A DNA stretch of 64,000 bases, taken from NCBI GenBank assembly GCA_964356125.1, contig CAYHHH010000008.1, positions 4,337 to 68,336 on the forward strand, read 5' to 3'. Of the stretch, positions 1 through 64,000 are shown in pieces (within the stretch, counting starts at the first letter, position 1; each line of letters begins with the position of its first letter). The position numbers and the translations under genes are program-made. The notes beneath the pieces were generated by a model. The model saw nothing but the letters and a program-made list of their open reading frames with translations. It did not search any database and was not told the DNA's origin. This DNA is from an uncultured Bifidobacteriaceae bacterium (GTDB taxonomy: Bacteria; Acidobacteriota; Vicinamibacteria; Vicinamibacterales; JAMQPK01).

Positions 1-24
1 TTTACGCCCTGTAGGGCGCTTCAC

Positions 25-792
25 TTGGCACAAATCACTCTCGAGCACGTTGACCTCGAGTTCCACGTCGGCGCCGAGCGCCACACGACGCTGCAATCCG
101 CGGTGAAGCGCGGCCTGCGGCGTCACCACGTCGAGTCGCGCATTGTCAAGGCGCTGCAAGACGTCACGCTGTCGATCCGGTCGGGCGAGCGAGTTGGGTT
201 GATTGGCCACAATGGCGCCGGCAAGAGCACACTGTTGAAGGTGATGGCCGGCATTTACCCCCCCCAGCGCGGTAAAGTGGCGATCGACGGGCACGTCTGT
301 CCGTTGTTCGAGTTCATTACCGGCTTCGAGATGGAAGCGACCGGCTGGGAGAACATCCGCACCAGGGCGCTGCTGCTCGGGATGGCGCCGAAGGAGATCG
401 AGCGCAAGATCGAGAGCATCGGCGCCTTCTCCAACCTGGGCGAGTTTCTCGACATCCCGCTGCGGCACTACTCGTCGGGCATGTGCGTGCGGCTGGCATT
501 CGCGACCTCGACCGCGGTCGACCCGCAGATCCTGCTGCTCGACGAGGTGATGGCAGCCGGCGATGCCGCCTTCCAGGAAACCGCGCGGCTGCGGATGAAC
601 GAATTGATGGAGCGGGCCAGCATCGTCGTGTTCGCCACCCACAGCCTGGACATGTTGCCGCGCTTTTGCGAGCGGACGCTGCTGGTGCGCAAGGGCCGCA
701 TTGTTGCCGACGGCCCGACTGCCGAAGTGGTCGATCTCTACAACCATGGAACCGTGACCGCGCCGGGCGCCGAGGCCACTACCGAATCATGA
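25..792 (+). CDS. ABC transporter ATP-binding protein, polysaccharide export type (Wzt/KpsT/TagH-like)
   Basis: Walker A GHNGAGKST, ABC signature YSSGM and Walker B ILLLDE. TTG start. Stop overlaps the next ATG (ATGA at 789-792). Confidence 0.9.
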   Translation: MAQITLEHVDLEFHVGAERHTTLQSAVKRGLRRHHVESRIVKALQDVTLSIRSGERVGLIGHNGAGKSTLLKVMAGIYPPQRGKVAIDGHVCPLFEFITGFEMEATGWENIRTRALLLGMAPKEIERKIESIGAFSNLGEFLDIPLRHYSSGMCVRLAFATSTAVDPQILLLDEVMAAGDAAFQETARLRMNELMERASIVVFATHSLDMLPRFCERTLLVRKGRIVADGPTAEVVDLYNHGTVTAPGAEATTES

Positions 793-1928
793 AACCCATT
801 CAACTGTTCGTGCCCACCTTCCGGGTGGACGAGTGCCTGGCCGAAGTCCGCGAGTGTCTCGAGCGGGGCTGGACCGGTCTTGGCTACAAGACCAACGAGT
901 TCGAGACCGCGTGGAAGGCCTATACGGCGCTGCCGCATGCGCACTTTCTCAACTCGGCCACCTCGGGCCTGCACCTCGCGGTGCGGCTGCTCAAGGAGCG
1001 GTACCGGTGGCAGGAAGGCGACGAGGTCATCAGCACGCCGCTGACCTTTGTCTCCAGCAACCACGCCATCCTCTACGAGCGCCTGAAGCCGGTGTTCGCG
1101 GACGTGGACGAGTACCTCTGTCTCGATCCGGAATCCATCGCCGCACGGATCACGCCGCGGACGCGCGCGGTGATCTTCGTCGGCCTGGGCGGCAACAGCG
1201 GACGGCTCGCCGAGGTGGTGGCGCTCTGCCGCGATCGCGGTCTCAAGCTGATCCTCGACGCCGCCCACATGTCGGGCACCCGGCTCGGCGGCCGCCACGT
1301 CGGCGGTGAGGGCGACGTCACCGTGTTCAGCTTCCACGCCGTCAAGAACCTGCCGACGGCGGATGGCGGGATGATCTGCTTCCCGGATGCCGACTCCGAT
1401 GCCGCCGTCCGGCATTGGACCTGGCTGGGCATCGACAAGGACACCTTCGCGCGCACCAACAGCGACAGCACCTACAAGTGGTACTACGACGTCGAGCACG
1501 TCGGCTTCAAGTATCACGGCAACTCGATCATGGCTGGCATCGGCATGGTCTCGCTGAAGTATCTCGAGGCCGACAACACCTATCGCCGCCAGTTGGCGGC
1601 GTGGTACGACGAAGGGCTTGAGGGAGCGGACGGCATCGAACGCGTGGCGGTGGCGCCTGGCTGCGAATCGGCCCGCCATCTCTACCAGGTCTTGGTCGAT
1701 CGCCGGGATGACGTGATGGTGGCGCTCAATGCCGCCCAGATCTATCCGGGCGTGCACTATCGCGACAACACGATGTATGCGATGTATGCCGACCAGCCGC
1801 CGTGCCCGAGGGCCCACCGAGCGAGCGAGCGCGTGATCTCCCTGCCGATGCACCTCCAGCTGGAGCGAACGGACGTCCAGCGCGTGTGCGAAACCCTGAG
1901 AGAGATCACCGGTGGCGTCCGGCTTTAG
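789..1928 (+). CDS. DegT/DnrJ/EryC1/StrS-family PLP-dependent sugar aminotransferase
   Basis: Internal ATG at 789 of ORF 483..1928, coupled to the upstream stop. NSATSGLHLA and the PLP-lysine motif SFHAVKNL. Confidence 0.9.
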   Translation: MKPIQLFVPTFRVDECLAEVRECLERGWTGLGYKTNEFETAWKAYTALPHAHFLNSATSGLHLAVRLLKERYRWQEGDEVISTPLTFVSSNHAILYERLKPVFADVDEYLCLDPESIAARITPRTRAVIFVGLGGNSGRLAEVVALCRDRGLKLILDAAHMSGTRLGGRHVGGEGDVTVFSFHAVKNLPTADGGMICFPDADSDAAVRHWTWLGIDKDTFARTNSDSTYKWYYDVEHVGFKYHGNSIMAGIGMVSLKYLEADNTYRRQLAAWYDEGLEGADGIERVAVAPGCESARHLYQVLVDRRDDVMVALNAAQIYPGVHYRDNTMYAMYADQPPCPRAHRASERVISLPMHLQLERTDVQRVCETLREITGGVRL

Positions 1929-1941
1929 CCGGACATTCCCA

Positions 1942-2463
1942 ATGCCCAAACGCCACATTGCTCCGCTTGTCAGCGGCCGCGTCCGGCTCCGGCTCCTCGA
2001 GGAAGCCGATCTGCCGATGACGCTCGCGTGGCGCAACCAGGATCACATCCGCAAGTGGTTTCTCCACGCCGAGCAAGTCTCCGCGGCGCAGCACCGGGCG
2101 TGGTTCAGCCGCTACCTGGCGAGCGATGATGATTTGGTGTTCATAATCGAAGACATCCAACGCGACGATTGCCCGGTCGGACAGGTGGCGATTTACCACA
2201 TCGACTTGGCGACGAAATCCGCAGAGTTTGGCCGTCTCATGATTGGTGACCAAGCGGCAGGCGGGCGCGGTCTGGCCGGCAGCGCCACAAGGCTCTTGGT
2301 CGAGACGGCAATGACGGAGTGGGGACTCGAAACCGTGACACTGGATGTGAAGACTGACAATGCCGCCGCACTCGCGATCTATCGCGCCTGCGGTTTCCGT
2401 CCAGAAAGCCAGGACGGAAGTGTGGTGCGCATGACGAGACTTCACCGCAAGGGGCTGCCATGA
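1942..2463 (+). CDS. GNAT-family N-acetyltransferase (PseH/RimL-like)
   Basis: VRLRLLEEADLPMTLAWRNQ N-terminus and GRGLAGSATRLL acetyl-CoA loop, typical of GNAT. ATG at 1942 chosen inside ORF 1912..2463. Confidence 0.8.
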   Translation: MPKRHIAPLVSGRVRLRLLEEADLPMTLAWRNQDHIRKWFLHAEQVSAAQHRAWFSRYLASDDDLVFIIEDIQRDDCPVGQVAIYHIDLATKSAEFGRLMIGDQAAGGRGLAGSATRLLVETAMTEWGLETVTLDVKTDNAAALAIYRACGFRPESQDGSVVRMTRLHRKGLP

Positions 2464-4334
2464 AGAACCGTTACGTGCTGCTTGGCGATGTGCTGCTGAT
2501 TCCACTGGCAGCGTTCGCTGCATTCGCCGGCCGTTTCGATTTGGGTTTCGTTGGCCAGCGTCCTGAATTCGGTCGCTACGTCGCCGCGGCCTTGGTGATC
2601 AAGCCCATGGTGTTTCTCTGCTTTGGGTTGTACCAGCGCTACTGGCGCTACGCGAGCATCCAGGATCTCGCGGTGGTGGTCTGGGCGGCCACCGTGTCGA
2701 TCTTGGCGATGGCTGCCTATGTGGCCCTCTCGTTCGGCGAGCTCGCGGGGGGCTTCTCGCGAATCGTGCTTTTCAACGACTGGCTGATGACCCTGGCGAC
2801 CGCTGGCGGTCTGCGGGTCGCCGTGCGATTGCTGACGGAGACTGCGTCACGGGATCGTGGAGCCGCGGCCGGCAAGACCCGGCGCGTGCTGGTAGTCGGC
2901 GCCGGTGCCGCCGGGACGATGGTGGTGCGCGAGATGCGGCGAAATCCGCAACTTGGAATGCAACCCGCCGGTTTCTTGGATGACGACATCGACAAGGTCG
3001 GCAAGTATCTCGCCGGTGTTCGAGTCTTGGGTTCCACCGCAGACCTCGCAGACGCCGTCCGTGCCAGCCGCATCGACCATGTGTTGATCGCCATGCCGAC
3101 CGCCCGCGGCGCGGCGGTGCGCAATGTCGTCAACAGCTGCCGCGTCGCTGGCGTGCCTTCACAGATTATCCCCGGCGTCTTCGAACTCATCGGCGGCCGG
3201 GCCAGCGTCAGCCGCATGCGCACTGTTGAGATCGCCGACTTGTTGCGACGCGCCCCGGTCATGCGCGAGACCGATACCGGCATCGTGACCGGCCGGGTCG
3301 TGCTGATTACTGGTGCCGGCGGTTCGATAGGTTACGAGTTGGCGCGCCAGGTTGCCAACGCGTCTCCCGCACGGCTGGTCCTGTTAGGCCATGGCGAGAA
3401 CAGTTTGTTCGAGGCGGAGGCTCGATTGCGCCTGGCCTTTCCGAGCGTCCCGCTCGCTACGGTGATTGCGGATACCCGCGACAACCAGCGGCTGGCCCTC
3501 ATCTTCGACCAGGTGAGGCCGCAGGTCGTGTTTCATGCGGCGGCGCACAAGCATGTCCCTCTGATGGAAGAGAATCCTGAAGAGGCCGTGACCAACAATG
3601 TCACTGGTACTCGCAACGTGGTGAACCAGGCCGTTCGTGTTGGCACCGATCGCCTGGTGTTGATTTCGACCGACAAGGCGGTCTCGCCGACCAGCATTAT
3701 GGGCGCGACCAAGCGCGTGGCCGAAGCCATCGTTCGCCGCGCCGCTCAAGAAACCGGCCGCGCGTTCGTGGTAGTTCGGTTCGGCAACGTCCTTGGCAGC
3801 CGCGGGTCGGTGGTGAATACCTTCAAGGAGCAAATCGAGCGCGGCGGTCCGGTGACCGTGACACACCCGGAAATGACGCGCTTCTTCATGACCATTCCCG
3901 AGGCGGTTCACCTCGTGCTGCAGGCCACGGAAGCCGGCAAAGGTGGAGAGCTGTTCGTCCTCGACATGGGCGAGCCGGTCAAGATCGTTGATCTGGTTCG
4001 AGACCTGATCGTTTTATCCGGACTGGAAGAGGACGAGATCACGGTGGTCTATCGGGGCATGCGACCAGGCGAGAAGTTGCATGAGCGGCTGTACGACGCG
4101 GGATACGAAACACGGCCCACGCCGCATCCTGATGTTCTGGAAGTTATCGGCGCCGATCCCTGTGTCTCCGCCGCTTTGCCCGACTTGGTCCAGAAACTCG
4201 AGCAAGCCGCTCGCCATGGGGATCGGAAAGCCATTACCTGCCAGTTGACCGATCTGGTGCCAGGTTTTGTGCACACTCCGAGTCCTGAGCCGGAGCCGCG
4301 TTCAGCCGTTCCAATCAAAGAAGCCCAATATTGA
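2460..4334 (+). CDS. Membrane-anchored nucleotide-sugar 4,6-dehydratase (PglF/WbpM/CapD family)
   Basis: Hydrophobic N-terminal about 130 aa. Two Rossmann motifs (VVGAGAAG, ITGAGGSIG), STDKAV and MGATKRVAE. ATGA overlap with the upstream gene. Confidence 0.9.
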   Translation: MKNRYVLLGDVLLIPLAAFAAFAGRFDLGFVGQRPEFGRYVAAALVIKPMVFLCFGLYQRYWRYASIQDLAVVVWAATVSILAMAAYVALSFGELAGGFSRIVLFNDWLMTLATAGGLRVAVRLLTETASRDRGAAAGKTRRVLVVGAGAAGTMVVREMRRNPQLGMQPAGFLDDDIDKVGKYLAGVRVLGSTADLADAVRASRIDHVLIAMPTARGAAVRNVVNSCRVAGVPSQIIPGVFELIGGRASVSRMRTVEIADLLRRAPVMRETDTGIVTGRVVLITGAGGSIGYELARQVANASPARLVLLGHGENSLFEAEARLRLAFPSVPLATVIADTRDNQRLALIFDQVRPQVVFHAAAHKHVPLMEENPEEAVTNNVTGTRNVVNQAVRVGTDRLVLISTDKAVSPTSIMGATKRVAEAIVRRAAQETGRAFVVVRFGNVLGSRGSVVNTFKEQIERGGPVTVTHPEMTRFFMTIPEAVHLVLQATEAGKGGELFVLDMGEPVKIVDLVRDLIVLSGLEEDEITVVYRGMRPGEKLHERLYDAGYETRPTPHPDVLEVIGADPCVSAALPDLVQKLEQAARHGDRKAITCQLTDLVPGFVHTPSPEPEPRSAVPIKEAQY

Positions 4335-4383
4335 CAATTGGTTACGGAGCGCGTTTAATGAGTGTTCACGACATGAACACTGG

Positions 4384-5055
4384 GTGGTGTCGCCCAGCTC
4401 CGCCTTGGCTGTAGCCGAGAGGCACGAAGTGTTTCCACCCACAGAACCCGCCGGCCACGAAGCACGTCTCGATGAGCTCCTGCTCCGAATCGAGGATCAG
4501 GGCCGCGTCAGCCAACGATCGCTGGCGCAGGAACTGGGGATTGCACTTGGCCTGACCAATCTGCTCCTTCGCCGTCTCGCGCAACTTGGCTGGATTCAAG
4601 TCGAGCGGCTGAATCGCAACCACGCCCGTTACCTGATCACCCCACTGGGCCTGGCACAGCGGGCCCGCGTCAAGCAACAGAAGCTCGAGCAGGCCATTCG
4701 GTCGTACGCTGACGCGCGTGACCGTGTTCGCGCCAGTCTCGAGCGGCTGTCGGCCGAGTGGCCCGAGCCTGGCGCGCGACAGAAGCGCGTGGTGTTTTTC
4801 GGCGCCAATGAACTGACCGAGATCGCCTCGGTCTGCCTGAAGGGCATGGATCTCCAACTCGTCGCGGTAGTCGACGATGCCCCCCTCTCGAAGCTGGTCG
4901 AGGTGCCGATCATCAAGACCACTGCCCTGACGGCCAGCGCCGCGGACGGGCGGCCATTCGATCGCCTCGTCATGATGACGATGCAATCGCGGGATCGGGT
5001 CACGCCGCGCCTGATAGAAATTGGGTTTCCGCTGGAGAACGTCGCCTGGATTTGA
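4384..5055 (+). CDS. Winged-helix (MarR-like) DNA-binding protein with C-terminal Rossmann-like domain, putative cluster regulator
   Basis: wHTH-like segment VSQRSLAQELGIALGLTNLLLRRLAQLGWIQVERL followed by KRVVFFGANELTE. Start uncertain: GTG 4384 chosen because the 4267 start would overlap the upstream gene by 68 nt. Confidence 0.55.
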   Translation: MVSPSSALAVAERHEVFPPTEPAGHEARLDELLLRIEDQGRVSQRSLAQELGIALGLTNLLLRRLAQLGWIQVERLNRNHARYLITPLGLAQRARVKQQKLEQAIRSYADARDRVRASLERLSAEWPEPGARQKRVVFFGANELTEIASVCLKGMDLQLVAVVDDAPLSKLVEVPIIKTTALTASAADGRPFDRLVMMTMQSRDRVTPRLIEIGFPLENVAWI

Positions 5056-5151
5056 GCGAGGCGGCGCTCCTGACCCTCGCCGTTGTCTGCGTAGCGGCAG
5101 CCATTCATTTGCTCTTCGGCGTAGGGAGCGGCCTACGGCGCCTTTGCGCTC

Positions 5152-5352
5152 GTGCAGATGACGACGCTCGTCTTGGCCGGCACACCACCGTTGCAAGGCT
5201 TCCTTCGAACTGGTGCGTATGTCGGGCTGGCGCTCTCGGTATGGCTGTTGGCTGAAGCACTGGTCTTCGATCGCCTCAGCCCGCGGCGCTACCGTGCCGC
5301 GTTCGGAGTGTTTGCCCTGTCTTTAGGGTTGTTACTGCTTCTGCGAGACTGA
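5152..5352 (+). CDS. Hypothetical small two-helix membrane protein
   Basis: 66-aa ORF with two hydrophobic stretches and GC-rich third positions. It lies in the 310-nt gap before pseB and competes with overlapping ORF 5052..5255 in another frame. Confidence 0.3.
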   Translation: MQMTTLVLAGTPPLQGFLRTGAYVGLALSVWLLAEALVFDRLSPRRYRAAFGVFALSLGLLLLLRD

Positions 5353-6420
<1,068 letters not shown>

Positions 6421-6447
6421 GACAATCGTCGCCCAGGAACTGACCTC

Positions 6448-7644
6448 ATGACGCAGCCTCCCACGCAACCGCGCCGGGTGATCCCCTACGGCCACCAGAG
6501 CATCAGCGCCGCCGACCGCGAAGCGGTCACGCGCGTGCTGGAGAGCGACTGGCTGACACAGGGCCCCGCTGTCGAGGCCTTCGAAACGGCGCTGCGCGAT
6601 TACTTCGGCTGCGGTCATGCGGTGTCATGTAACAACGGCACGGCGGCCCTCCATCTGGCCGCGCTGGCACTCGAGTGGCAGCCGGGCGACGTCGTCATTG
6701 TCCCGGCCATCACCTTTCTGGCGACAGCCAACTGTGCGGTCTACGTCGGCGCCGAAGCGTGTTTTGCGGATATTGACGACCGCACCTTCACCATCGATCC
6801 CAACGAGGTCGAACGCCATGTCCTGCGGCTTCGTGCCGCCGGCCGCCGCGTGCGCGCCATCGTTGGCGTCGACCTGGCTGGTCATCCGTGCGACTGGGTG
6901 GCATTGCGGGCCTTGGCTGATCGTTACCAGCTTCAGCTCGTTGACGATGGCTGTCACGCCCTTGGCGCAGTCGACAGTTCTGGTGAGCGGGTCGGATCGG
7001 GTCGTTACGCCGACCTCACTACCTTGAGTTTCCATCCGGTCAAGCACATCACCACCGCTGAAGGTGGGGCGGTGTTAACCCGTAATGGCGAACTGGCAAG
7101 CCGGATGATGCGCCTGCGGAGTCACGGTACCGTGCGAGGCGAGAAACAGGTCGCGAGCTGGGAAGGACCGTGGCATTACGACATGGTCGATCTCGGCTAC
7201 AACTACCGGCTGTCCGATCTACAGGCGGCGCTTGGGACCTCGCAGATGGCGCGGCTGCCGGCGTTTGTCGAGCGACGCCGGGCAATTGCCGATCGTTACC
7301 GCGCGCAGTTCGCCGGCTTCGATCGGCTCCGGCTGCCCGTCGAAGTGGGCGGCGCGCGCCATGCTTATCATTTGTTCATCGGACGAGCCGAGTTTGCAAA
7401 CGGGATGTCGCGCCGGCAGTTGTTCGATTACTGCCGTGAGCGCGGGATCATTTTGCAGGTCCACTACCGGCCGGTCCACCGCAACGCGTTTTACCAGCGA
7501 TACGCTGAAGCGCGGGCCGCGGAGTCGTGGACGCCGGTCTCTCGTCGTTATTACGACGAGGCCATCTCGCTGCCGATGTTTCCGGACCTGAGCGACGACG
7601 ACGTCGACTATGTCGTGAGTGTTTTGCGCGAGGCGTTGGCATGA
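6448..7644 (+). CDS. pseC: UDP-4-amino-4,6-dideoxy-N-acetyl-beta-L-altrosamine transaminase, PseC
   Basis: IPYGHQSIS...LESDWLTQGP N-terminus and LSFHPVKHITTAEGG PLP-lysine motif, characteristic of PseC. Immediately follows pseB. Confidence 0.9.
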   Translation: MTQPPTQPRRVIPYGHQSISAADREAVTRVLESDWLTQGPAVEAFETALRDYFGCGHAVSCNNGTAALHLAALALEWQPGDVVIVPAITFLATANCAVYVGAEACFADIDDRTFTIDPNEVERHVLRLRAAGRRVRAIVGVDLAGHPCDWVALRALADRYQLQLVDDGCHALGAVDSSGERVGSGRYADLTTLSFHPVKHITTAEGGAVLTRNGELASRMMRLRSHGTVRGEKQVASWEGPWHYDMVDLGYNYRLSDLQAALGTSQMARLPAFVERRRAIADRYRAQFAGFDRLRLPVEVGGARHAYHLFIGRAEFANGMSRRQLFDYCRERGIILQVHYRPVHRNAFYQRYAEARAAESWTPVSRRYYDEAISLPMFPDLSDDDVDYVVSVLREALA

Positions 7645-8519
7645 CGCAACGAGGTGGCGCGACCCTTGGCCTGGGTACGGCGACCTTCATTCCGGGTTAC
7701 GGGCTTGCGCCTCAGGGCCGGCCGGACGTTTCGCTCTTGCGCCGGGCGGTCAATCTCGGCATTCGCTACATCGATACGGCGGCGGCGTACGGCGACGGCG
7801 AGGCCGCCCTGGCCAACCTTGCCGACGTCGTCGACGTTCACGACGTGCGCGTCTGCACCAAGATTCAGCCGGCGGTGCGGACCGCCGAAGCCTTCGTCGA
7901 CGCCGGTCGCGCGTCGCTCTCGCGACTGCGCCGCGCGCAGGTCGACACCATGATGCTGCACAGCGTGCTTGACGGCAGCGTCGCCGACGCCGGTCTTCGG
8001 CTCGCGTGGCAGGGGCTCAAGTCCGAAGGCATGGCGCGATGGAACGGCGTGTCGACTTACGGCACGGAGCCGGCGTGCCTGGCGGCATCGGAGCCCTGGT
8101 GTGACGTGTTGCAGATCGAGTATTCGATTCTCAACCAGTCGGTGCTGCGGGCCTTGCCGGCCGGCTCGCGGCCTGAAGTGGTGGTCCGGAGCGTGCTGTG
8201 CAAGGGCCTGCTGACCGCGGACGCCGTTGACGGGAGCCTGCCCGCCGAGGTCGCCGCCACCGTTGGCGAGTTGTCGGCACTCGCGGGCGACTTGGGCATG
8301 GATCTGGCCACGCTCGCCATTCGATTTGCGTTGGACTCGGCCGGTGTCGATGTCGTCATCATTGGCATCGCCGACGAGGCCCAACTCGATAGTGCCATCG
8401 CGGCCTGGAAGCGCGCCCCGCTCACTGTCGAGCAATGGACACACGTCGCAGGATTCGACCGCAGCAGGGCTGACTGGAGCCATCCGGAACGCTGGCCCGC
8501 AGGACGCCTGACCGCATGA
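7641..8519 (+). CDS. Aldo/keto reductase family oxidoreductase
   Basis: ATG 7641 inside ORF 7527..8519, ATGA-coupled to pseC. LGLGTATF and IRYIDTAAAYGDGE motifs. Confidence 0.85.
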   Translation: MTQRGGATLGLGTATFIPGYGLAPQGRPDVSLLRRAVNLGIRYIDTAAAYGDGEAALANLADVVDVHDVRVCTKIQPAVRTAEAFVDAGRASLSRLRRAQVDTMMLHSVLDGSVADAGLRLAWQGLKSEGMARWNGVSTYGTEPACLAASEPWCDVLQIEYSILNQSVLRALPAGSRPEVVVRSVLCKGLLTADAVDGSLPAEVAATVGELSALAGDLGMDLATLAIRFALDSAGVDVVIIGIADEAQLDSAIAAWKRAPLTVEQWTHVAGFDRSRADWSHPERWPAGRLTA

Positions 8520-9532
8520 CACGCCCCATCCAGGTGATTGCCGAGATCGCGCAAGGCTTCGAGGGCTCGCTCGCCCAAGCGCGGCTGTTGCTGCGCGCCG
8601 CTGCCGCGGCTGGAGCCGACGCAGCGAAGTACCAGCTGGTTTATGCAGACGAGTTGGCGTCGCCCGACTACGTTCACTACGCATTGTTCCGGTCGCTGGA
8701 GATGCCTGACGAGGCGTGGCAGGAACTGGCCGACTACGCGACGCAGCTCGGGATCGAACTGCATCTCGATATCTTCGGCACGCGCAGCCTTGAACTGGCC
8801 GGTCGGATCGGAGCCGCCACCGTCAAAGTGCATGGCACCGACTTGGCCAACGACGGCTTACTCACCGCGGTGGCCGGCAGCGCCGCGGTATCGGTGTTGC
8901 TCGGCGCCGGCGGCGCGCATGCCACCGAGATCGACCGCGCGCTCGACATCCTCGCCGGCAAGTCGGTCGTCGTGCTGCTTGGGTTCCAGGGGTACCCGAC
9001 CCCTGACGATACTAATCAGATCGCCAGGGTCACGGCGATGGTCGAAGGCCTGCGCCGGCGGCATGATCGGCTCCGGGTTGGATTCGCCGATCACGCCAAC
9101 CCCGAGACGCCGCTTCGTTATGCGCTGGCCGCCGCCGCCGTGGGCGCCGGTGCGGCCGTCATCGAGAAACACCTGACACTGGCCCGCGTGATGGCGCTGG
9201 AGGATCACGAATCCGCTCTCGGCCCTGACGAGTTCGCCGAATTTACCCGCACCATTCGCGGATGCGCGGGAGCCGTTGGCGTCGCGAACTTGAGTGCCGA
9301 TGACTTCGGCATGAGCGACGCGGAGAAGGCGTATCGCGCGATGATTCGCCGTCATGTGGTGGCCAGCCGCGATCTGCCGGCGGGCACCACGCTGGCGGCG
9401 GCCGACATGGTGCTGAAGCGCACCTCGGCGGCGCAGCCGCTCGTCGATTGCCGCGCGGTTTATGGACGGCGCCTGGTCCGCGGCATTGGCACGAATGCGC
9501 CGATCCTGGCAGGCGATCTGGACACCGAATGA
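8516..9532 (+). CDS. Divergent NeuB-family (sialic/nonulosonic acid synthase-like) protein with C-terminal SAF domain
   Basis: IAEIAQGFEGSLAQARLLLRAAAAAGADAAKYQ replaces canonical IAEIGxNHNG...GADAVKFQ. GFADHA metal-site motif and EKHLTL are present. C-terminal SAF-like RRHVVASRDLPAGTTL. Confidence 0.8.
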   Translation: MTRPIQVIAEIAQGFEGSLAQARLLLRAAAAAGADAAKYQLVYADELASPDYVHYALFRSLEMPDEAWQELADYATQLGIELHLDIFGTRSLELAGRIGAATVKVHGTDLANDGLLTAVAGSAAVSVLLGAGGAHATEIDRALDILAGKSVVVLLGFQGYPTPDDTNQIARVTAMVEGLRRRHDRLRVGFADHANPETPLRYALAAAAVGAGAAVIEKHLTLARVMALEDHESALGPDEFAEFTRTIRGCAGAVGVANLSADDFGMSDAEKAYRAMIRRHVVASRDLPAGTTLAAADMVLKRTSAAQPLVDCRAVYGRRLVRGIGTNAPILAGDLDTE

Positions 9533-10329
9533 GCCGTCGTCTCGTCGCCGCTGTCGCCTGCCGCAACCAGGGCGCCCGCCTGTACGGCAAGCCGCTTCAG
9601 AACCTTGACGTCGACCGTGGCGTTCGTATCATCGACAACATCATCGGCTGCTTGAAGAGCCTTCGCGATGTTGACGAGATCGTGCTCGGCATTTCAGAGG
9701 GCATCGAAAACGAAGCGTACCGCATGGTCGCCGAGCAGCACGGTCTCTCCTTCATCGTCGGCGACCAGAAAGACGTGCTGTGGCGTCTTGTGCAATGCGG
9801 TGACCAGGGTCACGCCACCGATATCTTTCGCATCACCAGCGAATCGCCCTTTCTTTACTTTGAGCCGGTCGCGCAGATGTGGCAGCGGCACCAGGCCGAG
9901 CACGCCGACGCCACTTTTCTCTGGGACATCATCGACGGCGCGGGGTGCGAAATCTACACCATGGAGACCCTGCGGGCCTCGCACGCGCGTGGGGCTGCGA
10001 AACACCGTTCCGAGCTGTGCTCGCTGTACGTGCGCGAACATCCCGAGGAGTTCAACGTCCTGCGCATCGATGCGCCCGTGGAACTGCGCCGCAAGGATGT
10101 GCGCCTGACGGTGGACTATCCGGAAGATCTGGTCGTGTGCCGTGCGGTCTACCGGGCGCTGCGCGCGCAGGCGCCGCGGCTGAGCGTGCCCGACATCGTG
10201 CGCTTTCTCGACGCGCATCCGCGGTTGCTCGAACTGCTGGCGCCGTATACCGAGGCGGGCTACGCCACCATGGACTTGTGGGGCGCCAAGCTGGCGGTGC
10301 CTCCCGGCGGTTCGCCAGAAAGGGCCTGA
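9529..10329 (+). CDS. SpsF-like cytidylyltransferase-family protein (CTP_transf_3-like)
   Basis: ATG 9529 inside ORF 9448..10329, ATGA-coupled. VAAVACRNQGARLYGKPL N-terminus and RLTVDYPEDL motif, typical of the SpsF/acylneuraminate cytidylyltransferase family. Confidence 0.8.
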   Translation: MSRRLVAAVACRNQGARLYGKPLQNLDVDRGVRIIDNIIGCLKSLRDVDEIVLGISEGIENEAYRMVAEQHGLSFIVGDQKDVLWRLVQCGDQGHATDIFRITSESPFLYFEPVAQMWQRHQAEHADATFLWDIIDGAGCEIYTMETLRASHARGAAKHRSELCSLYVREHPEEFNVLRIDAPVELRRKDVRLTVDYPEDLVVCRAVYRALRAQAPRLSVPDIVRFLDAHPRLLELLAPYTEAGYATMDLWGAKLAVPPGGSPERA

Positions 10330-10330
10330 C

Positions 10331-11674
10331 GTGATCACCAACTTTGCCAATTCGAAAGCCTACTCGGCGCGGATCCACGATCTGATCCCGGGCGGCGCGC
10401 ACACTTACTCGAAGGGCGACGACCAGTTTCCTGCCCTCGCGCCGGCCGCGATCTCGCACGGCAAGGGCGCCTATGTCTGGGACGTCGACGGCAACCGCTA
10501 TCTGGATTGCTCGATGGGCCTGACCTCGGTCAGCCTTGGCCACGCCCATCCACCGGTGCTCGACGCGGTCAAGGCCGAGCTGGATCGCGGCGTGAATTTT
10601 CAGCGGCCCTCGATGCTCGAGCTGCAGACCGCCGAGGCGTTTCTCTCGCTTGTGCCCCAGCACGACATGATCAAGTTCGCCAAGAACGGCTCGACCGTTA
10701 CCACCGCTGCCGTAAAGCTCGCGCGGGCGAAGACAGCGCGCAAGCTCGTGGCATTTCCAGGCGACCATCCTTTCTACAGCTACGATGATTGGTTCATTGG
10801 TACCACCGCATCGAGCAAGGGAGTGCCCGAAGAAATATCGTCCTTGTCGCGCACTTTCCGATCGTGCGACCTGGAGTCGCTTGCGGAGCTGTTTGAGAAA
10901 TACCCGGGGCAGATCGCCGGCGTCATCACCGAGCCAGAGAAAAGCACCTGCGGCGCAGGCTGTCGATGCGGTGGCAAGCCGGGTGAGTTTCTTCAGAAAG
11001 CGATCGAGCTCACGCATCGAGAGGGCGCGCTTTTCATCTTGGACGAAATGATCACCGGCTTCAAGACGGCGTGGCCGGGATCGATCAGCAAGTATGGCCT
11101 GCGGCCGGACATGGCGACCTGGGGTAAGGGCATAGCCAACGGGTTTGCCTTTTGCGCCCTGACGGGCACTAAGGAGGTGATGGAGTTAGGCGGTATCCGC
11201 GCGCTTGGCCAGGAAAAGGTGTTCCTGATTTCTACTACGCATGGTGCGGAAACGCACGCGATGGCTGCGGCGTTGGCTACCATTGACGAATTCAAACAGA
11301 AGAACGTGGTCGGGCACAACCACTCGATCGGTCGCCGTTTGGCTGAGGATTGCCATCGCGCCGTCGTCGCCTCTGGACTCGAGGCCTCCCTGCAAGTCGT
11401 CATGTGCGACTGGATGGTGACGTTCATCTACCGGAACGCGTCGGGGGAGTCCTCTTCGGGCCTCCGGACGCTGTTCATGCAGGAGATGATCAAGCGAGGC
11501 GTCCTGTTTCAGGGGATCTTCGTGCCTTGCCTTTCGCATTCCCTTGCGGACGTAGCCACTTTCGCCGAGGCATTTACCTCTTCACTCGATGTCTATGCCA
11601 AGGCTGTGGCGGAAGGTCATGAGAACTACTTGGTTGGGCTACCGGCCAAGCCTGTGTTCCGAAAGATTCTGTAG
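10331..11674 (+). CDS. Class-III PLP aminotransferase (glutamate-1-semialdehyde 2,1-aminomutase-like)
   Basis: IPGGAHTYSKG, FILDEMITGF and TWGKGIANG (PLP lysine). GTG start 1 nt after the upstream stop. Confidence 0.85.
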   Translation: MITNFANSKAYSARIHDLIPGGAHTYSKGDDQFPALAPAAISHGKGAYVWDVDGNRYLDCSMGLTSVSLGHAHPPVLDAVKAELDRGVNFQRPSMLELQTAEAFLSLVPQHDMIKFAKNGSTVTTAAVKLARAKTARKLVAFPGDHPFYSYDDWFIGTTASSKGVPEEISSLSRTFRSCDLESLAELFEKYPGQIAGVITEPEKSTCGAGCRCGGKPGEFLQKAIELTHREGALFILDEMITGFKTAWPGSISKYGLRPDMATWGKGIANGFAFCALTGTKEVMELGGIRALGQEKVFLISTTHGAETHAMAAALATIDEFKQKNVVGHNHSIGRRLAEDCHRAVVASGLEASLQVVMCDWMVTFIYRNASGESSSGLRTLFMQEMIKRGVLFQGIFVPCLSHSLADVATFAEAFTSSLDVYAKAVAEGHENYLVGLPAKPVFRKIL

Positions 11675-11800
11675 GGCCGGGTCACACGCGACGCGAAGCT
11701 TCGATGACAGACCGCAGGTTCGAGATCGTCGAACAGCCCGAAGGGTGGAAGTCCGCAGCACCGCAGTCTGCGCAAGGGGAGCCTCGGGAATTCTATTCCA

Positions 11801-12676
11801 ATGTCTATCAGCGCGCACGACGACGAGTTACCAAGCGTCGTAAGAGGAGCAACGAATCGTGATGCGGGGGTGGTCGTGACCGCGGATCAACGGCGGGGCA
11901 TCCGGGTTGGCCTGAAACTGTGGTCGCCTAACTTGGACCTGGCGTCACGCGTGGTTGAGATACACCGAGAGGGCTGGATCGATCTCGTCGAACTCTATGT
12001 GGTGCCTGGGACATTTGAGGCCACGATGGAAGGCTGGCGGGGACTTGGGGTGCCGTTCATGCTTCATTGCCCCCATGCAGCCCACAAATTCAATCTGGCA
12101 AAGGCCGAGTTGTTCGAGCCAAACAAATGCAAGTTCGAAGAGGTTCAGCGATTTGCCGATGCACTGCGGGCGGAAGTCATTGTGACCCACGGTGGCAACC
12201 GGGGAAGCATCGACGAAACCATTCGACAGCTGAAGCACTTCAACGATCGGCGAGTCTACATCGAGAACAAACCAAAGCTGAGCCTGACGGGCGGCCTTTG
12301 TGTCGGCCACTCTCCGGAAGAAATCGGTCAGATTTTGGGTTCGGCAGATATCGGTGGCTTCGTTCTCGATTTCGGGCACGCGACCTGCGCCGCGAATTCC
12401 GCCAAAGCAGACGCCTTTGACTACATTGCGAGGTTCGTGGCTCTCAATCCCAGGGTTTTTCACATTGGGGACGGCGATCGAACTTCCGAGAAGGACAACC
12501 ACTTCAACTTTGGTCAGGGTAGCTTCGACATTGCTCGACTCGTCTCTTACGTGCCCCCGTCGAGTGTGCTGACAATAGAAACGCCGACCGACCTGAAGCG
12601 TGGTCTCAACGACTTCGTGGAGAACGCGCGCCACCTGCGGAAGGCGATCGAAGGCTTGGATGAGTCGCGGCACTAG
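11801..12676 (+). CDS. Xylose-isomerase-like TIM-barrel protein (sugar phosphate isomerase/epimerase fold)
   Basis: Alternating beta/alpha pattern with VIVTHGG, VYIENKP, FVLDFGHA and LTIETP strands. Start uncertain (ATG 11801 or GTG 11870). Confidence 0.6.
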   Translation: MSISAHDDELPSVVRGATNRDAGVVVTADQRRGIRVGLKLWSPNLDLASRVVEIHREGWIDLVELYVVPGTFEATMEGWRGLGVPFMLHCPHAAHKFNLAKAELFEPNKCKFEEVQRFADALRAEVIVTHGGNRGSIDETIRQLKHFNDRRVYIENKPKLSLTGGLCVGHSPEEIGQILGSADIGGFVLDFGHATCAANSAKADAFDYIARFVALNPRVFHIGDGDRTSEKDNHFNFGQGSFDIARLVSYVPPSSVLTIETPTDLKRGLNDFVENARHLRKAIEGLDESRH

Positions 12677-12706
12677 CGTCGGCGAGCCCGACTAAGGAGG
12701 TTTTGC

Positions 12707-13561
12707 GTGGAGCCCAATTGTGCGGGTTCGGTTGTAGCCACGAAGGACAATCGCAACATCATTGACTGCCAAGACTGTGGGTACGCCCACGTCTATCCAA
12801 TGTACTCCGAGGCTGAGTTAGAGGAGTACTACCGGAACGTGTTCGCAGAGAGCACGCCGAGCCATCTTTGGTTTGAGAAGGTTCAAAACATTCTTCGTTG
12901 GAAGAAGCAGGGCGCGATCTTGGATGTCGGCTGCTGGGAAGGTGCACAGCTCGAACACTTCATGAAGGCCGGTTGGAACTGCACCGGTCTGGAGCTGAAC
13001 ACGAGGGCTGCTGCCATCGCTCAGGCCAAGGGGATCGAGGTCTGGCAAATGTCAATCCAGGAACTGCTCACGCGTAGTGTCGAGGCGACCTGGGACGTTA
13101 TTAACGTCGCCTACGTGCTCGAGCATATTCCTCAGCCGGTCGCCTTCTTGAGGCAGCTTGGCAGGCAGTTGAAGCCAGGCGGCATCCTGGTTCTTGAGGT
13201 GCCCAATGAGTTCAACCCCCTCCAGTTGGCATACGTGAAGAAGCAGGCGATCGACCCTTATTGGGTCTTTCTCCCAGAACATGTCAACTACTTCAGCAAA
13301 GTCAGCCTCGAGCGCTTAGTAGTCAACGCCGGCTGGAGGATCTTGCACGCTGAATCCAGTTTCCCCATGGAGATGTTCCTTCTTATGGGCGATGACTACC
13401 TGTCAGACAAGGCCGTCGGCCCCATCGCCTTCCAAAAGGCAGTGGCTTTCGAAAGTGGCCTTCGTGGTCATGACCCCGGCTTGGTTTCGCGACTTTATTC
13501 CGCGTTGTATTCCTGTGGCATTGGCCGCGGAATCACCCTCTACCTCCAGGCCGGCGAATGA
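12707..13561 (+). CDS. Class I SAM-dependent methyltransferase with N-terminal Cys-pair Zn-ribbon-like element
   Basis: CQDCGYAHVYP, ILDVGCWEG (motif I) and LKPGGILVLEVPN. GTG start preceded by AAGGAGG 6 nt upstream. Confidence 0.85.
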   Translation: MEPNCAGSVVATKDNRNIIDCQDCGYAHVYPMYSEAELEEYYRNVFAESTPSHLWFEKVQNILRWKKQGAILDVGCWEGAQLEHFMKAGWNCTGLELNTRAAAIAQAKGIEVWQMSIQELLTRSVEATWDVINVAYVLEHIPQPVAFLRQLGRQLKPGGILVLEVPNEFNPLQLAYVKKQAIDPYWVFLPEHVNYFSKVSLERLVVNAGWRILHAESSFPMEMFLLMGDDYLSDKAVGPIAFQKAVAFESGLRGHDPGLVSRLYSALYSCGIGRGITLYLQAGE

Positions 13562-13580
13562 CGGCCAGCCCTCTTCCTAG

Positions 13581-14279
13581 ATGAGATTGGGCCTCGTTGC
13601 CGATATTCACGGCAACGTCGACGCCTTGACGGCCACGCTTGCTGAGGCTCGCGCGCTGGGCGTGCAGCGATTGCTCTGTTGTGGTGACGTTGTCGGCTAT
13701 TACTACGAACCTGCACAGTGTCTTGAGCTCTTGGCCGAGTGGGAGACGGAGAGCGTCCGGGGCAATCACGAGAACATGCTGTCCCGGCTCATTAACGAAC
13801 CTGCAGTCGAGTTAAGTTTTCGGCGCCAATTCGGAAGCGGCCTCTCGGTGGCCGCAACCACCCTAACGCCCAAACAGCTGACGTACCTGGCGAGCCTGCC
13901 CGCGCATAAAGCCCTCGAAATTGAAGGCAAGACAATTCTCCTTTGCCACGGTGCGCCTTGGGACACCGACGAGTATGTGTACCCAGAGTCCCAGGCCAGC
14001 ACTTTCCTGCGCTGCGCCAGCCTGGGCGCGGACTATGTCGTGATGGGTCACACCCATTGTCAGATGGAGGAGCGAATAGGAACAACGGTTCTGATTAATC
14101 CTGGCTCGGTGGGACAGCCTCGGCGAGGGCGGCCGGCCGGGCACTGGGCGGTCCTCGATCTTGATAGCGGCGTCTGCACGCATCACACCGCGGACTATGA
14201 CCCAGGCGGGGTGATCGCGCGGGCTCGCGAGACCGACCCCCATTTTCCCTTTCTCTGGCAAGTTCTCGACCGTCAGTGA
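13581..14279 (+). CDS. Metallophosphoesterase (YfcE/MJ0936-like)
   Basis: Calcineurin-like motifs VADIHGN, CCGDVVGY, GNHE, CHGAPW and GHTH. Confidence 0.85.
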   Translation: MRLGLVADIHGNVDALTATLAEARALGVQRLLCCGDVVGYYYEPAQCLELLAEWETESVRGNHENMLSRLINEPAVELSFRRQFGSGLSVAATTLTPKQLTYLASLPAHKALEIEGKTILLCHGAPWDTDEYVYPESQASTFLRCASLGADYVVMGHTHCQMEERIGTTVLINPGSVGQPRRGRPAGHWAVLDLDSGVCTHHTADYDPGGVIARARETDPHFPFLWQVLDRQ

Positions 14280-15214
14280 AGACGATTCTCATTACCGGGA
14301 TAGGCGGTGACATTGGTCAGGGAGTGGCCAGGATCATCCGAGAAACGTTTCCGCATTGGCGACTGCTTGGCATGGATATCCACGAACGACATGGGGGTGC
14401 ACTCTTCGTTGAACAGGCCGTACGTGCGCCTGCCGTCTCCGACCCTGGGTACGATGCCTATCTCGCCGACCTGATCGCGCGCGAAGGCGTCGATCTATGC
14501 CTTCCCACTTCCGAGGCGGAGCTGATTCATTTGTCTCGAAGGTCACAGCCAGTGTTTGCCAATGCGGGGTTGATAATGGCGAATGCTCGGGCAATCGAGG
14601 TCGGCAGCGACAAGTTACTGACGGCCGAATTTCTCGGTTCGATTGGGGTTGCCCGGCCGTGGACGGTTCCGGCCGAGGCGTTCGCCGCGCAGACTCCGTT
14701 GCCTTGCGTCTTCAAGGCCCGCCGCAGCGCTGGATCAAAGGCCGTGTTCGTCTGCCAGAACAGCAGGGATGTGATGTTCTTTCGAGACCATCATCCGTCG
14801 GCCATCCTCCAGGAGCTTCTCCTCCCTGCCGACCGGGAAGTCACATGCGCGGTGTACCGGAGCCGGCATGGGCGGACGGTGGTCCTGCAGCTTCTGCGGA
14901 CCCTGGTCGGGGGATTCACCGGGTGGGCCGAGGTGATCGATGACCCTGAGGTGACCACACAGTGCACTCGTGTGGCGGAGGGGCTCGATTTGCGGGGTGC
15001 CATAAACGTGCAGTTGAGGGTGACACCGGCCGGCCCTCGGATTTTTGAGATCAATCCGCGCTTTTCCTCCACCGTGCTCATCAGGCACCGCATGGGGTTT
15101 CGCGATTTGGTGTGGGCGCTCCAAGAAAACGGTGGCGAAGAGGCAAGGTTCGTTCAGCCGCCTGCTGGAACAATCGGTGTCAGATTGCAGGATGCGGCGA
15201 TCTGTCATCGCTGA
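14276..15214 (+). CDS. ATP-grasp domain ligase
   Basis: ILITGIGGDIGQG pre-ATP-grasp Rossmann, VFKARRSAGSK and FEINPRFS (ExNPR ATP-grasp motif). GTGA overlap with the upstream gene. Confidence 0.75.
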   Translation: MKTILITGIGGDIGQGVARIIRETFPHWRLLGMDIHERHGGALFVEQAVRAPAVSDPGYDAYLADLIAREGVDLCLPTSEAELIHLSRRSQPVFANAGLIMANARAIEVGSDKLLTAEFLGSIGVARPWTVPAEAFAAQTPLPCVFKARRSAGSKAVFVCQNSRDVMFFRDHHPSAILQELLLPADREVTCAVYRSRHGRTVVLQLLRTLVGGFTGWAEVIDDPEVTTQCTRVAEGLDLRGAINVQLRVTPAGPRIFEINPRFSSTVLIRHRMGFRDLVWALQENGGEEARFVQPPAGTIGVRLQDAAICHR

Positions 15215-15228
15215 TCGAAAGAGAACTC

Positions 15229-16278
15229 ATGGCCACTAGTGCACTGTCCGAACAGCTGAAGCAATCGACTCGTCCGTTCATCATCGCGGAGATGTCGGGC
15301 AATCATAACCGCTCCTTGGAGCGCGCGTTGGCGATCGTGGACGGAGTGGCGAAGTCGGGCGCTCACGCGTTGAAGATTCAGACCTACACCCCCGACACGA
15401 TGACCATCGATATCAACGAGCGCGAGTTCCACATCAGCGATCCGAACAATCTGTGGGCCGGCCGTTCGCTCTATGAGCTCTACGGAGAGGCCTATACACC
15501 GTGGGACTGGCACGGACCCATTTTCGCGCGCGCGCGTGAGCTGGGTCTGATCGCCTTCAGCACGCCGTTCGACGACAGTGCCGTCGAGTTTCTCGAGAGT
15601 CTCGATGTGCCCTGTTACAAAATTGCATCGTTCGAGAACACCGATTTGCCTCTCGTTCGACGGACAGCCGCGACGGGCAAGCCCCTGATCATCTCCACCG
15701 GGATGGCCACCGTGGCGGAGCTCGACGAGACAGTTCGCGCGGCTCGAGAAGAGGGATGCACGGACCTCGTCTTGCTCAAATGCACCAGCACATACCCAGC
15801 GACCGCGGCGGACACCAATCTCGTCACCCTGCCACATTTGCGCGACCTTTTCGGCTGCGAGGTAGGCGTTTCAGACCACACCATGGGGGTGGGCGTTTCA
15901 GTCGCCAGCATCGCTCTAGGCGCTACTGTTGTCGAAAAGCACTTCACACTCAGCCGCGCCGAAGGCGGTGTGGACAGTGCGTTCTCGATGGAGCCTCATG
16001 AGATGTCCCAGCTTGTTGTCGAGACCGAGCGCGCCTGGCAGGCCATGGGACGGGTGACCTATGGACCAACAGCAGCGGAGAGGAATTCGCTGCAGTACCG
16101 ACGCTCCTTGTATGTGGTGCAGGACCTCGTGGCTGGCGAAGTACTTACGCACGTGAATGTCCGTGCGATTCGGCCAGGTCTCGGCCTGCCGACCAAGCAC
16201 ATTTCGCAGATCCTTGGGCGAACTGTGAGATGCGACATCAAGAGAGGAACCGCATTGACTTGGGAGTTGATCGGATGA
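15229..16278 (+). CDS. pseI: Pseudaminic acid synthase, PseI
   Basis: ATG 15229 inside ORF 15112..16278. IIAEMSGNHNRSLERALAIVD...GAHALKIQTYTPDTMT, GVSDHT, EKHFTL and a C-terminal SAF domain. Confidence 0.9.
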   Translation: MATSALSEQLKQSTRPFIIAEMSGNHNRSLERALAIVDGVAKSGAHALKIQTYTPDTMTIDINEREFHISDPNNLWAGRSLYELYGEAYTPWDWHGPIFARARELGLIAFSTPFDDSAVEFLESLDVPCYKIASFENTDLPLVRRTAATGKPLIISTGMATVAELDETVRAAREEGCTDLVLLKCTSTYPATAADTNLVTLPHLRDLFGCEVGVSDHTMGVGVSVASIALGATVVEKHFTLSRAEGGVDSAFSMEPHEMSQLVVETERAWQAMGRVTYGPTAAERNSLQYRRSLYVVQDLVAGEVLTHVNVRAIRPGLGLPTKHISQILGRTVRCDIKRGTALTWELIG

Positions 16279-16889
16279 GCTCGACCGCGGGTGCCTCGTG
16301 CCGATCCTCGGCTGACACGAGTCCGGAAGACGCCCCTGTGCTCACCGGCAAGCACTACCAGCTGGTGCCCTTCAACGAGTCCCTGGCGACGGACCGCTAT
16401 TTGGGCTGGTTGACCGATCCCGAGGTTACGCGTTTCATGGGAGTCCGGCACCAGCCCCAGACGCGCGAGACGGCCTTAGCATTCGTCCGGTCTTTTCAAG
16501 GCGCGACCAATAAATTCATGTGGGCGATCTTTCCCATTGGCGGAGCAGATCCGGTTGGTACTTCGACCTTGTACAACATCAACCGGAACCACGGCAGCGT
16601 GGAACTGGGCCTGATGGTTGGAGACAAGGCGCATTGGGGTCGCGGCGCGTCGGAGGAGACCATTCGCCTGTTAATCGCCTTCGCCTTTGGGCCCCTCGGA
16701 CTGCGCCGGATGACCGGTGGTTCCTATGCTTGCAACCACGGCATGAACTTCACCTACAAGAAACTCGGTTTCACTCGCGAGGGTCGATTGCGCTCGGCCT
16801 TGCAACTCTCACCGGGCGAATTCGTGGACGGATACCTTTGGGGGCTGCTGGCTAGCGATCCGGTAGTGCCACGAGCACCGGGATCATGA
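16275..16889 (+). CDS. GNAT-family N-acetyltransferase (PseH candidate)
   Basis: ATG 16275 ATGA-coupled to pseI. WGRGASEETIRLLIAFAF acetyl-CoA loop and GFTREGRLR C-terminal GNAT motif. Confidence 0.8.
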   Translation: MSSTAGASCRSSADTSPEDAPVLTGKHYQLVPFNESLATDRYLGWLTDPEVTRFMGVRHQPQTRETALAFVRSFQGATNKFMWAIFPIGGADPVGTSTLYNINRNHGSVELGLMVGDKAHWGRGASEETIRLLIAFAFGPLGLRRMTGGSYACNHGMNFTYKKLGFTREGRLRSALQLSPGEFVDGYLWGLLASDPVVPRAPGS

Positions 16890-18685
16890 TCGAGGCGGAC
16901 TCAACCCTCGCTGACATCGTTGCCGCTGCTCGCCCGGATCCAGCCGCTTACGCGGAGGCTGCAAGGCGCGTGCAATCAGAGGCCGGGGCACTGCAGCCCC
17001 TTCGAGTGGCGGTGATGGCGACCTCGACCGTCGAGCCGATTCGGCCCTATCTCGTTGTCGAAGGAGCGGTTCGCGGCCTGATCATCCAGCCGCGGTTTCT
17101 TCCCTTCAACCAGCTCGAGCTGCAGGTCCTGGATCCGAGCTCAGAGCTCAGGCGTGAATCGGTAGATGCGATCGTGATTGCATGCGGACTGAACGATTTT
17201 GCGCCGCGGTTGACATCGGGTTTTGTCGGCCTGTCATCGTTGGCAATCGACGATGAAGTGCGGGCGGTTGGCGACCGCCTAGGCCAGCTGCTGGACGGGA
17301 TACGCGGCTTCACGGATGCCGCCCTCGTCCTCTTCAACTTTGGTCCCGAGGCATATCTCGCGGCGGGACTGGCCGACCCGATGCTCGAGCCATCCCAAGC
17401 CTCGACGCTACAGCGTGTGAATGATGTGGCGGCAGGCTTGGGCCGCACACGCGCCGGCGTTAGCGTGCTGGACTACGCCCGGCTCGTCGTCGAGCACGGC
17501 CTGCGCCATTGGGTGGACCCGCGGCTGGTGTTCCGGGGACGCATTCCGTTCGGCGTGGTCGGGCAGCAGCAGACGGGCCGGGCACTCGCGCGCCACCTGC
17601 GCGCAACCCAGCGGCCGCCGTGCAAGTGCCTGGTGCTCGACCTCGACAACACCCTGTGGGGAGGCGTGCTTGGCGAGGACGGCCCGCAGGGGATTGCGCT
17701 GGGCGAAGATCACCCGGGCAACGTTTTCAAATCGTTTCAGCGTGCCGTCCTCGCGCTCAAGGACCGCGGTGTCCTGCTCGCTCTGGCGAGCAAGAACGAC
17801 GAGGCCGAGGCCAGGGCCGTGATTAACGGCCACCCTGACTGCCTGCTGCGCACGGCCGATTTCTCGGCGTTCCAGGTGAACTGGAATGACAAGGCGAGCA
17901 GCCTGGCGGCGATCGCCGCTCAGTTGTCGATCGGTATCGACGCGCTGGCCTTCTTCGATGACTCGCCCCAGGAGCGCGAGTGGGTCCGCAGCCGCTTGCC
18001 GGCGGTCACGGTCATCGACGTGCCCGCGTCGCCGCTCGGTTACGTCCATGCATTGATGGAATCGGGAGCATTCGATCACCTCTCGCTGACTGCCGAGGAT
18101 CGCGTCCGCGCGGAGCTGTATCGCCAGGAAGATGCCCGCGCCGCGCTGCAATCGCAACACGCGACGATCGCCGACTTTCTCGCCGACCTGGGGCTGAAGG
18201 TGACCATCGGAGGAATCGGGCCGTCGACCCAGGCGCGCGCGGCCCAGCTGATCGCCAAGACCAATCAGTTCAACGTCACCGTTCGCCGTCACTCCGAGGC
18301 GGAGCTGCAGGCGCTGCTGGCCGCCGGGGCCGAGGGGCTCTGGATGCGTGTCAGCGATCGCTACGGCGATGCGGGGCTCGTCGGTCTCGCCATCGCGGTG
18401 GCCACGGACGACGGAGTGTGGGAGCTCGATACACTCTTGCTCAGTTGCCGCGTCATCGGACGCCAGGTCGAGACCGCGTTGCTCGCGCAGTTGGCGGCGC
18501 GCGTGCGCGCGCGCGGTGGTCGCATGCTGGACGCGAAGCTGGTGCGAACGCCGAAGAACGCACCCGCGCACGACGTGTTCGACCGGCACGGCTTCGACGC
18601 CGTTGGCGACGGGCACTGGCGGCTTCCGCTCGATCGGACGATCGAGCGGCCAGAGTTTCTCGAGGTCACCGTTGACGAGTCCTGA
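16886..18685 (+). CDS. FkbH-like HAD-IIIC phosphatase/acyl-loading enzyme
   Basis: HAD motif I VLDLDNTLWGG, LALASKN and FFDDSPQE. C-terminal GNAT-like domain with LLSCRVIGR (candidate acyl-S-enzyme Cys). Confidence 0.85.
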   Translation: MIEADSTLADIVAAARPDPAAYAEAARRVQSEAGALQPLRVAVMATSTVEPIRPYLVVEGAVRGLIIQPRFLPFNQLELQVLDPSSELRRESVDAIVIACGLNDFAPRLTSGFVGLSSLAIDDEVRAVGDRLGQLLDGIRGFTDAALVLFNFGPEAYLAAGLADPMLEPSQASTLQRVNDVAAGLGRTRAGVSVLDYARLVVEHGLRHWVDPRLVFRGRIPFGVVGQQQTGRALARHLRATQRPPCKCLVLDLDNTLWGGVLGEDGPQGIALGEDHPGNVFKSFQRAVLALKDRGVLLALASKNDEAEARAVINGHPDCLLRTADFSAFQVNWNDKASSLAAIAAQLSIGIDALAFFDDSPQEREWVRSRLPAVTVIDVPASPLGYVHALMESGAFDHLSLTAEDRVRAELYRQEDARAALQSQHATIADFLADLGLKVTIGGIGPSTQARAAQLIAKTNQFNVTVRRHSEAELQALLAAGAEGLWMRVSDRYGDAGLVGLAIAVATDDGVWELDTLLLSCRVIGRQVETALLAQLAARVRARGGRMLDAKLVRTPKNAPAHDVFDRHGFDAVGDGHWRLPLDRTIERPEFLEVTVDES

Positions 18686-18697
18686 CGCGGCCACGGG

Positions 18698-19870
18698 GTG
18701 TTTGCCGGCATGACACCCGTAGTTGGACAGGTGTTCCATTACCGCCTCCGCATCGACGAGGCTCTCGTGGAGCAGTTTGCCGCGATGTCAGGCGATCGCA
18801 ACCCGATTCACGTCGATCGCGCCGCCGCGCGATCGTATGGCTTCGATCGCCCGGTTGCGCATGGCGCCATTCTGTTGTCGGCGGTATCGCGCATGATCGG
18901 CCTCGACATTCCCGGCCACGGTGCGGTGTGGATGAGCCAATCGGTGGAGTGGCTGTCGCCCACGTTCGTGGGCGATGAGATTGAGTTGTCGGTGACGGTG
19001 TCGCAGGTCTCTGCGGGTACCGGAATGCTCGGCCTCGACGTCGTCGCAAAACGGGCCGACGGCGCGGTCGTGATGACGGGGCATGGGAAGGTCAAGATGG
19101 GACAAAAGCTGGACGGACATACACCGACGCCCGACGGGCGTCGCGCGGCGCTCGTGACGGGCGCGTCCGGCGCTATTGGCGGCGCCATCGCGTTACGCCT
19201 GGCGGCCTCCGGCATTGCGGTCGCGGTGCATGCCAATCAATCCGCCGCCCGGGCTGAAGCGTTGCTCGGCGAGATTCGCGCCGCCGGCGGCAGCGGTTGC
19301 GTCGTGCTGGGTGACCTGGCGTCAGGCGAAGAAGGCGCGGCACAAGTCGCGGGCGCGGCGCTTGTGGAATTGGGGCGGCTTGACATTGTCGTGCATGCCG
19401 CCACGCCGCCCCTCAACACCGTGAGCGTCGACGAGCTTTCGATGGCGGCGTTCGAGCCGTACTTGCGCTCGTACCTCGGTGGTGCACTGGGCCTCCTGAA
19501 GGTCGTTCGCCCGGGCATGGCGCAACGGCGCTCAGGCCGCTTGATCTTCATCGGCACCGCCGCTGCCTCGGCACCGCCCCCGGGTTGGGCGCCGTACGTG
19601 GCCGCCAAGGAAGCGTTGTGGGGGCTGGTCAAGTGTCTTGCGCGCGAGCTGGGGCCCGACGGCATCACCACCAATATGGTGTCTCCCGGCCTGACGATCA
19701 GCGAGCTGACCGCCAACGTTGCGAGCCGGGCTAAGGAAGTTGAGGCGCGCCGCAATCCGCTCCGGCGCCTGGCCACTGCCGACGACACGGCGGCGGCGGT
19801 CAGTTTTCTCGCGTCACTCGAGGGAGGTTACGTCAATGGAGTGAACCTCCCGGTGACGGGGGGACTGTGA
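18698..19870 (+). CDS. Fusion protein: MaoC-like (R)-hydratase hot-dog domain + SDR oxidoreductase
   Basis: N-terminal FAAMSGDRNPIHVD (MaoC hydratase motif). C-terminal ALVTGASGAIGGAIA and YVAAKEAL (YxxxK). Confidence 0.8.
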   Translation: MFAGMTPVVGQVFHYRLRIDEALVEQFAAMSGDRNPIHVDRAAARSYGFDRPVAHGAILLSAVSRMIGLDIPGHGAVWMSQSVEWLSPTFVGDEIELSVTVSQVSAGTGMLGLDVVAKRADGAVVMTGHGKVKMGQKLDGHTPTPDGRRAALVTGASGAIGGAIALRLAASGIAVAVHANQSAARAEALLGEIRAAGGSGCVVLGDLASGEEGAAQVAGAALVELGRLDIVVHAATPPLNTVSVDELSMAAFEPYLRSYLGGALGLLKVVRPGMAQRRSGRLIFIGTAAASAPPPGWAPYVAAKEALWGLVKCLARELGPDGITTNMVSPGLTISELTANVASRAKEVEARRNPLRRLATADDTAAAVSFLASLEGGYVNGVNLPVTGGL

Positions 19871-19901
19871 GTCCGTTGGCCACATCGATGCGAGATACGC
19901 C

Positions 19902-20432
19902 ATGGTGATCTGGTTCGCGGGACTGTCGGGCGCTGGCAAGTCGACCCTGTGCGAGGCGATCTACGCGCGTCTCAAGCCGCGGATGCCGGAGCTCGTGTTG
20001 CTCGACGGGGACGCCATTCGCGCCGGCGTGAGTGCGGACCTCGGTTACACCGAGGCCGACCGCACCGTGCAGGTGTCGCGCGTGCAACGGCTCGCGCGGC
20101 TGCTGTCTGAGCAGGGACTCGTGGTGATGGTGGCCGTCGTGTATGCGAGCCCCGCGCTCCTGGAGTGGAACCGATCGCAGATCCCCGGCTACTTCGAGGT
20201 GCTGTTGGACGCCCCGCTGGCGCTCGTGACCGGCCGCGATCCCAAGGGTCTGTATGCGCGCGCGGGGCGCGGTGAGACGCGCGACGTGGTTGGCGTGGAC
20301 ATTCCCTGGCACCGCCCGGCCGCGTCTGATCTGGTGCTCGACGCCGGTGCCGGTGCCGGTGCGACCGTTGAGGAACTGGCCTCGCGCGTGGTCAACGCGG
20401 TTCCGGTACTCGCTGCGCGGTGGACGTCGTGA
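19902..20432 (+). CDS. cysC: Adenylylsulfate (APS) kinase
   Basis: WFAGLSGAGKSTL P-loop, LDGDAIR, DLGYTEADR and RDPKGLYARA. Confidence 0.9.
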   Translation: MVIWFAGLSGAGKSTLCEAIYARLKPRMPELVLLDGDAIRAGVSADLGYTEADRTVQVSRVQRLARLLSEQGLVVMVAVVYASPALLEWNRSQIPGYFEVLLDAPLALVTGRDPKGLYARAGRGETRDVVGVDIPWHRPAASDLVLDAGAGAGATVEELASRVVNAVPVLAARWTS

Positions 20433-21511
20433 TGGAGTTGGTGCTCAATAAGCGCCAGTATCTCGAGCTCGAGAAGATCGCGCTCGGCGCCTTCGCGCCG
20501 TTGACCGGCTTCATGGACGAGGCCGACTTTCACTCGGTGGTCGAGCGCATGCACTTGGCGTCGGGCGAAGTCTTCGCCCTTCCGGTCTTCCTCGATGTTA
20601 ACGAGAGCGTCGCGAACGCGGTGGCGCCGGGCGACACGCTGCGCTTGCTGTGGGAAAGGACCGTTGTCGGCGAGGTAGACGCGACAAGCGTGTTTACCTG
20701 TGACAAAGACGCGGCGGCGTCGCAGGTCTACGGCACGACCGATCTCACGCATGCCGGTGTCGCGCACTTCTTCAAGTTGGGCACGCACTTCATCGGCGGA
20801 CCAGTGCGGCTGACTGCCCGCGCCCAGTTTGATTTTTCCGCTCACGAGCTGACGCCGGCGGCCGCTCGCCAACGCTTCGCCGATTTAGGGTGGACGACGA
20901 TCGCCGGTTTCCAGACCCGCAACGTCCCGCATCGCGCTCACGAATACCTGCAGCGGGTTGCGCTCGAGCACGTCGACGGTCTCTTCATCCAGCCGCTGGT
21001 GGGATACAAGAAGCGCGGCGACTACCAGCCGTTGGCGATTCTCGCGGGTTACCAGGCTCTCCTGCAGACCTGCTTTCCGCCGTCGCGCGTGATTCTGGGC
21101 GTGCTGTCGACGTCCATGCGCTACGCCGGGCCTCGCGAGGCGGTGTTTCACGCCATCATCCGCCGCAACTATGGCTGTACGCACTTTGTCGTCGGCCGTG
21201 ACCATGCCGGCGTCGGCGGCTTTTACGGCAAGTACGAAGCGCACGAGATGACCCGCCGTTTCGATGGCGAGTTGGGCATTCAGATCCTGCGCCTGTCGGG
21301 GCCGTTCTACTGCCGCCGTTGCGGACAGATTGCCACTGAGAAGACCTGCCGTCATGTGACCGACGATCCCGGCGCGACTCACGAGATCAGCGGTAGCGAC
21401 ATGCGGCGCCTGCTGTCCGGCCTCGACGAGCCGGCGCCGGAACTGATGCGGCCCGAGGTAGTTGCCAGCCTCGCCGGCCAGCCGCTCTTTGTGGACGAGG
21501 ACGAAGCATGA
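20432..21511 (+). CDS. sat: Sulfate adenylyltransferase (ATP sulfurylase, Sat type)
   Basis: GFQTRNVPHRAHEYL and VVGRDHAGVG signature motifs. ATG 20432 overlaps the cysC stop; the alternative GTG is at 20420. Confidence 0.9.
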   Translation: MELVLNKRQYLELEKIALGAFAPLTGFMDEADFHSVVERMHLASGEVFALPVFLDVNESVANAVAPGDTLRLLWERTVVGEVDATSVFTCDKDAAASQVYGTTDLTHAGVAHFFKLGTHFIGGPVRLTARAQFDFSAHELTPAAARQRFADLGWTTIAGFQTRNVPHRAHEYLQRVALEHVDGLFIQPLVGYKKRGDYQPLAILAGYQALLQTCFPPSRVILGVLSTSMRYAGPREAVFHAIIRRNYGCTHFVVGRDHAGVGGFYGKYEAHEMTRRFDGELGIQILRLSGPFYCRRCGQIATEKTCRHVTDDPGATHEISGSDMRRLLSGLDEPAPELMRPEVVASLAGQPLFVDEDEA

Positions 21512-22923
21512 GCCTGCGGAAGATCGTCGCCACCATCGGCCCCGCGACCGCCAATGCCGAGAGCCTGCGCCAGCTGTTCGCCGCCGGGATGGGCGTGGCG
21601 CGGCTGAATGGCTCGCACGCGACGCTGGAGTGGCACGCCGCGACGATTGCGCTGCTGCGCGCCACCGTGCCGGACGTGCCGGTCCTGCTCGACATCCCCG
21701 GCCGCAAAATTCGCACCGGACGGCTCGTCCATGAACCGAGCTTCGCCGCCGGCGATCAAATCACGCTCACCACCGACACCGGGCATGACGGCACGCTCAA
21801 AGTCCCGGTGAACTACGCCGGCCTCCACGAAGACTTGCGGGCCGGCCACACCATCCTGGCCGACGATGGCCAGCTGCGGTTCACGGTGGTGCGCATTGAA
21901 GGGCGCGACATCGTGTGCCGGGCCGAGGGATCCGGCACCTTGAAGAGCGCGAAGGGCATCAACGTCCCGATGGTCACGCTGCGGACCGCGATGGTCACCG
22001 AGCGCGACCGCCAGATGCTGGCCTTCGCCCGCGAGCACGGTGTCGACTTTGTCGGCATCAGCTTCGTCGAAAGCGCGGCGCACATCCAGGCGATTCGGGA
22101 TCTGATTGGCGGCTCGCAGCCGGCGGTGGTGGCGAAGGTCGAGAACCAGGGCGCGATGGATCACCTGGACGAGGTGGTCGCGGCTGCGGATGCCATCATG
22201 ATCGACCGCGGCGACCTGTCGGTGGAAACCTCGCTCGAAAGCGTGGCGCTCTCGCAGAAGCGCATTCTGACCGCGGCCCGCCGCGTCGCCTGCCCGGTGA
22301 TTGTCGCCACCGAGATGCTGCACTCGATGATCACGAGCTCGAACCCCACCAAGGCCGAAGTGAGCGACATCACCAACGCCGTGCTCGACGGGGCATCGGC
22401 GCTGATGCTGTCGGGCGAGACCGCAGTTGGTGCGTTCCCGATCGAAGCTGTCGCCACCATGCGGCGGATCGTGGATCACGCGGACCGGTTCATGTCCGGA
22501 GAAGCTGGTCCGGTCGAAGGGAACAATGCCATACCGGCTGCGGTTAGCGCAGCGGTCGGCGTGGTGTGCGCCTCGGTCGCCGTGACCAAGATCGTGGCGG
22601 TGACCATTGCCGGTTTCGCTGCGCGGGCGTTGGCGAGCCAGTTGCCGAGGCAGCCGATTCTGGCCGTGACCAGCGACGCCGCCAAGGCGCGGGCGTTCAA
22701 CCTGCTGCCGGGGGTGACCGGTGTGCACGTCGACGTGCCGTTCTCACGACGCACGACGGATCACATTCCGCGGTGCCTCGAAGCGCTGTGGCGCCACGGG
22801 CTGCTGGTCGATCACGATCTGGTGGTGGTTGTCGCCGTAGGTTATCCGCGATCCGGTAATCGAATGAACATGCTGGAGGTCCACCGGATCGACGACCTCC
22901 GGCAGACGATGGGGTGGTTGTAG
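21508..22923 (+). CDS. pyk: Pyruvate kinase paralog (full length, divergent motifs)
   Basis: KIVATIGPA, AKVENQGAM, MIDRGDLSVE, VATEMLHSM, PTKAEVSD and LSGETA, plus a C-terminal alpha/beta domain. Deviations from canonical: LNGSHAT for NFSHG, and LDIPGRKIRTG for LDTKGPEIRTG. Confidence 0.85.
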   Translation: MSLRKIVATIGPATANAESLRQLFAAGMGVARLNGSHATLEWHAATIALLRATVPDVPVLLDIPGRKIRTGRLVHEPSFAAGDQITLTTDTGHDGTLKVPVNYAGLHEDLRAGHTILADDGQLRFTVVRIEGRDIVCRAEGSGTLKSAKGINVPMVTLRTAMVTERDRQMLAFAREHGVDFVGISFVESAAHIQAIRDLIGGSQPAVVAKVENQGAMDHLDEVVAAADAIMIDRGDLSVETSLESVALSQKRILTAARRVACPVIVATEMLHSMITSSNPTKAEVSDITNAVLDGASALMLSGETAVGAFPIEAVATMRRIVDHADRFMSGEAGPVEGNNAIPAAVSAAVGVVCASVAVTKIVAVTIAGFAARALASQLPRQPILAVTSDAAKARAFNLLPGVTGVHVDVPFSRRTTDHIPRCLEALWRHGLLVDHDLVVVVAVGYPRSGNRMNMLEVHRIDDLRQTMGWL

Positions 22924-22925
22924 GC

Positions 22926-23696
22926 ATGGGGCGTTCGAGTCACGCCGGGCAGGTTGGCGAGACGGATCGCGAGACGATCTTCGATCTCGCTGGCGAAGTC
23001 GAGTCTCTGGTGGAAACGACGGTGCCGGCGCCGCGGTTGCCGCGTATGGCTCCGAGCCGCTTGGTCACGCGGTTCGCGCTCAATGGCAACCGGATCGATC
23101 ACAGCCAATACGACGAGCAAGGCCGGTTGGTGTCCCGTTCCGAGTATCGATACGACGAGCAGGGACGGCGAATCGGCCCGCGATTTTACAAAGGCGATCC
23201 CGCAGCCCTGGATCACGAACTGCGCTTCGAGTACGACGAGACCGGCCGCCGCCGCGCACGCCAGGAGCAACGAAATGCCCTGGGCGAACTGATGTTCGTC
23301 CTCCACTTTGGCTACGACGCCACCGGTCGCCGCACCCAGGTTAGGTGGGTGCAGCCAGACGGAGGAGTGATCCGCACCTACCAGATAGGGTACGACGACT
23401 CGGGAAATCGGTCGCGCATTTCGAGCATCGATGGTGCCGGCCGGACGGAGTGGCGCTCACGTACATTCTTCGACAGCCGGGGCCGGTTGCGCCTGCTACT
23501 CAGGCACGAGATGCCGATTGGTCTCAGCGTCGAGTGGCGCTGGTACGGCCGCGACGACACGCGCGGTAACTGGACGCGCAGTGTGCGCTGGCGTGCCTGG
23601 TTGGTCCGCAAGGTGATACCTGTCGTCACGCGTGAACGCATCGAACGCGAAATCGCCTATGCCCCTCACGTCGGGCCAGGCTTGGGGACACCCTGA
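22926..23696 (+). CDS. Small YD/RHS-repeat protein
   Basis: Six YD-type repeats (YDEQGRLV, YRYDEQGRRI, FEYDETGRR, FGYDATGRR, IGYDDSGNR, FFDSRGRL). No obvious signal peptide. ATG 22926 sits right after the pyk stop. Confidence 0.6.
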   Translation: MGRSSHAGQVGETDRETIFDLAGEVESLVETTVPAPRLPRMAPSRLVTRFALNGNRIDHSQYDEQGRLVSRSEYRYDEQGRRIGPRFYKGDPAALDHELRFEYDETGRRRARQEQRNALGELMFVLHFGYDATGRRTQVRWVQPDGGVIRTYQIGYDDSGNRSRISSIDGAGRTEWRSRTFFDSRGRLRLLLRHEMPIGLSVEWRWYGRDDTRGNWTRSVRWRAWLVRKVIPVVTRERIEREIAYAPHVGPGLGTP

Positions 23697-24664
23697 TGCC
23701 TGTTGTCTCGCACGCTTTGAACGTAACCCCGACGGTGGTTCTCATCGACGGGCTCACGCGATCAGGCAAGTCGCTCCTGGGACCGGTCCTCTCCAGCTTT
23801 GACCGGGTCGAGATCGAGCGGCTTGAGCCGGACGTGGAGTGGATGGGTGACCTGGCCCACTTAGGCCGGGTCGAAAGAGATGCTGCTGTGACCTTCTTGC
23901 GCCTTACGGTCGATCGCTTGTTTTACGAAGGCTTGATCGGTCGCAATACCAACTTCCGATTTGGCGATCATTCGAGTGTGTGGCGCGCGCCGTCGCGTTG
24001 GCGATACTTCCGGCGCCTGTTGTTGGACGAGCGCCTGCCGCTGCTGGACCGAGTGGCCAATGAAAGGCCGATTTTCCAGAACATGGTGCATCACCAGTTG
24101 ATGAACCTACCGCTCTACGCCGAGGCGTTTGGCGACCGTCTTCGAATGATTGAGATGGTTCGCGACCCCGTTGATCTGATTGATTCCTGGATGCGCAAGG
24201 ACAAAGGCGCCTTGATCGGAAATGATCCGCTGATCAGCATGGTATTCATCGAACGTGGCGGCAGGGAGCTGCCGTGGTACGCCGCCGGCTGGGAAGATGA
24301 GTACCTGGCCGCAAGCCCGCTCGACCGTGTGATCCGTCTCATCGCGACCAAATGGCGGCTGTCGATCGACGCTTGGCGGGCGGCCGACGAGACCCTTCGT
24401 TCGCGGCTGTTGATGATACCGTTCGAGGACTTCGTTCAGAGAACGGGCGACTACATCGACTGTCTGGGATCTTTCGTCGGCACCAGACCCACCCGGCGCA
24501 CCGCAGCCATGCTGCGATCCCAGCGATGTCCCCGCCTCTACGAGCGCTCCAAACGCGATGAGCGGTTGCTCCGCTTTCGGCGAGATGCCGGGCCCACTGC
24601 CCGGGCCGCGCTGGATGCGATGGTTGGCGAGCACGGCCAGGTAGCCACAGAAATTGCGATCTGA
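23696..24664 (+). CDS. Putative PAPS-dependent sulfotransferase
   Basis: 5'-PSB-like loop GLTRSGKS near the N-terminus and 3'-PB-like MVRDPVDLIDSW. Genomic context with sat/cysC. Confidence 0.7.
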   Translation: MPVVSHALNVTPTVVLIDGLTRSGKSLLGPVLSSFDRVEIERLEPDVEWMGDLAHLGRVERDAAVTFLRLTVDRLFYEGLIGRNTNFRFGDHSSVWRAPSRWRYFRRLLLDERLPLLDRVANERPIFQNMVHHQLMNLPLYAEAFGDRLRMIEMVRDPVDLIDSWMRKDKGALIGNDPLISMVFIERGGRELPWYAAGWEDEYLAASPLDRVIRLIATKWRLSIDAWRAADETLRSRLLMIPFEDFVQRTGDYIDCLGSFVGTRPTRRTAAMLRSQRCPRLYERSKRDERLLRFRRDAGPTARAALDAMVGEHGQVATEIAI

Positions 24665-24683
24665 CAGAAAGGAACCCACGAGC

Positions 24684-26615
24684 GTGACCGAGGCGACACT
24701 GCCCTACAAGCTGCGGATCCGCACGGGCGCTAGCGCCCAAAGCTCTTCTGCCTCGCCGACTGAGATCCACCGCACGGCGGGCTTCGTTGTCGAGGCCTCC
24801 GGCGACGTTACGTCCTGGTGGGAGACTCCCGAGGTGCGCGTCATTCTGGCCGGGCAGGTAGACGGCGTCCGCACGCGAGCCGGCGGGTGGCGTGAGTCGT
24901 CGGGGGGGCGTGACCTGGCGATCGATCCGGCCAACCCGGCACGGTCGGCGGACAAGATCGAGGGGCGCTTCGTGCTCGCGGTGGTGGGCCCTGGCGACCG
25001 TTGCTGGGTCGGGACCGATCGCTACGGCCGCGCCGACGTCTTTATATCCGGGACGGGTAGCGACCTGACACTCGCTACCGACCTTTCGCTCGTGTCGTCG
25101 CCCGGCAACGGCGGGTACGACCAGCCCGCGCTGGCACACACTTTGGTAGCGTATGGCTGGCGCGCCCCCAAACGGCACACTGCGTACGCTCGGGTGAGTC
25201 GGCTTGGTGTAGGCGAGTCGATAGAGGTCATCAATGGCCGCGGCACACGTGCGCAGCGCGAGTTCGTACCCGCCATCGCCGCGCCATTGAGCACTCGCAG
25301 TTTGAATGAATACGCGGACCGGCTGCTCGAGAGCGTGCGATTGCGAGCGTCGCGCCACGGCAACGTTGTCTTCCTCTCTTCGGGATGGGATTCGACATCG
25401 ATTCTGGCGTGTCTGGTGCACCTCTTCGGCCCCCGCAAGGTCCGAGCGGTCATCGGCCGGATGCGGTATGCCGACCGCAGCGGCGTGATCAATCAGTTCG
25501 AACTCGATCGGGCACGCGCCGTCGCGGATTACTACGGAGTGAAGCTTGAGGTGGCCGAGTTCGACTACACAAGAACGGCCCCTGCTCAGTGGGATCGCGT
25601 GAAGGGGCTATTTCTCGAGCACAACATCGCAAGCATCACGGGCCTCAACCACTTTGCCCTAGCCGACCACGTGGCGAGGACGACACGGGGCGACGAGGCC
25701 GTGTTCGCCGGCGAGATTAGCGATGGTGCCCATAATCTCGGCTTCAGCCAGTTCGTCACGGTCTTCCATGCAACTCAGGCGTTCCGTGAGTACGCCGACA
25801 AGATGGCGGGCTACCTTTATGGGCCGACTTTCTTCGGGTTGTTGCAGGATGGCAAGCACGAGTCCGACGAGGTCTTCGGATTCCTGCGGCGGAGGATGGG
25901 GCAGGCGGCGGTTGACGAGCTGGCCCCGGCCGGCGCCGCCCGAACGCAGCAACTGTTGTCGAGTTTCTTCCTCAGAGGGACGCGTTTCCCGCTGGGTTCC
26001 CTCCGGAACACGCGGGTGCTTCACCCGGCAGGGCAGCAGATCTATGCTGAGTCGATGGAACGTGCCTATCTCGCGGAGGCGGCTCAGGCCCTGACCCCCG
26101 AAACCATGTACGCGTGGTATCTCCATTTGTACAATTCGTTTCACTGGCAAGGATCGACCGTGGCGACCCTCGCGCTGACGGGTGAAGCAATGGGATTGCG
26201 GATGGCGCTGCCGTTCTGGGACAGCCAACTCCAGGACAGCCTGTCCGCACTACCCGAAGAGGCTGGGCGCGGGCTTGACTTGCACCCCACGAAATACCCA
26301 CTCAAGTGGACACTGGAGCACCGTCTCGACTACCCGTTTCACCTTCAGGTTGGGCCGCACTCGTATTTGTATGACGTCGACCCATCGTTCAGTCACTCCG
26401 CTGAAGTGCTGTATGCCTCGTCGCTGAAGCTTGTGTTCAGGGAGGCACTGCAGACCCGAAGGTATCGCGATGTTCTTGACGAGAGTGTCTTCGATCTCGC
26501 GTACCTAGATTCGATCGTCGACCACTACCTTGCCGGAGACGAAGTCCGCGGCGCCGAGTTAGGCGATCTTATGTCGCTGGCGCAGGTGGCTTCCGTTGGT
26601 TGGTACGGCCGGTAA
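24684..26615 (+). CDS. Asparagine-synthetase-B-family ATP-dependent amidoligase lacking the N-terminal catalytic Cys
   Basis: PP-loop variant VVFLSSGWDSTS. AsnB-like C-terminal domain. The N-terminus (VTEATLPYKL...) has no MC(G) nucleophile. GTG 24684 preceded by AAAGGA; the alternative TTG is at 24654. Confidence 0.75.
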   Translation: MTEATLPYKLRIRTGASAQSSSASPTEIHRTAGFVVEASGDVTSWWETPEVRVILAGQVDGVRTRAGGWRESSGGRDLAIDPANPARSADKIEGRFVLAVVGPGDRCWVGTDRYGRADVFISGTGSDLTLATDLSLVSSPGNGGYDQPALAHTLVAYGWRAPKRHTAYARVSRLGVGESIEVINGRGTRAQREFVPAIAAPLSTRSLNEYADRLLESVRLRASRHGNVVFLSSGWDSTSILACLVHLFGPRKVRAVIGRMRYADRSGVINQFELDRARAVADYYGVKLEVAEFDYTRTAPAQWDRVKGLFLEHNIASITGLNHFALADHVARTTRGDEAVFAGEISDGAHNLGFSQFVTVFHATQAFREYADKMAGYLYGPTFFGLLQDGKHESDEVFGFLRRRMGQAAVDELAPAGAARTQQLLSSFFLRGTRFPLGSLRNTRVLHPAGQQIYAESMERAYLAEAAQALTPETMYAWYLHLYNSFHWQGSTVATLALTGEAMGLRMALPFWDSQLQDSLSALPEEAGRGLDLHPTKYPLKWTLEHRLDYPFHLQVGPHSYLYDVDPSFSHSAEVLYASSLKLVFREALQTRRYRDVLDESVFDLAYLDSIVDHYLAGDEVRGAELGDLMSLAQVASVGWYGR

Positions 26616-26657
26616 CCGCCGCTGGAAACTGTCTATTGTGATCGGCTGACCTGGCGG

Positions 26658-28559
26658 GTGGGCGTGCGGTTGGCGGCCGATCGAATGCGGGGCCGCATGA
26701 CGTCGAGCGAACTGTGGCTGCTCGACGGCCCTCCCAACACAGTCCGGGCCCGGCTGATCGCGCAACTGCTGACCCTTGTTGGTGTGCAGTGGAAGGAAGC
26801 GCGGTTTTTTGCCGGTCATCTTCGGACGCCCAGTAGGGAGGCCGTGCGCCCGGCGGCGCGAAGGCTCGCGTTCCGAATGGCGTCCGACGCAGCGACCGAG
26901 CTATTGGTTCACTCGTCGCTGTTGTCGCGGTTGAATCAAGAGTGGGGCCGCAACACGCTCACGTTGTTCTTGGCCCGACGGCTTTGGCCGGCCGCGGAAC
27001 GGGTCGCGTTGCGGGCGCTGGTAGCCGAGGCGCTTGCCCGCCAGCGCGGCGGTGGCGCCCGCGTGATGCTGACCTGGCCTGTCGAACTGCCCCAATTGCT
27101 GTCCACCCTCTCGGGGGCGATGTCCCCGGGTGTTTCGGTAGGCATCGGCGCACTTGATCGCGGCACGTGGCGTAGGTCCCAGGTAAGCCATCAGTATCGT
27201 CGCGGGACGCGGTACGCGCGAGTTCTGGCGCTCGTCTGGCTCGCTCGAAACGCGATTCGGCGGCCTTTAGCAATCAGTGGTGTTGCCGCCAGTCCTAAGG
27301 ACCTTCCCGCGATCCTTCTGCTGCAAGAAGACGACATTTCCCTCGATCACTCCTATCGCAGCCAGCCGCACTGGCTACGGCCGGGCACCGGTCCGCCACC
27401 CTTCCGCACCGTGATCCTGTGCGCGGGCGGCCCGGCGCGCATCAAGACGACGGCCGATGAGCTCGCCGCCCTGCGCATCGAGACTGTCGAAGCCAACGAG
27501 ATGTGGGCTGGTGTTCGGCAGTGCGCAGAAGGTCGGCGGCTTGTCCGGCAGGCATGGCGCATCGCCTTGCTGGCGCTGTTCGCTCGCCGAGGCAACACCG
27601 GCCGGGCGATGTCGGAGGTGGCCCGGCTGACAGCCACCGCCGCCGCCATGGCGGCCTTAGTGAAGCGTCATGGTATTCGGGCCTTCATGACATGCGAAAA
27701 CTACATGGTTCACGCTGACGCCATGCAGATCGTCGCTGGACCCCTCGCGGTCCGCACGTTGTCGTATCAGTACTCGAGCCTGCCGTATCCGAGCCTCGCG
27801 CTCATCACCACGGCGGATGTGGTGGCCACATTCTCGGAGCAGTACCACGACCGTTGGCGCTGGCCAGGATTCCGACCTCCGGAATTTGTCGATAGTGGGT
27901 ATCCCTACGATGCGAGCTTCGTGCTCGTCCGACAGCGGGCCTTGGCGTGTCGTGCGCGACTGCAGGCCGCCGGCGCGAGTTTTGTGGTCGGGGTCTTCGA
28001 CGAGAGCGTCGAGCGGGAGCGCTACGGGCTAGTTCACGCGGATGAATATGAAGCGCAGCTATTTGCTCTCCTGGACAAAGTGTCCAGAGATTCTTCGCTT
28101 GGATTGGTGTTCAAGACGCAGTTCCTGCACAACTTGGCCGGGATCTCGGAAGGATTGCGGCACGCCCTGCTGGCCGCCCAAGCCACGGGCCGGGTCGAGC
28201 TCCCCGCCGTTGGCACGCACCGTAACGTGGTGTTTCCGGCTGAAGTCGCGATGGCATCCGACATCACGGTCGGCTATGTCATCGGGGGCACAGCCTCACT
28301 CGAGTCCGCGCTGGCCGGCGCCCGGAGTGTGATCGTCAACTCCTACGGGTTCGTGACTGATATGGACGATCTCTTTGCCCAGGCCGACATCATGCTGCCG
28401 ACGCTGGCCAATGCTCTCGAGGCCATCGACAGCCATCGACGTGGAGAACGGCCGCTGCTGGGAGATTGGACCAGCATTCTTCCGTCGTTTGACCACTATC
28501 GTGATGGCGGTGCGGCCGATCGATTGAAGGAAGTCGTGGCTCGAGCCACTGGCCAATAG
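26658..28559 (+). CDS. Large hypothetical protein with GT-B-like C-terminal half (candidate unusual glycosyltransferase)
   Basis: No family motif recognised in the N-terminal half. C-terminal LGLVFKTQFLH ... DITVGYVIGGTASLESALAGARSVIV resembles the donor-binding Rossmann of GT-B enzymes. Alternative ATG start at 26697. Confidence 0.45.
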   Translation: MGVRLAADRMRGRMTSSELWLLDGPPNTVRARLIAQLLTLVGVQWKEARFFAGHLRTPSREAVRPAARRLAFRMASDAATELLVHSSLLSRLNQEWGRNTLTLFLARRLWPAAERVALRALVAEALARQRGGGARVMLTWPVELPQLLSTLSGAMSPGVSVGIGALDRGTWRRSQVSHQYRRGTRYARVLALVWLARNAIRRPLAISGVAASPKDLPAILLLQEDDISLDHSYRSQPHWLRPGTGPPPFRTVILCAGGPARIKTTADELAALRIETVEANEMWAGVRQCAEGRRLVRQAWRIALLALFARRGNTGRAMSEVARLTATAAAMAALVKRHGIRAFMTCENYMVHADAMQIVAGPLAVRTLSYQYSSLPYPSLALITTADVVATFSEQYHDRWRWPGFRPPEFVDSGYPYDASFVLVRQRALACRARLQAAGASFVVGVFDESVERERYGLVHADEYEAQLFALLDKVSRDSSLGLVFKTQFLHNLAGISEGLRHALLAAQATGRVELPAVGTHRNVVFPAEVAMASDITVGYVIGGTASLESALAGARSVIVNSYGFVTDMDDLFAQADIMLPTLANALEAIDSHRRGERPLLGDWTSILPSFDHYRDGGAADRLKEVVARATGQ

Positions 28560-28562
28560 TCG

Positions 28563-30356
28563 ATGAGGAGCCTGAACTATTTCCTTCGCCACTATCGCCG
28601 GCAGTACGTGCTGCTGCTCGCCGCAGTGGTTGCGGCTGCCGTTGCCGAGGCGGTCGCGGTGGCGGCTATCTATCCCCTGCTCGTGCTGGTGCTCGATGCC
28701 AGCGGCAGCGAACTGGGCGGTCGGTTGCTGGCGGCAATTGGCGCCGTCCTCGTTCGTGTGCCAGAGCAATATCGGCTGGCCACTGTGTTGGCCGTGTTCC
28801 TCACTGTGCTGGCGGCGAACACGGCTCTGCAATTGCTTCGCGAATGGCGGACCTCGATCACGAGCGGATTTGTGGCATTCGACGTCAAACAGCGGCTCTT
28901 TAGGCGATACGTTGGTGCGCCCTACGCATACTTCCTGGGGGTTCGACAGGGCGATCTGACCTACCGCCTGTCGACCGCACCGACGAACCTGTCGTTCGCC
29001 CTCTACTTGTCAGCCTCAATCGTGAATGCGGCGTTCACCGCGGCGTTCATTCTCGTGGTGCTGGTTTCAATCGAATGGCGAATCACGGCCGTTCTCGGCA
29101 TTCTTGGCGTGGGCGTCTTTGCTGCAAATCGTGCGGTTGCCAACAACGTGTCGGCCTGGACCGGGCGCGGAAAGCAGGCCGCGATGGCTACCGAACTCGA
29201 CATTGCGCAGGAATTTTCGCTTGGGGTGAAGGAGATTGGCGTCGCGGGAATGGGCGGGGTGTGGGCGGCTCGGTTTGCCGAGCAGGGCGAAGTGTTTCGG
29301 ACGCTTTACGTACGGGACCTGATCTGGGCCGCGGTTCCCGCGCTTGCGAGCGAACTGGCCATCTTCGGGATCGTTGGCATCGCCCTGGTAGCCAGCCGGG
29401 CGAGTGGTGTTAGCGTGGTTGGAGAGCTCCTGCCGGTGATGGCGGTGTTCTATTACGGCGTCCGGCAACTGTTATCGACATCCAGTTCTCTTGGCAGGCA
29501 GGTGCTTCGCGTCGCCGGGCTGCTGCCAGACGTTGAGCTCCTTCACAACGCGCTCACCGAACCGTACCCTGCCGTTCGCGAGGGCACCAAGCCGACAGTG
29601 CCGGCCTGGACCACGTTGGCGTTTGAGCAGGTTGGACTCACTTACGCATCCCGCGAAATCGCTGCGGTAAACGGCGTGAGTTTTACGGTTCAACGTGGCC
29701 AGGTCGTGGCGTTGGTGGGGGCTTCCGGCTCCGGCAAGACGACACTCGTCAATGTGCTGCTACGGCTCTTCGACCCAACGGACGGGCATATTTCGGTCGA
29801 CGGCATTCCCATCGCTGCCTACCAGCGATCAGCCTGGCTGGACACGATCGGCTATGTCAGCCAGGAGAATTTCCTCTTCAACGGCAGCGTGACGGCCAAC
29901 ATTCAATTCGGCCGGGATGATGTGGCCGACGCAGTTCAGCACGCTGCCAAAGCGGCCTTCGCTCACGACTTCATCCAGGCATTGCCCAAAGGCTACGACA
30001 CCGTCTTGGGCACTCACGGCATGACGCTGTCCGGGGGACAGCGTCAACGCATCGCGATTGCGCGAGCGCTGCTCCGCCGGCCGCAGCTCTTAGTGTTGGA
30101 CGAAGCGACGAGTTCGCTGGATGCCCAATCCGAAGCTCTCATCCAACAGGCGCTGACCGCTCTCCGTGGTTCCTGCACTCAGGTAATAGTCGCGCACCGT
30201 CTGTCAACCGTTCGCGACGCCGACCAGATTGTCGTCATGCGCGCCGGCGAGGTGGCCGAGATCGGCACGCACGATACGTTGCTTGCCGCCGGCGGGGTTT
30301 ACGCGGGCCTCTATCGGCGTCAGCAAGTGGAATCTGTGGAGGCACCCGCGTCATGA
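28563..30356 (+). CDS. ABC exporter, fused permease + ATPase (MsbA/PglK-like)
   Basis: Six-helix N-terminal TMD. Walker A GASGSGKTT, signature LSGGQRQR and Walker B LLVLDEATS. Confidence 0.9.
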   Translation: MRSLNYFLRHYRRQYVLLLAAVVAAAVAEAVAVAAIYPLLVLVLDASGSELGGRLLAAIGAVLVRVPEQYRLATVLAVFLTVLAANTALQLLREWRTSITSGFVAFDVKQRLFRRYVGAPYAYFLGVRQGDLTYRLSTAPTNLSFALYLSASIVNAAFTAAFILVVLVSIEWRITAVLGILGVGVFAANRAVANNVSAWTGRGKQAAMATELDIAQEFSLGVKEIGVAGMGGVWAARFAEQGEVFRTLYVRDLIWAAVPALASELAIFGIVGIALVASRASGVSVVGELLPVMAVFYYGVRQLLSTSSSLGRQVLRVAGLLPDVELLHNALTEPYPAVREGTKPTVPAWTTLAFEQVGLTYASREIAAVNGVSFTVQRGQVVALVGASGSGKTTLVNVLLRLFDPTDGHISVDGIPIAAYQRSAWLDTIGYVSQENFLFNGSVTANIQFGRDDVADAVQHAAKAAFAHDFIQALPKGYDTVLGTHGMTLSGGQRQRIAIARALLRRPQLLVLDEATSSLDAQSEALIQQALTALRGSCTQVIVAHRLSTVRDADQIVVMRAGEVAEIGTHDTLLAAGGVYAGLYRRQQVESVEAPAS

Positions 30357-31024
30357 TCGGAGTTCCCTTTCGGGTCGTCGCCCTGGATTTTGACGGCGTC
30401 CTGGTGGATTCCTCCGAGGCGAAGATGGCCGCATACGCCGACGTGTTTGCCCAGTATCCGGAGCATGCGGCGGCGCTGGCGATGTTGCGGCACGACGATT
30501 GGTCCCTCAACCGCGTCCAGTTCTTTGAGCGCGCCGTTCCGCTCGTTTTCGGCCTGTCGGCGGAGGGGCATCTGGTCACGCGATTGGTGACGGCATTGAG
30601 TGATGCGATGGTCGCCCGGGTGGGTGGCTGCGCGTCGATGCCTGGGGTGGAGCAGCTGTTCGCGGCAATTGGCGGTGCGCCGGTCTATCTCGTTTCGAAG
30701 ACACCGCAGGATGATCTCCTTCGGATCCTGGACGCACGGCGGCTGCAAGCCTGCTTCGCCGGCGTATTCGGATGCCCGCCGCACTCCAAGGCGGATGCCC
30801 TGCGCGCGATCGTGACGCGAGAGCGCGTGGCCGCGATCGAGGTCTTCTTCACGGGCGACGATCCTACCGACGCTGAGGCGGCGGCAGAGGCAGGTGTTGC
30901 GTTTGCTTTCACCTCGGCCCGCCACGCCCCGCCGAGGGACGTGCGGTCGTTCGCGACCTTGGCCGAGCTCGCTCCATGGTTGGCGAGCCATCTGGCTTCG
31001 TCCGAATGCAGGTTCACGGCATGA
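30353..31024 (+). CDS. HAD-superfamily hydrolase/phosphatase
   Basis: DxD motif ALDFDGVLVDS, VSKTP and TGDDPTD. Paralog of 39965..40606. Confidence 0.8.
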   Translation: MIGVPFRVVALDFDGVLVDSSEAKMAAYADVFAQYPEHAAALAMLRHDDWSLNRVQFFERAVPLVFGLSAEGHLVTRLVTALSDAMVARVGGCASMPGVEQLFAAIGGAPVYLVSKTPQDDLLRILDARRLQACFAGVFGCPPHSKADALRAIVTRERVAAIEVFFTGDDPTDAEAAAEAGVAFAFTSARHAPPRDVRSFATLAELAPWLASHLASSECRFTA

Positions 31025-31950
31025 AAGTCTTGATTACCGGAATGAGTGGGCTGCTGGGGCTGAACGCGGCGCTTTCGTGTCGCGACCGCCACCAGGTCGT
31101 GGGCGCCGTTCATAGCCATCCCGTGTCGCTGCAGGGCGTGACCGCCCGGAGGCTCGACATCCGCGATCCAGCCGTGGTCCGCGCGTGGGTTGCCGACGAG
31201 CGTCCGGACTTGATCCTGCACACTGCCGGTCTCACCAACGTCGAGGCGTGCGAATCCGATCCGGCGGCGGCGCGCGCCCTGAACGTTCAAGCGGCCGAAT
31301 ACGTCGCGGATGCGGCCACGGCGACGCGTACGCCATTACTCCACGTCTCCACCGATCACCTGTTCGACGGCCACCGCGCGATGTCCGTTGAGACCGACGC
31401 GCCGTCACCCCTGAATGAATACGCGCGCACGAAGCTCGAGGCCGAACGCGTGGTCGCGCAGGTGTGCCCGCAAGCGTGGATCCTGCGCACGAACTTCTAC
31501 GGGTGGGGGCATCGCCACCGGGCGTCGTTCAGCGACTGGATCGTGACGGCCCTCCGTGCCGGCCAGAACCTGACGATGTTCGACGATGTCTACTTCACGC
31601 CGATTCTGGTGAACGATCTCGTGGACGCCGCGTTTGCTCTCGCCGGCACCAGTACGCCTGGGCTCTATCACTTGTGCGGCGGCGAGCGGATCTCGAAGTA
31701 CGCGTTCGGGCGGCTGGTGGCCGAGGCGTTCGGGCTCGACGCGAGCCGCATTGCTCCGGTCTCGGTCGACTCGTTCCCGTTCAAGGCCGCCAGGCCCCGT
31801 GACATGTCCCTTGACTGCAGCAAGGCAGGCGCGGTCCTGGGCCGCAACATGCCATCGGTGGCCGACGGCTTGGCTCGCCTCGCGGACTTGGAGAAGGCTG
31901 GCTATCCGCGGCTGCTTGATGCCGCCTTCGAGGTTTCGACAGGATCCTGA
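31021..31950 (+). CDS. RmlD-like NAD(P)-dependent 4-ketosugar reductase (dTDP-4-dehydrorhamnose reductase family)
   Basis: ATG 31021 ATGA-coupled. MKVLITGMSGLLG, VSTDHLFDG and YARTKLEAE (YxxxK). Confidence 0.8.
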   Translation: MKVLITGMSGLLGLNAALSCRDRHQVVGAVHSHPVSLQGVTARRLDIRDPAVVRAWVADERPDLILHTAGLTNVEACESDPAAARALNVQAAEYVADAATATRTPLLHVSTDHLFDGHRAMSVETDAPSPLNEYARTKLEAERVVAQVCPQAWILRTNFYGWGHRHRASFSDWIVTALRAGQNLTMFDDVYFTPILVNDLVDAAFALAGTSTPGLYHLCGGERISKYAFGRLVAEAFGLDASRIAPVSVDSFPFKAARPRDMSLDCSKAGAVLGRNMPSVADGLARLADLEKAGYPRLLDAAFEVSTGS

Positions 31951-31951
31951 G

Positions 31952-32731
31952 ATGCCCGAATACTTGACCGACCTTTTCAATCTCAACGGCCGGGTCGCCG
32001 CACTCACTGGCGCCGGCGGCTTCCTCGTCGGCGAAATGTGCCGTGGCTTGGGCCGAGCCGGCGTCAAAGTGGCGGCGCTCGACGTCAGTCTGGAGGCTGC
32101 CGAACGAACCGCCGGCGAGTTGCGCGATCAGGGCGCCGACGCCATGGCCCTTGCCGTCGACGTGCGCGACCGCGCCGACTACGAGCGCGCGCTGGCGGCG
32201 ATTCTCGACCGCTGGGGTCGCCTCGATTTCGCCGTCCTGGGCGCCGGCGCCAACGCGCCGACTCCGTTCATGGAGATTCCCCTCGATGAATGGAACAACA
32301 TTCTCGCCGTGCAGCTGACCGGCACCATGCTGGGCTGCCAGGTGTTTGGCGGTCACATGCTCTCGCGCCAGTCGGGATCGATCATCACGATCTCATCGGC
32401 ATCCTCCGGGCCGCCGTTGTCGAAGGCGTTCACCTACTCGGTGGCCAAGGCTGGTGTAAAGAACCTGACGCAGAATCTGGCGCGTGAGTGGGCGACGTCC
32501 AATGTCCGCGTCAATGCGCTGCGTCCGGGGTTCTTCCCGACGGAGTGGAGCAAAACACACTTCATCACGCCCGAGCGGGAGGCCGCGATCCTGGGACACA
32601 CCGCGATGCGGCGTTACGGCCGTCCGGCCGAACTGGTGGGCGCGGTCCTTTGGCTCCTCTCCGATGCCGCCAGCTTCGTGACCGGCGCGGAAGTTCCCGT
32701 CGATGGCGGCTTCACCGCCATGACAATATAG
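31952..32731 (+). CDS. SDR-family oxidoreductase
   Basis: ATG 31952 inside ORF 31634..32731. ALTGAGGFLVGEM, YSVAKAGV (YxxxK) and VDGGFT. Confidence 0.85.
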   Translation: MPEYLTDLFNLNGRVAALTGAGGFLVGEMCRGLGRAGVKVAALDVSLEAAERTAGELRDQGADAMALAVDVRDRADYERALAAILDRWGRLDFAVLGAGANAPTPFMEIPLDEWNNILAVQLTGTMLGCQVFGGHMLSRQSGSIITISSASSGPPLSKAFTYSVAKAGVKNLTQNLAREWATSNVRVNALRPGFFPTEWSKTHFITPEREAAILGHTAMRRYGRPAELVGAVLWLLSDAASFVTGAEVPVDGGFTAMTI

Positions 32732-32783
32732 TGGGCGGCTGCGGCGATTGGTTGATTGCTTCTTCGGACGCTATGGTGACTGG

Positions 32784-33035
32784 ATGAATCAAGAATTCGA
32801 ACCCCGCGTAATACGCGTTCTCTCGGCCGTGGTCAACCTGCCTGTCGAGCAGTTGTCCGGTGATTCGGGACCCGACACGGTTCCGGGTTGGGACTCGGCG
32901 TCGCATCTGAGTTTGGTGCTTGCCCTCGAGGCCGAGTTCGGCACGGCCTTCACCGATGAAGAGGTTACCGACATGCTGTCAGTCAACCTGATTTGTACGA
33001 TCCTCGGCGAGCGCCAGAACGCGTGGCGTTTGTGA
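32784..33035 (+). CDS. Acyl carrier protein
   Basis: 83-aa acidic four-helix-type sequence with phosphopantetheine-site motif GWDSASHLSLV. ATG 32784 inside ORF 32748..33035. Confidence 0.75.
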   Translation: MNQEFEPRVIRVLSAVVNLPVEQLSGDSGPDTVPGWDSASHLSLVLALEAEFGTAFTDEEVTDMLSVNLICTILGERQNAWRL

Positions 33036-33050
33036 ACCGTCGGCACGCCG

Positions 33051-33644
33051 TTGAGGATGCTGCGGCACTCAGCTGACATGCACTGGCTTCTACGTCGGCT
33101 CGTCCAGCTACCGAACTATATCGCGCGGCGTGCGCGCCGATTGTGGTACGCACAGAGATTGCAAGGCCTCGGACCAGGCGCCGACTTGGGACCTCACCTA
33201 CTCGTTCTCGGCGCCGACAGGATTCGCGTCGGCGCGAACTTTTCGTGTTGGCGGCTGTGCACGCTCGCGGCCGCCGGCGGCCGGCTGGAGATCGGCGACC
33301 GCGTGTCGCTTAACGCCAACGTCTATCTCAATGCATGTGGGGGCCACATCACGATCGGCAGCGACGTGCTGATTGGGCCCAATGTCGTCATGCGGGCGAC
33401 CGACCACATCTTCACCGACCCAGCTCGGCCGATCCGGGAACAGGGGCACACCGCAGGCAACATTGCGATCGAGGATGATGTGTGGCTGGGTTCCAATGTG
33501 ACCATTGTGGGCGGCGTCCGCATCGGCCGCGGATCGGTGGTCGCGGCGGGAGCGGTGGTGACGCGCGATGTTGAACCGGGTTCGATCGTGGGCGGAGTCC
33601 CCGCCAGGCTGCTGAAAAAGCGGGGTAGCGAGGTGTCCGAATGA
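33051..33644 (+). CDS. Left-handed beta-helix (hexapeptide-repeat) acyl/acetyltransferase
   Basis: Hexapeptide repeats IGDRVSLNANVYL, IGSDVLIGPNVV, IEDDVWLGSNVTIVGGVRIGRGSVVAAGAVV and a GGVPARLL tail. TTG 33051 or ATG 33057. Confidence 0.85.
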   Translation: MRMLRHSADMHWLLRRLVQLPNYIARRARRLWYAQRLQGLGPGADLGPHLLVLGADRIRVGANFSCWRLCTLAAAGGRLEIGDRVSLNANVYLNACGGHITIGSDVLIGPNVVMRATDHIFTDPARPIREQGHTAGNIAIEDDVWLGSNVTIVGGVRIGRGSVVAAGAVVTRDVEPGSIVGGVPARLLKKRGSEVSE

Positions 33645-34441
33645 TTGTGACTGCCTGCGATCTCCTCGCCCTGGGGATGGACGCCTGTGACAGGTTTCAT
33701 GTTCTCAATGTGCAGCCCATTCTTGTTCGCACTAAACCCGACGGCACGGCTGTGACGCGCGTTGACACCGAGATCGACCTTTTCTTGCGCGCGCGCTTGA
33801 TACGTGTGGTGCCAGACGCGGGGTGGTTGTCGGAAGAGAGTGGCGCCGATCCCGATCGGCTCACTCGCTCGTGCTGCTGGGTCGTCGATCCGCTGGACGG
33901 CACGAAGGAGTTCGCTCGAGGCATTCCTGAGTGTGCGATATCGGTTGCACTGGTTCACCACGGGGTTGCGGTTGCGGCAGTGGTCGTCAATCCCTTCAAC
34001 GGGCTGGCCGCGGCGTGCGGCACCGATGGCACCTGGATCGCCTCTGGAGAGGGATCCAGCCGGCCGCGCGCGGCAAGCCTGATGACTGCCGGCGCCAGTG
34101 TCAGCCGCACGGAAGTGGAAGACGGTTCGATCACGCCGTTTCTTGAGCGGGTCGGGACCGCGCGCCCGATTGGCAGTGTGGCGTACAAGCTGTTGCGCGT
34201 CGCGGTTGGCCTCGACGACTTGACGTTCTCGGTACAGCCTAAGTCTGAATGGGACATCTGCGGCGGCGTGGCCCTTCTCGCGGCGCAGGGATTGGCGTTC
34301 GAGCGGCTCGACGGCCGGACCCAGGTGTTCAATCAGGCTGCGACGCGGATTCCGGTGGGGTTCGTCGCTGGCCCTCCTCACCTTGCCCGCGAACTTGCCA
34401 GCCAACTCCGATCGGCGCTGCCGACTGAGGGTGCCTCCTGA
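33641..34441 (+). CDS. Inositol-monophosphatase-family phosphatase, likely 3'(2'),5'-bisphosphate nucleotidase (CysQ-like)
   Basis: WVVDPLDGTKEF and WDICGGVALL IMPase/CysQ motifs. The cluster also encodes PAPS synthesis and a sulfotransferase. Confidence 0.75.
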   Translation: MIVTACDLLALGMDACDRFHVLNVQPILVRTKPDGTAVTRVDTEIDLFLRARLIRVVPDAGWLSEESGADPDRLTRSCCWVVDPLDGTKEFARGIPECAISVALVHHGVAVAAVVVNPFNGLAAACGTDGTWIASGEGSSRPRAASLMTAGASVSRTEVEDGSITPFLERVGTARPIGSVAYKLLRVAVGLDDLTFSVQPKSEWDICGGVALLAAQGLAFERLDGRTQVFNQAATRIPVGFVAGPPHLARELASQLRSALPTEGAS

Positions 34442-35538
34442 TGGTGCCGCGACATACGTCACGTGCGATCGATGTTGCCCGGGGTCTGGCCGCGCTGGGC
34501 GTGATCTGGGGACACGCCATCTACAACCTCGGCATACCACTCGAATTGAACGGTGCCTTCTGGGTTTGGGTGTTCCTGCCGATTAGTGGCTACCTCGTTG
34601 GGCGTAGTTTCACCGATGGCGGTTATCGACTCGACCTTGCCGGCTTTGGTCGTTTTCTCCGGAACCGTTCCCTTCGCATCGTCCCGTTGGCGACGCTGGC
34701 GCTCGTGATTGGCCTTACCATTCACCTGGCGGCCGGTGTGGCTGTGCCCGATGGTGCCTGGCGCCAGTTTCTCTTCGTGCCAGCCGGCAACGACATGTCA
34801 TTGGTCGGACCACTCTGGACGGTTGCGGCCGAGATTCAGTTCTACGTACTGGCCGTGGTGCTGGTGCCGCTGATGGCCGGCGCTTGGCGGCTGGCCGGCG
34901 GGGTCGGCGGTCTCACTCTCTGGATCCTGATCGTTGCGGCCTGGGTTGCATCCGTAGCGGATGCCGGGGGACAGCCCCGCACGCTGATCGGCAATCTGGC
35001 GTTCTTCGTGTTCGGCCTGCTGCTCGCTTCCGCCCGTCCCTTGCGCATGCGCTACGTGCGCACCATGCAAGTCGTGTTGGTGGCCGCGGCCGCCGGACTC
35101 GCGTGGTGGCTCCAGAACTACAAGGCTGAATACTTCTGGCGTTGGGGCCCGCACACGGGGTGGCCGCTTGGCGGCGGGGCGGCCTGCGCCATATTCATCA
35201 CCGCCGCGGTGGTACTGCTCGGCGTCCTGAATGAGGAGCCATCGGAGTCGTGGCGCCGCCCGCCGCATGGCTTGATCCTGCGGGCTTTGGCATGGTGCGG
35301 GTTCTACACATACGGCATCTACGTCTGGCACTCGATCCTGGCCGTGTTCAACTATCAGGTCGTTCATATCCCGCCCGGCCCGGTGCGCCTCGCGCTGCTC
35401 TTGATCGCGGTGCCGCTCGCGCCGCTCAGTTATCGCTGGTTGGAACAGCCCTTCTTGCGCCTCAAGTCGTCTCGATCGCGTGACGCGGCGACGGACAACA
35501 AACTCATGCCGTCACCGGGTGCCGCCCATGTCGTCTGA
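34441..35538 (+). CDS. Membrane acyltransferase family 3 (OafA/WecH-like O-acyltransferase)
   Basis: N-terminal RAIDVARGLAALGVIWGH motif and about 10 predicted TM segments. Confidence 0.8.
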   Translation: MVPRHTSRAIDVARGLAALGVIWGHAIYNLGIPLELNGAFWVWVFLPISGYLVGRSFTDGGYRLDLAGFGRFLRNRSLRIVPLATLALVIGLTIHLAAGVAVPDGAWRQFLFVPAGNDMSLVGPLWTVAAEIQFYVLAVVLVPLMAGAWRLAGGVGGLTLWILIVAAWVASVADAGGQPRTLIGNLAFFVFGLLLASARPLRMRYVRTMQVVLVAAAAGLAWWLQNYKAEYFWRWGPHTGWPLGGGAACAIFITAAVVLLGVLNEEPSESWRRPPHGLILRALAWCGFYTYGIYVWHSILAVFNYQVVHIPPGPVRLALLLIAVPLAPLSYRWLEQPFLRLKSSRSRDAATDNKLMPSPGAAHVV

Positions 35539-36286
35539 TACACGCGTCGTTCTCGTCACCGGTGGTGGCCGTGGCATTGGCGCCGCCATTTCGCGGGCGT
35601 TCATCGCCGACGGCGATCGCGTCGCCATTGCCTCGCGCACTGACGATGGCCTTGCAGCCGCCCTCGGCGCGTCCGCTTGCCACATCGCCGCGGATGCCGC
35701 CGATGCCGCGCAGGTGAACGCCGCGGTGGCGCGGGTCGTCTCCTGGGGCGGCCGCCTCGACGTGGTGATCAACAACGCCGGCATGTCGGCGTGGCGTCCG
35801 CTCGAGCAGATTGACGACGCCTTCTGGGCGCAGATGCTCGCGGTCAACCTGTCGAGCGTCCTCTACGTGTGCCGTGCCGCCGCTCCGCATCTCGCGGGTG
35901 GCGCCGCGATCGTCAATGTCTCGAGCCTGGCCGGCAAGCGAGGCAGTGCCAACAACGCGGCGTACTGCGCCGCGAAGTTTGGCGTCAACGGCCTGACGCA
36001 GTCGCTGGCCAAGGAGCTCGGCCCCCGCGGCGTCCGCGTCAATGCCGTGTGCCCGGTGTATGTCGATACGGCGGGATTGCGCGAGGCGCTACTGGAGCCG
36101 GCGGCGCCGCCGGCCGGCGGCGGCGTCGACGCGTATCTCGCCGAGTTTGCCCGCACGCAGGCAGCACTGCGGCGGTTGCCGACGGGCGAAGAAGTGGCGG
36201 CGGCTTGTCTAATGCTTTCTGGGCCTGGCGCGTCGGCCATCACGGGTCAGTGCGTCAACGTCGATTGCGGCGTCCTACCCCAGTGA
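35528..36286 (+). CDS. SDR-family oxidoreductase (FabG-like)
   Basis: ATG 35528 inside ORF 35480..36286. VLVTGGGRGIG, NNAG and YCAAKFGV (YxxxK). Confidence 0.85.
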   Translation: MSSDTRVVLVTGGGRGIGAAISRAFIADGDRVAIASRTDDGLAAALGASACHIAADAADAAQVNAAVARVVSWGGRLDVVINNAGMSAWRPLEQIDDAFWAQMLAVNLSSVLYVCRAAAPHLAGGAAIVNVSSLAGKRGSANNAAYCAAKFGVNGLTQSLAKELGPRGVRVNAVCPVYVDTAGLREALLEPAAPPAGGGVDAYLAEFARTQAALRRLPTGEEVAAACLMLSGPGASAITGQCVNVDCGVLPQ

Positions 36287-36329
36287 GCGGACCAGGGTCG
36301 CACACGTTCCAACCTGTGCCTTACTAGCT

Positions 36330-37127
36330 GTGAGTATTTCGGTGCCTGTGCCTTCATATACGGTTGTCATTCCCGCTCGCATGGCGTCGTCACGCTATCC
36401 CGGCAAGCCGCTCGAGTTGATTCTCGGCTTGCCGATGGTCGAGCACGTGCGGCGGCGGGCGCTGCTGGCGGCCGGCGCCTCAGAGGTCGTCGTCGCCACC
36501 TGTGACGACAGCATTCTTGCTGCGGTCACGGCGGCCGGTGGCCGGGCCGTGATGACCGCCGACACCCACGAGCGTTGCACCGATCGCATTGAGGAGGCCA
36601 TGCGCTCGCTGCCCGGTGAGATCGTGGTCATGGTGCAGGGCGACGAGCCGCTGTTGATGCCCGATGCGGTCTCGCGGATCGCGCAGCCGTTGCTCGATCG
36701 CGCCGACGTGAGCTGCACCAACCTGCTGTCGCCGCTCGAGAGCGACGCCGATCTCGACAACCCGAACATTGTGAAGGCCGCCTGCGATCGGTCCGGCCGC
36801 ATCATGTTTTTCACCCGCGCCCGGATTCCGTACTACCGCAGCCGCGTCGACTGTCCGATCTACCGGCAGACCGGCATCATGGGGTTCCGCACCGGCCTGT
36901 TGCGCGCCTACGCGGCGATGCCCGAAACGCCGTTCGAGCGCGCCGAGTCGGTCGACATGCTGCGCCTGCTCGAGCACGGCCATGCGATTCAGGGCGTCGT
37001 GGTCGACTATCCGACGGTCGGCGTCGACCGGCCGGAGGACGTGCCGCTGGTCGAGCGCATTCTCCGCGAGAATGCGGTCCAGCGCGATATTCACGCCCGC
37101 ATCCAAGGGAGAGGTCCGGTCCAATGA
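36330..37127 (+). CDS. KdsB-family cytidylyltransferase (CMP-ulosonic acid synthetase-like)
   Basis: VIPARMASSRYPGKPL, VVVATCDD, HERCTDRI, VQGDEPL and GVDRPEDV, colinear with CMP-Kdo synthetase motifs. Confidence 0.8.
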   Translation: MSISVPVPSYTVVIPARMASSRYPGKPLELILGLPMVEHVRRRALLAAGASEVVVATCDDSILAAVTAAGGRAVMTADTHERCTDRIEEAMRSLPGEIVVMVQGDEPLLMPDAVSRIAQPLLDRADVSCTNLLSPLESDADLDNPNIVKAACDRSGRIMFFTRARIPYYRSRVDCPIYRQTGIMGFRTGLLRAYAAMPETPFERAESVDMLRLLEHGHAIQGVVVDYPTVGVDRPEDVPLVERILRENAVQRDIHARIQGRGPVQ

Positions 37128-38155
37128 CGCGACGTTTACGCGCCGGGATCGTCGGTTACGGCTACATGGGCGAAATTCGCCGCCGCAACATCGATGAGCT
37201 CGACGGTCTCGAGCTGGTCGGCGTCGTCGATCCGTTTGCCGCCGGCCGGCTGCCGGCGAGCGTGGCGGTTTACGATTCGTACCAGGAGCTGGTCGCGGCC
37301 GGCATCGACGCGCTGTTTGTCTGCACGCCGAACCACGTGACGCCCGAAGCCGTGATCTACGGCCTCGAGCACGGCTGCCATGTCTTCAGCGAGAAGCCGC
37401 CGGGCCGGACGCTCGGCGACATCCAGCGCATTGTCGACGCGGAGCGGCGCCATCCGGAACTGAAGCTGGTGTTCGGCTTCAACCATCGCTATCACCCCGG
37501 CATCACCGACGCCAAGGCGATCGTCGACAGCGGTTCGCTCGGGCGAATCCTGACCTTGCGCGGGGTCTACGGCAAGTCGGGCGGTCAGGGCTTCGAGCGA
37601 TCCTGGCGGAACAATCCGGCGGAGGGTGGCGGCGGCATTCTGCTGGATCAAGGCATCCACATGCTCGACCTGTTCCGTTTTTTCTGCGGTGACTTCGACG
37701 AAGTGGTTGGCTTCATCAATGCCGCCTACTGGGAGATTCCGGTCGAGGACAACGCGATGGTCCTGCTGCGCAACCGCGCCGGCCAGGTCGCGCATCTCCA
37801 CTCGTCGGCGACGTCGTGGAAGCACACGTTCCGGCTCGAGATTGGGCTCGAGCGCGGCTACCTGACGATCAGTGGTCTGTTGTCCAAGACCGGCAGCTAC
37901 GGCCGCGAAACCTTGCTGGTCGGCCGCCGTCCCGCCAGCGGGGAAGCCTCAGCGCTCGGCAATCCGCGTGAAGAGCTGACCTACTACGACAGCGACCCGT
38001 CGTGGATCGCCCAGGTCGACCGCTTCGTCGACTGCATCCTGACCAACACGCCGGTGACCGAGAGCAGCGCCCACGACGCGCTGCGCGTAATGGAGATCGT
38101 CGACACGGTGTACCGGAGTGCGGCCGAGCGGTCGCCGCGGGGAGTGACGTCATGA
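37124..38155 (+). CDS. Gfo/Idh/MocA-family NAD(P) oxidoreductase
   Basis: GIVGYGYMG Rossmann, EKPP motif (FSEKPPGRT) and a C-terminal alpha/beta domain. Confidence 0.85.
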   Translation: MTRRLRAGIVGYGYMGEIRRRNIDELDGLELVGVVDPFAAGRLPASVAVYDSYQELVAAGIDALFVCTPNHVTPEAVIYGLEHGCHVFSEKPPGRTLGDIQRIVDAERRHPELKLVFGFNHRYHPGITDAKAIVDSGSLGRILTLRGVYGKSGGQGFERSWRNNPAEGGGGILLDQGIHMLDLFRFFCGDFDEVVGFINAAYWEIPVEDNAMVLLRNRAGQVAHLHSSATSWKHTFRLEIGLERGYLTISGLLSKTGSYGRETLLVGRRPASGEASALGNPREELTYYDSDPSWIAQVDRFVDCILTNTPVTESSAHDALRVMEIVDTVYRSAAERSPRGVTS

Positions 38156-39156
38156 AGACCGTTGTGTCGCTGCAGGATCTGCTCGACGGCGAAATCCGGC
38201 CGCAGGCGCTGATCGCCGAGTATCAGGGATTGGTCGACCGCGACCTCAGGCAATGGTGGGCGGCGCATCCGCTTCGCGCGGTGCCGTGCCCGGCGTGCCA
38301 GAGCGATCGATCGACGCCGGCCTTCGAGCGGTTCGGCGCCCGTTACTGCCAGTGCGAGGGCTGTGCCTCGTTGTTCGTCTCGCCGCGCCCGGACGAAGCG
38401 GCGCTGGTCGAGTTCTACCGCGATGCACCGGCGGCGAAGTTCTGGCGCGAGCGGATCTGGCCGACCACGGCGGCGACGCGCCGCGAGAAGCTGGCGCGGC
38501 CCCGCGCGGAGTGGGTCAACGAAGGGCTTGCCGAGTATGCGCCGAAGGCGGTCAGTGGTCTCGACATCAGTCCGTACGGTGGCGCCGTGGCCGAAGAACT
38601 GGCGCGCGCCGGACGGCCGATGATGGCGGCAGCGTGGCTGGCCGATCTCGATATTCCGTCGCCGGTCGACGGTGTCACCGTGCGGCCGTCGCTCATCACC
38701 GGTCTGTCGGCAATCGGGCCAAGGGATTTCGTGACCGCGTTCGACGTCCTCGACCGCGCCGCGGACGTCCCGGCGCTGATGGCCGCGGTCGCCGAGGTGT
38801 TGCCGCCCGGCGGACTGTTGTTCCTCACGGCGACCAACGCCGATGGCTTCGACCTGCAGGTCCTGTGGTCCAAGGCGCCGACGCTGGCGCCTCCCGACAA
38901 GCTCAACGTGTTGTCGGTCGACGGCCTGCTGAAGCTGCTGTCGGGTCCGGAATGGGAAGTGCTGGAGTTCAGCACCCCAGGCTTGTTCGATGTCGAGCAA
39001 GTGCGGCGGGCGGTCGCCGCCGACCCCACCGGTGATTGGCCCAGGCCGGTGCGCCGTTTGCTGGCGCGCGGCGGCGGCGCGCTCGACGATTTCCAGGAAT
39101 TCCTCCAGCGCCATCGCCTGGCGTCATTTGCCCGCCTCGTCGTGCGGCGGCGGTAA
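38152..39156 (+). CDS. Zn-ribbon-containing methyltransferase-fold protein (degenerate SAM motif I)
   Basis: ATG 38152 ATGA-coupled. CPACQS...CQCEGCASLFVSPRP Cys pairs. Motif I reads LDISPYGG instead of DxGxGxG. Paralog of 40603..41610 and 12707..13561. Confidence 0.6.
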   Translation: MKTVVSLQDLLDGEIRPQALIAEYQGLVDRDLRQWWAAHPLRAVPCPACQSDRSTPAFERFGARYCQCEGCASLFVSPRPDEAALVEFYRDAPAAKFWRERIWPTTAATRREKLARPRAEWVNEGLAEYAPKAVSGLDISPYGGAVAEELARAGRPMMAAAWLADLDIPSPVDGVTVRPSLITGLSAIGPRDFVTAFDVLDRAADVPALMAAVAEVLPPGGLLFLTATNADGFDLQVLWSKAPTLAPPDKLNVLSVDGLLKLLSGPEWEVLEFSTPGLFDVEQVRRAVAADPTGDWPRPVRRLLARGGGALDDFQEFLQRHRLASFARLVVRRR

Positions 39157-39173
39157 GAGAAGGGACGAAGCCA

Positions 39174-39968
39174 GTGCTCGCAGCCGAGATCAAAGCCAAG
39201 CTGAAGCGGGGCGAAGTGAGCCTCGGGTCGTGGATGTCCATGGCCCATGTGTCGATCGCCGAGATCCTCGCTTCGGCGGGATACGACTGGGTGGTGATCG
39301 AGACCGAACACACCGCGATCGACAACCACGAGGTGTTGCGCCTGCTGCCCGCAATCGAACATGCCGGGGCGGTACCGCTCGTGCGGCTGGCATGGAACGA
39401 CGCCATCCAGTGCAAGGCCGTGCTCGATTCCGGCGCTGCCGGGGTGCTGGTGCCCATGGTGAATTCGCGCACCGAAGCCGAGCTCGCCGTGAAAGCAGTG
39501 AAGTACCCGCCGATGGGTACCCGCGGCGTCGGCCTCGCGCGGGCGCAACATTACGGTGAGCGGTTCGCCGAGTACGTTGCGCAGGCCAACGATTCGACCT
39601 TGCTAATCGTGCAGATCGAGCACGTGGATGCAGTGCGCAACATTGAGGAGATTCTCGACGTGCCCGGCATCGACGGCACGTTCATCGGACCGTACGACCT
39701 GTCCATGTCGATGGGCCTACCCGGCCAGCTCGACCATCCCGATATTCTGCAGGCACGTCGCCGCGTCCTCGAGGCCACCAAGGCCCGGGGCCTTGCACCG
39801 GGTATCCACCTGGTGCATCCGGACCGGGCAGTTGCCGACATTGCTTCGGTCATCGCCGAGGGCTACCAGTTCATCGCCCTGGGTACCGACATTCTGTTCC
39901 TGGGCGATTCGTGCCGCGCCGTCCAGCGCGCCACGGCCGCCGCGGTGTCAGCCGTCGCGCCGAAGTGA
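39174..39968 (+). CDS. HpcH/HpaI-family class II (metal-dependent) pyruvate aldolase
   Basis: GTG 39174 inside ORF 39036..39968. GSWMSMAHVSIAEILASAGYDWVVIETEH, VRLAWND, VLVPMVNS, YPPMGTRG, IEHVDAV and GPYDLS. Confidence 0.85.
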   Translation: MLAAEIKAKLKRGEVSLGSWMSMAHVSIAEILASAGYDWVVIETEHTAIDNHEVLRLLPAIEHAGAVPLVRLAWNDAIQCKAVLDSGAAGVLVPMVNSRTEAELAVKAVKYPPMGTRGVGLARAQHYGERFAEYVAQANDSTLLIVQIEHVDAVRNIEEILDVPGIDGTFIGPYDLSMSMGLPGQLDHPDILQARRRVLEATKARGLAPGIHLVHPDRAVADIASVIAEGYQFIALGTDILFLGDSCRAVQRATAAAVSAVAPK

Positions 39969-40606
39969 GCCGCGTCCGCGCACTGGTTCTCGATTTCGAT
40001 GGTGTGATCCTCGAGTCGAACGATCTGAAGACGGCGGCATTCGACGCCGTGTTTTCGCGGTTTCCCGAACACCAGGCCGCGATGATGGCGTTTCACCACG
40101 CTCATGTCGCCGAATCACGCTACGTCAAGTTCCGGCACCTGGCGACCGCACATCTCGGCCGGCCTGCCGATGACCCGATCGTCGAAGAGCTGGTCACTGG
40201 ATTTTCAACCGAGATGCAGGCCCGTCTTGCACGGTGCCCGATGGTCGCAGGCGCCGACGCGTTCCTGGATCGCGTGCGCGGCCGCTTACCGTTGTACCTC
40301 GCCTCGATGACTCCCGCCGCCGAACTCGACGACCTGCTGGCGCTTCGTGGTCTGCGGGCGACCTTTACTGGGGTCTACGGATGCCCGCCGTGGCCCAAGG
40401 AGCAGGCCTTGAACGAAATTGTGGCCGTGCACGGCCGCGACGGACTGCTGTTCATCGGCGATTCGGCTGGCGATCAACGCGCGGCCGCGCGGACCGGCAT
40501 CGAATTCATCGGCCGTGACAGCGGCTTGCCGTTCGACGAGCCGCTTCCGCGGTCGTATCCCAACATGGTCGAACTCCTCTCAGCCATCGACGAGCGTTTG
40601 CCATGA
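39965..40606 (+). CDS. HAD-superfamily hydrolase/phosphatase
   Basis: GTG 39965 GTGA-coupled. DxD motif VLDFDGVILES, ASMTP and IGDSAGD. Paralog of 30353..31024. Confidence 0.8.
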   Translation: MSRVRALVLDFDGVILESNDLKTAAFDAVFSRFPEHQAAMMAFHHAHVAESRYVKFRHLATAHLGRPADDPIVEELVTGFSTEMQARLARCPMVAGADAFLDRVRGRLPLYLASMTPAAELDDLLALRGLRATFTGVYGCPPWPKEQALNEIVAVHGRDGLLFIGDSAGDQRAAARTGIEFIGRDSGLPFDEPLPRSYPNMVELLSAIDERLP

Positions 40607-41610
40607 CTACGCCGATGCGCGAGAACGACATCAGGCCCAAGGCGCTGCTCGACGAGTTCTTTGCCCGCTTGAAGCGTGACGCGGATCGCCTGGCGGCGCG
40701 CCGCGCCTCGTTCGTCGACGTGCCTTGTGGCCTGTGCGGATCGGCCGACAGCGCTCAGACCTTCGTGAAAGACGGATTCCCTTATCGCACCTGCAGCTCG
40801 TGCAGCTCGCTGTTTGCCAGCCCGCGCCCGACCGAAGCCGCCCTGATCGACTACGCGGAGACCTCCGAAGCGGTGGAATTCTGGAGCACGCATTTTTATC
40901 GCGAGACCGCGGCCGCTCGCCGGGAGCGGATGTTCCGGCCGCGCGCCGCGCTCGCCATGGAGATCGCCTCGCGCTACGGGCTGACCGGTGAGGTCAGAGC
41001 CGCTGACGTCGGTGCCGGCTACGGCCTGTTCCTGCTCGAACTGCAGGCGATTGCTCCGGCGTGGTCGCTCACGGCAATCGAACCGGATCAGCGGTTGGCA
41101 GCCGTCTGTCGCGAACATGGGCTCGAGGTCGATCAGCGGTGGGTGGAGCAGATCGGCGATGGCGAGCTGGGCATGGATTTCGTCGCCGCCTTCGAGGTGA
41201 TCGAGCACGTGTTCGATCCGGCGGCGTTCATCGACGCCTGCCGGCGGCTGCTGCGGCCAGGCGGTATCGCGCTCGTCACGACGCTCACCATTTCCGGATT
41301 CGATCTCCAGGTGCTCGGCGCCGCATCGCGCTCAATCACGCCGCCTCAGCACTTGAATTTCCCTTCGGTCGCGGCAGTGGCGCGGCTGGCGGCGCGCACC
41401 GGCTTCGAGGTCGTTGAAGTGTCCACGCCCGGGCAGCTCGACGTCGATATCGTTCGTAACGTCTATCTTGAACATCCGGAGTTCGTGCAGGACGCCTTCG
41501 CGCGCTCTATGGCCATGGCGGGTGACGAGACGCGACAGGCCTTCCAAGCCTTCTTACGCGAGCATCGCATGAGCTCGCATCTGAGGTGCGTGCTTCGCCG
41601 TGTGCGGTGA
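40603..41610 (+). CDS. Class I SAM-dependent methyltransferase with Zn-ribbon N-terminus
   Basis: CGLCGS...CSSCSSLFASPRP, motif I DVGAGYG and LRPGGIALV. Confidence 0.75.
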   Translation: MTTPMRENDIRPKALLDEFFARLKRDADRLAARRASFVDVPCGLCGSADSAQTFVKDGFPYRTCSSCSSLFASPRPTEAALIDYAETSEAVEFWSTHFYRETAAARRERMFRPRAALAMEIASRYGLTGEVRAADVGAGYGLFLLELQAIAPAWSLTAIEPDQRLAAVCREHGLEVDQRWVEQIGDGELGMDFVAAFEVIEHVFDPAAFIDACRRLLRPGGIALVTTLTISGFDLQVLGAASRSITPPQHLNFPSVAAVARLAARTGFEVVEVSTPGQLDVDIVRNVYLEHPEFVQDAFARSMAMAGDETRQAFQAFLREHRMSSHLRCVLRRVR

Positions 41611-43556
41611 CGGCTCGGCGGCTGCTGGTCCTCGACTCGTACGATGCATCGATCGTGCGGCAGATTACCGGCGACGGCCGGGACTGGGATGTCCTGCTGC
41701 TGGGCATCGATGAACGGTGGTTCCGGCGGCTGTCGCCGGAGCTGGTGCCGGCCGACGATCGCGTGCGCTACCTGGACCTGACGAGCGTCGCCGCGCAGGC
41801 GCACGAGCAGGTCCGTGAGTTCGTGCTCGGGACGGTTGCCATGCTGGGGCACCAGCCGGTCGACGGCGTACCACTATGGCAGGCGCTCGCATCGGCCGGC
41901 TCATCGTGGTGGTACCTCGAAACCACTGAGAAGGGCCCTTACCGGACGCCGCTCGTGTCTCAGCTCTACGCGCTCGCGCTCTTCGCGCAGGTCCGGGAGC
42001 GCACGAGGTATACCTCCCATGTCGTCGCCACGCGCCATTCGTGGCTGGCGCGCGCGGCCTCGTCCCTCGATCGCTGCGCCGTCTCTCGACTCGGCGCCTC
42101 GCTGCCGGCGCCACCCTCACAGCCACGGCGCGACTATCTGCGGCATGCGGCCACCGCCGCCGCGACCGTCGCGGTCGCACGGCTTGCCGCCTGGCGCGGA
42201 CGATGGCCTCGTATCGCGTTGCCGGCTGGACGAACCTGGGTGTTCAGTTTTCTGCCGGCATGGTGGACCAGACCGTTGGACCCGCAGTTGGCCAGCGAGC
42301 GTTTTTTCCCGGCGCCACCTGCCGGGGTTGCGTTTGTCGGCTGGGTCCACACGCCGCAGTTGCTGTGGCGGTCGCGACGGGAGTTGGCCGAGGTGATCGC
42401 CGCCCGGCAGATTCTGGTGCTCAACCGGCTCGTGCCATGGCGGACTGTGCTTGGGCTCCTGTCGCCTCGGCGGTTCTTCCGTTTCATGCGCATCGTTGAT
42501 GGCATTCGGCGGCTGCCCGAGTTGAAGTTCGCCGGTGTCGATGCCGGGCCGGTGGTGGCGCGCGACCTCGAACGCTCGCTGACGGGCGGCGAAGTCTTTC
42601 AAGACCAGATGCTGGCTGAAGCAATGGCGCGGTTTGCGCGCCAGCAGCAGCCCCGCATAGTGGCCTATCGAGCAGAGTTTCAACCGGCGGAGCAAGCCGT
42701 GCTGACAGGTCTGCGAGGGCTGTCTCGCGCCGTGGGCTTTGTCCACTATCCGTTCGGCCGCCGTTACCTTTCGATGTACGAATCGCCAGCAACAACCAGC
42801 CCGGGAACTCCTGAACGCTTGGCGCCCGACGCGTTCATCAGTTGCGGCGCCGTCGGACGGGAGCACCTGATCGACGCCGGCTACCAGGCGGAGCGCATTG
42901 CGCTCTGCGGCCCGCAGCGTCACCCGAACCTGGTGACGCGGCTGCGGCAGCCGATCGATCGCACCGCGACGCGAGGCGCGCTCGGTCTCGATCCCGGCAC
43001 GCCCGTTATGCTGGTGGCGATTGCGATCGAGCAAGCGGACACGGAAGCGTTGTTCGGAGCGCTCCTGGACGCGCTCGACGCCTTTGGCCCGTGGCGGATC
43101 TGGATTCGCACACATCCCAACCGTCCCGGCGGAGATTCCGCCCTGAAGTACGCGCTGGCATCGCTTGGGCCTGAGCGCGCGGTCTTGGTTCCCGACGCCG
43201 TTTCACTCTATGACACGTTGATCGCGAGCGATGTGTTGGTGACGATCGGTTCGACCCTCGCATTCGAGGCCCTGGCCCTTGGATGTCAGGCGATCGCCTT
43301 CGAAACGCCGGCCACGTATGCCGCGACCTCGCTCGCCGAGTTTTCGGACGCGATCCACGTCGTGCACGATGCGGCAGAGCTGCAGCGGGCGCTCGATGAG
43401 ATCATTGGCCGCGCCCCAGCGGCGCTGGCGCGGCAAGCGTGCTGGCATCGTACGGTGACCCGGATGCTTGGCGACCTGTCGACCCCGCTCCCGCGACAGT
43501 TTGACCACGCCATGGCCGGACTCGGCCTGGCGCCAATGCCCGAAGGAGAATCATGA
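41607..43556 (+). CDS. Large hypothetical protein with GT-B-like C-terminal half (candidate ulosonic-acid transferase, KpsC/KpsS- or TagF-like)
   Basis: GTG 41607 GTGA-coupled. C-terminal IWIRTHPN ... DVLVTIGSTLAFEALALGCQAIAF resembles the K/R-x-HP and S-T-x-x-E-A motifs of the Capsule_synth/TagF GT-B families. Weak motif-level call only. Confidence 0.45.
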   Translation: MTARRLLVLDSYDASIVRQITGDGRDWDVLLLGIDERWFRRLSPELVPADDRVRYLDLTSVAAQAHEQVREFVLGTVAMLGHQPVDGVPLWQALASAGSSWWYLETTEKGPYRTPLVSQLYALALFAQVRERTRYTSHVVATRHSWLARAASSLDRCAVSRLGASLPAPPSQPRRDYLRHAATAAATVAVARLAAWRGRWPRIALPAGRTWVFSFLPAWWTRPLDPQLASERFFPAPPAGVAFVGWVHTPQLLWRSRRELAEVIAARQILVLNRLVPWRTVLGLLSPRRFFRFMRIVDGIRRLPELKFAGVDAGPVVARDLERSLTGGEVFQDQMLAEAMARFARQQQPRIVAYRAEFQPAEQAVLTGLRGLSRAVGFVHYPFGRRYLSMYESPATTSPGTPERLAPDAFISCGAVGREHLIDAGYQAERIALCGPQRHPNLVTRLRQPIDRTATRGALGLDPGTPVMLVAIAIEQADTEALFGALLDALDAFGPWRIWIRTHPNRPGGDSALKYALASLGPERAVLVPDAVSLYDTLIASDVLVTIGSTLAFEALALGCQAIAFETPATYAATSLAEFSDAIHVVHDAAELQRALDEIIGRAPAALARQACWHRTVTRMLGDLSTPLPRQFDHAMAGLGLAPMPEGES

Positions 43557-44149
43557 CGTTCGCAGCGCAGTATTTTAAAGAAGCCATCCAGATCCTGGAA
43601 CAACTTGACGCCGCCGCAGTCGAGCGGATGGCCGACGTGCTCGTCGATCTCCGCACCCGTGGCGGCCGCCTGTTCCTGCTCGGCGTGGGCGGCGGCGCCG
43701 GCCACGCTTCGCACGCGGTCAACGACTTTCGGAAGATCGCCGGCATCGAGGCGTATTCGCCGGTCGACAACGTCTCGGAGCTGACCGCGCGCGCCAACGA
43801 CGAAGGTTGGGACACCACCTTTGCCGCGTGGCTCGCCGGCAGCCGCCTCAGGGCCGAGGATGCGGTTCTGGTGTTTTCGGTCGGCGGCGGCAGCCTCGAC
43901 AAGAACGTCAGCGCCAACATCGTTCGCGCCCTGGAGCTCGCCGTCGAGCGCAAGGCCACTGTTCTCGGCATCGTCGGCCGCGATGGTGGCTTCACCGCCA
44001 AGGTCGCGACCGCCTGTGTCATCGTGCCGACCGTGAATCCGGCGCACGTGACGCCTCATACCGAATCGTTCCAGGCCCTGGTCTGGCACGCGCTGGTGGC
44101 GCACCCGAAGCTTCAGCAGGTTACGAACAAGTGGGAATCGCTCAAGTGA
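43553..44149 (+). CDS. SIS-domain sugar-phosphate isomerase (GmhA/KdsD-like)
   Basis: RLFLLGVGGGAGHASHAVNDF and VFSVGGGS SIS motifs. Confidence 0.85.
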   Translation: MTFAAQYFKEAIQILEQLDAAAVERMADVLVDLRTRGGRLFLLGVGGGAGHASHAVNDFRKIAGIEAYSPVDNVSELTARANDEGWDTTFAAWLAGSRLRAEDAVLVFSVGGGSLDKNVSANIVRALELAVERKATVLGIVGRDGGFTAKVATACVIVPTVNPAHVTPHTESFQALVWHALVAHPKLQQVTNKWESLK

Positions 44150-44177
44150 GCGTGACGACAAGAGCCGGAGGCACGCA

Positions 44178-45125
44178 ATGAAGCTGCGATTCATGCGGGA
44201 TCGAACGCCGGAAGACTTCGCCGAGCCGACGGCGCTGCCGGAGTCCGCCGAACAGGCAAGCCGCTGGCAAGGCGACAACCGGGCGTGGTGGGAAGCGCAT
44301 CCGATGCGCTATGACTTCACCGAGTCGCACGAAGCGGCGGAACTGACGCCGGCGTTCTTCGACGAAGTCGACGCCCGGTTCTTCCAGAGCGCTGCCGAAG
44401 AGTTCCCGTGGACGCGCGTGCCGTTCGACAACTTTGTCGACTTTTCCTCGCTGGCCGACAAGCGCGTTCTCGAGATTGGCGTCGGTTGCGGCACGCACGC
44501 CGAACTGTTGTCGCGCCACGCCGGCGAGTACGTTGGCATCGACCTGACCGGCTACGCCGTTCGCGCGACCAACACGCGACTGGCGTTGCGCGGCCTGCCG
44601 GCGCGGGCCGTCGAGATGGACGCCGAGCACATGGACTTTCCCGATGCCTCATTCGACCTGGTCTGGTCGTGGGGAGTCATTCATCACTCGTCCAATACCC
44701 GGCAGATTCTGAGTGAAATTGCGCGTGTGCTGAAGCCACAGGGCCGCTGCACTGTCATGATCTACCACACGAGTCCGTGGAACACGTTCATTCGCGGCGG
44801 GCTGTACTACGGCATCCTGCGCGGCGGCTTCTTGCGGACCCGCTCCGTGCACCGGCTGTTGCAGGAGACCACCGACGGCGCCCTGGCGCGCTACTACACT
44901 ATCGACGAATGGAAGCGGGAAGCGGCGCCGTTCTTCGAGGTCTCATCGGTGTCGGTGATCGGGCACCGGACGCAGTTGATCCCGCTGGCGGCCGGCCGCT
45001 TGAAGAATGCTGTTGGCGCACTGATACCGGGACCGCTTGGCCGCTGGATTACCAACCGGCCGTTCTTCGGCTACATGCTGGTGGCCGACATGACCCGCAA
45101 GACGGCGCAGCCGGCAGATGGCTAG
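44178..45125 (+). CDS. Class I SAM-dependent methyltransferase
   Basis: VLEIGVGCGTHA motif I, FDLVWSWGVIHH and LKPQGRC. Confidence 0.85.
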   Translation: MKLRFMRDRTPEDFAEPTALPESAEQASRWQGDNRAWWEAHPMRYDFTESHEAAELTPAFFDEVDARFFQSAAEEFPWTRVPFDNFVDFSSLADKRVLEIGVGCGTHAELLSRHAGEYVGIDLTGYAVRATNTRLALRGLPARAVEMDAEHMDFPDASFDLVWSWGVIHHSSNTRQILSEIARVLKPQGRCTVMIYHTSPWNTFIRGGLYYGILRGGFLRTRSVHRLLQETTDGALARYYTIDEWKREAAPFFEVSSVSVIGHRTQLIPLAAGRLKNAVGALIPGPLGRWITNRPFFGYMLVADMTRKTAQPADG

Positions 45126-46071
45126 CCATACCGCTGCGAGCCTGGCCATCCTGGTGCCCACCAAGGACCGGCCGCAGAAGATCCGAACGCTATTGCAGAC
45201 CCTGGTGGCACAGTCCTCCGCATGCGCCCGGGTGATCATCATCGATGGCGGTGTCAGCGTTCGCGACGTGGTGATGGAGTTCGCCGATCGGCTGCCGGTC
45301 GAGCATCATGCCTGTCTGCCGCCCGGCCAGATCAAGCAGCGTCTCATGGGGTTGGCGATGCTGAACGACGGCACCCCGCTGGTGGCGTTGCTCGACGACG
45401 ATATCGAACTGGAGCCGGAGGCGGTCGAGAACATGATTGCTTTCTGGAATCGGGTCGAACCGGACACCGCCGCCGTGTCGTTCAACATCGTCAACACCCC
45501 GCCCGAGCCGAACACGGCAATCCGGCGACTGTTCTTCCTGGCCGGCCAACGGCCGGGGCAGGTGCTGGCGTCCGGGATGTCGACATCCAATTGCCAGGTG
45601 TCATCCGACTGGCGGGTGGAGTGGGTGTGCGGCGGCGCCACGGTGTGGCGGGTGGCCGTACTGCGGGCGCATCCGCAGCGCGTGCTACCGGCAAAGTGGG
45701 CGATCGCCGAAGACCTCGCCTACAGCCACCCGATCGGTAGGCAGTTGCCGATGTACGTGTGCGCCGGCGCGCGCGTGCGCCACGAGCATGTATTCGATTA
45801 CAAGGTGAAGCGTCAGCATCGCTTCCACGGATATACGCAGACGTTGTGGCTCTATCACTTTGTGCAGTCATCGCCATTCCTGTCACTGCCGGCGTTCTAC
45901 TGGATGACCGTCGGCTCGGCACTGGCCAGGACCTTCGCGACTGCCGGCGGCCGGTTCGAGCACCTGCAGTTCGCGATTGGCCAGTTCGACGCCCTCAAGC
46001 GCGGAACCTCCGCCTTGCTGCGCGGCCGCGACATTGGTGAAGTCATCGCCCAGGATGCCGATCGAGACTGA
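45118..46071 (+). CDS. Glycosyltransferase family 2
   Basis: LAILVPTKDR, VIIIDGG and LLDDDIEL (DxD). Confidence 0.85.
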   Translation: MASHTAASLAILVPTKDRPQKIRTLLQTLVAQSSACARVIIIDGGVSVRDVVMEFADRLPVEHHACLPPGQIKQRLMGLAMLNDGTPLVALLDDDIELEPEAVENMIAFWNRVEPDTAAVSFNIVNTPPEPNTAIRRLFFLAGQRPGQVLASGMSTSNCQVSSDWRVEWVCGGATVWRVAVLRAHPQRVLPAKWAIAEDLAYSHPIGRQLPMYVCAGARVRHEHVFDYKVKRQHRFHGYTQTLWLYHFVQSSPFLSLPAFYWMTVGSALARTFATAGGRFEHLQFAIGQFDALKRGTSALLRGRDIGEVIAQDADRD

Positions 46072-47365
46072 CGCCACCGTGGGTCTGGCGCCCGGGCTGG
46101 CTGGCCGCGCGGCGAACGTGCTCGCCGTGTTTCTGTTTCCCGTGTTGCTGACCGCGGCGGTGTGCAATCAGCCGCGGCCCTATCCGCTCATCACTCGAAT
46201 GGGCGAGTTGACTTCGGTGCTGTCAATCGCGATGGCTGGACTGTTGCTGCTGACGACTTTCCCGCGACGCTTTTGGCCCTGGGGAATCCTCGGCTTCGTC
46301 CTGGCGCTCAGGTTCCAGCGCCTGGTGAGCCCGTCACCTTCATCGGTGGCCACCCTGACCTACGCTTTTGCCGTCTCATTGCTGTTTGCCGCCGCCGGTG
46401 CCGTGATTCTGGCGCGGCATCCAAAGCTGATCAGGAACCAGCTGACGGCGTTCATCGTCGCTTCGGGTCCATTAATGTTGATCCAGCTCTCTGGGGTCTC
46501 GGCCTGGGCCCACGTGCTGCGGACCGACCTGCATACCTACGAGGACCGTCTCTATCAGATGGTCCCGGTGCTGTTTGTCCCGCCCGAGGCGGTCGTCATC
46601 ACGACGCTGCAGGCGCGCCCCGCTGGATTCCTCCACGCCAACAACTTTCTCTCGTTGTTCCTTGCCTTTGCCATGGCGTTGTACTTCGGCCGGCCGTCTC
46701 GGGGGCGGATCGCATTCCGCGACGTCATGGTGGTGGGCGTGCTGACGCTTGCCATGTCGAAGACGGCTTTCGTGGTGTTTGTGTTGATGATGGTCGCCAT
46801 GTCGGTCACGGGAGACCGAGCTCAACGAACGTACGCATTGAGTCTGACCGGCCTGCTGGTGGTCGAGCTGGTCGCCTACCGGACGCTCTTCCCCGGACTA
46901 TTCGCCTACACCGCATCGCTCGACCTGGCACTGTTGAACCTCGAGCTGAGAATTGCCGATATTCTGCTCGCGTCAGGCAACCCCACCCTGACTGCCCTGG
47001 CCAACGAATGGCTGCCGCTCGCGGTTGCGCGGCTGGAGCCATCGAAGATTGGCGCTGAGTCCGCCTATGCCTTGATCGCCGCCTCCGGTGCGGCCGTGGT
47101 GTCAATCGCCGTGCTGACGCCTCTGTACCTCCGAGCCCTCAGGCGGTTCGGCCGCCGAAATCCCGACTGGCGGATGGCGGTGATGCTGTCGGCGATTGCC
47201 CTTGGCGTAGTGCCGGCGATGACGTCCTTTCTGGGGTCGACGGCGATGGCGTTTCTGTGCGGCTTCGCGGTGCTGCCGCTCGCGGCGGTGTGGGAGCCCC
47301 GGTTCGAGCTGCTGATGCGGCGCGCCTTGGAGGCAGCGGCCCCGGCCGCGGCGGGTCGCACCTGA
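46055..47365 (+). CDS. Polytopic membrane protein, O-antigen polymerase/ligase-like (Wzy/WaaL/PglL superfamily candidate)
   Basis: About 10-12 hydrophobic segments with one larger loop. Sits between glycosyltransferase genes. ATG 46055 chosen inside ORF 45977..47365. Confidence 0.55.
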   Translation: MPIETDATVGLAPGLAGRAANVLAVFLFPVLLTAAVCNQPRPYPLITRMGELTSVLSIAMAGLLLLTTFPRRFWPWGILGFVLALRFQRLVSPSPSSVATLTYAFAVSLLFAAAGAVILARHPKLIRNQLTAFIVASGPLMLIQLSGVSAWAHVLRTDLHTYEDRLYQMVPVLFVPPEAVVITTLQARPAGFLHANNFLSLFLAFAMALYFGRPSRGRIAFRDVMVVGVLTLAMSKTAFVVFVLMMVAMSVTGDRAQRTYALSLTGLLVVELVAYRTLFPGLFAYTASLDLALLNLELRIADILLASGNPTLTALANEWLPLAVARLEPSKIGAESAYALIAASGAAVVSIAVLTPLYLRALRRFGRRNPDWRMAVMLSAIALGVVPAMTSFLGSTAMAFLCGFAVLPLAAVWEPRFELLMRRALEAAAPAAAGRT

Positions 47366-48559
47366 ATGGCGGCGCCGATTCGAGTGGCGATCTACGAGCC
47401 GTATCCGATGGGTCTCGGTGGCGGCAACCTGCGCACGCAGCTTTACATTTTGCGTGGCATCAATCGCCAGGTCATCGAACCGCTGGTCATCACGCCTGAC
47501 GCCGCGCCGTTCATCGAGCGGTTCCGGGCGCTCGGTGTCGAATGCCTGGTGGAGCCGCCGCCCGACTCGGTCAATCGGTTCGCCGGTCAGGTGCTGAGGG
47601 ATTCGCCGCTACGCAAGATCAGGAACGTCTTCGATCTAATGCGCTACAACCTGCGACTGGCCCGGTTGTTCAGGCAGCGCCGTGTCGACGTCCTTTACTG
47701 CAACAGCATTCGCGCCGTGCTGCTGGCCGGTCTTGGCGCCCGTCTCGCCGGTGTGCCGGTGCTCTGGTACATCAAGGGGCGGCTGGAGAATCCATGGCTT
47801 GATCGCCTGGGCTTTGCCGTCGCCACCCGGATCCTGTTCTTTTGCGCTGCCAATCGCGACGATGACTATCCCGCGCTGGTGGCCCGTTACCAGGACAAGA
47901 TCGGCATTTTGCGCATCGGTCTCGACCGCACCGCGATCGCGGCAGCGGAACAGAGCGACCGTCAGGCGCTTGCTCGCGAACTCGACATCCGCCCCGGCCG
48001 CATCAACGCCATCATGCTGGGGCAGGTCTACCGTCCAAAGGGTCAGCACTACGTACTGGAAGGCCTCCAGGAAGTGGTGCGCGAGTTCCCCAGCTTCATG
48101 CTCTACATCGCCGGCGATCACGTGCTCGATCAATATCGCCCGTACCGGGAAGAGCTCGAGCGGATTGTCGCCCGTGACGGCCTGGAAAGGCATGTGCGTT
48201 TCATCGGCTGGCGAACCGATGCCCTGCCGATCCTGAGCCTGATGGACATCATGGTCCATCCCTCGCTGAACGAAGGGTTCGGCCGCGCCGTTCTGGAGGC
48301 GATGGCCATGGGCCGGGCGGTGGTCGCCTCATCGGTGGGCGGCCTCCGCGAAGCGATCCGCGACGGCGAAAACGGTTTTCTCGTGCCGCCGCGCGACACC
48401 GCCGCGTTGATCGACCGCATCCTCCGTCTGGCGCGAGATCCAGATCTGCGCGAGCGTTTCGGGCGCGCGGCGCGCCGCGAAGTGTTCGCACACTACCTGA
48501 TCGACGACAAGGTCTGCGAGTTGCAGCAGATCTGGCTTCAGATGGCGGGACGCGCCTGA
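47366..48559 (+). CDS. Glycosyltransferase family 4 (GT-B, GT1-type)
   Basis: EGFGRAVLEAMAMGRAVVASSVGGLREAIRDGENGFLV (E-x7-E region). Confidence 0.9.
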   Translation: MAAPIRVAIYEPYPMGLGGGNLRTQLYILRGINRQVIEPLVITPDAAPFIERFRALGVECLVEPPPDSVNRFAGQVLRDSPLRKIRNVFDLMRYNLRLARLFRQRRVDVLYCNSIRAVLLAGLGARLAGVPVLWYIKGRLENPWLDRLGFAVATRILFFCAANRDDDYPALVARYQDKIGILRIGLDRTAIAAAEQSDRQALARELDIRPGRINAIMLGQVYRPKGQHYVLEGLQEVVREFPSFMLYIAGDHVLDQYRPYREELERIVARDGLERHVRFIGWRTDALPILSLMDIMVHPSLNEGFGRAVLEAMAMGRAVVASSVGGLREAIRDGENGFLVPPRDTAALIDRILRLARDPDLRERFGRAARREVFAHYLIDDKVCELQQIWLQMAGRA

Positions 48560-48560
48560 T

Positions 48561-50492
48561 ATGTGCGGCGTTGCAGGCGAGTTGACGTTCGACGGCCGTC
48601 CGGCATCAGCCGACGCGGTTCGGGCGATGACGGACGCGCTGCAGCATCGCGGCCCGGACGATGCCGGCTTGTACTGCGATGGCCCGATCGGCCTCGGCCA
48701 CCGGCGGCTTGCCATCATCGACCTGTCGCCGGGCGGGCACCAGCCGATGTGGACGGCTGATGGCCGATTTGCAGTGATCTTCAACGGCGAGATCTACAAC
48801 TACCAGGAGTTGGCCCGGGAGTTGCTCGCCACCGGGTACCGATTCCAGAACCAGAGCGATACCGAAGTACTGCTCGCAGCCGTCGCGACCTGGGGCGTCG
48901 AGCGCGCGCTACAGCGCTTCATCGGCATGTTCGCGTTCGCCCTGTGGGACAGCCGGGAGCGGATCCTGACCCTGTGCCGCGACCGCGTTGGGATCAAGCC
49001 CCTGCACTATTTTGTCGACGGCACACGGCTGCTGTTTGCGTCTGAGCTCAAGGCGATCGTCGTGCATCCCAGCTTCCAGCGCACGGTGAACCCCGCTGCG
49101 GTCGCTCAGTTCCTCTCGATCGGCTACATCGTCGCGCCGGCGACCATCTACGATCGCACCTACAAGCTGCCGGCGGCGTGCTATGCGCGCGTGACCGAGG
49201 ACGGCCGCGTCTCGCTGCATCGGTACTGGAGCCTTGACCAGGTTCAACGCGGGGCCTTTCACGGCACGCTCGAAGACGCTGCTGCTGAACTCGACATCCT
49301 GGCCGAAAGCGCGTTTCGCTACCGGTTGGTGTCAGACGTGCCGGTCGGCGTGTTCCTCTCGGGCGGCACCGATTCGTCGTATCTTGCCGGCGTCCTGCGC
49401 CGCCGCATTGGCGCCGACCTGCTGCACCTGACCATCGGTTTTCATAACGAGGCGTTTGACGAGAGCGCGAAAGCGCGGCAGGTCGCCGAGACCCTGGGCG
49501 TGCGTCACCAGGTGCGCTACCTGGACGCAACGCAGGCGCAGGGCATGCTTGAGCGCTTCGTCGAGGTCTACGACGAGCCGTTCAGCGACACTTCCGGCCT
49601 GCCGACGCTGCTGGTATCGGCGATGGCTCGTGAGTACGTGAAGGTGGTGCTGTCGGCTGACGGCGGGGACGAGCAGTTCAGTGGCTATCCCAGTTACGTG
49701 GAGTACGCGGCCCGGTCCGACAGCATGCGAATGGTGCCGTCGATGGTGCGCCGGGCGTTGGCCTCGGCGCTTCGTGCCCTGCCACTGGCCGCCGTCGCGT
49801 CGGCCTGGTCGGCCCGCGACGCCTCGGGCCTGAGGCCCCAGGCAGTCGCCCGTCTCGAGAAAGGCATCGAGCTCATCGGCGCCGTGTCGGTGGCCGATGT
49901 CCTGCAGCTTATGAACGAGAAAGCGTGGCCGTTCTCGAAGGTCGGTGGCTTGATGGCGGGTCAACCAACGGTTGATCCCGCGGCCGGGACACCGCTCGCC
50001 TTCCTGCACGGTGACCTTCGCGGCCACCGCCTGGTCGACGCCATGATGCGCACCGACTACGCCATGTTCCTGGCCGACGATGTCCTCACCAAAGTGGACC
50101 GGGCGTCGATGGCGGCGTCCCTCGAGTGCCGCGATCCCTTTCTCGATCACCGCATCGCCGAGTTCGCCTTCTCCCTGCCGCTGGAGTTCCTCACATCGCG
50201 AGGTGAACAGAAACACATCCTCAAGAACGCGCTGCGGTCATGGCTGGCCGAGCCGATCGTCTCCGCCCCCAAGCGCGGCTTCATGATCCCGTTGTACCAA
50301 TGGCTACGCGGGCCGTGGCGGCCGATGGTGGAGCGGCACCTCTCGGCTGCCGCCATCGAACGCGCCGGCCTGCTCGACGTTGCTGCGACCCGCGCCGCGG
50401 TCGACGGGTTCTACGCCAGGCCCGGCTTGCGTGCCGAGCGCATCATGTCACTGCTGCTGCTGCAAATGTGGGCCGGGCGCTGGAGTGGTTGA
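48561..50492 (+). CDS. asnB: Asparagine synthase (glutamine-hydrolysing), WbpS-like amidotransferase
   Basis: MCGVAG N-terminal Cys nucleophile, HRGPDD and PP-loop FLSGGTDSS. Confidence 0.9.
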   Translation: MCGVAGELTFDGRPASADAVRAMTDALQHRGPDDAGLYCDGPIGLGHRRLAIIDLSPGGHQPMWTADGRFAVIFNGEIYNYQELARELLATGYRFQNQSDTEVLLAAVATWGVERALQRFIGMFAFALWDSRERILTLCRDRVGIKPLHYFVDGTRLLFASELKAIVVHPSFQRTVNPAAVAQFLSIGYIVAPATIYDRTYKLPAACYARVTEDGRVSLHRYWSLDQVQRGAFHGTLEDAAAELDILAESAFRYRLVSDVPVGVFLSGGTDSSYLAGVLRRRIGADLLHLTIGFHNEAFDESAKARQVAETLGVRHQVRYLDATQAQGMLERFVEVYDEPFSDTSGLPTLLVSAMAREYVKVVLSADGGDEQFSGYPSYVEYAARSDSMRMVPSMVRRALASALRALPLAAVASAWSARDASGLRPQAVARLEKGIELIGAVSVADVLQLMNEKAWPFSKVGGLMAGQPTVDPAAGTPLAFLHGDLRGHRLVDAMMRTDYAMFLADDVLTKVDRASMAASLECRDPFLDHRIAEFAFSLPLEFLTSRGEQKHILKNALRSWLAEPIVSAPKRGFMIPLYQWLRGPWRPMVERHLSAAAIERAGLLDVAATRAAVDGFYARPGLRAERIMSLLLLQMWAGRWSG

Positions 50493-50496
50493 CCTC

Positions 50497-51543
50497 GTGA
50501 CGGACGACCTGCGCGATCGCGACGCGATCGCGGCGGCGCTGGCGGCCGCCACCGGCCAGGCGGTTGTCGAGACCGGCGCCCTTTCGCGCAATCACTTCTC
50601 GTTTCTGTTTCGGGCGCAACTGGCCTCCGGCCTGCGAGTCATGGTGAAGGTGCCGAAAACCGACCTACGCCAGCGGTCCGACGGTCTGCTGGCGCTGACC
50701 AGCGCCGATCGCGCGCTGGGCAGGGCCGAGTTTGACAGTTTGACCTTTCTTCAGCAGGAGTGGCAGGGCGACGATGTCAACGTGCGGTGGGTGCGTCCGG
50801 TCGCCTACCTGGCGCCGTTCAACGCGGTGGTCACCGAATGGGTGGAGGCTGACGAGGTCTGTGAGCGCTACCGTGCGCGCACGCTGCGGCAGTGGCTTGG
50901 CAACCGCTCCGCAGGGCGCGAGCTGACCAGCGCGCTAGCGGGATTTGGCACCGCACTGGCGCACCTGCATCAGCGGCATGGCCGCCCACTCTCGCTGCCC
51001 GGGGAGCCGATGGCGGTGCGGCTCGACGACTATGCCCGACGGCTGATATCGAAGCGTGGCCCCGACCCGGTGCTGAGGGGCATCAACCTCGCGGCATCCC
51101 GCATCGCCGGGGAGTGCTGGGACACGCTCGAGACGCCCACGCTCAAAGGCATCGACATCCGCAATGTTCTCGAAGACCGCTCGGGCTCGACCTGGTTGCT
51201 CGATCCCGGTAAGATTAAGTGCACCGCTAGGGAGGCCGACCTCGCGCGATTCCTCCTCACCTGGCGCATTCTGTTCTGGGGGACTCCCTGGTTCGCGTTT
51301 GGTGCGAGGCCGCATCCAGCGGTCGAAGGGGCGTTCGTGGCCGCGTATTGGCAGGATCAGCCCCACGCCCGGCGCGCGATGTACGCGTACGAGCTGAAGG
51401 AAACCCTCAAGCACTGGCTGACCGCTCTCGATTCGCTCGCGATCAAGATGTGGCCGCGTCCGATCACGTCCGCCGCGTGTCGTGGCTACATCGACCCCTT
51501 TTACCGCCATCAAGTGGAGCGCCTGTTGCGGGCCCTGGCATGA
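50497..51543 (+). CDS. Protein-kinase-like-fold phosphotransferase (APH/choline-kinase-like)
   Basis: GTG 50497 inside ORF 50380..51543. VMVKVPK (ATP lysine), GIDIRNVL catalytic-loop-like and LLDPGK (DFG-like). Confidence 0.6.
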   Translation: MTDDLRDRDAIAAALAAATGQAVVETGALSRNHFSFLFRAQLASGLRVMVKVPKTDLRQRSDGLLALTSADRALGRAEFDSLTFLQQEWQGDDVNVRWVRPVAYLAPFNAVVTEWVEADEVCERYRARTLRQWLGNRSAGRELTSALAGFGTALAHLHQRHGRPLSLPGEPMAVRLDDYARRLISKRGPDPVLRGINLAASRIAGECWDTLETPTLKGIDIRNVLEDRSGSTWLLDPGKIKCTAREADLARFLLTWRILFWGTPWFAFGARPHPAVEGAFVAAYWQDQPHARRAMYAYELKETLKHWLTALDSLAIKMWPRPITSAACRGYIDPFYRHQVERLLRALA

Positions 51544-52208
51544 CCGACTACGAGCGCGACACCCGGCACGCCTACCAGACGCGTGCGCGTGCGATGTCCT
51601 ATCGTGATTATCAGCAGCGCGACTGGTCGTGGGGGCGGCTGTCGACGGTGATGGAGCAACGTGCGCTGCGGCGGATGATGCGGCCGTTGCTGCATCCCGA
51701 CGACCTCGTGCTCGACATGCCGTGCGGCACCGGTATTCTGGCCCCCCTGCTGACGGCGGCGCGGGCTCGGGTGGTGGCGGCGGATATCTCGACCGAGATG
51801 ATGGCGCTGGCCCTTGAAACTTATGCTGCCACCTGCGTCGCCCACGCCCAGGCCGACATCACCGCGCTGCCATTCCGCAGCGGCAGCATCGATACGGTCA
51901 TGACGATCGGGTTCATGCACCGGGTGCCGCCGGGCGTCCGTCGCGCGGCGTTGCAGGAGATCGCCCGGGTGTCCCGGCGGTTCGCCATCGTGTCGTTCAG
52001 TCTTGACTCGCCACTGCAGCGCGTCAAGCACGCCGTGCTGCGCGCCGTCACGTCACGCCACGTCCCCGCGCCGAGTCCCGCTCACGGCGGACAGGTCGAG
52101 GCCGAGATTCGTGCTGCCGGCTGCCGGGTGGCCGCCCGGGTCGCCATCCTGCCGTGGCTGTCGGCCGAGTGGCTCTACCTGATTGAGAAGACGGAACCTC
52201 CGGCGTGA
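51540..52208 (+). CDS. Class I SAM-dependent methyltransferase
   Basis: ATG 51540 ATGA-coupled. VLDMPCGTG motif I, ADIS and IDTVMTIGFMH. Confidence 0.8.
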   Translation: MTDYERDTRHAYQTRARAMSYRDYQQRDWSWGRLSTVMEQRALRRMMRPLLHPDDLVLDMPCGTGILAPLLTAARARVVAADISTEMMALALETYAATCVAHAQADITALPFRSGSIDTVMTIGFMHRVPPGVRRAALQEIARVSRRFAIVSFSLDSPLQRVKHAVLRAVTSRHVPAPSPAHGGQVEAEIRAAGCRVAARVAILPWLSAEWLYLIEKTEPPA

Positions 52209-53014
52209 GAATCATGGGCCGGCCTGTTCGCCGCTACGTCGCCAACCTTGCCCGCCTGCACCTGCACGTCCGCGACGTCGCGCGGACGATCGTGCTCTTC
52301 AAGCAGCCGTGGTCGGTGCTCCGCGACTATGTGCGCCGCCAGCCGCCCGCGTCGGGCTGCCTCGAGTTGCGTTCGGGCCTGCGGATCTTCGTATCGCACG
52401 ATCCGCTCGACGTGGTGACGGTCGTCGGCATCTTCGTGCGCCGCGACTACGGGCTGGTCGAAGCTGGTAGCGAGGTGATCGACATTGGCGCCAACATTGG
52501 CGTGTTCACGCTGTTTGCCGCGCATTGCGGCGCGGCGCGCGTCCACTGTTACGAGCCCAGCGCCGAGGCCTTTGCCTGTCTCGCCCGGAACGTGCGCGAG
52601 AACGCACTGGAGTCACGCGTCGCCGCCCACCAAGTGGCCGTCGGCGCCGGTCCCGAGCGCTCCGTGATGTTTCCGCGCCAGTCGAGCGTCTTCAACGCGA
52701 TCGGTGCCACCCGCGACGGCGAATGCGACCCGGTTCGCCTCGAGACGCTGGCCACGGTCGTCGCGCGGCTCGATCGTCCGGCACTGATCAAGCTCGATTG
52801 CGAGGGTGAAGAAGAGTTCATCCTTTCCGACGCCAGCGACGACACGGTCCGGAAGGTCACGCGCATTCGCTTCGAGTATCACAAGGGACGCGGCGCCGCG
52901 ATCATGGCGAACCTTGTCGCGCGGGGCTTTGCGGTCGAACATGTGTGGGCCGCCGACGACAAGGGCGGCCTAGTCTGGATGCGCCGCCTCGATAGCGTGG
53001 CGGCACGGCCATGA
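52205..53014 (+). CDS. FkbM-family methyltransferase
   Basis: VIDIGANIGVFTLFAA...YEPSAEAF, characteristic of FkbM. GTGA overlap. Confidence 0.85.
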   Translation: MRIMGRPVRRYVANLARLHLHVRDVARTIVLFKQPWSVLRDYVRRQPPASGCLELRSGLRIFVSHDPLDVVTVVGIFVRRDYGLVEAGSEVIDIGANIGVFTLFAAHCGAARVHCYEPSAEAFACLARNVRENALESRVAAHQVAVGAGPERSVMFPRQSSVFNAIGATRDGECDPVRLETLATVVARLDRPALIKLDCEGEEEFILSDASDDTVRKVTRIRFEYHKGRGAAIMANLVARGFAVEHVWAADDKGGLVWMRRLDSVAARP

Positions 53015-54186
53015 CGCTAGCCCTGATTTGCCCAGATGGCTTGTCGGTGCTGCTGTTTTGCAAGGGCATCATCAAGATTCTCCGCCGTGACGGCGCGACC
53101 CGCGTGGTGGTCGTGACGGAGGCGGGCCCGCATCGCGCCGAGCTCGAGGCTCTGGGGGTGAGCGTTCGCGACCTGCCGATGGACCGATTCATCGACCCGG
53201 CGGGCGATCTGGTCTTCGTCTGGCGGCTGACCCGGATCCTGCGGGAGGAGCGCTGCACCGCCGTGCTGAACTTCTCGACTAAGTCCAACATCTACGGCGC
53301 GATGGCCGCACGGCTGGCCGGGGTCCCGGCCGTTGTGTCGCACGTCGTCGGTCTCGGGGCCTCGTTCTTGCCCGACCGCTCGTGGCGGGGGATCGCCATG
53401 CGCGCGACGATGCGCGGGCTCTACCGCCTGTGTGGACGTCTGAGCGACTACGTGTGGTTCACCAATCGCAACGATCGGGAGTACTTTATCGAGCGCGGGT
53501 TGGTGCCGGCGGCCAAGACCCTGCTGACGCGGAACTACCTTGACACCACTGAATACGTGGCAGAGCGGGAGTCCACGGCGGAGGTTGCCGGCCTGCGGCT
53601 CGAACTCGGGCTCGCCCCCGGGCACGTGGTGGTGGTGATGGTGGCGCGGTTGATCTGGCCAAAGGGCGTGCGGGAGTTCGCCGATGCGGCGCGGCTGCTG
53701 CGCGACTCGCACCCCGCGCTGCGGTTCTTGCTCGTCGCTCCGCCCGAGCCGCCCAGCCTGCAGACCGTTCCCGAAGCATTTGTCCGCGAACGCGAGCAAG
53801 ACGGCAACTTTCGCTGGCTTGGCTTCCGCCGCGATGTCCGCCGGGTCTACGCCCTCACCGATATCGGCGTGCTGCCGTCGTACTACAAGGAAGGCGGCTA
53901 TCCGCGGGCCCTGCTGGAACCAATGTCGATGGGCAAACCGATCATTACCACCACCAGTGATGACTGCCGCGGTACCGTAGACGATGGCGTCAATGGCCTG
54001 CTGGTACCGCCGCGTGACGCCGTCGCGCTGGCAACGGCGATCGCCAGGCTCGCAGATGACGCGTCGTTGCGCGTGCGGTTCGGGCTGGCGTCACGCCGCA
54101 AAGTGGTCGCCGAGTTCGAGGAGAGCACCATCCTGCGAGGCGCCCTGCGCCAAGCCGGTCTTTTGCCCGACGCGTCTGAGGCATGA
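53011..54186 (+). CDS. Glycosyltransferase family 4 (GT-B, GT1-type)
   Basis: EGGYPRALLEPMSMGKPIITTTSDDCRGTVDDGVNGLLV. Confidence 0.85.
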   Translation: MTLALICPDGLSVLLFCKGIIKILRRDGATRVVVVTEAGPHRAELEALGVSVRDLPMDRFIDPAGDLVFVWRLTRILREERCTAVLNFSTKSNIYGAMAARLAGVPAVVSHVVGLGASFLPDRSWRGIAMRATMRGLYRLCGRLSDYVWFTNRNDREYFIERGLVPAAKTLLTRNYLDTTEYVAERESTAEVAGLRLELGLAPGHVVVVMVARLIWPKGVREFADAARLLRDSHPALRFLLVAPPEPPSLQTVPEAFVREREQDGNFRWLGFRRDVRRVYALTDIGVLPSYYKEGGYPRALLEPMSMGKPIITTTSDDCRGTVDDGVNGLLVPPRDAVALATAIARLADDASLRVRFGLASRRKVVAEFEESTILRGALRQAGLLPDASEA

Positions 54187-54950
54187 ACCTCTACACTTTC
54201 GCCAAGGCCGCGCTGTTGCCGGGTACGCTCGGGTTCCTGTTCATTGGACTGGCCACGGGATTGGCGTGCTTGCGATGGCCCCGGACAAATGGTCTGGCGC
54301 GCCGCTGGCTGTGGCTGCTGGTCTTGGGGTACGTTGCGATGAGTATGCCGGGCGGCGCCTGCGGTTTGGAATCAATGGTCTCGGCGGGCTATGCGCCCGT
54401 GAACGACCCGCGGCAGCTCGAGGGTTTGGGCGGCGTGATTGTGCTCGATGGTGGCACTGCGCGACTCGGCCGTGACGGCCTTGCGAGTGCTGTCCCCGTT
54501 CGGGTTAGCGTCGAGCGAGGGCTCGAGGCCGCGCGCGTTTACCGGATGATGGCGGCGCCGCTGGTGGTCGTGACCGGCGGAGCATACGAGCGGGTGACTG
54601 GTATCCCGGAGGGGGCCAGCCTGGCCAATCTCCTGGTCGAACTGGGCGTGCCGCGCGATCGAATCATGCTCGATGACCAATCCCGCAGCACGGCGGAAAG
54701 CGCTAGAAACGTGCCTCGGCTGTTGCGGCAGCAGGGCATCGAGCGCTGGGCCCTCGTGACGTCGGCCGTGCACATGCGGCGATCAGTGCGCGCGTTCGGC
54801 GCCGAGGCGGGAGTTGCGGCGCCAGCGCCGGTGAGTTGCGGCGCCCGAAACTGGTGGCTCCCGCAGCCGGGTTCGCTCGAGCGCAGTTATCAGGCCCTCT
54901 ATGAAGCTGTGGGTCTTCCCTATTACATTGTCCGTGGCTGGATCGACTAG
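54183..54950 (+). CDS. YdcF/DUF218-family protein
   Basis: N-terminal TM helices, VVVTGG and DDQSRSTAESA motifs of DUF218 (ElyC/SanA-like). Confidence 0.75.
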   Translation: MNLYTFAKAALLPGTLGFLFIGLATGLACLRWPRTNGLARRWLWLLVLGYVAMSMPGGACGLESMVSAGYAPVNDPRQLEGLGGVIVLDGGTARLGRDGLASAVPVRVSVERGLEAARVYRMMAAPLVVVTGGAYERVTGIPEGASLANLLVELGVPRDRIMLDDQSRSTAESARNVPRLLRQQGIERWALVTSAVHMRRSVRAFGAEAGVAAPAPVSCGARNWWLPQPGSLERSYQALYEAVGLPYYIVRGWID

Positions 54951-55028
54951 TTGACTGGGCAAGTGATACCCTCGTCTCCGCTGCGGGCCATGTGCCCCGC
55001 ACGGTTAGCTGGCTGGTAGCGAAACCTC

Positions 55029-55859
55029 ATGACAGACGACATGCAAACGGTTGAACAGCGCAAGCTCGAAGAGATTGCCTTCCACGACAAGCTCCGTGAA
55101 GGCCAGCACGAACAACGCTGGTCGCCAGAGGCCGAAGCCCGAGTCAAGGACGATCCGCTATGGTCGAATTTCAAGTTCTATTCGATCGAAGCCGATAGCC
55201 TCGCACTCATGCGAAAGTGGGTTGGTGAGCGGCTGCCTGGTGCGACCGTGTTGGACTACTGTTGTGGCAATGGCGACGAGGCTCTGGCGGCCGGTCACAA
55301 CGGTGCCCGGCGCGTCACCGGCATCGACATCTCGCCGGTGTCGATCGATAACTGCCGTGGGCGCGCGCAGCTGGAAGGCTTGAGCGGGGTGATCGACTTC
55401 CAAGTAATGGATGCCGAGGCGCTCGATTTCCCGGACGCCCATTTTGACCTGATCATGGAATACGGCGTTCTTCATCACCTGGAACTCGACAAGGGGATGG
55501 CCGAACTCGCACGGGTAATGAAACCGGGCGGCGCCATGGTGTGCACCGAAACGCTGGGCCACAACCCTCTGATCCGTTGGTATCGCCGCCGCACTCCTGA
55601 CCTGCGGACGGCGTGGGAGGTCGAGCACATTCTGACCCGCCCCAGCTTCGAAATCATGCGACGGCACTTCGGAAAAATAGAGATGTCGTTCTTCCATTTG
55701 GCGACCTTAGCCGCCGTCCCGTTGCGGCACACCCCCCTGTTTGGACCGGCGCTGGCGGTGCTGCGGGCGGTGGACCGCGCCGCACTGAGTGTGCCGGGCC
55801 TCCAGTGGCACGCCTGGCAGATCGTCTTCAAGCTTTCGGAGCCGATCCGTCGTGGCTGA
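55029..55859 (+). CDS. Class I SAM-dependent methyltransferase
   Basis: VLDYCCGNG motif I, GIDIS, FDLIMEYGVLHH and MKPGGAMV. Confidence 0.85.
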   Translation: MTDDMQTVEQRKLEEIAFHDKLREGQHEQRWSPEAEARVKDDPLWSNFKFYSIEADSLALMRKWVGERLPGATVLDYCCGNGDEALAAGHNGARRVTGIDISPVSIDNCRGRAQLEGLSGVIDFQVMDAEALDFPDAHFDLIMEYGVLHHLELDKGMAELARVMKPGGAMVCTETLGHNPLIRWYRRRTPDLRTAWEVEHILTRPSFEIMRRHFGKIEMSFFHLATLAAVPLRHTPLFGPALAVLRAVDRAALSVPGLQWHAWQIVFKLSEPIRRG

Positions 55860-57069
55860 CAGCGCTCCGCGCAGCGATCGGTTGCCGTCGCTGGCGCCCG
55901 ACGACGAGCCATCGCTGGCCTCATATGTGCCGATGGTGCTGACCCACGTCAGGATGGTGACCTTGGTCACCGTCATCGCCGCACTGACCGCCACCGCGTG
56001 GGTGTGGGACACGCCGCTGCGTTATCGTGCCGCGGCGCGGCTCGTCGTCACTCCGCCGCGGGTGCCTGACGCCGCGGCGGAAGGTATGGGGATCAGCGTC
56101 AACAACTTCCGCACGCTGCTCGAGGGCGATCGGCTCGTCAGTCAGGTCATCGCCGAAACCGGGCTCGACAAGCCTCCGTATAACCTCACGCCGAGCACAT
56201 TTCGACGAGCGATCCTGAGTATTCAGACGTTGCGCGACACGCGAATCATCGAGGTTGCCGTCACCCTTCGCGATGCGGCGAAAGCAGCAGAAGTCGCTGG
56301 AGTGGTCTGTCGAATTGCGATGGAGTTGTGGCAGCGGTTGGCCTCCGGCGAGGGCGCGAGCACGCGCGACGCCTTGACGAAACAGATTGGGAACGCCGGC
56401 TCCGAATATGACCGGGCGAACGCAAAGGTCAGGGCGTTTCTCCGGGCCGAACGGCCCGAACAGGCGAAGGTTGAAGCCGAACTCTACCTTGAACACCTGA
56501 AACGACTCAAGGGAGTGAGTCAACAGATAGCGATCATCGAGGCACGCAACGATGCGACGGCGAAGGGCTTGAACGGCCAAGAGAAATTCCGCACCGCGCC
56601 ACAAGCGATTCGCCCCGATGAAGCGGAGATTGCCCTCCGCGATGAGGCCGTCAGCGCGTTCATCAACCCGACCTACGAAGTCCTGGCCCGTGAATTGGCC
56701 CAGGGTCGCGTGGCCGTGGCTGGATTGCGCCGCGAAGAACAGGAACTCACTGCGAGAGTTCGGCCCGGGACGGACGGCTCGACGCCGTTGACTCGGCAGG
56801 CATTGGTGGAATCTACGCAGGCGCGCCTGCTGAACCAGGAAGCTCTCGCGCGACAAACCACGGAAGCGCTGGCAAGCCTTCTCGCTGGCGCCGAGGTCAG
56901 CGGTCTCCAGCGTGCCGCGCAGGTTCAGATTCTAGACGAACCGCGCGTTCCCGATGAGCCCCTGCCGCGGCTCCGGTTGCAGCGCGTCGCGGCGGCGTCG
57001 GGGGTGGCCTTGGTCCTCGCTGCGTTGGTGGCGGTGTTTCTAGAGCTGTTTCGTTTCCGTCGTACCTAG
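55852..57069 (+). CDS. Polysaccharide co-polymerase / chain-length determinant (Wzz/GumC-like, no kinase domain)
   Basis: TM helix MVTLVTVIAALTATAWVW, a long coiled-coil-rich periplasmic region and a C-terminal TM VALVLAALVAVFLELF. GTG 55852 chosen; start uncertain. Confidence 0.7.
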   Translation: MADSAPRSDRLPSLAPDDEPSLASYVPMVLTHVRMVTLVTVIAALTATAWVWDTPLRYRAAARLVVTPPRVPDAAAEGMGISVNNFRTLLEGDRLVSQVIAETGLDKPPYNLTPSTFRRAILSIQTLRDTRIIEVAVTLRDAAKAAEVAGVVCRIAMELWQRLASGEGASTRDALTKQIGNAGSEYDRANAKVRAFLRAERPEQAKVEAELYLEHLKRLKGVSQQIAIIEARNDATAKGLNGQEKFRTAPQAIRPDEAEIALRDEAVSAFINPTYEVLARELAQGRVAVAGLRREEQELTARVRPGTDGSTPLTRQALVESTQARLLNQEALARQTTEALASLLAGAEVSGLQRAAQVQILDEPRVPDEPLPRLRLQRVAAASGVALVLAALVAVFLELFRFRRT

Positions 57070-57077
57070 GATGGGTG

Positions 57078-57106
57078 TTGATTCGTTCACACCTGTCGTT
57101 TAGTGT
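57078..57106 (+). promoter_or_regulatory. Candidate sigma70-type promoter upstream of the transaldolase module
   Basis: TTGATT (57078-57083), a 17-nt spacer, then TAGTGT (57101-57106), in one of the few AT-rich non-coding patches. The -10 match is weak (3/6). Confidence 0.25.
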
Positions 57107-57166
57107 ACTATGTTGGACGCTGGGATCGCTCGCGTCCCCGTCAATGGCCGGCGACTTCGCGCCCAA

Positions 57167-57883
57167 ATGGACCTGATGGATAACCTCCAGATCAAGATCT
57201 TCGCCGACGGCGCCGAACTCGCCGGGATGCTGCAGTTCTATCGCGAACCGTACATCAAGGGATTCACGACGAACCCCACACTGATGCACAAGGCCGGCAT
57301 CCGCGACTATGCCGGGTTTGCGAGGGAGATCTTGGCGGCGATACCCGATCGTCCGATTTCCTTTGAAGTGTTTTCCGACGAGTTCGACGAGATGGAGCGC
57401 CAGGCGCGCGCGATCGCGTCGTGGGGCCAGAACGTCTACGTCAAGATCCCGGTCACCAATACGCGCCGCGAGCCGGCTTACAGGCTGATTCGCAGGCTGT
57501 CCGAGGCCGGCGTGCAGGTCAACGTCACCGCACTGATGACACTGGCGCAGGTCCGCGACGTGGTGGAGGCGGTCAAGGATGGAGCGCCCTCGAACATCTC
57601 GGTCTTTGCCGGCCGCATCGCCGACACCGGCCGCGATCCGGTGCCCCTGATGGCGGCCGCAGTTGCGCTGTTACAGTTGGCGCCCCGAGCCGAGTTGATC
57701 TGGGCGAGTCCGCGCGAACTGCTGAATATTTACCACGCCGATTCGGTCGGCTGTCACATCATCACCGTCACGCACGACGTGCTCAAGAAATTGTCGCTCG
57801 TGGGTAAGAACCTCGACGACTATTCATTGGATACCGTGCGCATGTTTCATACTGACGCCCAGCGTGCGGGCTTCGCCCTCTGA
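57167..57883 (+). CDS. Transaldolase-family protein (short Fsa/TalC-like type)
   Basis: IKIFADGA, GFTTNPTL and VYVKIPVT (Schiff-base lysine region). Start ambiguous (ATG 57110, 57167 or 57176). Confidence 0.8.
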   Translation: MDLMDNLQIKIFADGAELAGMLQFYREPYIKGFTTNPTLMHKAGIRDYAGFAREILAAIPDRPISFEVFSDEFDEMERQARAIASWGQNVYVKIPVTNTRREPAYRLIRRLSEAGVQVNVTALMTLAQVRDVVEAVKDGAPSNISVFAGRIADTGRDPVPLMAAAVALLQLAPRAELIWASPRELLNIYHADSVGCHIITVTHDVLKKLSLVGKNLDDYSLDTVRMFHTDAQRAGFAL

Positions 57884-57895
57884 GCACAGCCCAGC

Positions 57896-58696
57896 TTGAC
57901 TCCTGACTTCCTCGCCCTCACCGAGATCGCTGGCGACGACGTAACCACCGAGCAGGTAGAGCGTCTGGCCCGTCGCTACTACTGGGCGGAGCCGTACTGC
58001 CGTGAACGCGATGTCGTCGAAGTGGCCTGCGGCACTGGCCAGGGCGTCGGCCACCTCGCCCGCCACGCGCGCTCCATGGCGGCCGGCGACTACACCGAGC
58101 CGTTGCTCGCGATCGCTCGACGTCACTACGGCGCTCGCTTTGACTTCCAGCACTTCGACGCGCAGCAAATGCCGTTTGCGGACCGCTCGCGGGACGTGAT
58201 CGTGATCTTCGAGGCGCTGTACTACATTCCGTCTCTGGACCGATTCTTTGCCGAATGCGCCCGGGTGCTGCGCCCGGGCGGCGTGCTGCTGATTGCCAGC
58301 GCCAACAAGGACTTGTTCGACTTCAATCCGAGCCCGGACAGCTATCGTTACCTCGGTGTCTGCGAGTTCGAGGATGAACTCGCGCGCTTTGGGTTCGCGA
58401 CGACCTGCTACGGTGATACTCCGGTCGGTAAAGTGTCGGCGCGCCAGCAGCTGCTGCGGCCGGTCAAAGCCATGGCTGCCAGGCTCGGCCTGATTCCCAA
58501 ATCGATGAAGGGCAAGAAGCTCCTCAAGCGCCTGGTGTTCGGCGGGCTGGTGCCGATGCCGGCGGAGATCACGGCCGCGACCGCGCCGGCGGTGGCCCCG
58601 ACGCCGTTGCCCGCAGGCCGGCCCGACACGGATCACAAGGTTATTTTTTGCGTCGCCACGCTCGTTCCTGATGGCCCCACTCCTCTGCAATCCTGA
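57896..58696 (+). CDS. Class I SAM-dependent methyltransferase
   Basis: VVEVACGTGQG motif I, VIVIFEALYY and LRPGGVLLI. TTG start. Confidence 0.8.
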   Translation: MTPDFLALTEIAGDDVTTEQVERLARRYYWAEPYCRERDVVEVACGTGQGVGHLARHARSMAAGDYTEPLLAIARRHYGARFDFQHFDAQQMPFADRSRDVIVIFEALYYIPSLDRFFAECARVLRPGGVLLIASANKDLFDFNPSPDSYRYLGVCEFEDELARFGFATTCYGDTPVGKVSARQQLLRPVKAMAARLGLIPKSMKGKKLLKRLVFGGLVPMPAEITAATAPAVAPTPLPAGRPDTDHKVIFCVATLVPDGPTPLQS

Positions 58697-58705
58697 CTTG
58701 CCCCA

Positions 58706-59818
58706 ATGACGCCCCGCTCGATTCCATTCTTTCCATATCCGCAGTTGTTCATGAGCCAGGAACACGAGTTACTGGCCGTCATGACCGACGTGTGCCGCCG
58801 TGGCGCTTACATTCAGCAGAGGGACTGCCGTGAGTTCGAGTCGGCGCTGGCGGCGTTTACCGGCGCCAAGCACGCCTTTGGCGTCGCGAACGGCACCGAC
58901 GCGATCATCATCGGTTTGAAGGCGGCCGGCATCGGCCCCGGCGACGAGGTCATTCTGCCGTCGCATACCTACATTGCGACCGCCGCATCCGTGCACATGG
59001 TCGGAGCAATCCCAGTGCTCGCCGAGTGCGGCGCCGACCACATGCTCGACGCGGCCGATGCCGAGTCGCGCGTGACCCCGCGTACCAAGGCGATCATGCC
59101 GGTGCAGGTGAACGGCCGGACCTGCGACATGGATGCCATGGCGGTGGTCGCGACGCGCAACAATCTTCTGATCTGTGAGGACGCGGCGCAGGGCCTCGGC
59201 TCCCGCTTCAATGGTCGGAGCGCCGGCACCTTCGGCGTGTTCGGAACTATCAGTTTCTATCCGGCCAAGCTGCTGGGCTGCTTCGGCGACGGCGGCGCAA
59301 TTCTCACCAACGACGATCGCGTCGCTGGCCAGATTGCCCTGCTCCGGGATCACGGCCGCAACGACGACGGCCGGGTCGTGGCGTGGGGCTACAACTCCCG
59401 CCTCGACAACCTGCAGGCCGCCGTCCTCAATCACAAACTCAGATCGTTCCCCGCCGACATCGAGCGCCGCCGCGCCATCGCCGCGCAGTATCAGTCCGGG
59501 CTCGGTGACCTCGCAGAGCTGAACCTGCCGCCCGCGCCCGGCGCCGACCCTCGCCATTTTGATGTCTACCAAAACTACGAGTTCGAAGCCGATCGTCGAG
59601 ATGCGCTGAAGGCTCACCTCGAGCAGCAGGGCGTGCGGACCATCATCCAATGGGCCGGCACGCCGGTGCATCAGTTCCGCGAACTGGGCTTTACCGTTGA
59701 ACTGCCGGTCACCGACGCGTTCTTCGCGCGCTGCCTGATGCTGCCGATGAACGTGGCCCTGAGCGACGAGGACGTCGCCTACGTGATCGCCGCGATCAGG
59801 AGTTTCTATGGCAGGTAG
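58706..59818 (+). CDS. DegT/DnrJ/EryC1/StrS-family PLP-dependent sugar aminotransferase
   Basis: ANGTDAIIIGL, CEDAAQG and ISFYPAKLLG (PLP lysine). Confidence 0.9.
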   Translation: MTPRSIPFFPYPQLFMSQEHELLAVMTDVCRRGAYIQQRDCREFESALAAFTGAKHAFGVANGTDAIIIGLKAAGIGPGDEVILPSHTYIATAASVHMVGAIPVLAECGADHMLDAADAESRVTPRTKAIMPVQVNGRTCDMDAMAVVATRNNLLICEDAAQGLGSRFNGRSAGTFGVFGTISFYPAKLLGCFGDGGAILTNDDRVAGQIALLRDHGRNDDGRVVAWGYNSRLDNLQAAVLNHKLRSFPADIERRRAIAAQYQSGLGDLAELNLPPAPGADPRHFDVYQNYEFEADRRDALKAHLEQQGVRTIIQWAGTPVHQFRELGFTVELPVTDAFFARCLMLPMNVALSDEDVAYVIAAIRSFYGR

Positions 59819-59821
59819 CCG

Positions 59822-60871
59822 ATGACCTGGCGGAACCTCGGCGAGCTCGCCGACCCGGCGCTGCGCCACGGCCCCATCGACATCAGCGACGAGACACCGG
59901 AAGTACTGATCCCGCAGCTGCGCTCGATGCTGCGGATCCGCCGTGCCGAGCAGCACCTCGCCCTGCACCGCCAGGCCGGCCTGATTGGCGGCCCGGTCCA
60001 CCTGGGTGTCGGTCAGGAAGCGGTGGCCGTCGGTGTCTCGCGGCACCTCCGCCCGTCGGATCGCATCTTCGGCGCCCACCGATCGCATTCCCACGTCCTC
60101 GCCCTTGGCTCAAGCCTGCGCGGCCTGTTCGCTGAAGTACTGGGCAAGAGCACTGGCCTGGCGCGCGGGATGGGAGGCTCAATGCACTTGTGGGATCAAC
60201 CGCGCGGGTTTTTTGGTTCGGTGCCGATCGTGGCCGGCGCCGTGCCGCTGGCGGTCGGCGCCGGACTCGCCGCCAAACTGCAGGGCACTGACGATGTGGC
60301 GGTGAGCTATTTCGGTGATGGCGCCGTTGAGGAGGGCGCAGTCCACGAGTCGCTCAATCTCTCGCGCATGCTGAAGGCACCGGTGATCTTTGTCATCGAA
60401 AACAATCTGTTCTCAAGTCACATGGAGATCCGCCTGCGACAGCCATTCACCTCGACCGCTCGTTTCGCGGCCGTGAACGACATGCCGGCTGAGGTGGTTG
60501 ATGGCAACGATGTGGCCGCAGTCGGCGTCGCCGCCGAACGGCTGGTGGCTCGAGCGCGACGGGGAGAGGGACCAGGCCTCATCGAGGCCGTGACCTTCCG
60601 CTGGTACGGCCACGTCGATCACCGTGAGGACATCGACGTCGGTGTTAATCGTTCGACTGAAGATTTGGCCAATTGGCGCGCGCGCGATCCGGTTTCGCGG
60701 CTGGTCATGGCGATGGAAGAACGCGGGTGGTGGTCGGCGACCCGTCACGAATCGCTGCTGGCCGAAATCGACGCTGAAGTGACGACGGCGTGGGATCAAG
60801 CCATGCAAGATCCGTATCCAGACGCTGACACCCTGCTCGGTTGCGTCTACGCGAAGGCGCCGCGGCGATGA
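59822..60871 (+). CDS. Thiamine-diphosphate-dependent dehydrogenase E1 component, alpha subunit (stand-alone, no E2/E3 in window)
   Basis: HLGVGQEAVAVG, MGGSMHL and TPP-binding YFGDGAVEEGAVHESLN...VIFVIENN. Confidence 0.9.
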   Translation: MTWRNLGELADPALRHGPIDISDETPEVLIPQLRSMLRIRRAEQHLALHRQAGLIGGPVHLGVGQEAVAVGVSRHLRPSDRIFGAHRSHSHVLALGSSLRGLFAEVLGKSTGLARGMGGSMHLWDQPRGFFGSVPIVAGAVPLAVGAGLAAKLQGTDDVAVSYFGDGAVEEGAVHESLNLSRMLKAPVIFVIENNLFSSHMEIRLRQPFTSTARFAAVNDMPAEVVDGNDVAAVGVAAERLVARARRGEGPGLIEAVTFRWYGHVDHREDIDVGVNRSTEDLANWRARDPVSRLVMAMEERGWWSATRHESLLAEIDAEVTTAWDQAMQDPYPDADTLLGCVYAKAPRR

Positions 60872-61869
60872 CACCTGCTACGCAGCGATTCAACTACGGG
60901 ACCGCCATTCTCGCGGCCTTCGAGTACCTGCTGAGCACACACCCGGAAGTCTTCGTCATCGGCCAGGGACTGTGGAGTCCCTGGTATGTCGGCAACTCGA
61001 TGACCGAGCTGGACAAGAAGTTCGGGGCCCATCGGGTGATCGATACACCGGTCTCGGAACTGGCCTGTACGGGTGCCGGCGTCGGCGCCGCTCTCGCCGG
61101 GATGAAGCCGATCGTCGTGCATCCGCGCGTCGACTTCATGCTCTACGCCATGGACTCGGTCGTCAACCAGGCCGCCAAGTGGAGTCACATGTTCGGGGGG
61201 CAGGCGCATCCGGGCGTCACGATCCGAGCGATCATCAATCGCGGCGGTGAACAGGGCGCCCAGCACTCACAAGCCTTGCACGCGTGGTTTGCCCACGTGC
61301 CGGGCCTTCGCGTCGTGATGCCGGCCACGGTCGCCGATGCGCGTGACCTGCTGGTGGCTGCGGTGCTGTCGCCCGATCCGGTGATCTACATAGACGATCG
61401 CTGGCTCTACGATCAGGAGGAGGAACTGGCGCCCATCACCGTCCTCGATCTTTCGACGGAGGGACCGCGTTGCCTCGCGGAGGGCAGCGACCTGACCATT
61501 GCCGCCGCCGGCTTTTCAGTTCGACTCGCGATGCAAGCCCGCGAGATCCTGCAGTCGTGTGGCGTGTCAGCGGAAGTCGTTGACATTCGCGTCCTCAACC
61601 CATTTCAACCGGAGGTGGTGGTCACCTCTGTGTCCAAGACGGGCCGGCTGCTCGTGGTTGATGGTGGCTGGCGCAATGGCGGCTTCGCCGGCGAAGTGAT
61701 GGCGTCGGCGGCCGAACGCCTCGAGCCGTCTGTGTGGCTGGCCAAGCCGGCTCGTGTGACACTGCCAGATGCTCCCGCGCCGTCGTCGCGTGTCCTCGAA
61801 GAAATCTACTACCCGACACCGAACGCGGTGGTTGCCGCCGCTCTGGCGATGGTTGGTCGCCGGCAGTGA
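60868..61869 (+). CDS. Thiamine-diphosphate-dependent dehydrogenase E1 component, beta subunit (transketolase-like)
   Basis: ATG 60868 ATGA-coupled. VIDTPVSELACTGAGVGAA, MPATVADARDLL and the C-terminal transketolase domain VVDIRVLNPF. Confidence 0.9.
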   Translation: MTPATQRFNYGTAILAAFEYLLSTHPEVFVIGQGLWSPWYVGNSMTELDKKFGAHRVIDTPVSELACTGAGVGAALAGMKPIVVHPRVDFMLYAMDSVVNQAAKWSHMFGGQAHPGVTIRAIINRGGEQGAQHSQALHAWFAHVPGLRVVMPATVADARDLLVAAVLSPDPVIYIDDRWLYDQEEELAPITVLDLSTEGPRCLAEGSDLTIAAAGFSVRLAMQAREILQSCGVSAEVVDIRVLNPFQPEVVVTSVSKTGRLLVVDGGWRNGGFAGEVMASAAERLEPSVWLAKPARVTLPDAPAPSSRVLEEIYYPTPNAVVAAALAMVGRRQ

Positions 61870-62609
61870 TCAAACGGCTGCTGGACATCGTGGCCGCCGT
61901 GGCCGGGCTGGTGCTTGCATCACCGGTCATGCTGCCCGTCATGTTCCTGGTGTGGCGGCAGGATGGCCACTCGCCCTTCTACGTCGCGCCCCGGGTTGGC
62001 GAGGGGGACCAGGTGTTCCGAATGATCAAACTGCGTTCGATGATCAAGAACGCTGATCGTACCGGCGTCGATTCCACCGGTGCCGACGACCAGCGCATCA
62101 CTCCGGTGGGCCATTTCATCCGGCGGTACAAGCTCGACGAAATCACCCAGCTGTGGAATGTTCTGAAGGGCGACATGAGCTTGGTGGGTCCGCGCCCGAA
62201 CGTCAAGCGGGAGACAGACTTGTACACGCCGATCGAGCGGCGGTTGCTCGAGGTCAAGCCCGGCATCACCGACTTCTCGTCGATCGTGTTTTCGGACGAG
62301 GGTGAGATTCTTCGCGACCAGCCCGATCCCGACATCGCTTACAACCAGCTGATCCGGCCGGGCAAGAGTCTGCTTGGCCTCTTCTATGTACAGCACCGGA
62401 GCCTGTGGGTCGATGTGAGATTATGCGTCCTCACGCTCGTGGCAGTCGTATCGCGTCGCCGTGCGTTGTCGGGAGTCCACGCGATGCTCCACGGCCTTGC
62501 GGCGCCCATTGAACTGTTGGCGCTCGCGTCGCGCCAGGCACCGCTGGTGCCGATGCCGCCGCCAGGAGCGACGCGGCTCGTGACCTCGCGTGACGGCAGC
62601 TGGACCTAA
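61866..62609 (+). CDS. Small monotopic phosphoglycosyl transferase (PglC/WbaP C-terminal domain family), initiating undecaprenyl-phosphate sugar-phosphate transferase
   Basis: GTG 61866 GTGA-coupled. KRLLDIVAAVAGLVLASPV re-entrant helix, FRMIKLRSM, DEITQLWNVLKGDMSLVGPRP and PGITD. Confidence 0.9.
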   Translation: MIKRLLDIVAAVAGLVLASPVMLPVMFLVWRQDGHSPFYVAPRVGEGDQVFRMIKLRSMIKNADRTGVDSTGADDQRITPVGHFIRRYKLDEITQLWNVLKGDMSLVGPRPNVKRETDLYTPIERRLLEVKPGITDFSSIVFSDEGEILRDQPDPDIAYNQLIRPGKSLLGLFYVQHRSLWVDVRLCVLTLVAVVSRRRALSGVHAMLHGLAAPIELLALASRQAPLVPMPPPGATRLVTSRDGSWT

Positions 62610-63973
62610 AAGAAGCGCCGCAACACGAACGACAGAGCGTAGGCGTGGAACCCGCCGCACATCACTAGCAGAACCAGCGCCCTCCATCGCACCGGCCTGA
62701 TCGCCGGGCTCGGGCTCGCGACCACCGCCGGTGCGATCCAGGTAATCGCGAGCAGAACCAGGAACCAGCCGATCAAGTAACGGCCGTGCAGGTTGGCCTT
62801 CAAGGCGTACGCAGTGACACCGTACGCCGCGATGGTCAGCAGCAGGCCGGCGACGGCCACTCCCAGAGCCGCGAATCGGCGGAGGTTGCCGGTGGTCGCC
62901 GTATGGATCGACAGCGCCATCACCATGATGCCGGTCACCAGGACCAGCAAAGTGGTGTAGAGCGGGCCCGGCATCGTGTCGAGCGAGCCGAACCCGATCC
63001 AGAAGGCGTTCGCCATGAACGTGCTGTGCGCAGTCAGCCGGAACATGCTCGCCGCCGTGGAGACGACATCCCAGGCGTGACTGCCGAGGGAAGGGACGAT
63101 CGGGCTCTCGATGTTCTGAACGTCGGGCAAGCGTATCGCCAGGGACGCGATGAATGAGGCCGCGACCGCCAGCGCCGCTACGCCGAGCAACGTGCGGGCC
63201 GCCGGCAGGAACAGTGGCCGGCCCCGCAGTGCGACCGCTGCCCCCAGCGGCTTGAGTCCAGCCTCGAGCCCCCAGCCGGCGATGCATGCTGCGGGGATCA
63301 GCCAGACCAACGTTGACCAGCTCATTGCCGTCCCGACGAACCCGGCGGTCTGTTCAGGCGTCAAACCCACGAGGGCGGATAGTCGGGCCGCGGAGGGATG
63401 GGTGGCAACGAGCGCGACATACTGTTGGAAGTCTGGATTCCACAGCGCCACGCCGAGCGCCGTCGCCCCCGCTGCGAATCCAGTCCAGAACACCCCTGCG
63501 CTCCGCAGGGAGTGAGCCCCCCGGCCGGAGCCGACCAATACCCGGATCGCCAGGCTGGTGATCACCATCGGCACCATGGGCAGCGAACTGCGCGCGCCGC
63601 CGAGCAACGCCGCCGACGCCAAGCCGAGCGGCAATCCCACCCAATGGGCGCGGGTGTCGCCCAATGCGACGACGACGACGCCGGCAGCAAGCAGGGTGTA
63701 GACCGAGGTCAACAATGACGCCTCTGAAAACGTCATCGCAAACGATGGCACGGCCGGCGCGAACAAGAACGACAGACAGATCAATTGGGCGTAGGGCGCA
63801 CCGGTGAGGTTGGCCAGGAGGCCCGCCGACACCGCAACTGCTGCTCCGAATAGAACCGCGTTGACGAGGCGCATCGCCAAGAACAGGCGCGCCACGGACT
63901 GGTTGGGGAGCCATCTGCTGGTGAGTGTCCAGAACCCGGCAGTCAGACTGCTGCGTGCGCCGGTCGGCGCCAC
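62606..63973 (-). CDS. Polytopic membrane protein (DUF2142/GT-C-like candidate), probably 5'-truncated by the window edge
   Basis: At least 11 hydrophobic segments. The reading frame stays open from the GTG at 63973 to position 64000, so the true start may lie outside the window. Convergent with the cluster. Confidence 0.5.
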   Translation of the reverse strand: MAPTGARSSLTAGFWTLTSRWLPNQSVARLFLAMRLVNAVLFGAAVAVSAGLLANLTGAPYAQLICLSFLFAPAVPSFAMTFSEASLLTSVYTLLAAGVVVVALGDTRAHWVGLPLGLASAALLGGARSSLPMVPMVITSLAIRVLVGSGRGAHSLRSAGVFWTGFAAGATALGVALWNPDFQQYVALVATHPSAARLSALVGLTPEQTAGFVGTAMSWSTLVWLIPAACIAGWGLEAGLKPLGAAVALRGRPLFLPAARTLLGVAALAVAASFIASLAIRLPDVQNIESPIVPSLGSHAWDVVSTAASMFRLTAHSTFMANAFWIGFGSLDTMPGPLYTTLLVLVTGIMVMALSIHTATTGNLRRFAALGVAVAGLLLTIAAYGVTAYALKANLHGRYLIGWFLVLLAITWIAPAVVASPSPAIRPVRWRALVLLVMCGGFHAYALSFVLRRFF

Positions 63974-64000
63974 TTCGAAAGATGGTGCGTCGGGATAGGG

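Follow-up and report, generated by a model that had tools for sequence, protein, structure and literature searches.

All natural routes to CMP-ulosonic acids known to us depend on PEP-dependent synthases, and for every CMP-activated keto sugar acid of which we are aware (Kdo, sialic acid, Kdn, Pse and Leg) that synthase belongs to the KdsA or the NeuB family; genome surveys therefore rely on these two markers. The gene block 36330-44149 of the DNA stretch analyzed here (64 kb in length, hereafter the window) raises the question of whether a class II pyruvate aldolase may take the place of such a synthase. We give about an even chance (roughly 0.5) to the block belonging to a mobile module whose product is a CMP-activated 2-keto sugar acid and which dispenses with a PEP-dependent KdsA/NeuB synthase, an estimate that applies to the aldolase route jointly with the proposed product class, an ulosonic or ulosaric acid.

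Profile searches located all eight ORFs of the block on the + strand. Six of their seven junctions are 4-nt start/stop overlaps and the remaining one is a 17-nt gap; together with the HMM family matches, this bears out the initial annotation, which had described eight coupled genes of defined families. In order, these genes encode a KdsB-family (PRK13368-type) cytidylyltransferase (36330-37127; CTP_transf_3, 131 bits), a Gfo/Idh/MocA NAD(P) oxidoreductase (37124-38155; Pfam), a Zn-ribbon methyltransferase-fold protein termed MTZn (38152-39156; weak Methyltransf_23 match, 36 bits), a class II HpcH/HpaI pyruvate aldolase (39174-39968), a HAD-IA type phosphatase (39965-40606; Pfam Hydrolase and HAD_2), a Zn-ribbon class I SAM methyltransferase termed MT2 (40603-41610; Methyltransf_23/11/12/25), a GT-B fold protein (41607-43556; no Pfam match, assigned with AlphaFold and Foldseek) and a GmhA-like sugar-phosphate aldose-ketose isomerase (43553-44149; Pfam SIS_2). 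The ORF listed for MTZn from 38002 begins too early and 38152 was taken as its start. The true start of the aldolase is a GTG at 39174, with an AAGGGA Shine-Dalgarno-like sequence upstream.

The same gene order is shared by the window and 24 other loci from at least 10 phyla, a recurrence that places the arrangement far above chance. These 25 loci, in which the aldolase is at least 56% identical to that of the window, are referred to as the main type; their hosts include Acidobacteriota, Desulfobacterales, Chlorobium, Anaerolineales, Verrucomicrobiota, Bacteroidota, Gemmatimonadota, Nitrospiraceae and Acidimicrobiia, among others. The order reads acetyltransferase, SDR, SDR, KdsB-like cytidylyltransferase, Gfo/Idh/MocA enzyme, methyltransferase-like protein, HpcH aldolase, HAD phosphatase, 2-hydroxyacid dehydrogenase, GmhA-like isomerase and transaldolase. 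The real unit is thus larger than the eight genes originally delimited. In the window it takes in, all of them on the + strand, the SDR oxidoreductase SDR2 (31994-32731; adh_short_C2, 171 bits), whose start could be placed only roughly (the ORF opens at 31634, the domain near 31994), a hexapeptide-repeat, WbbJ/O-acetyltransferase-like acetyltransferase (33051-33644; Pfam Hexapep; NCBIfam WbbJ-like, 76.8 bits), the SDR oxidoreductase SDRup (35480-36286; adh_short, 177 bits), which lies directly upstream of the cytidylyltransferase, and a small transaldolase (57110-57883) that belongs to the TIGR02134 equivalog (338.5 bits versus a cutoff of 281.95). The eight-gene unit also left out the 2-hydroxyacid dehydrogenase, which is part of the module in most genomes (it follows the aldolase and the HAD phosphatase in 19/25 loci) and is missing from the window.

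Conservation differs from gene to gene. The Gfo/Idh/MocA enzyme is present in all 25 main-type loci, the HAD phosphatase in 21, the isomerase in 18 and the acetyltransferase in 14, as well as in variant loci. SDRup is found in 18/25 loci (40-78% identity), each time just 5′ of the cytidylyltransferase, and SDR2 orthologues (60-84% identity) lie upstream of that gene in 15/25. SDR2, with a D-mannonate oxidoreductase-like family as best NCBIfam match (222 bits, under the cutoff of 281), probably provides a tailoring step. The co-occurrence sought for the whole eight-gene block was found as regards its order, which recurs in the 24 loci, but not as regards MT2 and the GT-B protein; these are present in only 7/25 (MT2 also in several variant loci) and are lineage-specific additions. 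The transaldolase, moved 13 kb away from the block in the window, adjoins the isomerase in other genomes: it comes right after it in eight loci (L002, L015, L018, L019, L022, L072, L074, L078), and in L013, L014 and L020 a non-orthologous transaldolase (31-32% identity) occupies that position. As the transaldolase is a module member elsewhere, the aldolase is not the only C-C bond former of the module, contrary to what had been assumed. A smaller cassette is also common; it consists of aldolase, cytidylyltransferase, PGDH-like dehydrogenase, extended SDR and HAD phosphatase, and a five-gene copy is carried by plasmid NZ_CP094833.1 of the cultured Acuticoccus sp. I52.16.1.

The assignment of the aldolase to the HpcH/HpaI class is straightforward. 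It scores 142 bits with PF03328 (cutoff 25), matches E. coli HpaI (2v5j) at 6e-53, and the HpaI catalytic positions E45/H46, R71, Q147, E149 and D175 are invariant across the main and variant aldolase clades, so that the metal ligands and the catalytic Arg and His are retained. The protein falls under the equivalog cutoffs for HpaI (217.5 vs 368.8), GarL (177.6 vs 406.75) and RhmA (176.4 vs 441). The characterised HpcH aldolases that we know of are catabolic and act on small aldehydes. With 56-84% identity across phyla, the aldolase is among the best-conserved components of the module. Its linkage to other genes was counted only where each flank of the aldolase extended for 3.5 kb or more. A cytidylyltransferase lies within 3.5 kb of the aldolase in 19/19 main-type loci and in 20/29 variant loci, being directly adjacent in 15 of the latter; for more distant aldolases the figure is only 2/19. 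Comparative genomics could hardly show a tighter link, and this link is particular to one clade of aldolases. The pairing is kept even where a non-orthologous NeuA/PseF-like enzyme replaces the KdsB-like one, as on the Acuticoccus plasmid.

Both profile and BLASTP searches confirmed that neither KdsA nor NeuB is encoded inside the block. BLASTP with E. coli KdsA gave no match in the window or in any module locus examined, and the DAHP_synth_1 Pfam domain does not occur among the about 58 window ORFs. Within 10 kb of the aldolase, KdsA was found in 0/19 main, 0/29 variant and 0/19 distant loci, and NeuB in 2/19 main and 4/29 variant loci; homologous blocks are hence not always accompanied by one of these synthases, although the host genomes may carry either gene outside the loci examined. 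The proposal that the aldolase stands in for the synthase, put forward from the block itself, gains from this combination. Because the module linkage is conserved, KdsA is absent and NeuB rare within 10 kb and the catalytic residues are intact, it is the best-supported reading, although we would trust it only about half-way. That a widespread, horizontally mobile family of pathways uses a class II pyruvate aldolase instead of any PEP-dependent KdsA/NeuB synthase to produce CMP-activated 2-keto sugar acids is a broader proposal, for which we judge the odds to be slightly less than even.

The absence of a synthase holds for the block but not for its surroundings. Two NeuB-family synthases, overlooked by the initial annotation, are encoded in the window on the same strand as the block: a PseI (15229-16278; 489.5 bits vs a cutoff of 340), about 20 kb upstream of it, and a divergent NeuB (8516-9532). 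It had equally been passed over that the window, together with 4.6 kb upstream, contains no other cytidylyltransferase, PseF included; for this reason the KdsB-like enzyme could, in this window alone, serve PseI/NeuB. As a general explanation, its being the missing PseF was ruled out: it scores 22.4 bits with the PseF model TIGR03584 (cutoff 205.7) and travels with the aldolase, not with NeuB. Co-inheritance of PseI with the module, considered in view of 66-70% identity in L015 and L022, was also rejected, since PseI proteins are simply highly conserved, with 77-82% identity to the Gallionella and Thiobacillus proteins, and none of the best 120 PseI matches could be tied to a contig with an aldolase match.

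The presence of these synthases bears on a different role for the aldolase, namely the supply of a side chain. The flagellin glycan of Treponema denticola contains a Pse-type sugar with a 2-methoxy-4,5,6-trihydroxyhexanoyl group (PMC13439194), and the consecutive aldolase, HAD, 2-hydroxyacid dehydrogenase and methyltransferase genes in L001, L004, L065 and L066 could build such a moiety. Pyruvate and glyceraldehyde(-3-P) would be condensed, the product dephosphorylated, its C2 keto group reduced and O-methylated; the resulting 3-deoxy-2-O-methyl-aldonic acid would be the N-acyl substituent of a NeuB/PseI-made nonulosonic acid, which the cytidylyltransferase would activate. The window does have PseB-, PseC- and PseI-type genes, an FkbH protein and an ATP-grasp protein, without PseF, and NeuB-family genes lie near L015, L022, L025, L029, L102, L106, L122 and L149. 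We nevertheless consider this route unlikely: 17/19 main and 25/29 variant loci have no NeuB within 10 kb, 20.8 kb of closely packed glycan genes in L002 include neither aminotransferase nor NeuB, and the conserved core includes no amide ligase and no CoA ligase. The route would leave the isomerase, the transaldolase, the Gfo/Idh/MocA enzyme and the SDRs without a role, it requires the 2-hydroxyacid dehydrogenase that the window lacks, and the cytidylyltransferase is KdsB-like, far from the PseF model.

How far the block resembles the Kdo pathway was judged from its remaining enzymes, three of which had been assigned to Kdo roles. For the cytidylyltransferase the assignment stands at the level of the KdsB models, whereas the isomerase and the phosphatase are alike at the superfamily level only. 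The isomerase (198 aa; SIS_2, 32 bits) has no CBS domain and so departs from the SIS (PF01380) plus CBS pair architecture of KdsD; it is GmhA-like, with phosphoheptose isomerases of the PDB matching at 2e-9, although its scores with GmhA models (35-45 bits) are far under the cutoffs of 209-320. Of the E. coli GmhA positions H61, E65, Q172 and H180, which we take to be catalytic or Zn residues, three are kept in 16 isomerase orthologues and E65 is replaced by D. The HAD protein shows the motifs DFDGV, SMTP, K and GDSAGD and is of the IA type, not a KdsC-type HAD-IIIA enzyme; its NCBIfam matches are weak and to phosphoglycolate phosphatase (22 bits). Its PDB matches, designed repeat proteins only, were discarded as composition artefacts.

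The cytidylyltransferase passes the KdsB models NF009905 (266.3 vs 255), NF003952 (242.7 vs 193) and TIGR00466 (167.1 vs 155.2) and is under the cutoff of NF003948. KdsB structures of the PDB align with it end to end (1e-46 to 1e-28), the motifs IPAR..S.R.PGKP, QGDEP and GVD.PED are conserved and the catalytic residues are intact. As it passes the kdsB equivalog cutoff, the protein may be a true CMP-Kdo synthetase. Group 2 capsule loci carry kpsU and kpsF without kdsA, the same kdsA-free pattern of a KdsB-family copy and an isomerase, and the hosts of the module are mostly Gram-negative. By analogy, the cytidylyltransferase would only boost ordinary CMP-Kdo for a Kdo-containing polysaccharide, with Kdo itself coming from housekeeping KdsA and KdsC, and the aldolase and its neighbours would be unrelated. 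Several data make such a duplication improbable. It does not explain the clade-specific adjacency to the aldolase, which persists with a NeuA-like enzyme, and KpsF is of the KdsD type (SIS and CBS), while the module isomerase is not; neither do capsule loci have the aldolase, the HAD phosphatase, the transaldolase or the oxidoreductases. The module also occurs in Anaerolineales and Acidimicrobiia, lineages in which neither LPS nor Kdo is expected. Moreover, this cytidylyltransferase clade has moved between phyla along with the aldolase, and it shows changes of its own in the C-terminal sugar-binding domain, the domain that in KdsB binds Kdo (PMC3149649). NF009905 is a separate NCBIfam subfamily, and a variant member scores 311 there and only 144 against the kdsB equivalog cutoff of 155.

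With the aldolase as the source of the keto acid, a route can be drawn in which the transaldolase (57110) and the GmhA-like isomerase (43553) would provide an aldose phosphate. The class II aldolase (39174) would then join pyruvate to the aldose-phosphate aldehyde through a new C-C bond to give the keto acid, the HAD enzyme would remove the phosphate and the KdsB-like enzyme (36330) would join the anomeric C2 hydroxyl to CMP, the activation and the hydrolysis of pyrophosphate driving the reversible aldol step towards synthesis. In loci with the PGDH-like dehydrogenase, this enzyme and HAD may instead supply hydroxypyruvate as the donor. The scheme assigns no role to the 2-hydroxyacid dehydrogenase found in 19/25 main-type loci, a point against it: if this enzyme reduced the 2-keto group, the product would be unfit as a glycosyl donor. 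Tailoring of the sugar would fall to the Gfo/Idh/MocA enzyme, both SDRs, the acetyltransferase and the methyltransferase(s), the first of them presumably by oxidising a ring hydroxyl (among solved structures it is closest to inositol 2-dehydrogenase, glucuronide 3-dehydrogenase, DgpA and YjhC), and the GT-B protein (41607) would transfer the CMP-sugar to a polysaccharide. There is a slim chance that in the main type a heptose- or octose-type phosphate is fed in, giving a new ulosonic acid of C10 or more.

The same aldolase-to-CMP logic could instead yield a small dicarboxylic 3-deoxy-2-ulosaric acid, Dha-like and made by GarL/HpaI-type chemistry, the acceptor being an aldehyde-acid delivered by the dehydrogenases and not the aldose phosphate of a Kdo-like monocarboxylic sugar. 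HpaI and GarL, the nearest characterised relatives of the aldolase, make or cleave 2-keto-3-deoxy dicarboxylates, and the minimal cassette has neither isomerase nor transaldolase and always includes the PGDH-like 2-hydroxyacid dehydrogenase and another oxidoreductase. According to a 2012 review (PMC3355719), neither the way Dha is made nor its activated form was known at that time. We regard such a product as quite unlikely: the window has no 2-hydroxyacid dehydrogenase, and the main type, the window included, adds the GmhA-like isomerase and the transaldolase, two enzymes that suggest a sugar phosphate as acceptor; nor is a glycan structure known for any organism that bears the module. That the minimal cassette is the missing route to small ulosonic/ulosaric acids such as Dha we likewise rate as a long shot.

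Returning to the aldolase route to a Kdo-like acid, its general plan is that of the Kdo pathway: sugar-phosphate isomerase, three-carbon keto-acid extension, HAD phosphatase and CTP-dependent activation by a KdsB-family enzyme. It departs from this pathway in that a class II pyruvate aldolase would carry out the C-C step in loci without KdsA, in the types of isomerase (GmhA, SIS_2 without CBS) and HAD (IA, as opposed to IIIA in KdsC), and in the addition of a transaldolase and three or four oxidoreductases. With the NeuB-type pathways (Neu5Ac, Kdn, Pse, Leg) it would have in common a CMP-activated 2-keto-3-deoxy acid, transfer by an HP-motif GT-B enzyme and location in surface-glycan loci, the window itself having PseI; unlike them, most module loci have no NeuB, the cytidylyltransferase is remote from PseF and the core has no aminotransferase. 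Chemists use sialic acid aldolase and CMP-sialic acid synthetase as a one-pot couple for CMP-sialic acids, and the proposed logic, a reversible pyruvate aldolase pulled forward by CTP-dependent activation, is therefore chemically workable. That couple is however a laboratory arrangement; NanA is catabolic in cells, and as a class I (Schiff-base) aldolase it belongs to another fold family than the module aldolase, a metal-dependent class II enzyme. Pairing of a transaldolase with a GmhA-like isomerase recalls the lincomycin octose pathway, in which LmbR (transaldolase) and LmbN (isomerase) build a higher-carbon aldose phosphate. In lincomycin synthesis, kinase and phosphatase steps precede GDP activation of the product, whereas the module has no kinase or NDP-transferase, only the pyruvate aldolase and the CMP-transferase.

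Our literature search retrieved no published aldolase-based CMP-sugar route, in line with the earlier view that this is not a described pathway, and the gene content suggests an undescribed way of making sialic-acid-like surface sugars. If this is true, a whole class of acidic surface sugars would be invisible to KdsA/NeuB-based surveys, and in many genomes the PRK13368-named "3-deoxy-manno-octulosonate cytidylyltransferase" proteins would not be CMP-Kdo makers. The module would also offer a possible origin for ulosonic/ulosaric acids without known biosynthesis, such as Dha (PMC3355719), and for the unassigned C10 CMP-keto acids detected by mass spectrometry (bioRxiv 10.64898/2026.04.20.719630).

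The two lineage-specific proteins and MTZn were analyzed in addition. The AlphaFold model of the GT-B protein (pLDDT 89.3, pTM 0.89) retrieves GT-B structures with Foldseek, WecB/NeuC, TagF and GT4 among them, at E values of 1e-9 to 1e-7 and target-normalised TM-scores of about 0.6. Its family scores are weak (BFO_1060, 23.3 vs 200; TIGR04326, 53.8 vs 250); in L028 and L030, relatives come after the cytidylyltransferase. All 26 homologues compared keep H503-P504-N505, and the D/E-D/E-G motif was not located; in bacterial sialyltransferases the HP motif binds CMP-Neu5Ac (PMC2169525). MT2 has an intact SAM motif, DVGAGYG. MTZn is its full-length paralogue (34% identity, E 5e-47) and has four conserved Cys; its SAM motif, DISPYGG, is not kept among 30 homologues and is degenerate. 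A TcaB9/TylC3-like sugar C-methyltransferase was considered for MTZn; the PDB search returned no sequence relative, and the SAM motif is degenerate as described. In L066 the Gfo/Idh/MocA enzyme is fused to MTZn, which shows only that the two work together.

All eight genes named in the initial annotation are found in the window, with their families as it stated. They belong to a single long + strand glycan gene array spanning 2460-62609, in a window of about 65% G+C, and comprise, all on the + strand, a CTP_transf_3 cytidylyltransferase (36330-37127), a Gfo/Idh/MocA oxidoreductase (37124-38155), a Zn-ribbon methyltransferase-fold protein (38152-39156), an HpcH/HpaI aldolase (39174-39968; 142 bits), a HAD phosphatase (39965-40606), a class I methyltransferase (40603-41610), a GT-B protein without a Pfam match (41607-43556) and a SIS_2 protein (43553-44149). 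Six of the junctions are 4-nt overlaps; 17 nt separate the methyltransferase-like gene from the aldolase, whose GTG at 39174 is preceded by a Shine-Dalgarno-like AAGGGA. The structure predicted for the 41607-43556 product is a GT-B architecture of high confidence (pLDDT 89.3), so that the label "GT-B-like" is correct.

The window aldolase, which falls under the equivalog cutoffs of HpaI, GarL and RhmA, has thousands of relatives, more than 100 of them at 70-86% identity. Loci drawn from metagenome assemblies, a one-genome-per-species scan and a metagenome contig scan, the carriers being mostly metagenome bins, were compared with the window proteins by BLAST, and flanks of up to 10 kb were examined. 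The 25 loci of the main type (aldolase at least 56% identical to that of the window) come from Acidobacteriota, Desulfobacterales, Chlorobium, Anaerolineales, Verrucomicrobiota, Bacteroidota, a betaproteobacterium, Gemmatimonadota, Nitrospiraceae, Acidimicrobiia and a bin labelled Thermotogae. Their conserved gene order is [hexapeptide acetyltransferase], SDR, SDR, cytidylyltransferase, Gfo/Idh/MocA, methyltransferase-like protein, aldolase, HAD, 2-hydroxyacid dehydrogenase, [methyltransferase, GT-B], isomerase, transaldolase. The methyltransferase and GT-B pair is present in only 7 of the 25. The window is without the 2-hydroxyacid dehydrogenase of this order, and the transaldolase lies 13 kb away from its usual place.

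Only loci in which the aldolase has 3.5 kb or more of sequence on either side entered the counts of pairing. A cytidylyltransferase lies within 3.5 kb in all 19 main-type loci (adjacent in 1), in 20 of the 29 variant loci (43-55% identity; adjacent in 15) and in 2 of the 19 distant ones (below 43%; adjacent in 1). NeuB is found within 10 kb in 2, 4 and 1 of these loci, respectively, and KdsA within 10 kb in none of any group. In the variant loci the cassette is minimal, with an aldolase, a cytidylyltransferase, a PGDH-like dehydrogenase, an extended SDR and a HAD; its aldolase and cytidylyltransferase genes usually touch. Several of these loci carry a NeuA/PseF-like cytidylyltransferase next to the aldolase instead of a KdsB-like one, which indicates that the aldolase pairs with a function and not with one gene lineage. 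Such a cassette (locus L150; NZ_CP094833.1, 40686-45138) is carried by Acuticoccus sp. I52.16.1, a marine alphaproteobacterium in culture, on a 97-kb plasmid and consists of an aldolase, a NeuA-family cytidylyltransferase, a phosphoglycerate-dehydrogenase-like enzyme, a HAD and an NAD(P) oxidoreductase; this strain offers a practical experimental host.

Residues important in the respective families are largely retained. The catalytic set of HpaI (His, Arg, Gln, Glu, Asp) is present in the aldolase without exception in the main and variant groups. The SIS protein keeps the GmhA positions H61, Q172 and H180, with E65 replaced by D, and the HAD protein has all four HAD motifs. The window cytidylyltransferase is above the cutoffs of the KdsB models (NF009905, 266.3 vs 255; TIGR00466, 167.1 vs 155.2; PseF, 22 bits) and retains the KdsB nucleotide and metal motifs. 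Its clade-wide changes (RHxGIY to RQTGIM, LEQLR to VDMLR and a 7-residue deletion) all fall in the C-terminal domain, which in KdsB is the Kdo-binding domain (PMC3149649). NF009905 is the best-scoring model for the aldolase-linked cytidylyltransferases (266 bits in the window, 311 in the variant locus L029), and the L029 member (11776-12561) scores high on it yet lies below the kdsB equivalog cutoff, which suggests that the aldolase-linked clade is what NF009905 (PRK13368) describes. The name of the model, "3-deoxy-manno-octulosonate cytidylyltransferase", may mislabel this clade in genome annotations. That the enzyme could be a KpsU-like booster of ordinary CMP-Kdo seems improbable to us, as this leaves the clade-specific pairing with the aldolase unexplained.

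The best reading of the pairing, and of the lack of KdsA within 10 kb, is still the one initially put forward: the aldolase would make a keto acid that the cytidylyltransferase would activate with CMP, to which we assign a probability of about 0.5. For the module as a whole the aldolase is not the only C-C bond-forming enzyme, since a TIGR02134-type transaldolase (57110-57883, + strand), which had been missed, belongs to it in other genomes. Isomerase and transaldolase together suggest that a sugar-phosphate acceptor may be built on site; the pair recalls the LmbR/LmbN step, which belongs to lincomycin octose synthesis. In three loci (L013, L014 and L020) the transaldolase stays 3' of the isomerase despite being of another type (31-32% identical), and this non-orthologous replacement speaks for a need of the activity as such. 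The PGDH-like dehydrogenase and the HAD look like a SerA/SerB pair that has no SerC and might, speculatively, supply a hydroxypyruvate donor or an aldehyde-acid acceptor. A product that is a small ulosaric acid and not a Kdo-like sugar is, in our estimate, rather unlikely.

The two methyltransferase-fold proteins (38152-39156 and 40603-41610) are full-length paralogues (34% identity) with a common Zn ribbon and C-terminal motifs. Only the latter keeps the SAM-binding motif; the former, without its glycine motif, may not be a methyltransferase. In locus L066 (7965-9977) this protein and the Gfo/Idh/MocA enzyme are fused into a single 670-aa protein, which implies that they act together. The GT-B protein, relatives of which follow the cytidylyltransferase in variant loci, has an invariant His-Pro within a stretch weakly matching the Tannerella Pse/Leg-transferase family (PMC5420450); in bacterial sialyltransferases a His-Pro motif binds CMP-Neu5Ac (PMC2169525).

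Two NeuB-family synthases upstream of the block on the same strand had been passed over: PseI (15229-16278, +; 489.5 bits vs 340) and a divergent NeuB (8516-9532, +), accompanied by PseB-like and PseC-like genes. These Pse genes would fit an alternative in which a nonulosonic acid carries a side chain of 3-deoxy-2-O-methyl-aldonic acid made by the aldolase, HAD, dehydrogenase and methyltransferase, a neat account of four genes for which the flagellin glycan of Treponema denticola (PMC13439194) is a precedent; this alternative fails, however, for the many loci without NeuB, aminotransferase or ligase, and we consider it unlikely. Neither a second cytidylyltransferase nor PseF or PseG was found in the 64-kb window or the 4.6 kb upstream of it.

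CMP-ulosonic acid biosynthesis is of a known kind; the CMP-keto acid route proposed here, of which we are no more than half convinced, would differ in a non-homologous C-C bond-forming step. Our literature search found no paper tying HpcH aldolases to CMP-sugar loci. In 2012 it was not yet known in what form Dha is activated (PMC3355719), and unassigned C10 CMP-keto acids are reported from Magnetospirillum (bioRxiv 10.64898/2026.04.20.719630).

Elsewhere in the array, the Pse-type set (PseB-like, 5365-6420; PseC-like, 6448-7644; PseI; GNAT, 16230-16889) is interleaved with a sub-cluster centred on the divergent NeuB (aldo-keto reductase, class-III aminotransferase, xylose-isomerase-like TIM protein, methyltransferase, metallophosphoesterase, ATP-grasp protein), an arrangement of 5365-16889 shared by two other loci, L067 and L068. 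An FkbH-domain protein (TIGR01686, 277.5 bits) followed by a MaoC-dehydratase/SDR fusion (16886-19870) suggests that one of the sugars is substituted with a glyceryl or hydroxyacyl group. APS kinase, ATP sulfurylase and pyruvate kinase are consecutive at 19902-22923, in the same order as in locus L001 (16446-19463), where a sulfotransferase lies 5' of the row; together with a CysQ-like gene of the inositol-monophosphatase family (33641-34441), this points to a sulfated glycan, and the pyruvate kinase could be a source of ATP or pyruvate. Directly 5' of the initiating sugar transferase (61734-62609), a methyltransferase, a DegT aminotransferase and a thiamine-diphosphate E1 alpha/beta pair (57896-61869) may add a two-carbon branch or side chain to an amino sugar. 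Two neighbouring proteins of about 640 aa without family assignment (24654-28559), the first with a sub-threshold asparagine-synthase match, resemble in size and upstream position two no-Pfam genes of L001 (1-2563; 618 and 640 aa) and one of locus L065 (1-528; 646 aa).

Follow-up and report, generated by a model that had tools for sequence, protein, structure and literature searches.

A conserved cassette around a stand-alone E1 alpha/beta pair, the probable source of a C-branched amino sugar that starts a surface polysaccharide

Two-subunit E1 alpha/beta enzymes of the alphaKADH2 group transfer a pyruvate-derived acetyl group onto C3 or C4 keto sugars, as seen in vitro with KbDH-alpha/beta, whereupon the ketone of the new branch is reduced, methylated, oxidised or, in kibdelomycin, transaminated (PMC12247030). 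In paulomycin, the acetyl branch is reduced by Pau7, an aldo-keto reductase (PMC4753412). The avilamycin pair AviB1/AviB2, which the original prediction for the locus studied here took as precedent, is a genuine one that has since been joined by Pau11/Pau12 (paulomycin), AlmDI/AlmDII (aldgamycin) and the in vitro tested KbDH-alpha/beta (kibdelomycin) (PMC4753412, PMC12247030). Three features of these systems recur in the present locus or its relatives, namely a split E1 alpha and E1 beta without E2 or E3, a nucleotide-sugar 4,6-dehydratase with a ketone-processing enzyme alongside (in paulomycin the aldo-keto reductase Pau7, in kibdelomycin an aminotransferase) and an occasional methyltransferase; transfer of a pyruvate-derived acetyl group onto a keto sugar to give a tertiary alcohol is a further shared trait that we predict from the genes. 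In LPS and LOS, YerE and YerE-like ThDP flavoenzymes (yersiniose, erwiniose, caryophyllose) also place a 2-oxo-acid-derived acyl branch at C4 of a 4-keto-6-deoxy nucleotide sugar, followed by ketoreduction, within a cell-surface glycan. YerE is, however, a single chain of the decarboxylase (acetolactate-synthase-like) superfamily acting on CDP-3,6-dideoxy-4-keto-glucose, whereas the enzyme described here consists of two E1 subunits and comes from another ThDP superfamily. The same gene logic as here, with a membrane UDP-GlcNAc 4,6-dehydratase, a DegT aminotransferase and a small monotopic phosphoglycosyl transferase (PGT), is finally found in PglF-PglE-PglD-PglC of the diNAcBac pathway and in WcfR/WcfS or WbgX/Y/Z of the AAT/FucNAc4N pathways.

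Within the window, i.e. the whole stretch of 64,000 nucleotides analysed, domain matches confirmed the predicted row of a transaldolase, a methyltransferase, a DegT aminotransferase, E1 alpha and E1 beta on the plus strand at 57110-61869 (Table 1). A sixth gene that had been missed in the first reading, encoding a small PGT of the Bac_transf family, overlaps the stop codon of E1 beta. From transaldolase to methyltransferase to DegT to E1 alpha, the genes are separated by 12, 9 and 3 bp, and the end of E1 alpha shares 4 bp with the start of E1 beta, an arrangement that looks like a single operon. As homologues of the short transaldolase have about 238 aa, its true start is probably at 57167 or 57176. 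In the gene call of the source contig, E1 beta has 333 aa. Upstream of the block, the window holds a second methyltransferase that is a loose relative of one frequent upstream of the E1 cassette; it belongs to a loose cluster found in 42 of 83 related E1 loci, yet with only about 30% identity to the gene in the window.

Table 1. Features of the window that are discussed in the text, with coordinates, strand and supporting matches.
Feature	Coordinates	Strand	Match or domain
DegT and GNAT acetyltransferase pair	483-2463		
PglF/CapD-like membrane UDP-GlcNAc 4,6-dehydratase, candidate supplier of 4-keto-6-deoxy-HexNAc	2460-4334	+	Polysacc_synt_2 + CoA_binding_3
HAD gene	30353-31024		
Nucleotidyltransferase, CMP-sugar type	36330-37127		CTP_transf_3
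HAD gene	39911-40606		
SIS_2 sugar-phosphate isomerase (GmhA/LmbN-like)	43553-44149	+	PF13580
Second class-I methyltransferase	55029-55859	+	Methyltransf_11/25
Transaldolase	57110-57883 (ORF opening); 57167..57883 with likely start	+	TAL_FSA, E 8e-42
Class-I SAM methyltransferase, predicted optional tailoring step of cassette	57896-58696	+	Methyltransf_11/25
DegT-family PLP aminotransferase	58706-59818	+	PF01041, 316 bits
E1 alpha (ThDP-binding), putative E2-independent alpha-keto-acid-dehydrogenase-like carboligase subunit	59822-60871	+	PF00676 (E1_dh), 215 bits
E1 beta (pyrimidine-binding + C-terminal domain)	60841/60868-61869	+	PF02779 Transket_pyr + PF02780 Transketolase_C
Small monotopic PGT (Bac_transf)	61866-62609	+	PF02397, 172 bits

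The original prediction regarded the E1 pair as an orphan. Using tblastn with E2, E3 and LipA proteins from three complete dehydrogenase operons, we searched the window and 85 related E1 loci and obtained no match in any of them, and Pfam scans of the ORFs of the window revealed no E2, E3 or lipoate domains. The score of E1 alpha was 273 bits, below the equivalog cut-off of 394 bits for NCBIfam PDH_E1_alph_y, and that of E1 beta was also under the NCBIfam E1 beta cut-offs, leaving the pair below every NCBIfam equivalog cut-off. All residues that E1 enzymes need for catalysis were kept, among them the His residues that serve lipoyl acylation, and an alignment of 18 sequences of the E1 alpha family showed no variation in the active-site His or in the GDG...NN ThDP motif. 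In a neighbour-joining tree this family was monophyletic (200/200 bootstraps) and grouped with two other E2-less E1 alpha proteins (192/200), apart from three E2-linked ones, with the identity of E1 alpha to the E2-less proxies, at 40-42%, being barely above the 38-41% to the E2-linked proteins. These five proteins were the comparators of the tree, and the likeness to the alphaKADH2 enzymes is drawn from gene context and predicted chemistry. Because of the sub-cut-off scores, the lack of E2 and E3 genes in the window and the 85 loci, the clade shared with E2-less E1 pairs and the conserved cassette, our sequence analyses support the view of E1 alpha/beta as a stand-alone sugar-pathway enzyme outside any 2-oxoacid dehydrogenase complex, in agreement with the predicted orphan status.

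Relatives of E1 alpha with 44-76% identity occur in about 80 species-level genomes from more than 10 phyla, including Proteobacteria, Acidobacteriota, Gemmatimonadota, Nitrospirota, Nitrospinota, Cyanobacteria, Actinomycetota, Chloroflexota and Bacteroidota, among others, and, unlike the actinomycete alphaKADH2 systems, mostly in Gram-negative and uncultured lineages. Prochlorococcus marinus MIT 9302 and Polaromonas eurypsychrophila CGMCC 1.15322 are cultured carriers. The methyltransferase, DegT, E1 alpha, E1 beta and PGT genes form a recurring cassette, usually with a PglF-like UDP-GlcNAc 4,6-dehydratase nearby. Upon unbiased clustering of the neighbouring ORFs over 83 loci, E1 alpha was counted in 81, E1 beta in 81 (in each case adjoining E1 alpha), GT4 in 55, DegT orthologues of 46-84% identity next to the pair in 69 and PGT orthologues of 43-77% identity in 71, making the PGT the most constant partner of the pair. 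A PglF homologue was located within 9 kb of the pair in 45 of the 83 loci, often directly after the PGT, and in 13 loci a methyltransferase orthologue (52-71% identity) immediately preceded DegT; loci L038, L056 and L049 had minimal uninterrupted blocks, such as PglF-E1a-E1b-DegT-PGT. Beside the E1 pair, 35 loci had DegT without an aldo-keto reductase and 9 had the reductase (confirmed as PF00248, 211 bits) without DegT, while 2 loci had both and 7 had neither (Fisher p = 1e-4, loci counted without phylogenetic correction). The reductase usually adjoins the pair in DegT-less loci, and one or the other ketone-processing partner is almost always found next to it. It could be argued that a pyruvate, acetoin or branched-chain E1 with a catabolic or housekeeping role has come to reside in a glycan locus by chance and has its E2 and E3 elsewhere, for which the incomplete genome leaves room and with which the fully retained catalytic residues, lipoyl-acylation His included, would agree. 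Recurrence of the same neighbours in some 80 species of many phyla, the low equivalog scores, the 85 loci devoid of E2 and E3 and the separate clade make that explanation extremely unlikely.

Guided by precedent as to which sugar is the acceptor, where the branch is placed and in which order the enzymes act, we infer the following route for the methyltransferase-to-PGT module (57896-62609), which would make the lipid-linked sugar that starts a surface polysaccharide. A PglF-like dehydratase would convert UDP-GlcNAc to UDP-4-keto-6-deoxy-HexNAc, whereupon the E2-independent E1 alpha/beta heterotetramer would decarboxylate pyruvate on ThDP and add the hydroxyethylidene carbanion to the C4 ketone, giving a tertiary alcohol with a C-acetyl branch. 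The exocyclic ketone would then be transaminated by DegT to a 1-aminoethyl branch, or be reduced to a 1-hydroxyethyl branch by the aldo-keto reductase of sister loci, before the methyltransferase would methylate the product and the small PGT would transfer the sugar 1-phosphate to a polyprenyl phosphate carrier. The predicted acceptor is hence derived from UDP-HexNAc, in contrast to the dTDP-deoxyhexoses of the alphaKADH2 systems, and the product would be passed to a PGT as the first sugar of a polysaccharide instead of to a natural-product glycosyltransferase. The only PglF-like gene of the window lies 55 kb upstream of the E1 cassette, beside another DegT gene and a GNAT acetyltransferase, and could serve that pair instead. 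The proposal that the E1 pair adds a two-carbon branch to a keto sugar is supported, and extended, by the conserved set of a dehydratase, an aminotransferase or a reductase, and a PGT in which the pair is embedded, together with the antibiotic precedents.

Adjacency of DegT, PGT and PglF is also the signature of an ordinary initiating module for 4-amino sugars (AAT/FucNAc4N), in which case DegT would consume the C4 ketone. DegT could accordingly be a common C4 aminotransferase making UDP-2-acetamido-4-amino-2,4,6-trideoxyhexose of AAT or bacillosamine type for the PGT, with the E1 pair doing something else to the sugar or glycan, for example turning a 2-oxo acid into an acyl or hydroxyalkyl substituent of the 4-amine, its genes taking the genomic slot that is usual for the PglD acetyltransferase. 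Such a module is known from WcfR/WcfS (PMC11626204), the E1 pair stands where the acetyltransferase missing here would be, and several E1 loci have scattered GNAT genes. The DegT protein of the window, with its PLP lysine motif SFYPAKLLG readable, nevertheless had DesV, WbpE and QdtB as its best PDB matches (202-240 bits) and scored only 81 bits with PglE and 92 bits with PseC, in which it is unlike these C4 aminotransferases, although perosamine synthase, which acts at C4, reached 190 bits and PDB similarity cannot fix the position of action. The PGT, having the DE dyad and the PRP motif, lacks the GLLLP motif of diNAcBac-specific PGTs and its alignment with PglC ends at residue 139, without a PglC-like C-terminal half (fingerprint criteria from PMC10186338). 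In a minority of E1 loci, moreover, an aldo-keto reductase takes the place of DegT. The known 4-reductases of UDP-4-keto-HexNAc are SDRs, and we know of no route for N-acylation by a ThDP E1 enzyme without an oxidant or a lipoyl acceptor. Reduction of an acetyl branch by such an aldo-keto reductase has, on the other hand, a direct precedent in Pau7 (PMC4753412). Taken together, we consider the ordinary C4 aminotransferase reading unlikely, and propose that DegT aminates the ketone made by the E1 pair.

The alternation between DegT and aldo-keto reductase would suit an aldehyde as well as a ketone, so that the E1 pair could also convert a 2-oxo acid non-oxidatively to an aldehyde which, after transamination or reduction, would end up on the glycan as a small non-sugar substituent. 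The window is indeed full of unusual tailoring genes, with an HpcH aldolase, an ATP-grasp enzyme, an asparagine synthase and many methyltransferases. E1 enzymes are, however, poor at releasing aldehydes, the DegT substrates in the list of PDB matches are almost exclusively nucleotide-sugar or inosose ketones, and the tightest partners of the pair are a PGT and a UDP-GlcNAc dehydratase rather than a ligase or transferase for small substituents. We thus find this possibility very improbable as compared to a branched sugar.

The transaldolase, by contrast, is physically within the operon yet appears to belong to a different module. It scored above the cut-off of NCBIfam TIGR02134 (338.5 versus 281.95 bits) and its Schiff-base Lys is conserved, as judged by the T. 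acidophilum transaldolase. It was found in none of the 85 related E1 loci, and the E1 pair in none of 40 long loci bearing a close transaldolase relative. In these 40 loci, the relative was preceded by HAD (38), SIS (37), GHMP kinase (33) and NTP_transferase (30) genes, terminating a GHMP kinase-nucleotidyltransferase-SIS-HAD-transaldolase cassette. Those five families are also the ones of the GDP-D-glycero-alpha-D-manno-heptose pathway (GmhA, HddA, GmhB, HddC) and of the lincomycin octose pathway, matching LmbP, LmbO, LmbN, LmbK and LmbR of the latter. Partner families of LmbR had been predicted in the window, which was true for SIS and HAD, albeit with both HAD genes being neither GmhB- nor LmbK-like; the kinases are solely an APS kinase and a pyruvate kinase, the only nucleotidyltransferase is of the CMP-sugar type, and tblastn gave no match to GHMP kinase or NTP_transferase in the window. 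The SIS gene, 14 kb upstream and 69% identical to that of the transaldolase cassette in locus L089, is the sole cassette partner in the window, and GHMP kinase, NTP_transferase and a GmhB-like HAD were still absent up to the contig end about 7 kb downstream.

Joint action of the transaldolase and the E1 pair in one LmbR-style pathway to a C3-extended or higher-carbon amino sugar, as originally suggested, would be in line with the transaldolase sharing the operon, where 12 bp separate it from the methyltransferase that follows, with the SIS isomerase and with the correspondence of the usual cassette families to LmbP/O/N/K/R. Since the two never co-occur in the other loci and the transaldolase has a cassette of its own, of which all members but SIS are missing here, comparative genomics has largely refuted that idea, which we regard as highly unlikely. 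The tight packing of the transaldolase in this operon leaves room for a local functional link. Together with the distant SIS gene it may be what remains, or one scattered portion, of a pathway of GDP-heptose type (or to an octose, as with LmbR), most likely supplying sedoheptulose 7-phosphate.

The combined reading, in which two unrelated modules are co-transcribed, with the E1 cassette making a C-branched, lipid-linked first sugar and the transaldolase serving a heptose-type pathway, has in our view about an even chance of being correct. As compared to the diNAcBac and AAT modules, the cassette has an E1 alpha/beta pair inserted and no PglD-type acetyltransferase, and, as judged from its genes and their conserved neighbours, the surface polysaccharide would probably begin with a C-branched amino sugar made by this cassette.

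The window reads as a single, very large glycan locus on the plus strand with about 65% G+C, and all five genes that the original prediction had named for 57110-61869 were found, by both ORF list and Pfam. They are spaced as in an operon, successive genes standing 12, 9 and 3 bp apart and those of E1 alpha and E1 beta overlapping by 4 bp, and they are directly followed by a gene for a small phosphoglycosyl transferase (PGT) lying beyond the segment first considered. Antisense ORFs at 58769-60094 (441 aa), 57824-58765 and 60413-60874, all on the minus strand, were rejected as genes and regarded as shadows of the plus-strand genes; such ORFs recur in related loci because conserved sense genes lie beneath them in GC-rich DNA.

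Features of the E1 region and the isomerase related to the transaldolase cassette, with positions counted within the window
Feature	Position	Strand	Basis or remark
SIS_2 isomerase	43553-44149	+	PF13580; 69% identical to the SIS protein of the transaldolase cassette
TAL_FSA transaldolase	ORF 57110-57883, probable gene 57167-57883	+	Pfam, E 8e-42
Class-I SAM methyltransferase	57896-58696	+	ORF list and Pfam
DegT aminotransferase	58706-59818	+	Pfam, 316 bits
E1_dh alpha subunit	59822-60871	+	Pfam PF00676, 215 bits
E1 beta, Transket_pyr and Transketolase_C	60868-61869	+	Pfam PF02779 and PF02780
Small Bac_transf PGT	61866-62609	+	Overlaps the E1 beta stop codon

The E1 alpha/beta pair had been proposed to be an orphan enzyme of a sugar pathway with no E2 or E3 partner in the window, and the analyses supported and sharpened that assignment on four grounds, namely family scores below cut-off, absence of E2 and E3, membership in a conserved cassette and grouping with other E2-less proteins. 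With the NCBIfam dehydrogenase models, E1 alpha reached 273 bits vs a cut-off of 393.85 bits (TIGR03182) and 200 vs 411 bits (TIGR03181), and E1 beta, with 222 bits, was below both of its cut-offs (321 and 454 bits). Pfam scans of essentially all credible ORFs found no E2, E3 or lipoate synthase domain in the window, and tblastn with queries from three complete operons gave no matches to E2, E3 or LipA in the window or in 85 E1-family loci; the control operons (L174-L176 among our comparison loci from other genomes and metagenomes) do encode E2, with or without E3. Residues G165, D166, G167, N194 and N195 of E1 alpha, which form the ThDP/Mg motif GDG...NN, were invariant in an 18-sequence alignment, and the conserved His and HSQ motifs were seen upon alignment to human PDH E1 alpha and T. 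thermophilus E1 beta. With the cofactor motif and active-site residues thus intact, the pair should, judging from its sequence, be catalytically competent.

In a neighbour-joining tree, the E1 alpha family was monophyletic in 200 of 200 bootstraps and grouped in 192 of 200 with two other E2-less E1 alpha proteins, namely that of L087, a secondary-metabolite cluster of Streptomyces, and that of L086, a heptose locus of Azospirillum, with the three E2-linked E1 alpha proteins of L174-L176 and human PDHA1 falling outside this group. In this tree the two E2-less proteins served as proxies for AviB1, Pau11, AlmDI and KbDH-alpha, and since pairwise identities were nearly equal, at 40-42% to the E2-less proxies vs 38-41% to the E2-linked proteins, it is to be read as supportive and not as decisive. 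The best plasmid match to E1 alpha, pSALBX2 of Streptomyces albogriseolus, was rejected as an AviB-like proxy; its E1 pair is E2-less, lies with P450, ABC transporter and AMP-ligase genes in a non-sugar cluster for a secondary metabolite and was used as an orphan-E1 outgroup. The more distant E2-less E1 alpha/beta pair of L086 (Azospirillum oryzae plasmid NZ_CP054615, 6732-19087; about 40% identity) is found within a heptose locus (SIS and PfkB kinase) that also encodes two DegT proteins, SDRs, a NUDIX protein and a radical SAM enzyme. Plasmids of several Azospirillum species carry pairs like it, and a polysaccharide locus may here contain a further E1 system for sugar branching.

Relatives of E1 alpha were numerous, with more than 100 in metagenomes at 65-76% identity and a further scan, using one genome per species, giving 80 loci at 44-72% identity. 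The carriers include Beta- and Gammaproteobacteria, Vicinamibacterales, Acidobacteriota, Gemmatimonadota, Nitrospirota, Nitrospinales, Prochlorococcus, Synechococcus, SAR86, Pelagibacteraceae, acI Actinobacteria, Chloroflexota, Bacteroidota and further lineages. Carriers in culture include Prochlorococcus marinus MIT 9302 (L067, with DegT), Methylophilaceae LSUCC0665 (L045) and Polaromonas eurypsychrophila CGMCC 1.15322 (L018, with an aldo-keto reductase). When all ORFs from -7 to +9 kb around E1 alpha in 83 loci were put through unbiased clustering, with which tblastn using the proteins of the window agreed, the counts were E1 alpha 81, E1 beta 81, small PGT 71, DegT 69, GT4 glycosyltransferase 55, PglF-like membrane 4,6-dehydratase 45 and aldo-keto reductase 17, with methyltransferases falling into a loose cluster (42) and the type of the window (13); all are lower bounds because contig ends cut many loci. 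The two E1 genes were side by side in 81 of the 83 loci, and the PglF-like genes lay within 9 kb of the E1 pair, often directly adjoining it. Gene order varied with the same membership, as in methyltransferase-DegT-E1 alpha-E1 beta-PGT (the window), E1 alpha-E1 beta-DegT-PGT-PglF, PglF-E1 alpha-E1 beta-DegT-PGT and PGT-reductase-E1 alpha-E1 beta-PglF. The DegT proteins of this cassette were 46-84% identical to that of the window, with the best cassette matches found in Vicinamibacterales MAGs (DegT 84%, PGT 77%, E1 beta 76-78%). These matches make an acidobacterial origin likely for the window, which itself corresponds to a metagenome contig (ENA ERZ4201063, NODE_312, 69,948 bp). The GT4 gene of the window at 53011-54186 is not the conserved one. 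Gene content, its conservation and the integrity of the motifs are, in all this, direct observations.

The enzymes adjoining the E1 pair followed a pattern of their own. Among 53 assessable loci, 35 had only DegT beside the pair, nine only an aldo-keto reductase (PF00248, 211 bits), two had both and seven neither, so that one or the other adjoined the pair in 46 of 53 and the two were largely mutually exclusive (Fisher p = 1e-4, ignoring kinship). The reductase was seen directly beside the E1 pair in 17 loci (L007 at 9060-9965, L018, L009, L035 and others), mostly without a cassette DegT; both genes were seen in the Pelagibacteraceae loci L043 and L050, and also in L055. An aldo-keto reductase of the window at 7527-8519 was rejected as the cassette orthologue, having 25% identity.

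A precedent for such gene sets exists in the E2-less E1 alpha/beta enzymes collectively called alphaKADH2 (AviB1/B2, Pau11/12, AlmDI/DII and KbDH-alpha/beta), which attach an acetyl branch originating from pyruvate to C3 or C4 keto sugars of avilamycin, paulomycin, aldgamycin, kosinostatin, trioxacarcin and kibdelomycin (PMC12247030, PMC4753412). Ketone carboligation by KbDH-alpha/beta was obtained in vitro (PMC12247030), and the branch ketone is afterwards reduced, methylated, oxidised or, in kibdelomycin, transaminated (PMC12247030, PMC4753412), with the paulomycin reductase Pau7 being an aldo-keto reductase (PMC4753412). The cassette studied here is alike in having split E1 alpha and E1 beta genes with no E2, E3 or lipoyl partner in the cluster, a co-located 4,6-dehydratase (45 of 83 loci, although 55 kb away in the window) and an adjoining ketone-tailoring enzyme, either DegT or aldo-keto reductase. 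As the cassette thereby mirrors the alphaKADH2 pattern, a branching pathway would be the most economical reading.

The main alternative is that DegT, PGT and PglF form an ordinary starter module for a 4-amino-HexNAc (AAT- or bacillosamine-like), with the E1 pair having some other role in the slot of the missing acetyltransferase. DegT has its PLP lysine (motif SFYPAKLLG), and its nearest PDB entries at 202-240 bits were DesV (240 bits), WbpE (225 bits) and QdtB, vs 81 bits for PglE (1o61) and 92 bits for PseC (2fn6), which are the C4 aminotransferases of the bacillosamine and pseudaminic acid pathways; such similarity alone cannot fix the position acted upon, and to that extent an ordinary module could account for it. 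The same could be said of the only PglF-like gene of the window (2460-4334), which lies far upstream beside another DegT and a GNAT gene. However, ThDP E1 chemistry has no known way of N-acylating a substrate unless an oxidant or a lipoyl acceptor takes part, and an aldo-keto reductase taking the place of DegT is more in keeping with a ketone on a branch than with one at ring C4. The cassette also differs from the PglF-PglE-PglD-PglC module in having no PglD-type gene, with no such N-acetyltransferase between DegT and PGT in the window and no acetyltransferase cluster among the conserved neighbours in the 83 loci, and in its PGT. This protein retains the DE dyad and the PRP motif, yet its loop reads TGVDSTGADDQR, without GLLLP, and its alignment to PglC (8g1n) stops at residue 139, leaving the C-terminal half unaligned; the GLLLP loop and an aromatic-box/C-terminal extension mark the UDP-diNAcBac-specific PGTs (PMC10186338). 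The methyltransferase did not resemble TylM1 or DesVI, which are N,N-dimethyltransferases acting on sugars, and its best PDB match was a weak one (49.5 bits) to a glucose O-methyltransferase.

Returning to the branching pathway, we infer its acceptor, branch position and order of steps by analogy. A PglF-type enzyme would dehydrate UDP-GlcNAc to a 4-keto-6-deoxy sugar, to which the E1 pair would add an acetyl group at C4, whereupon DegT would transaminate the exocyclic ketone or, in sister loci, the aldo-keto reductase would reduce it. Methylation would follow, the PGT would then move the sugar to a lipid carrier, and the conserved GT4 would extend it. We tentatively suggest, although rating it as less likely than not, that the first sugar of a surface polysaccharide in many marine and other environmental bacteria is an undescribed 2-acetamido-2,6-dideoxy-4-C-(1-aminoethyl)hexose, or its 1-hydroxyethyl analogue, derived from UDP-HexNAc by a distinct clade of E2-less E1 alpha/beta ThDP carboligases.

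The original prediction had also drawn the transaldolase into this pathway as a chain-extending enzyme, which was not supported: tblastn found it in none of 85 E1-family loci, and E1 occurred in none of 40 transaldolase loci. Adjacency alone had made it seem part of the E1 pathway, and the transaldolase is, on the evidence of these neighbourhoods, a separate module. It scores above the TIGR02134 equivalog cut-off (338.5 vs 281.95 bits) and keeps the Schiff-base Lys, with the lysine of VKIP aligning to that of the T. acidophilum transaldolase. The neighbourhoods of its close relatives, at 63-84% identity, were studied on three long contigs and in 80 metagenome loci, and in the 40 loci that reached 6 kb or more and were used for counting, the gene nearly always closed a GHMP kinase-NTP_transferase-SIS_2-HAD-transaldolase series (HAD 38, SIS 37, GHMP kinase 33, NTP_transferase 30), usually preceded by SDR-UGDH-SDR-GFO (in loci L088-L172, e.g. 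L089 at 5183-8732). The GDP-heptose pathway with a transaldolase added has just these families, as does the LmbP/O/N/K/R set of lincomycin octose biosynthesis; the product may be a heptose or an octose. The claim that all partner families of LmbR occur in the window proved only partly right, because SIS alone accompanies the transaldolase there. No GHMP kinase, NTP_transferase or GmhB/LmbK-like HAD was found in the window by tblastn (E 1e-3), and GHMP kinase, NTP_transferase and GmhB-like HAD were also absent from the approximately 7 kb downstream to the contig end; the kinases of the window are APS kinase and pyruvate kinase, and its nucleotidyltransferase is of the CMP-sugar type.

Several other gene sets were observed in the window. 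A second starter-sugar set at 483-4334, encoding the PglF-like dehydratase, a GNAT acetyltransferase and a 481-aa DegT protein extended at its N-terminus, resembles the bacillosamine type, and it and the E1 cassette may be competitors for one keto sugar. An HpcH/HpaI-type pyruvate aldolase (39036-39968) could provide the E1 pair with a different donor, although related loci do not conserve it; aldolases of this type make 4-hydroxy-2-oxo acids, which are long-chain donors for YerE-like branching enzymes (PMC9306805). APS kinase, ATP sulfurylase, pyruvate kinase and an inositol-monophosphatase/CysQ-like gene lie inside the glycan locus (19902-22923 and 33641-34441), which suggests that a sulfated glycan is served by its own PAPS supply and perhaps by a supply of PEP as well. 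A nonulosonic-acid pathway (5365-16889 and 36330-37127) comprises a PseB-like dehydratase, a PseC-like DegT, a weak and a strong homologue of NeuB, a GNAT protein and a CMP-transferase. Unusually, genes for an ATP-grasp enzyme, a metallophosphoesterase, an aldo-keto reductase, a class-III aminotransferase and a xylose-isomerase-like TIM barrel accompany it. Four consecutive ORFs at 22914-28559 (260, 322, 653 and 633 aa), immediately upstream of an ABC exporter gene (28563-30356), matched no Pfam family except for one faint RHS-repeat match.

With regards to novelty, the enzyme type and its chemistry are already known from antibiotic pathways; what appears to be new is a distinct and widespread E1 clade tied to a UDP-GlcNAc dehydratase and a PGT in surface-polysaccharide loci of many phyla. 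A description of the cassette was not found in the literature on E1 pairs in O-antigen, capsule and EPS clusters, but the catalogue of Krug et al. 2024 (Angew. Chem.), who reportedly predicted about 120 alphaKADH2 gene clusters, may list some of the loci; neighbours of the E1 or transketolase kind go unmentioned in a survey of monotopic PGTs (PNAS 2024). Sugar branching by ThDP E1 alpha/beta enzymes has so far been documented only in actinomycete antibiotic pathways, with one enzyme tested in vitro, and in LPS only branching by YerE-like enzymes, of a different ThDP superfamily, has been described (PMC12247030, PMC9306805). Labels such as 'pyruvate dehydrogenase E1' are misleading in glycan loci. 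If the proposal is true, E1 alpha/beta branching would be a widespread route to the lipid-linked starter sugar of surface polysaccharides, thereby moving this chemistry from actinomycete antibiotics into primary cell-envelope biosynthesis. The orphan small PGTs of the cassette would gain a candidate substrate, a large and diverse set of tertiary-alcohol-forming carboligases would become of interest for biocatalysis, and a new branched amino sugar would be predicted in ecologically dominant marine and soil lineages.
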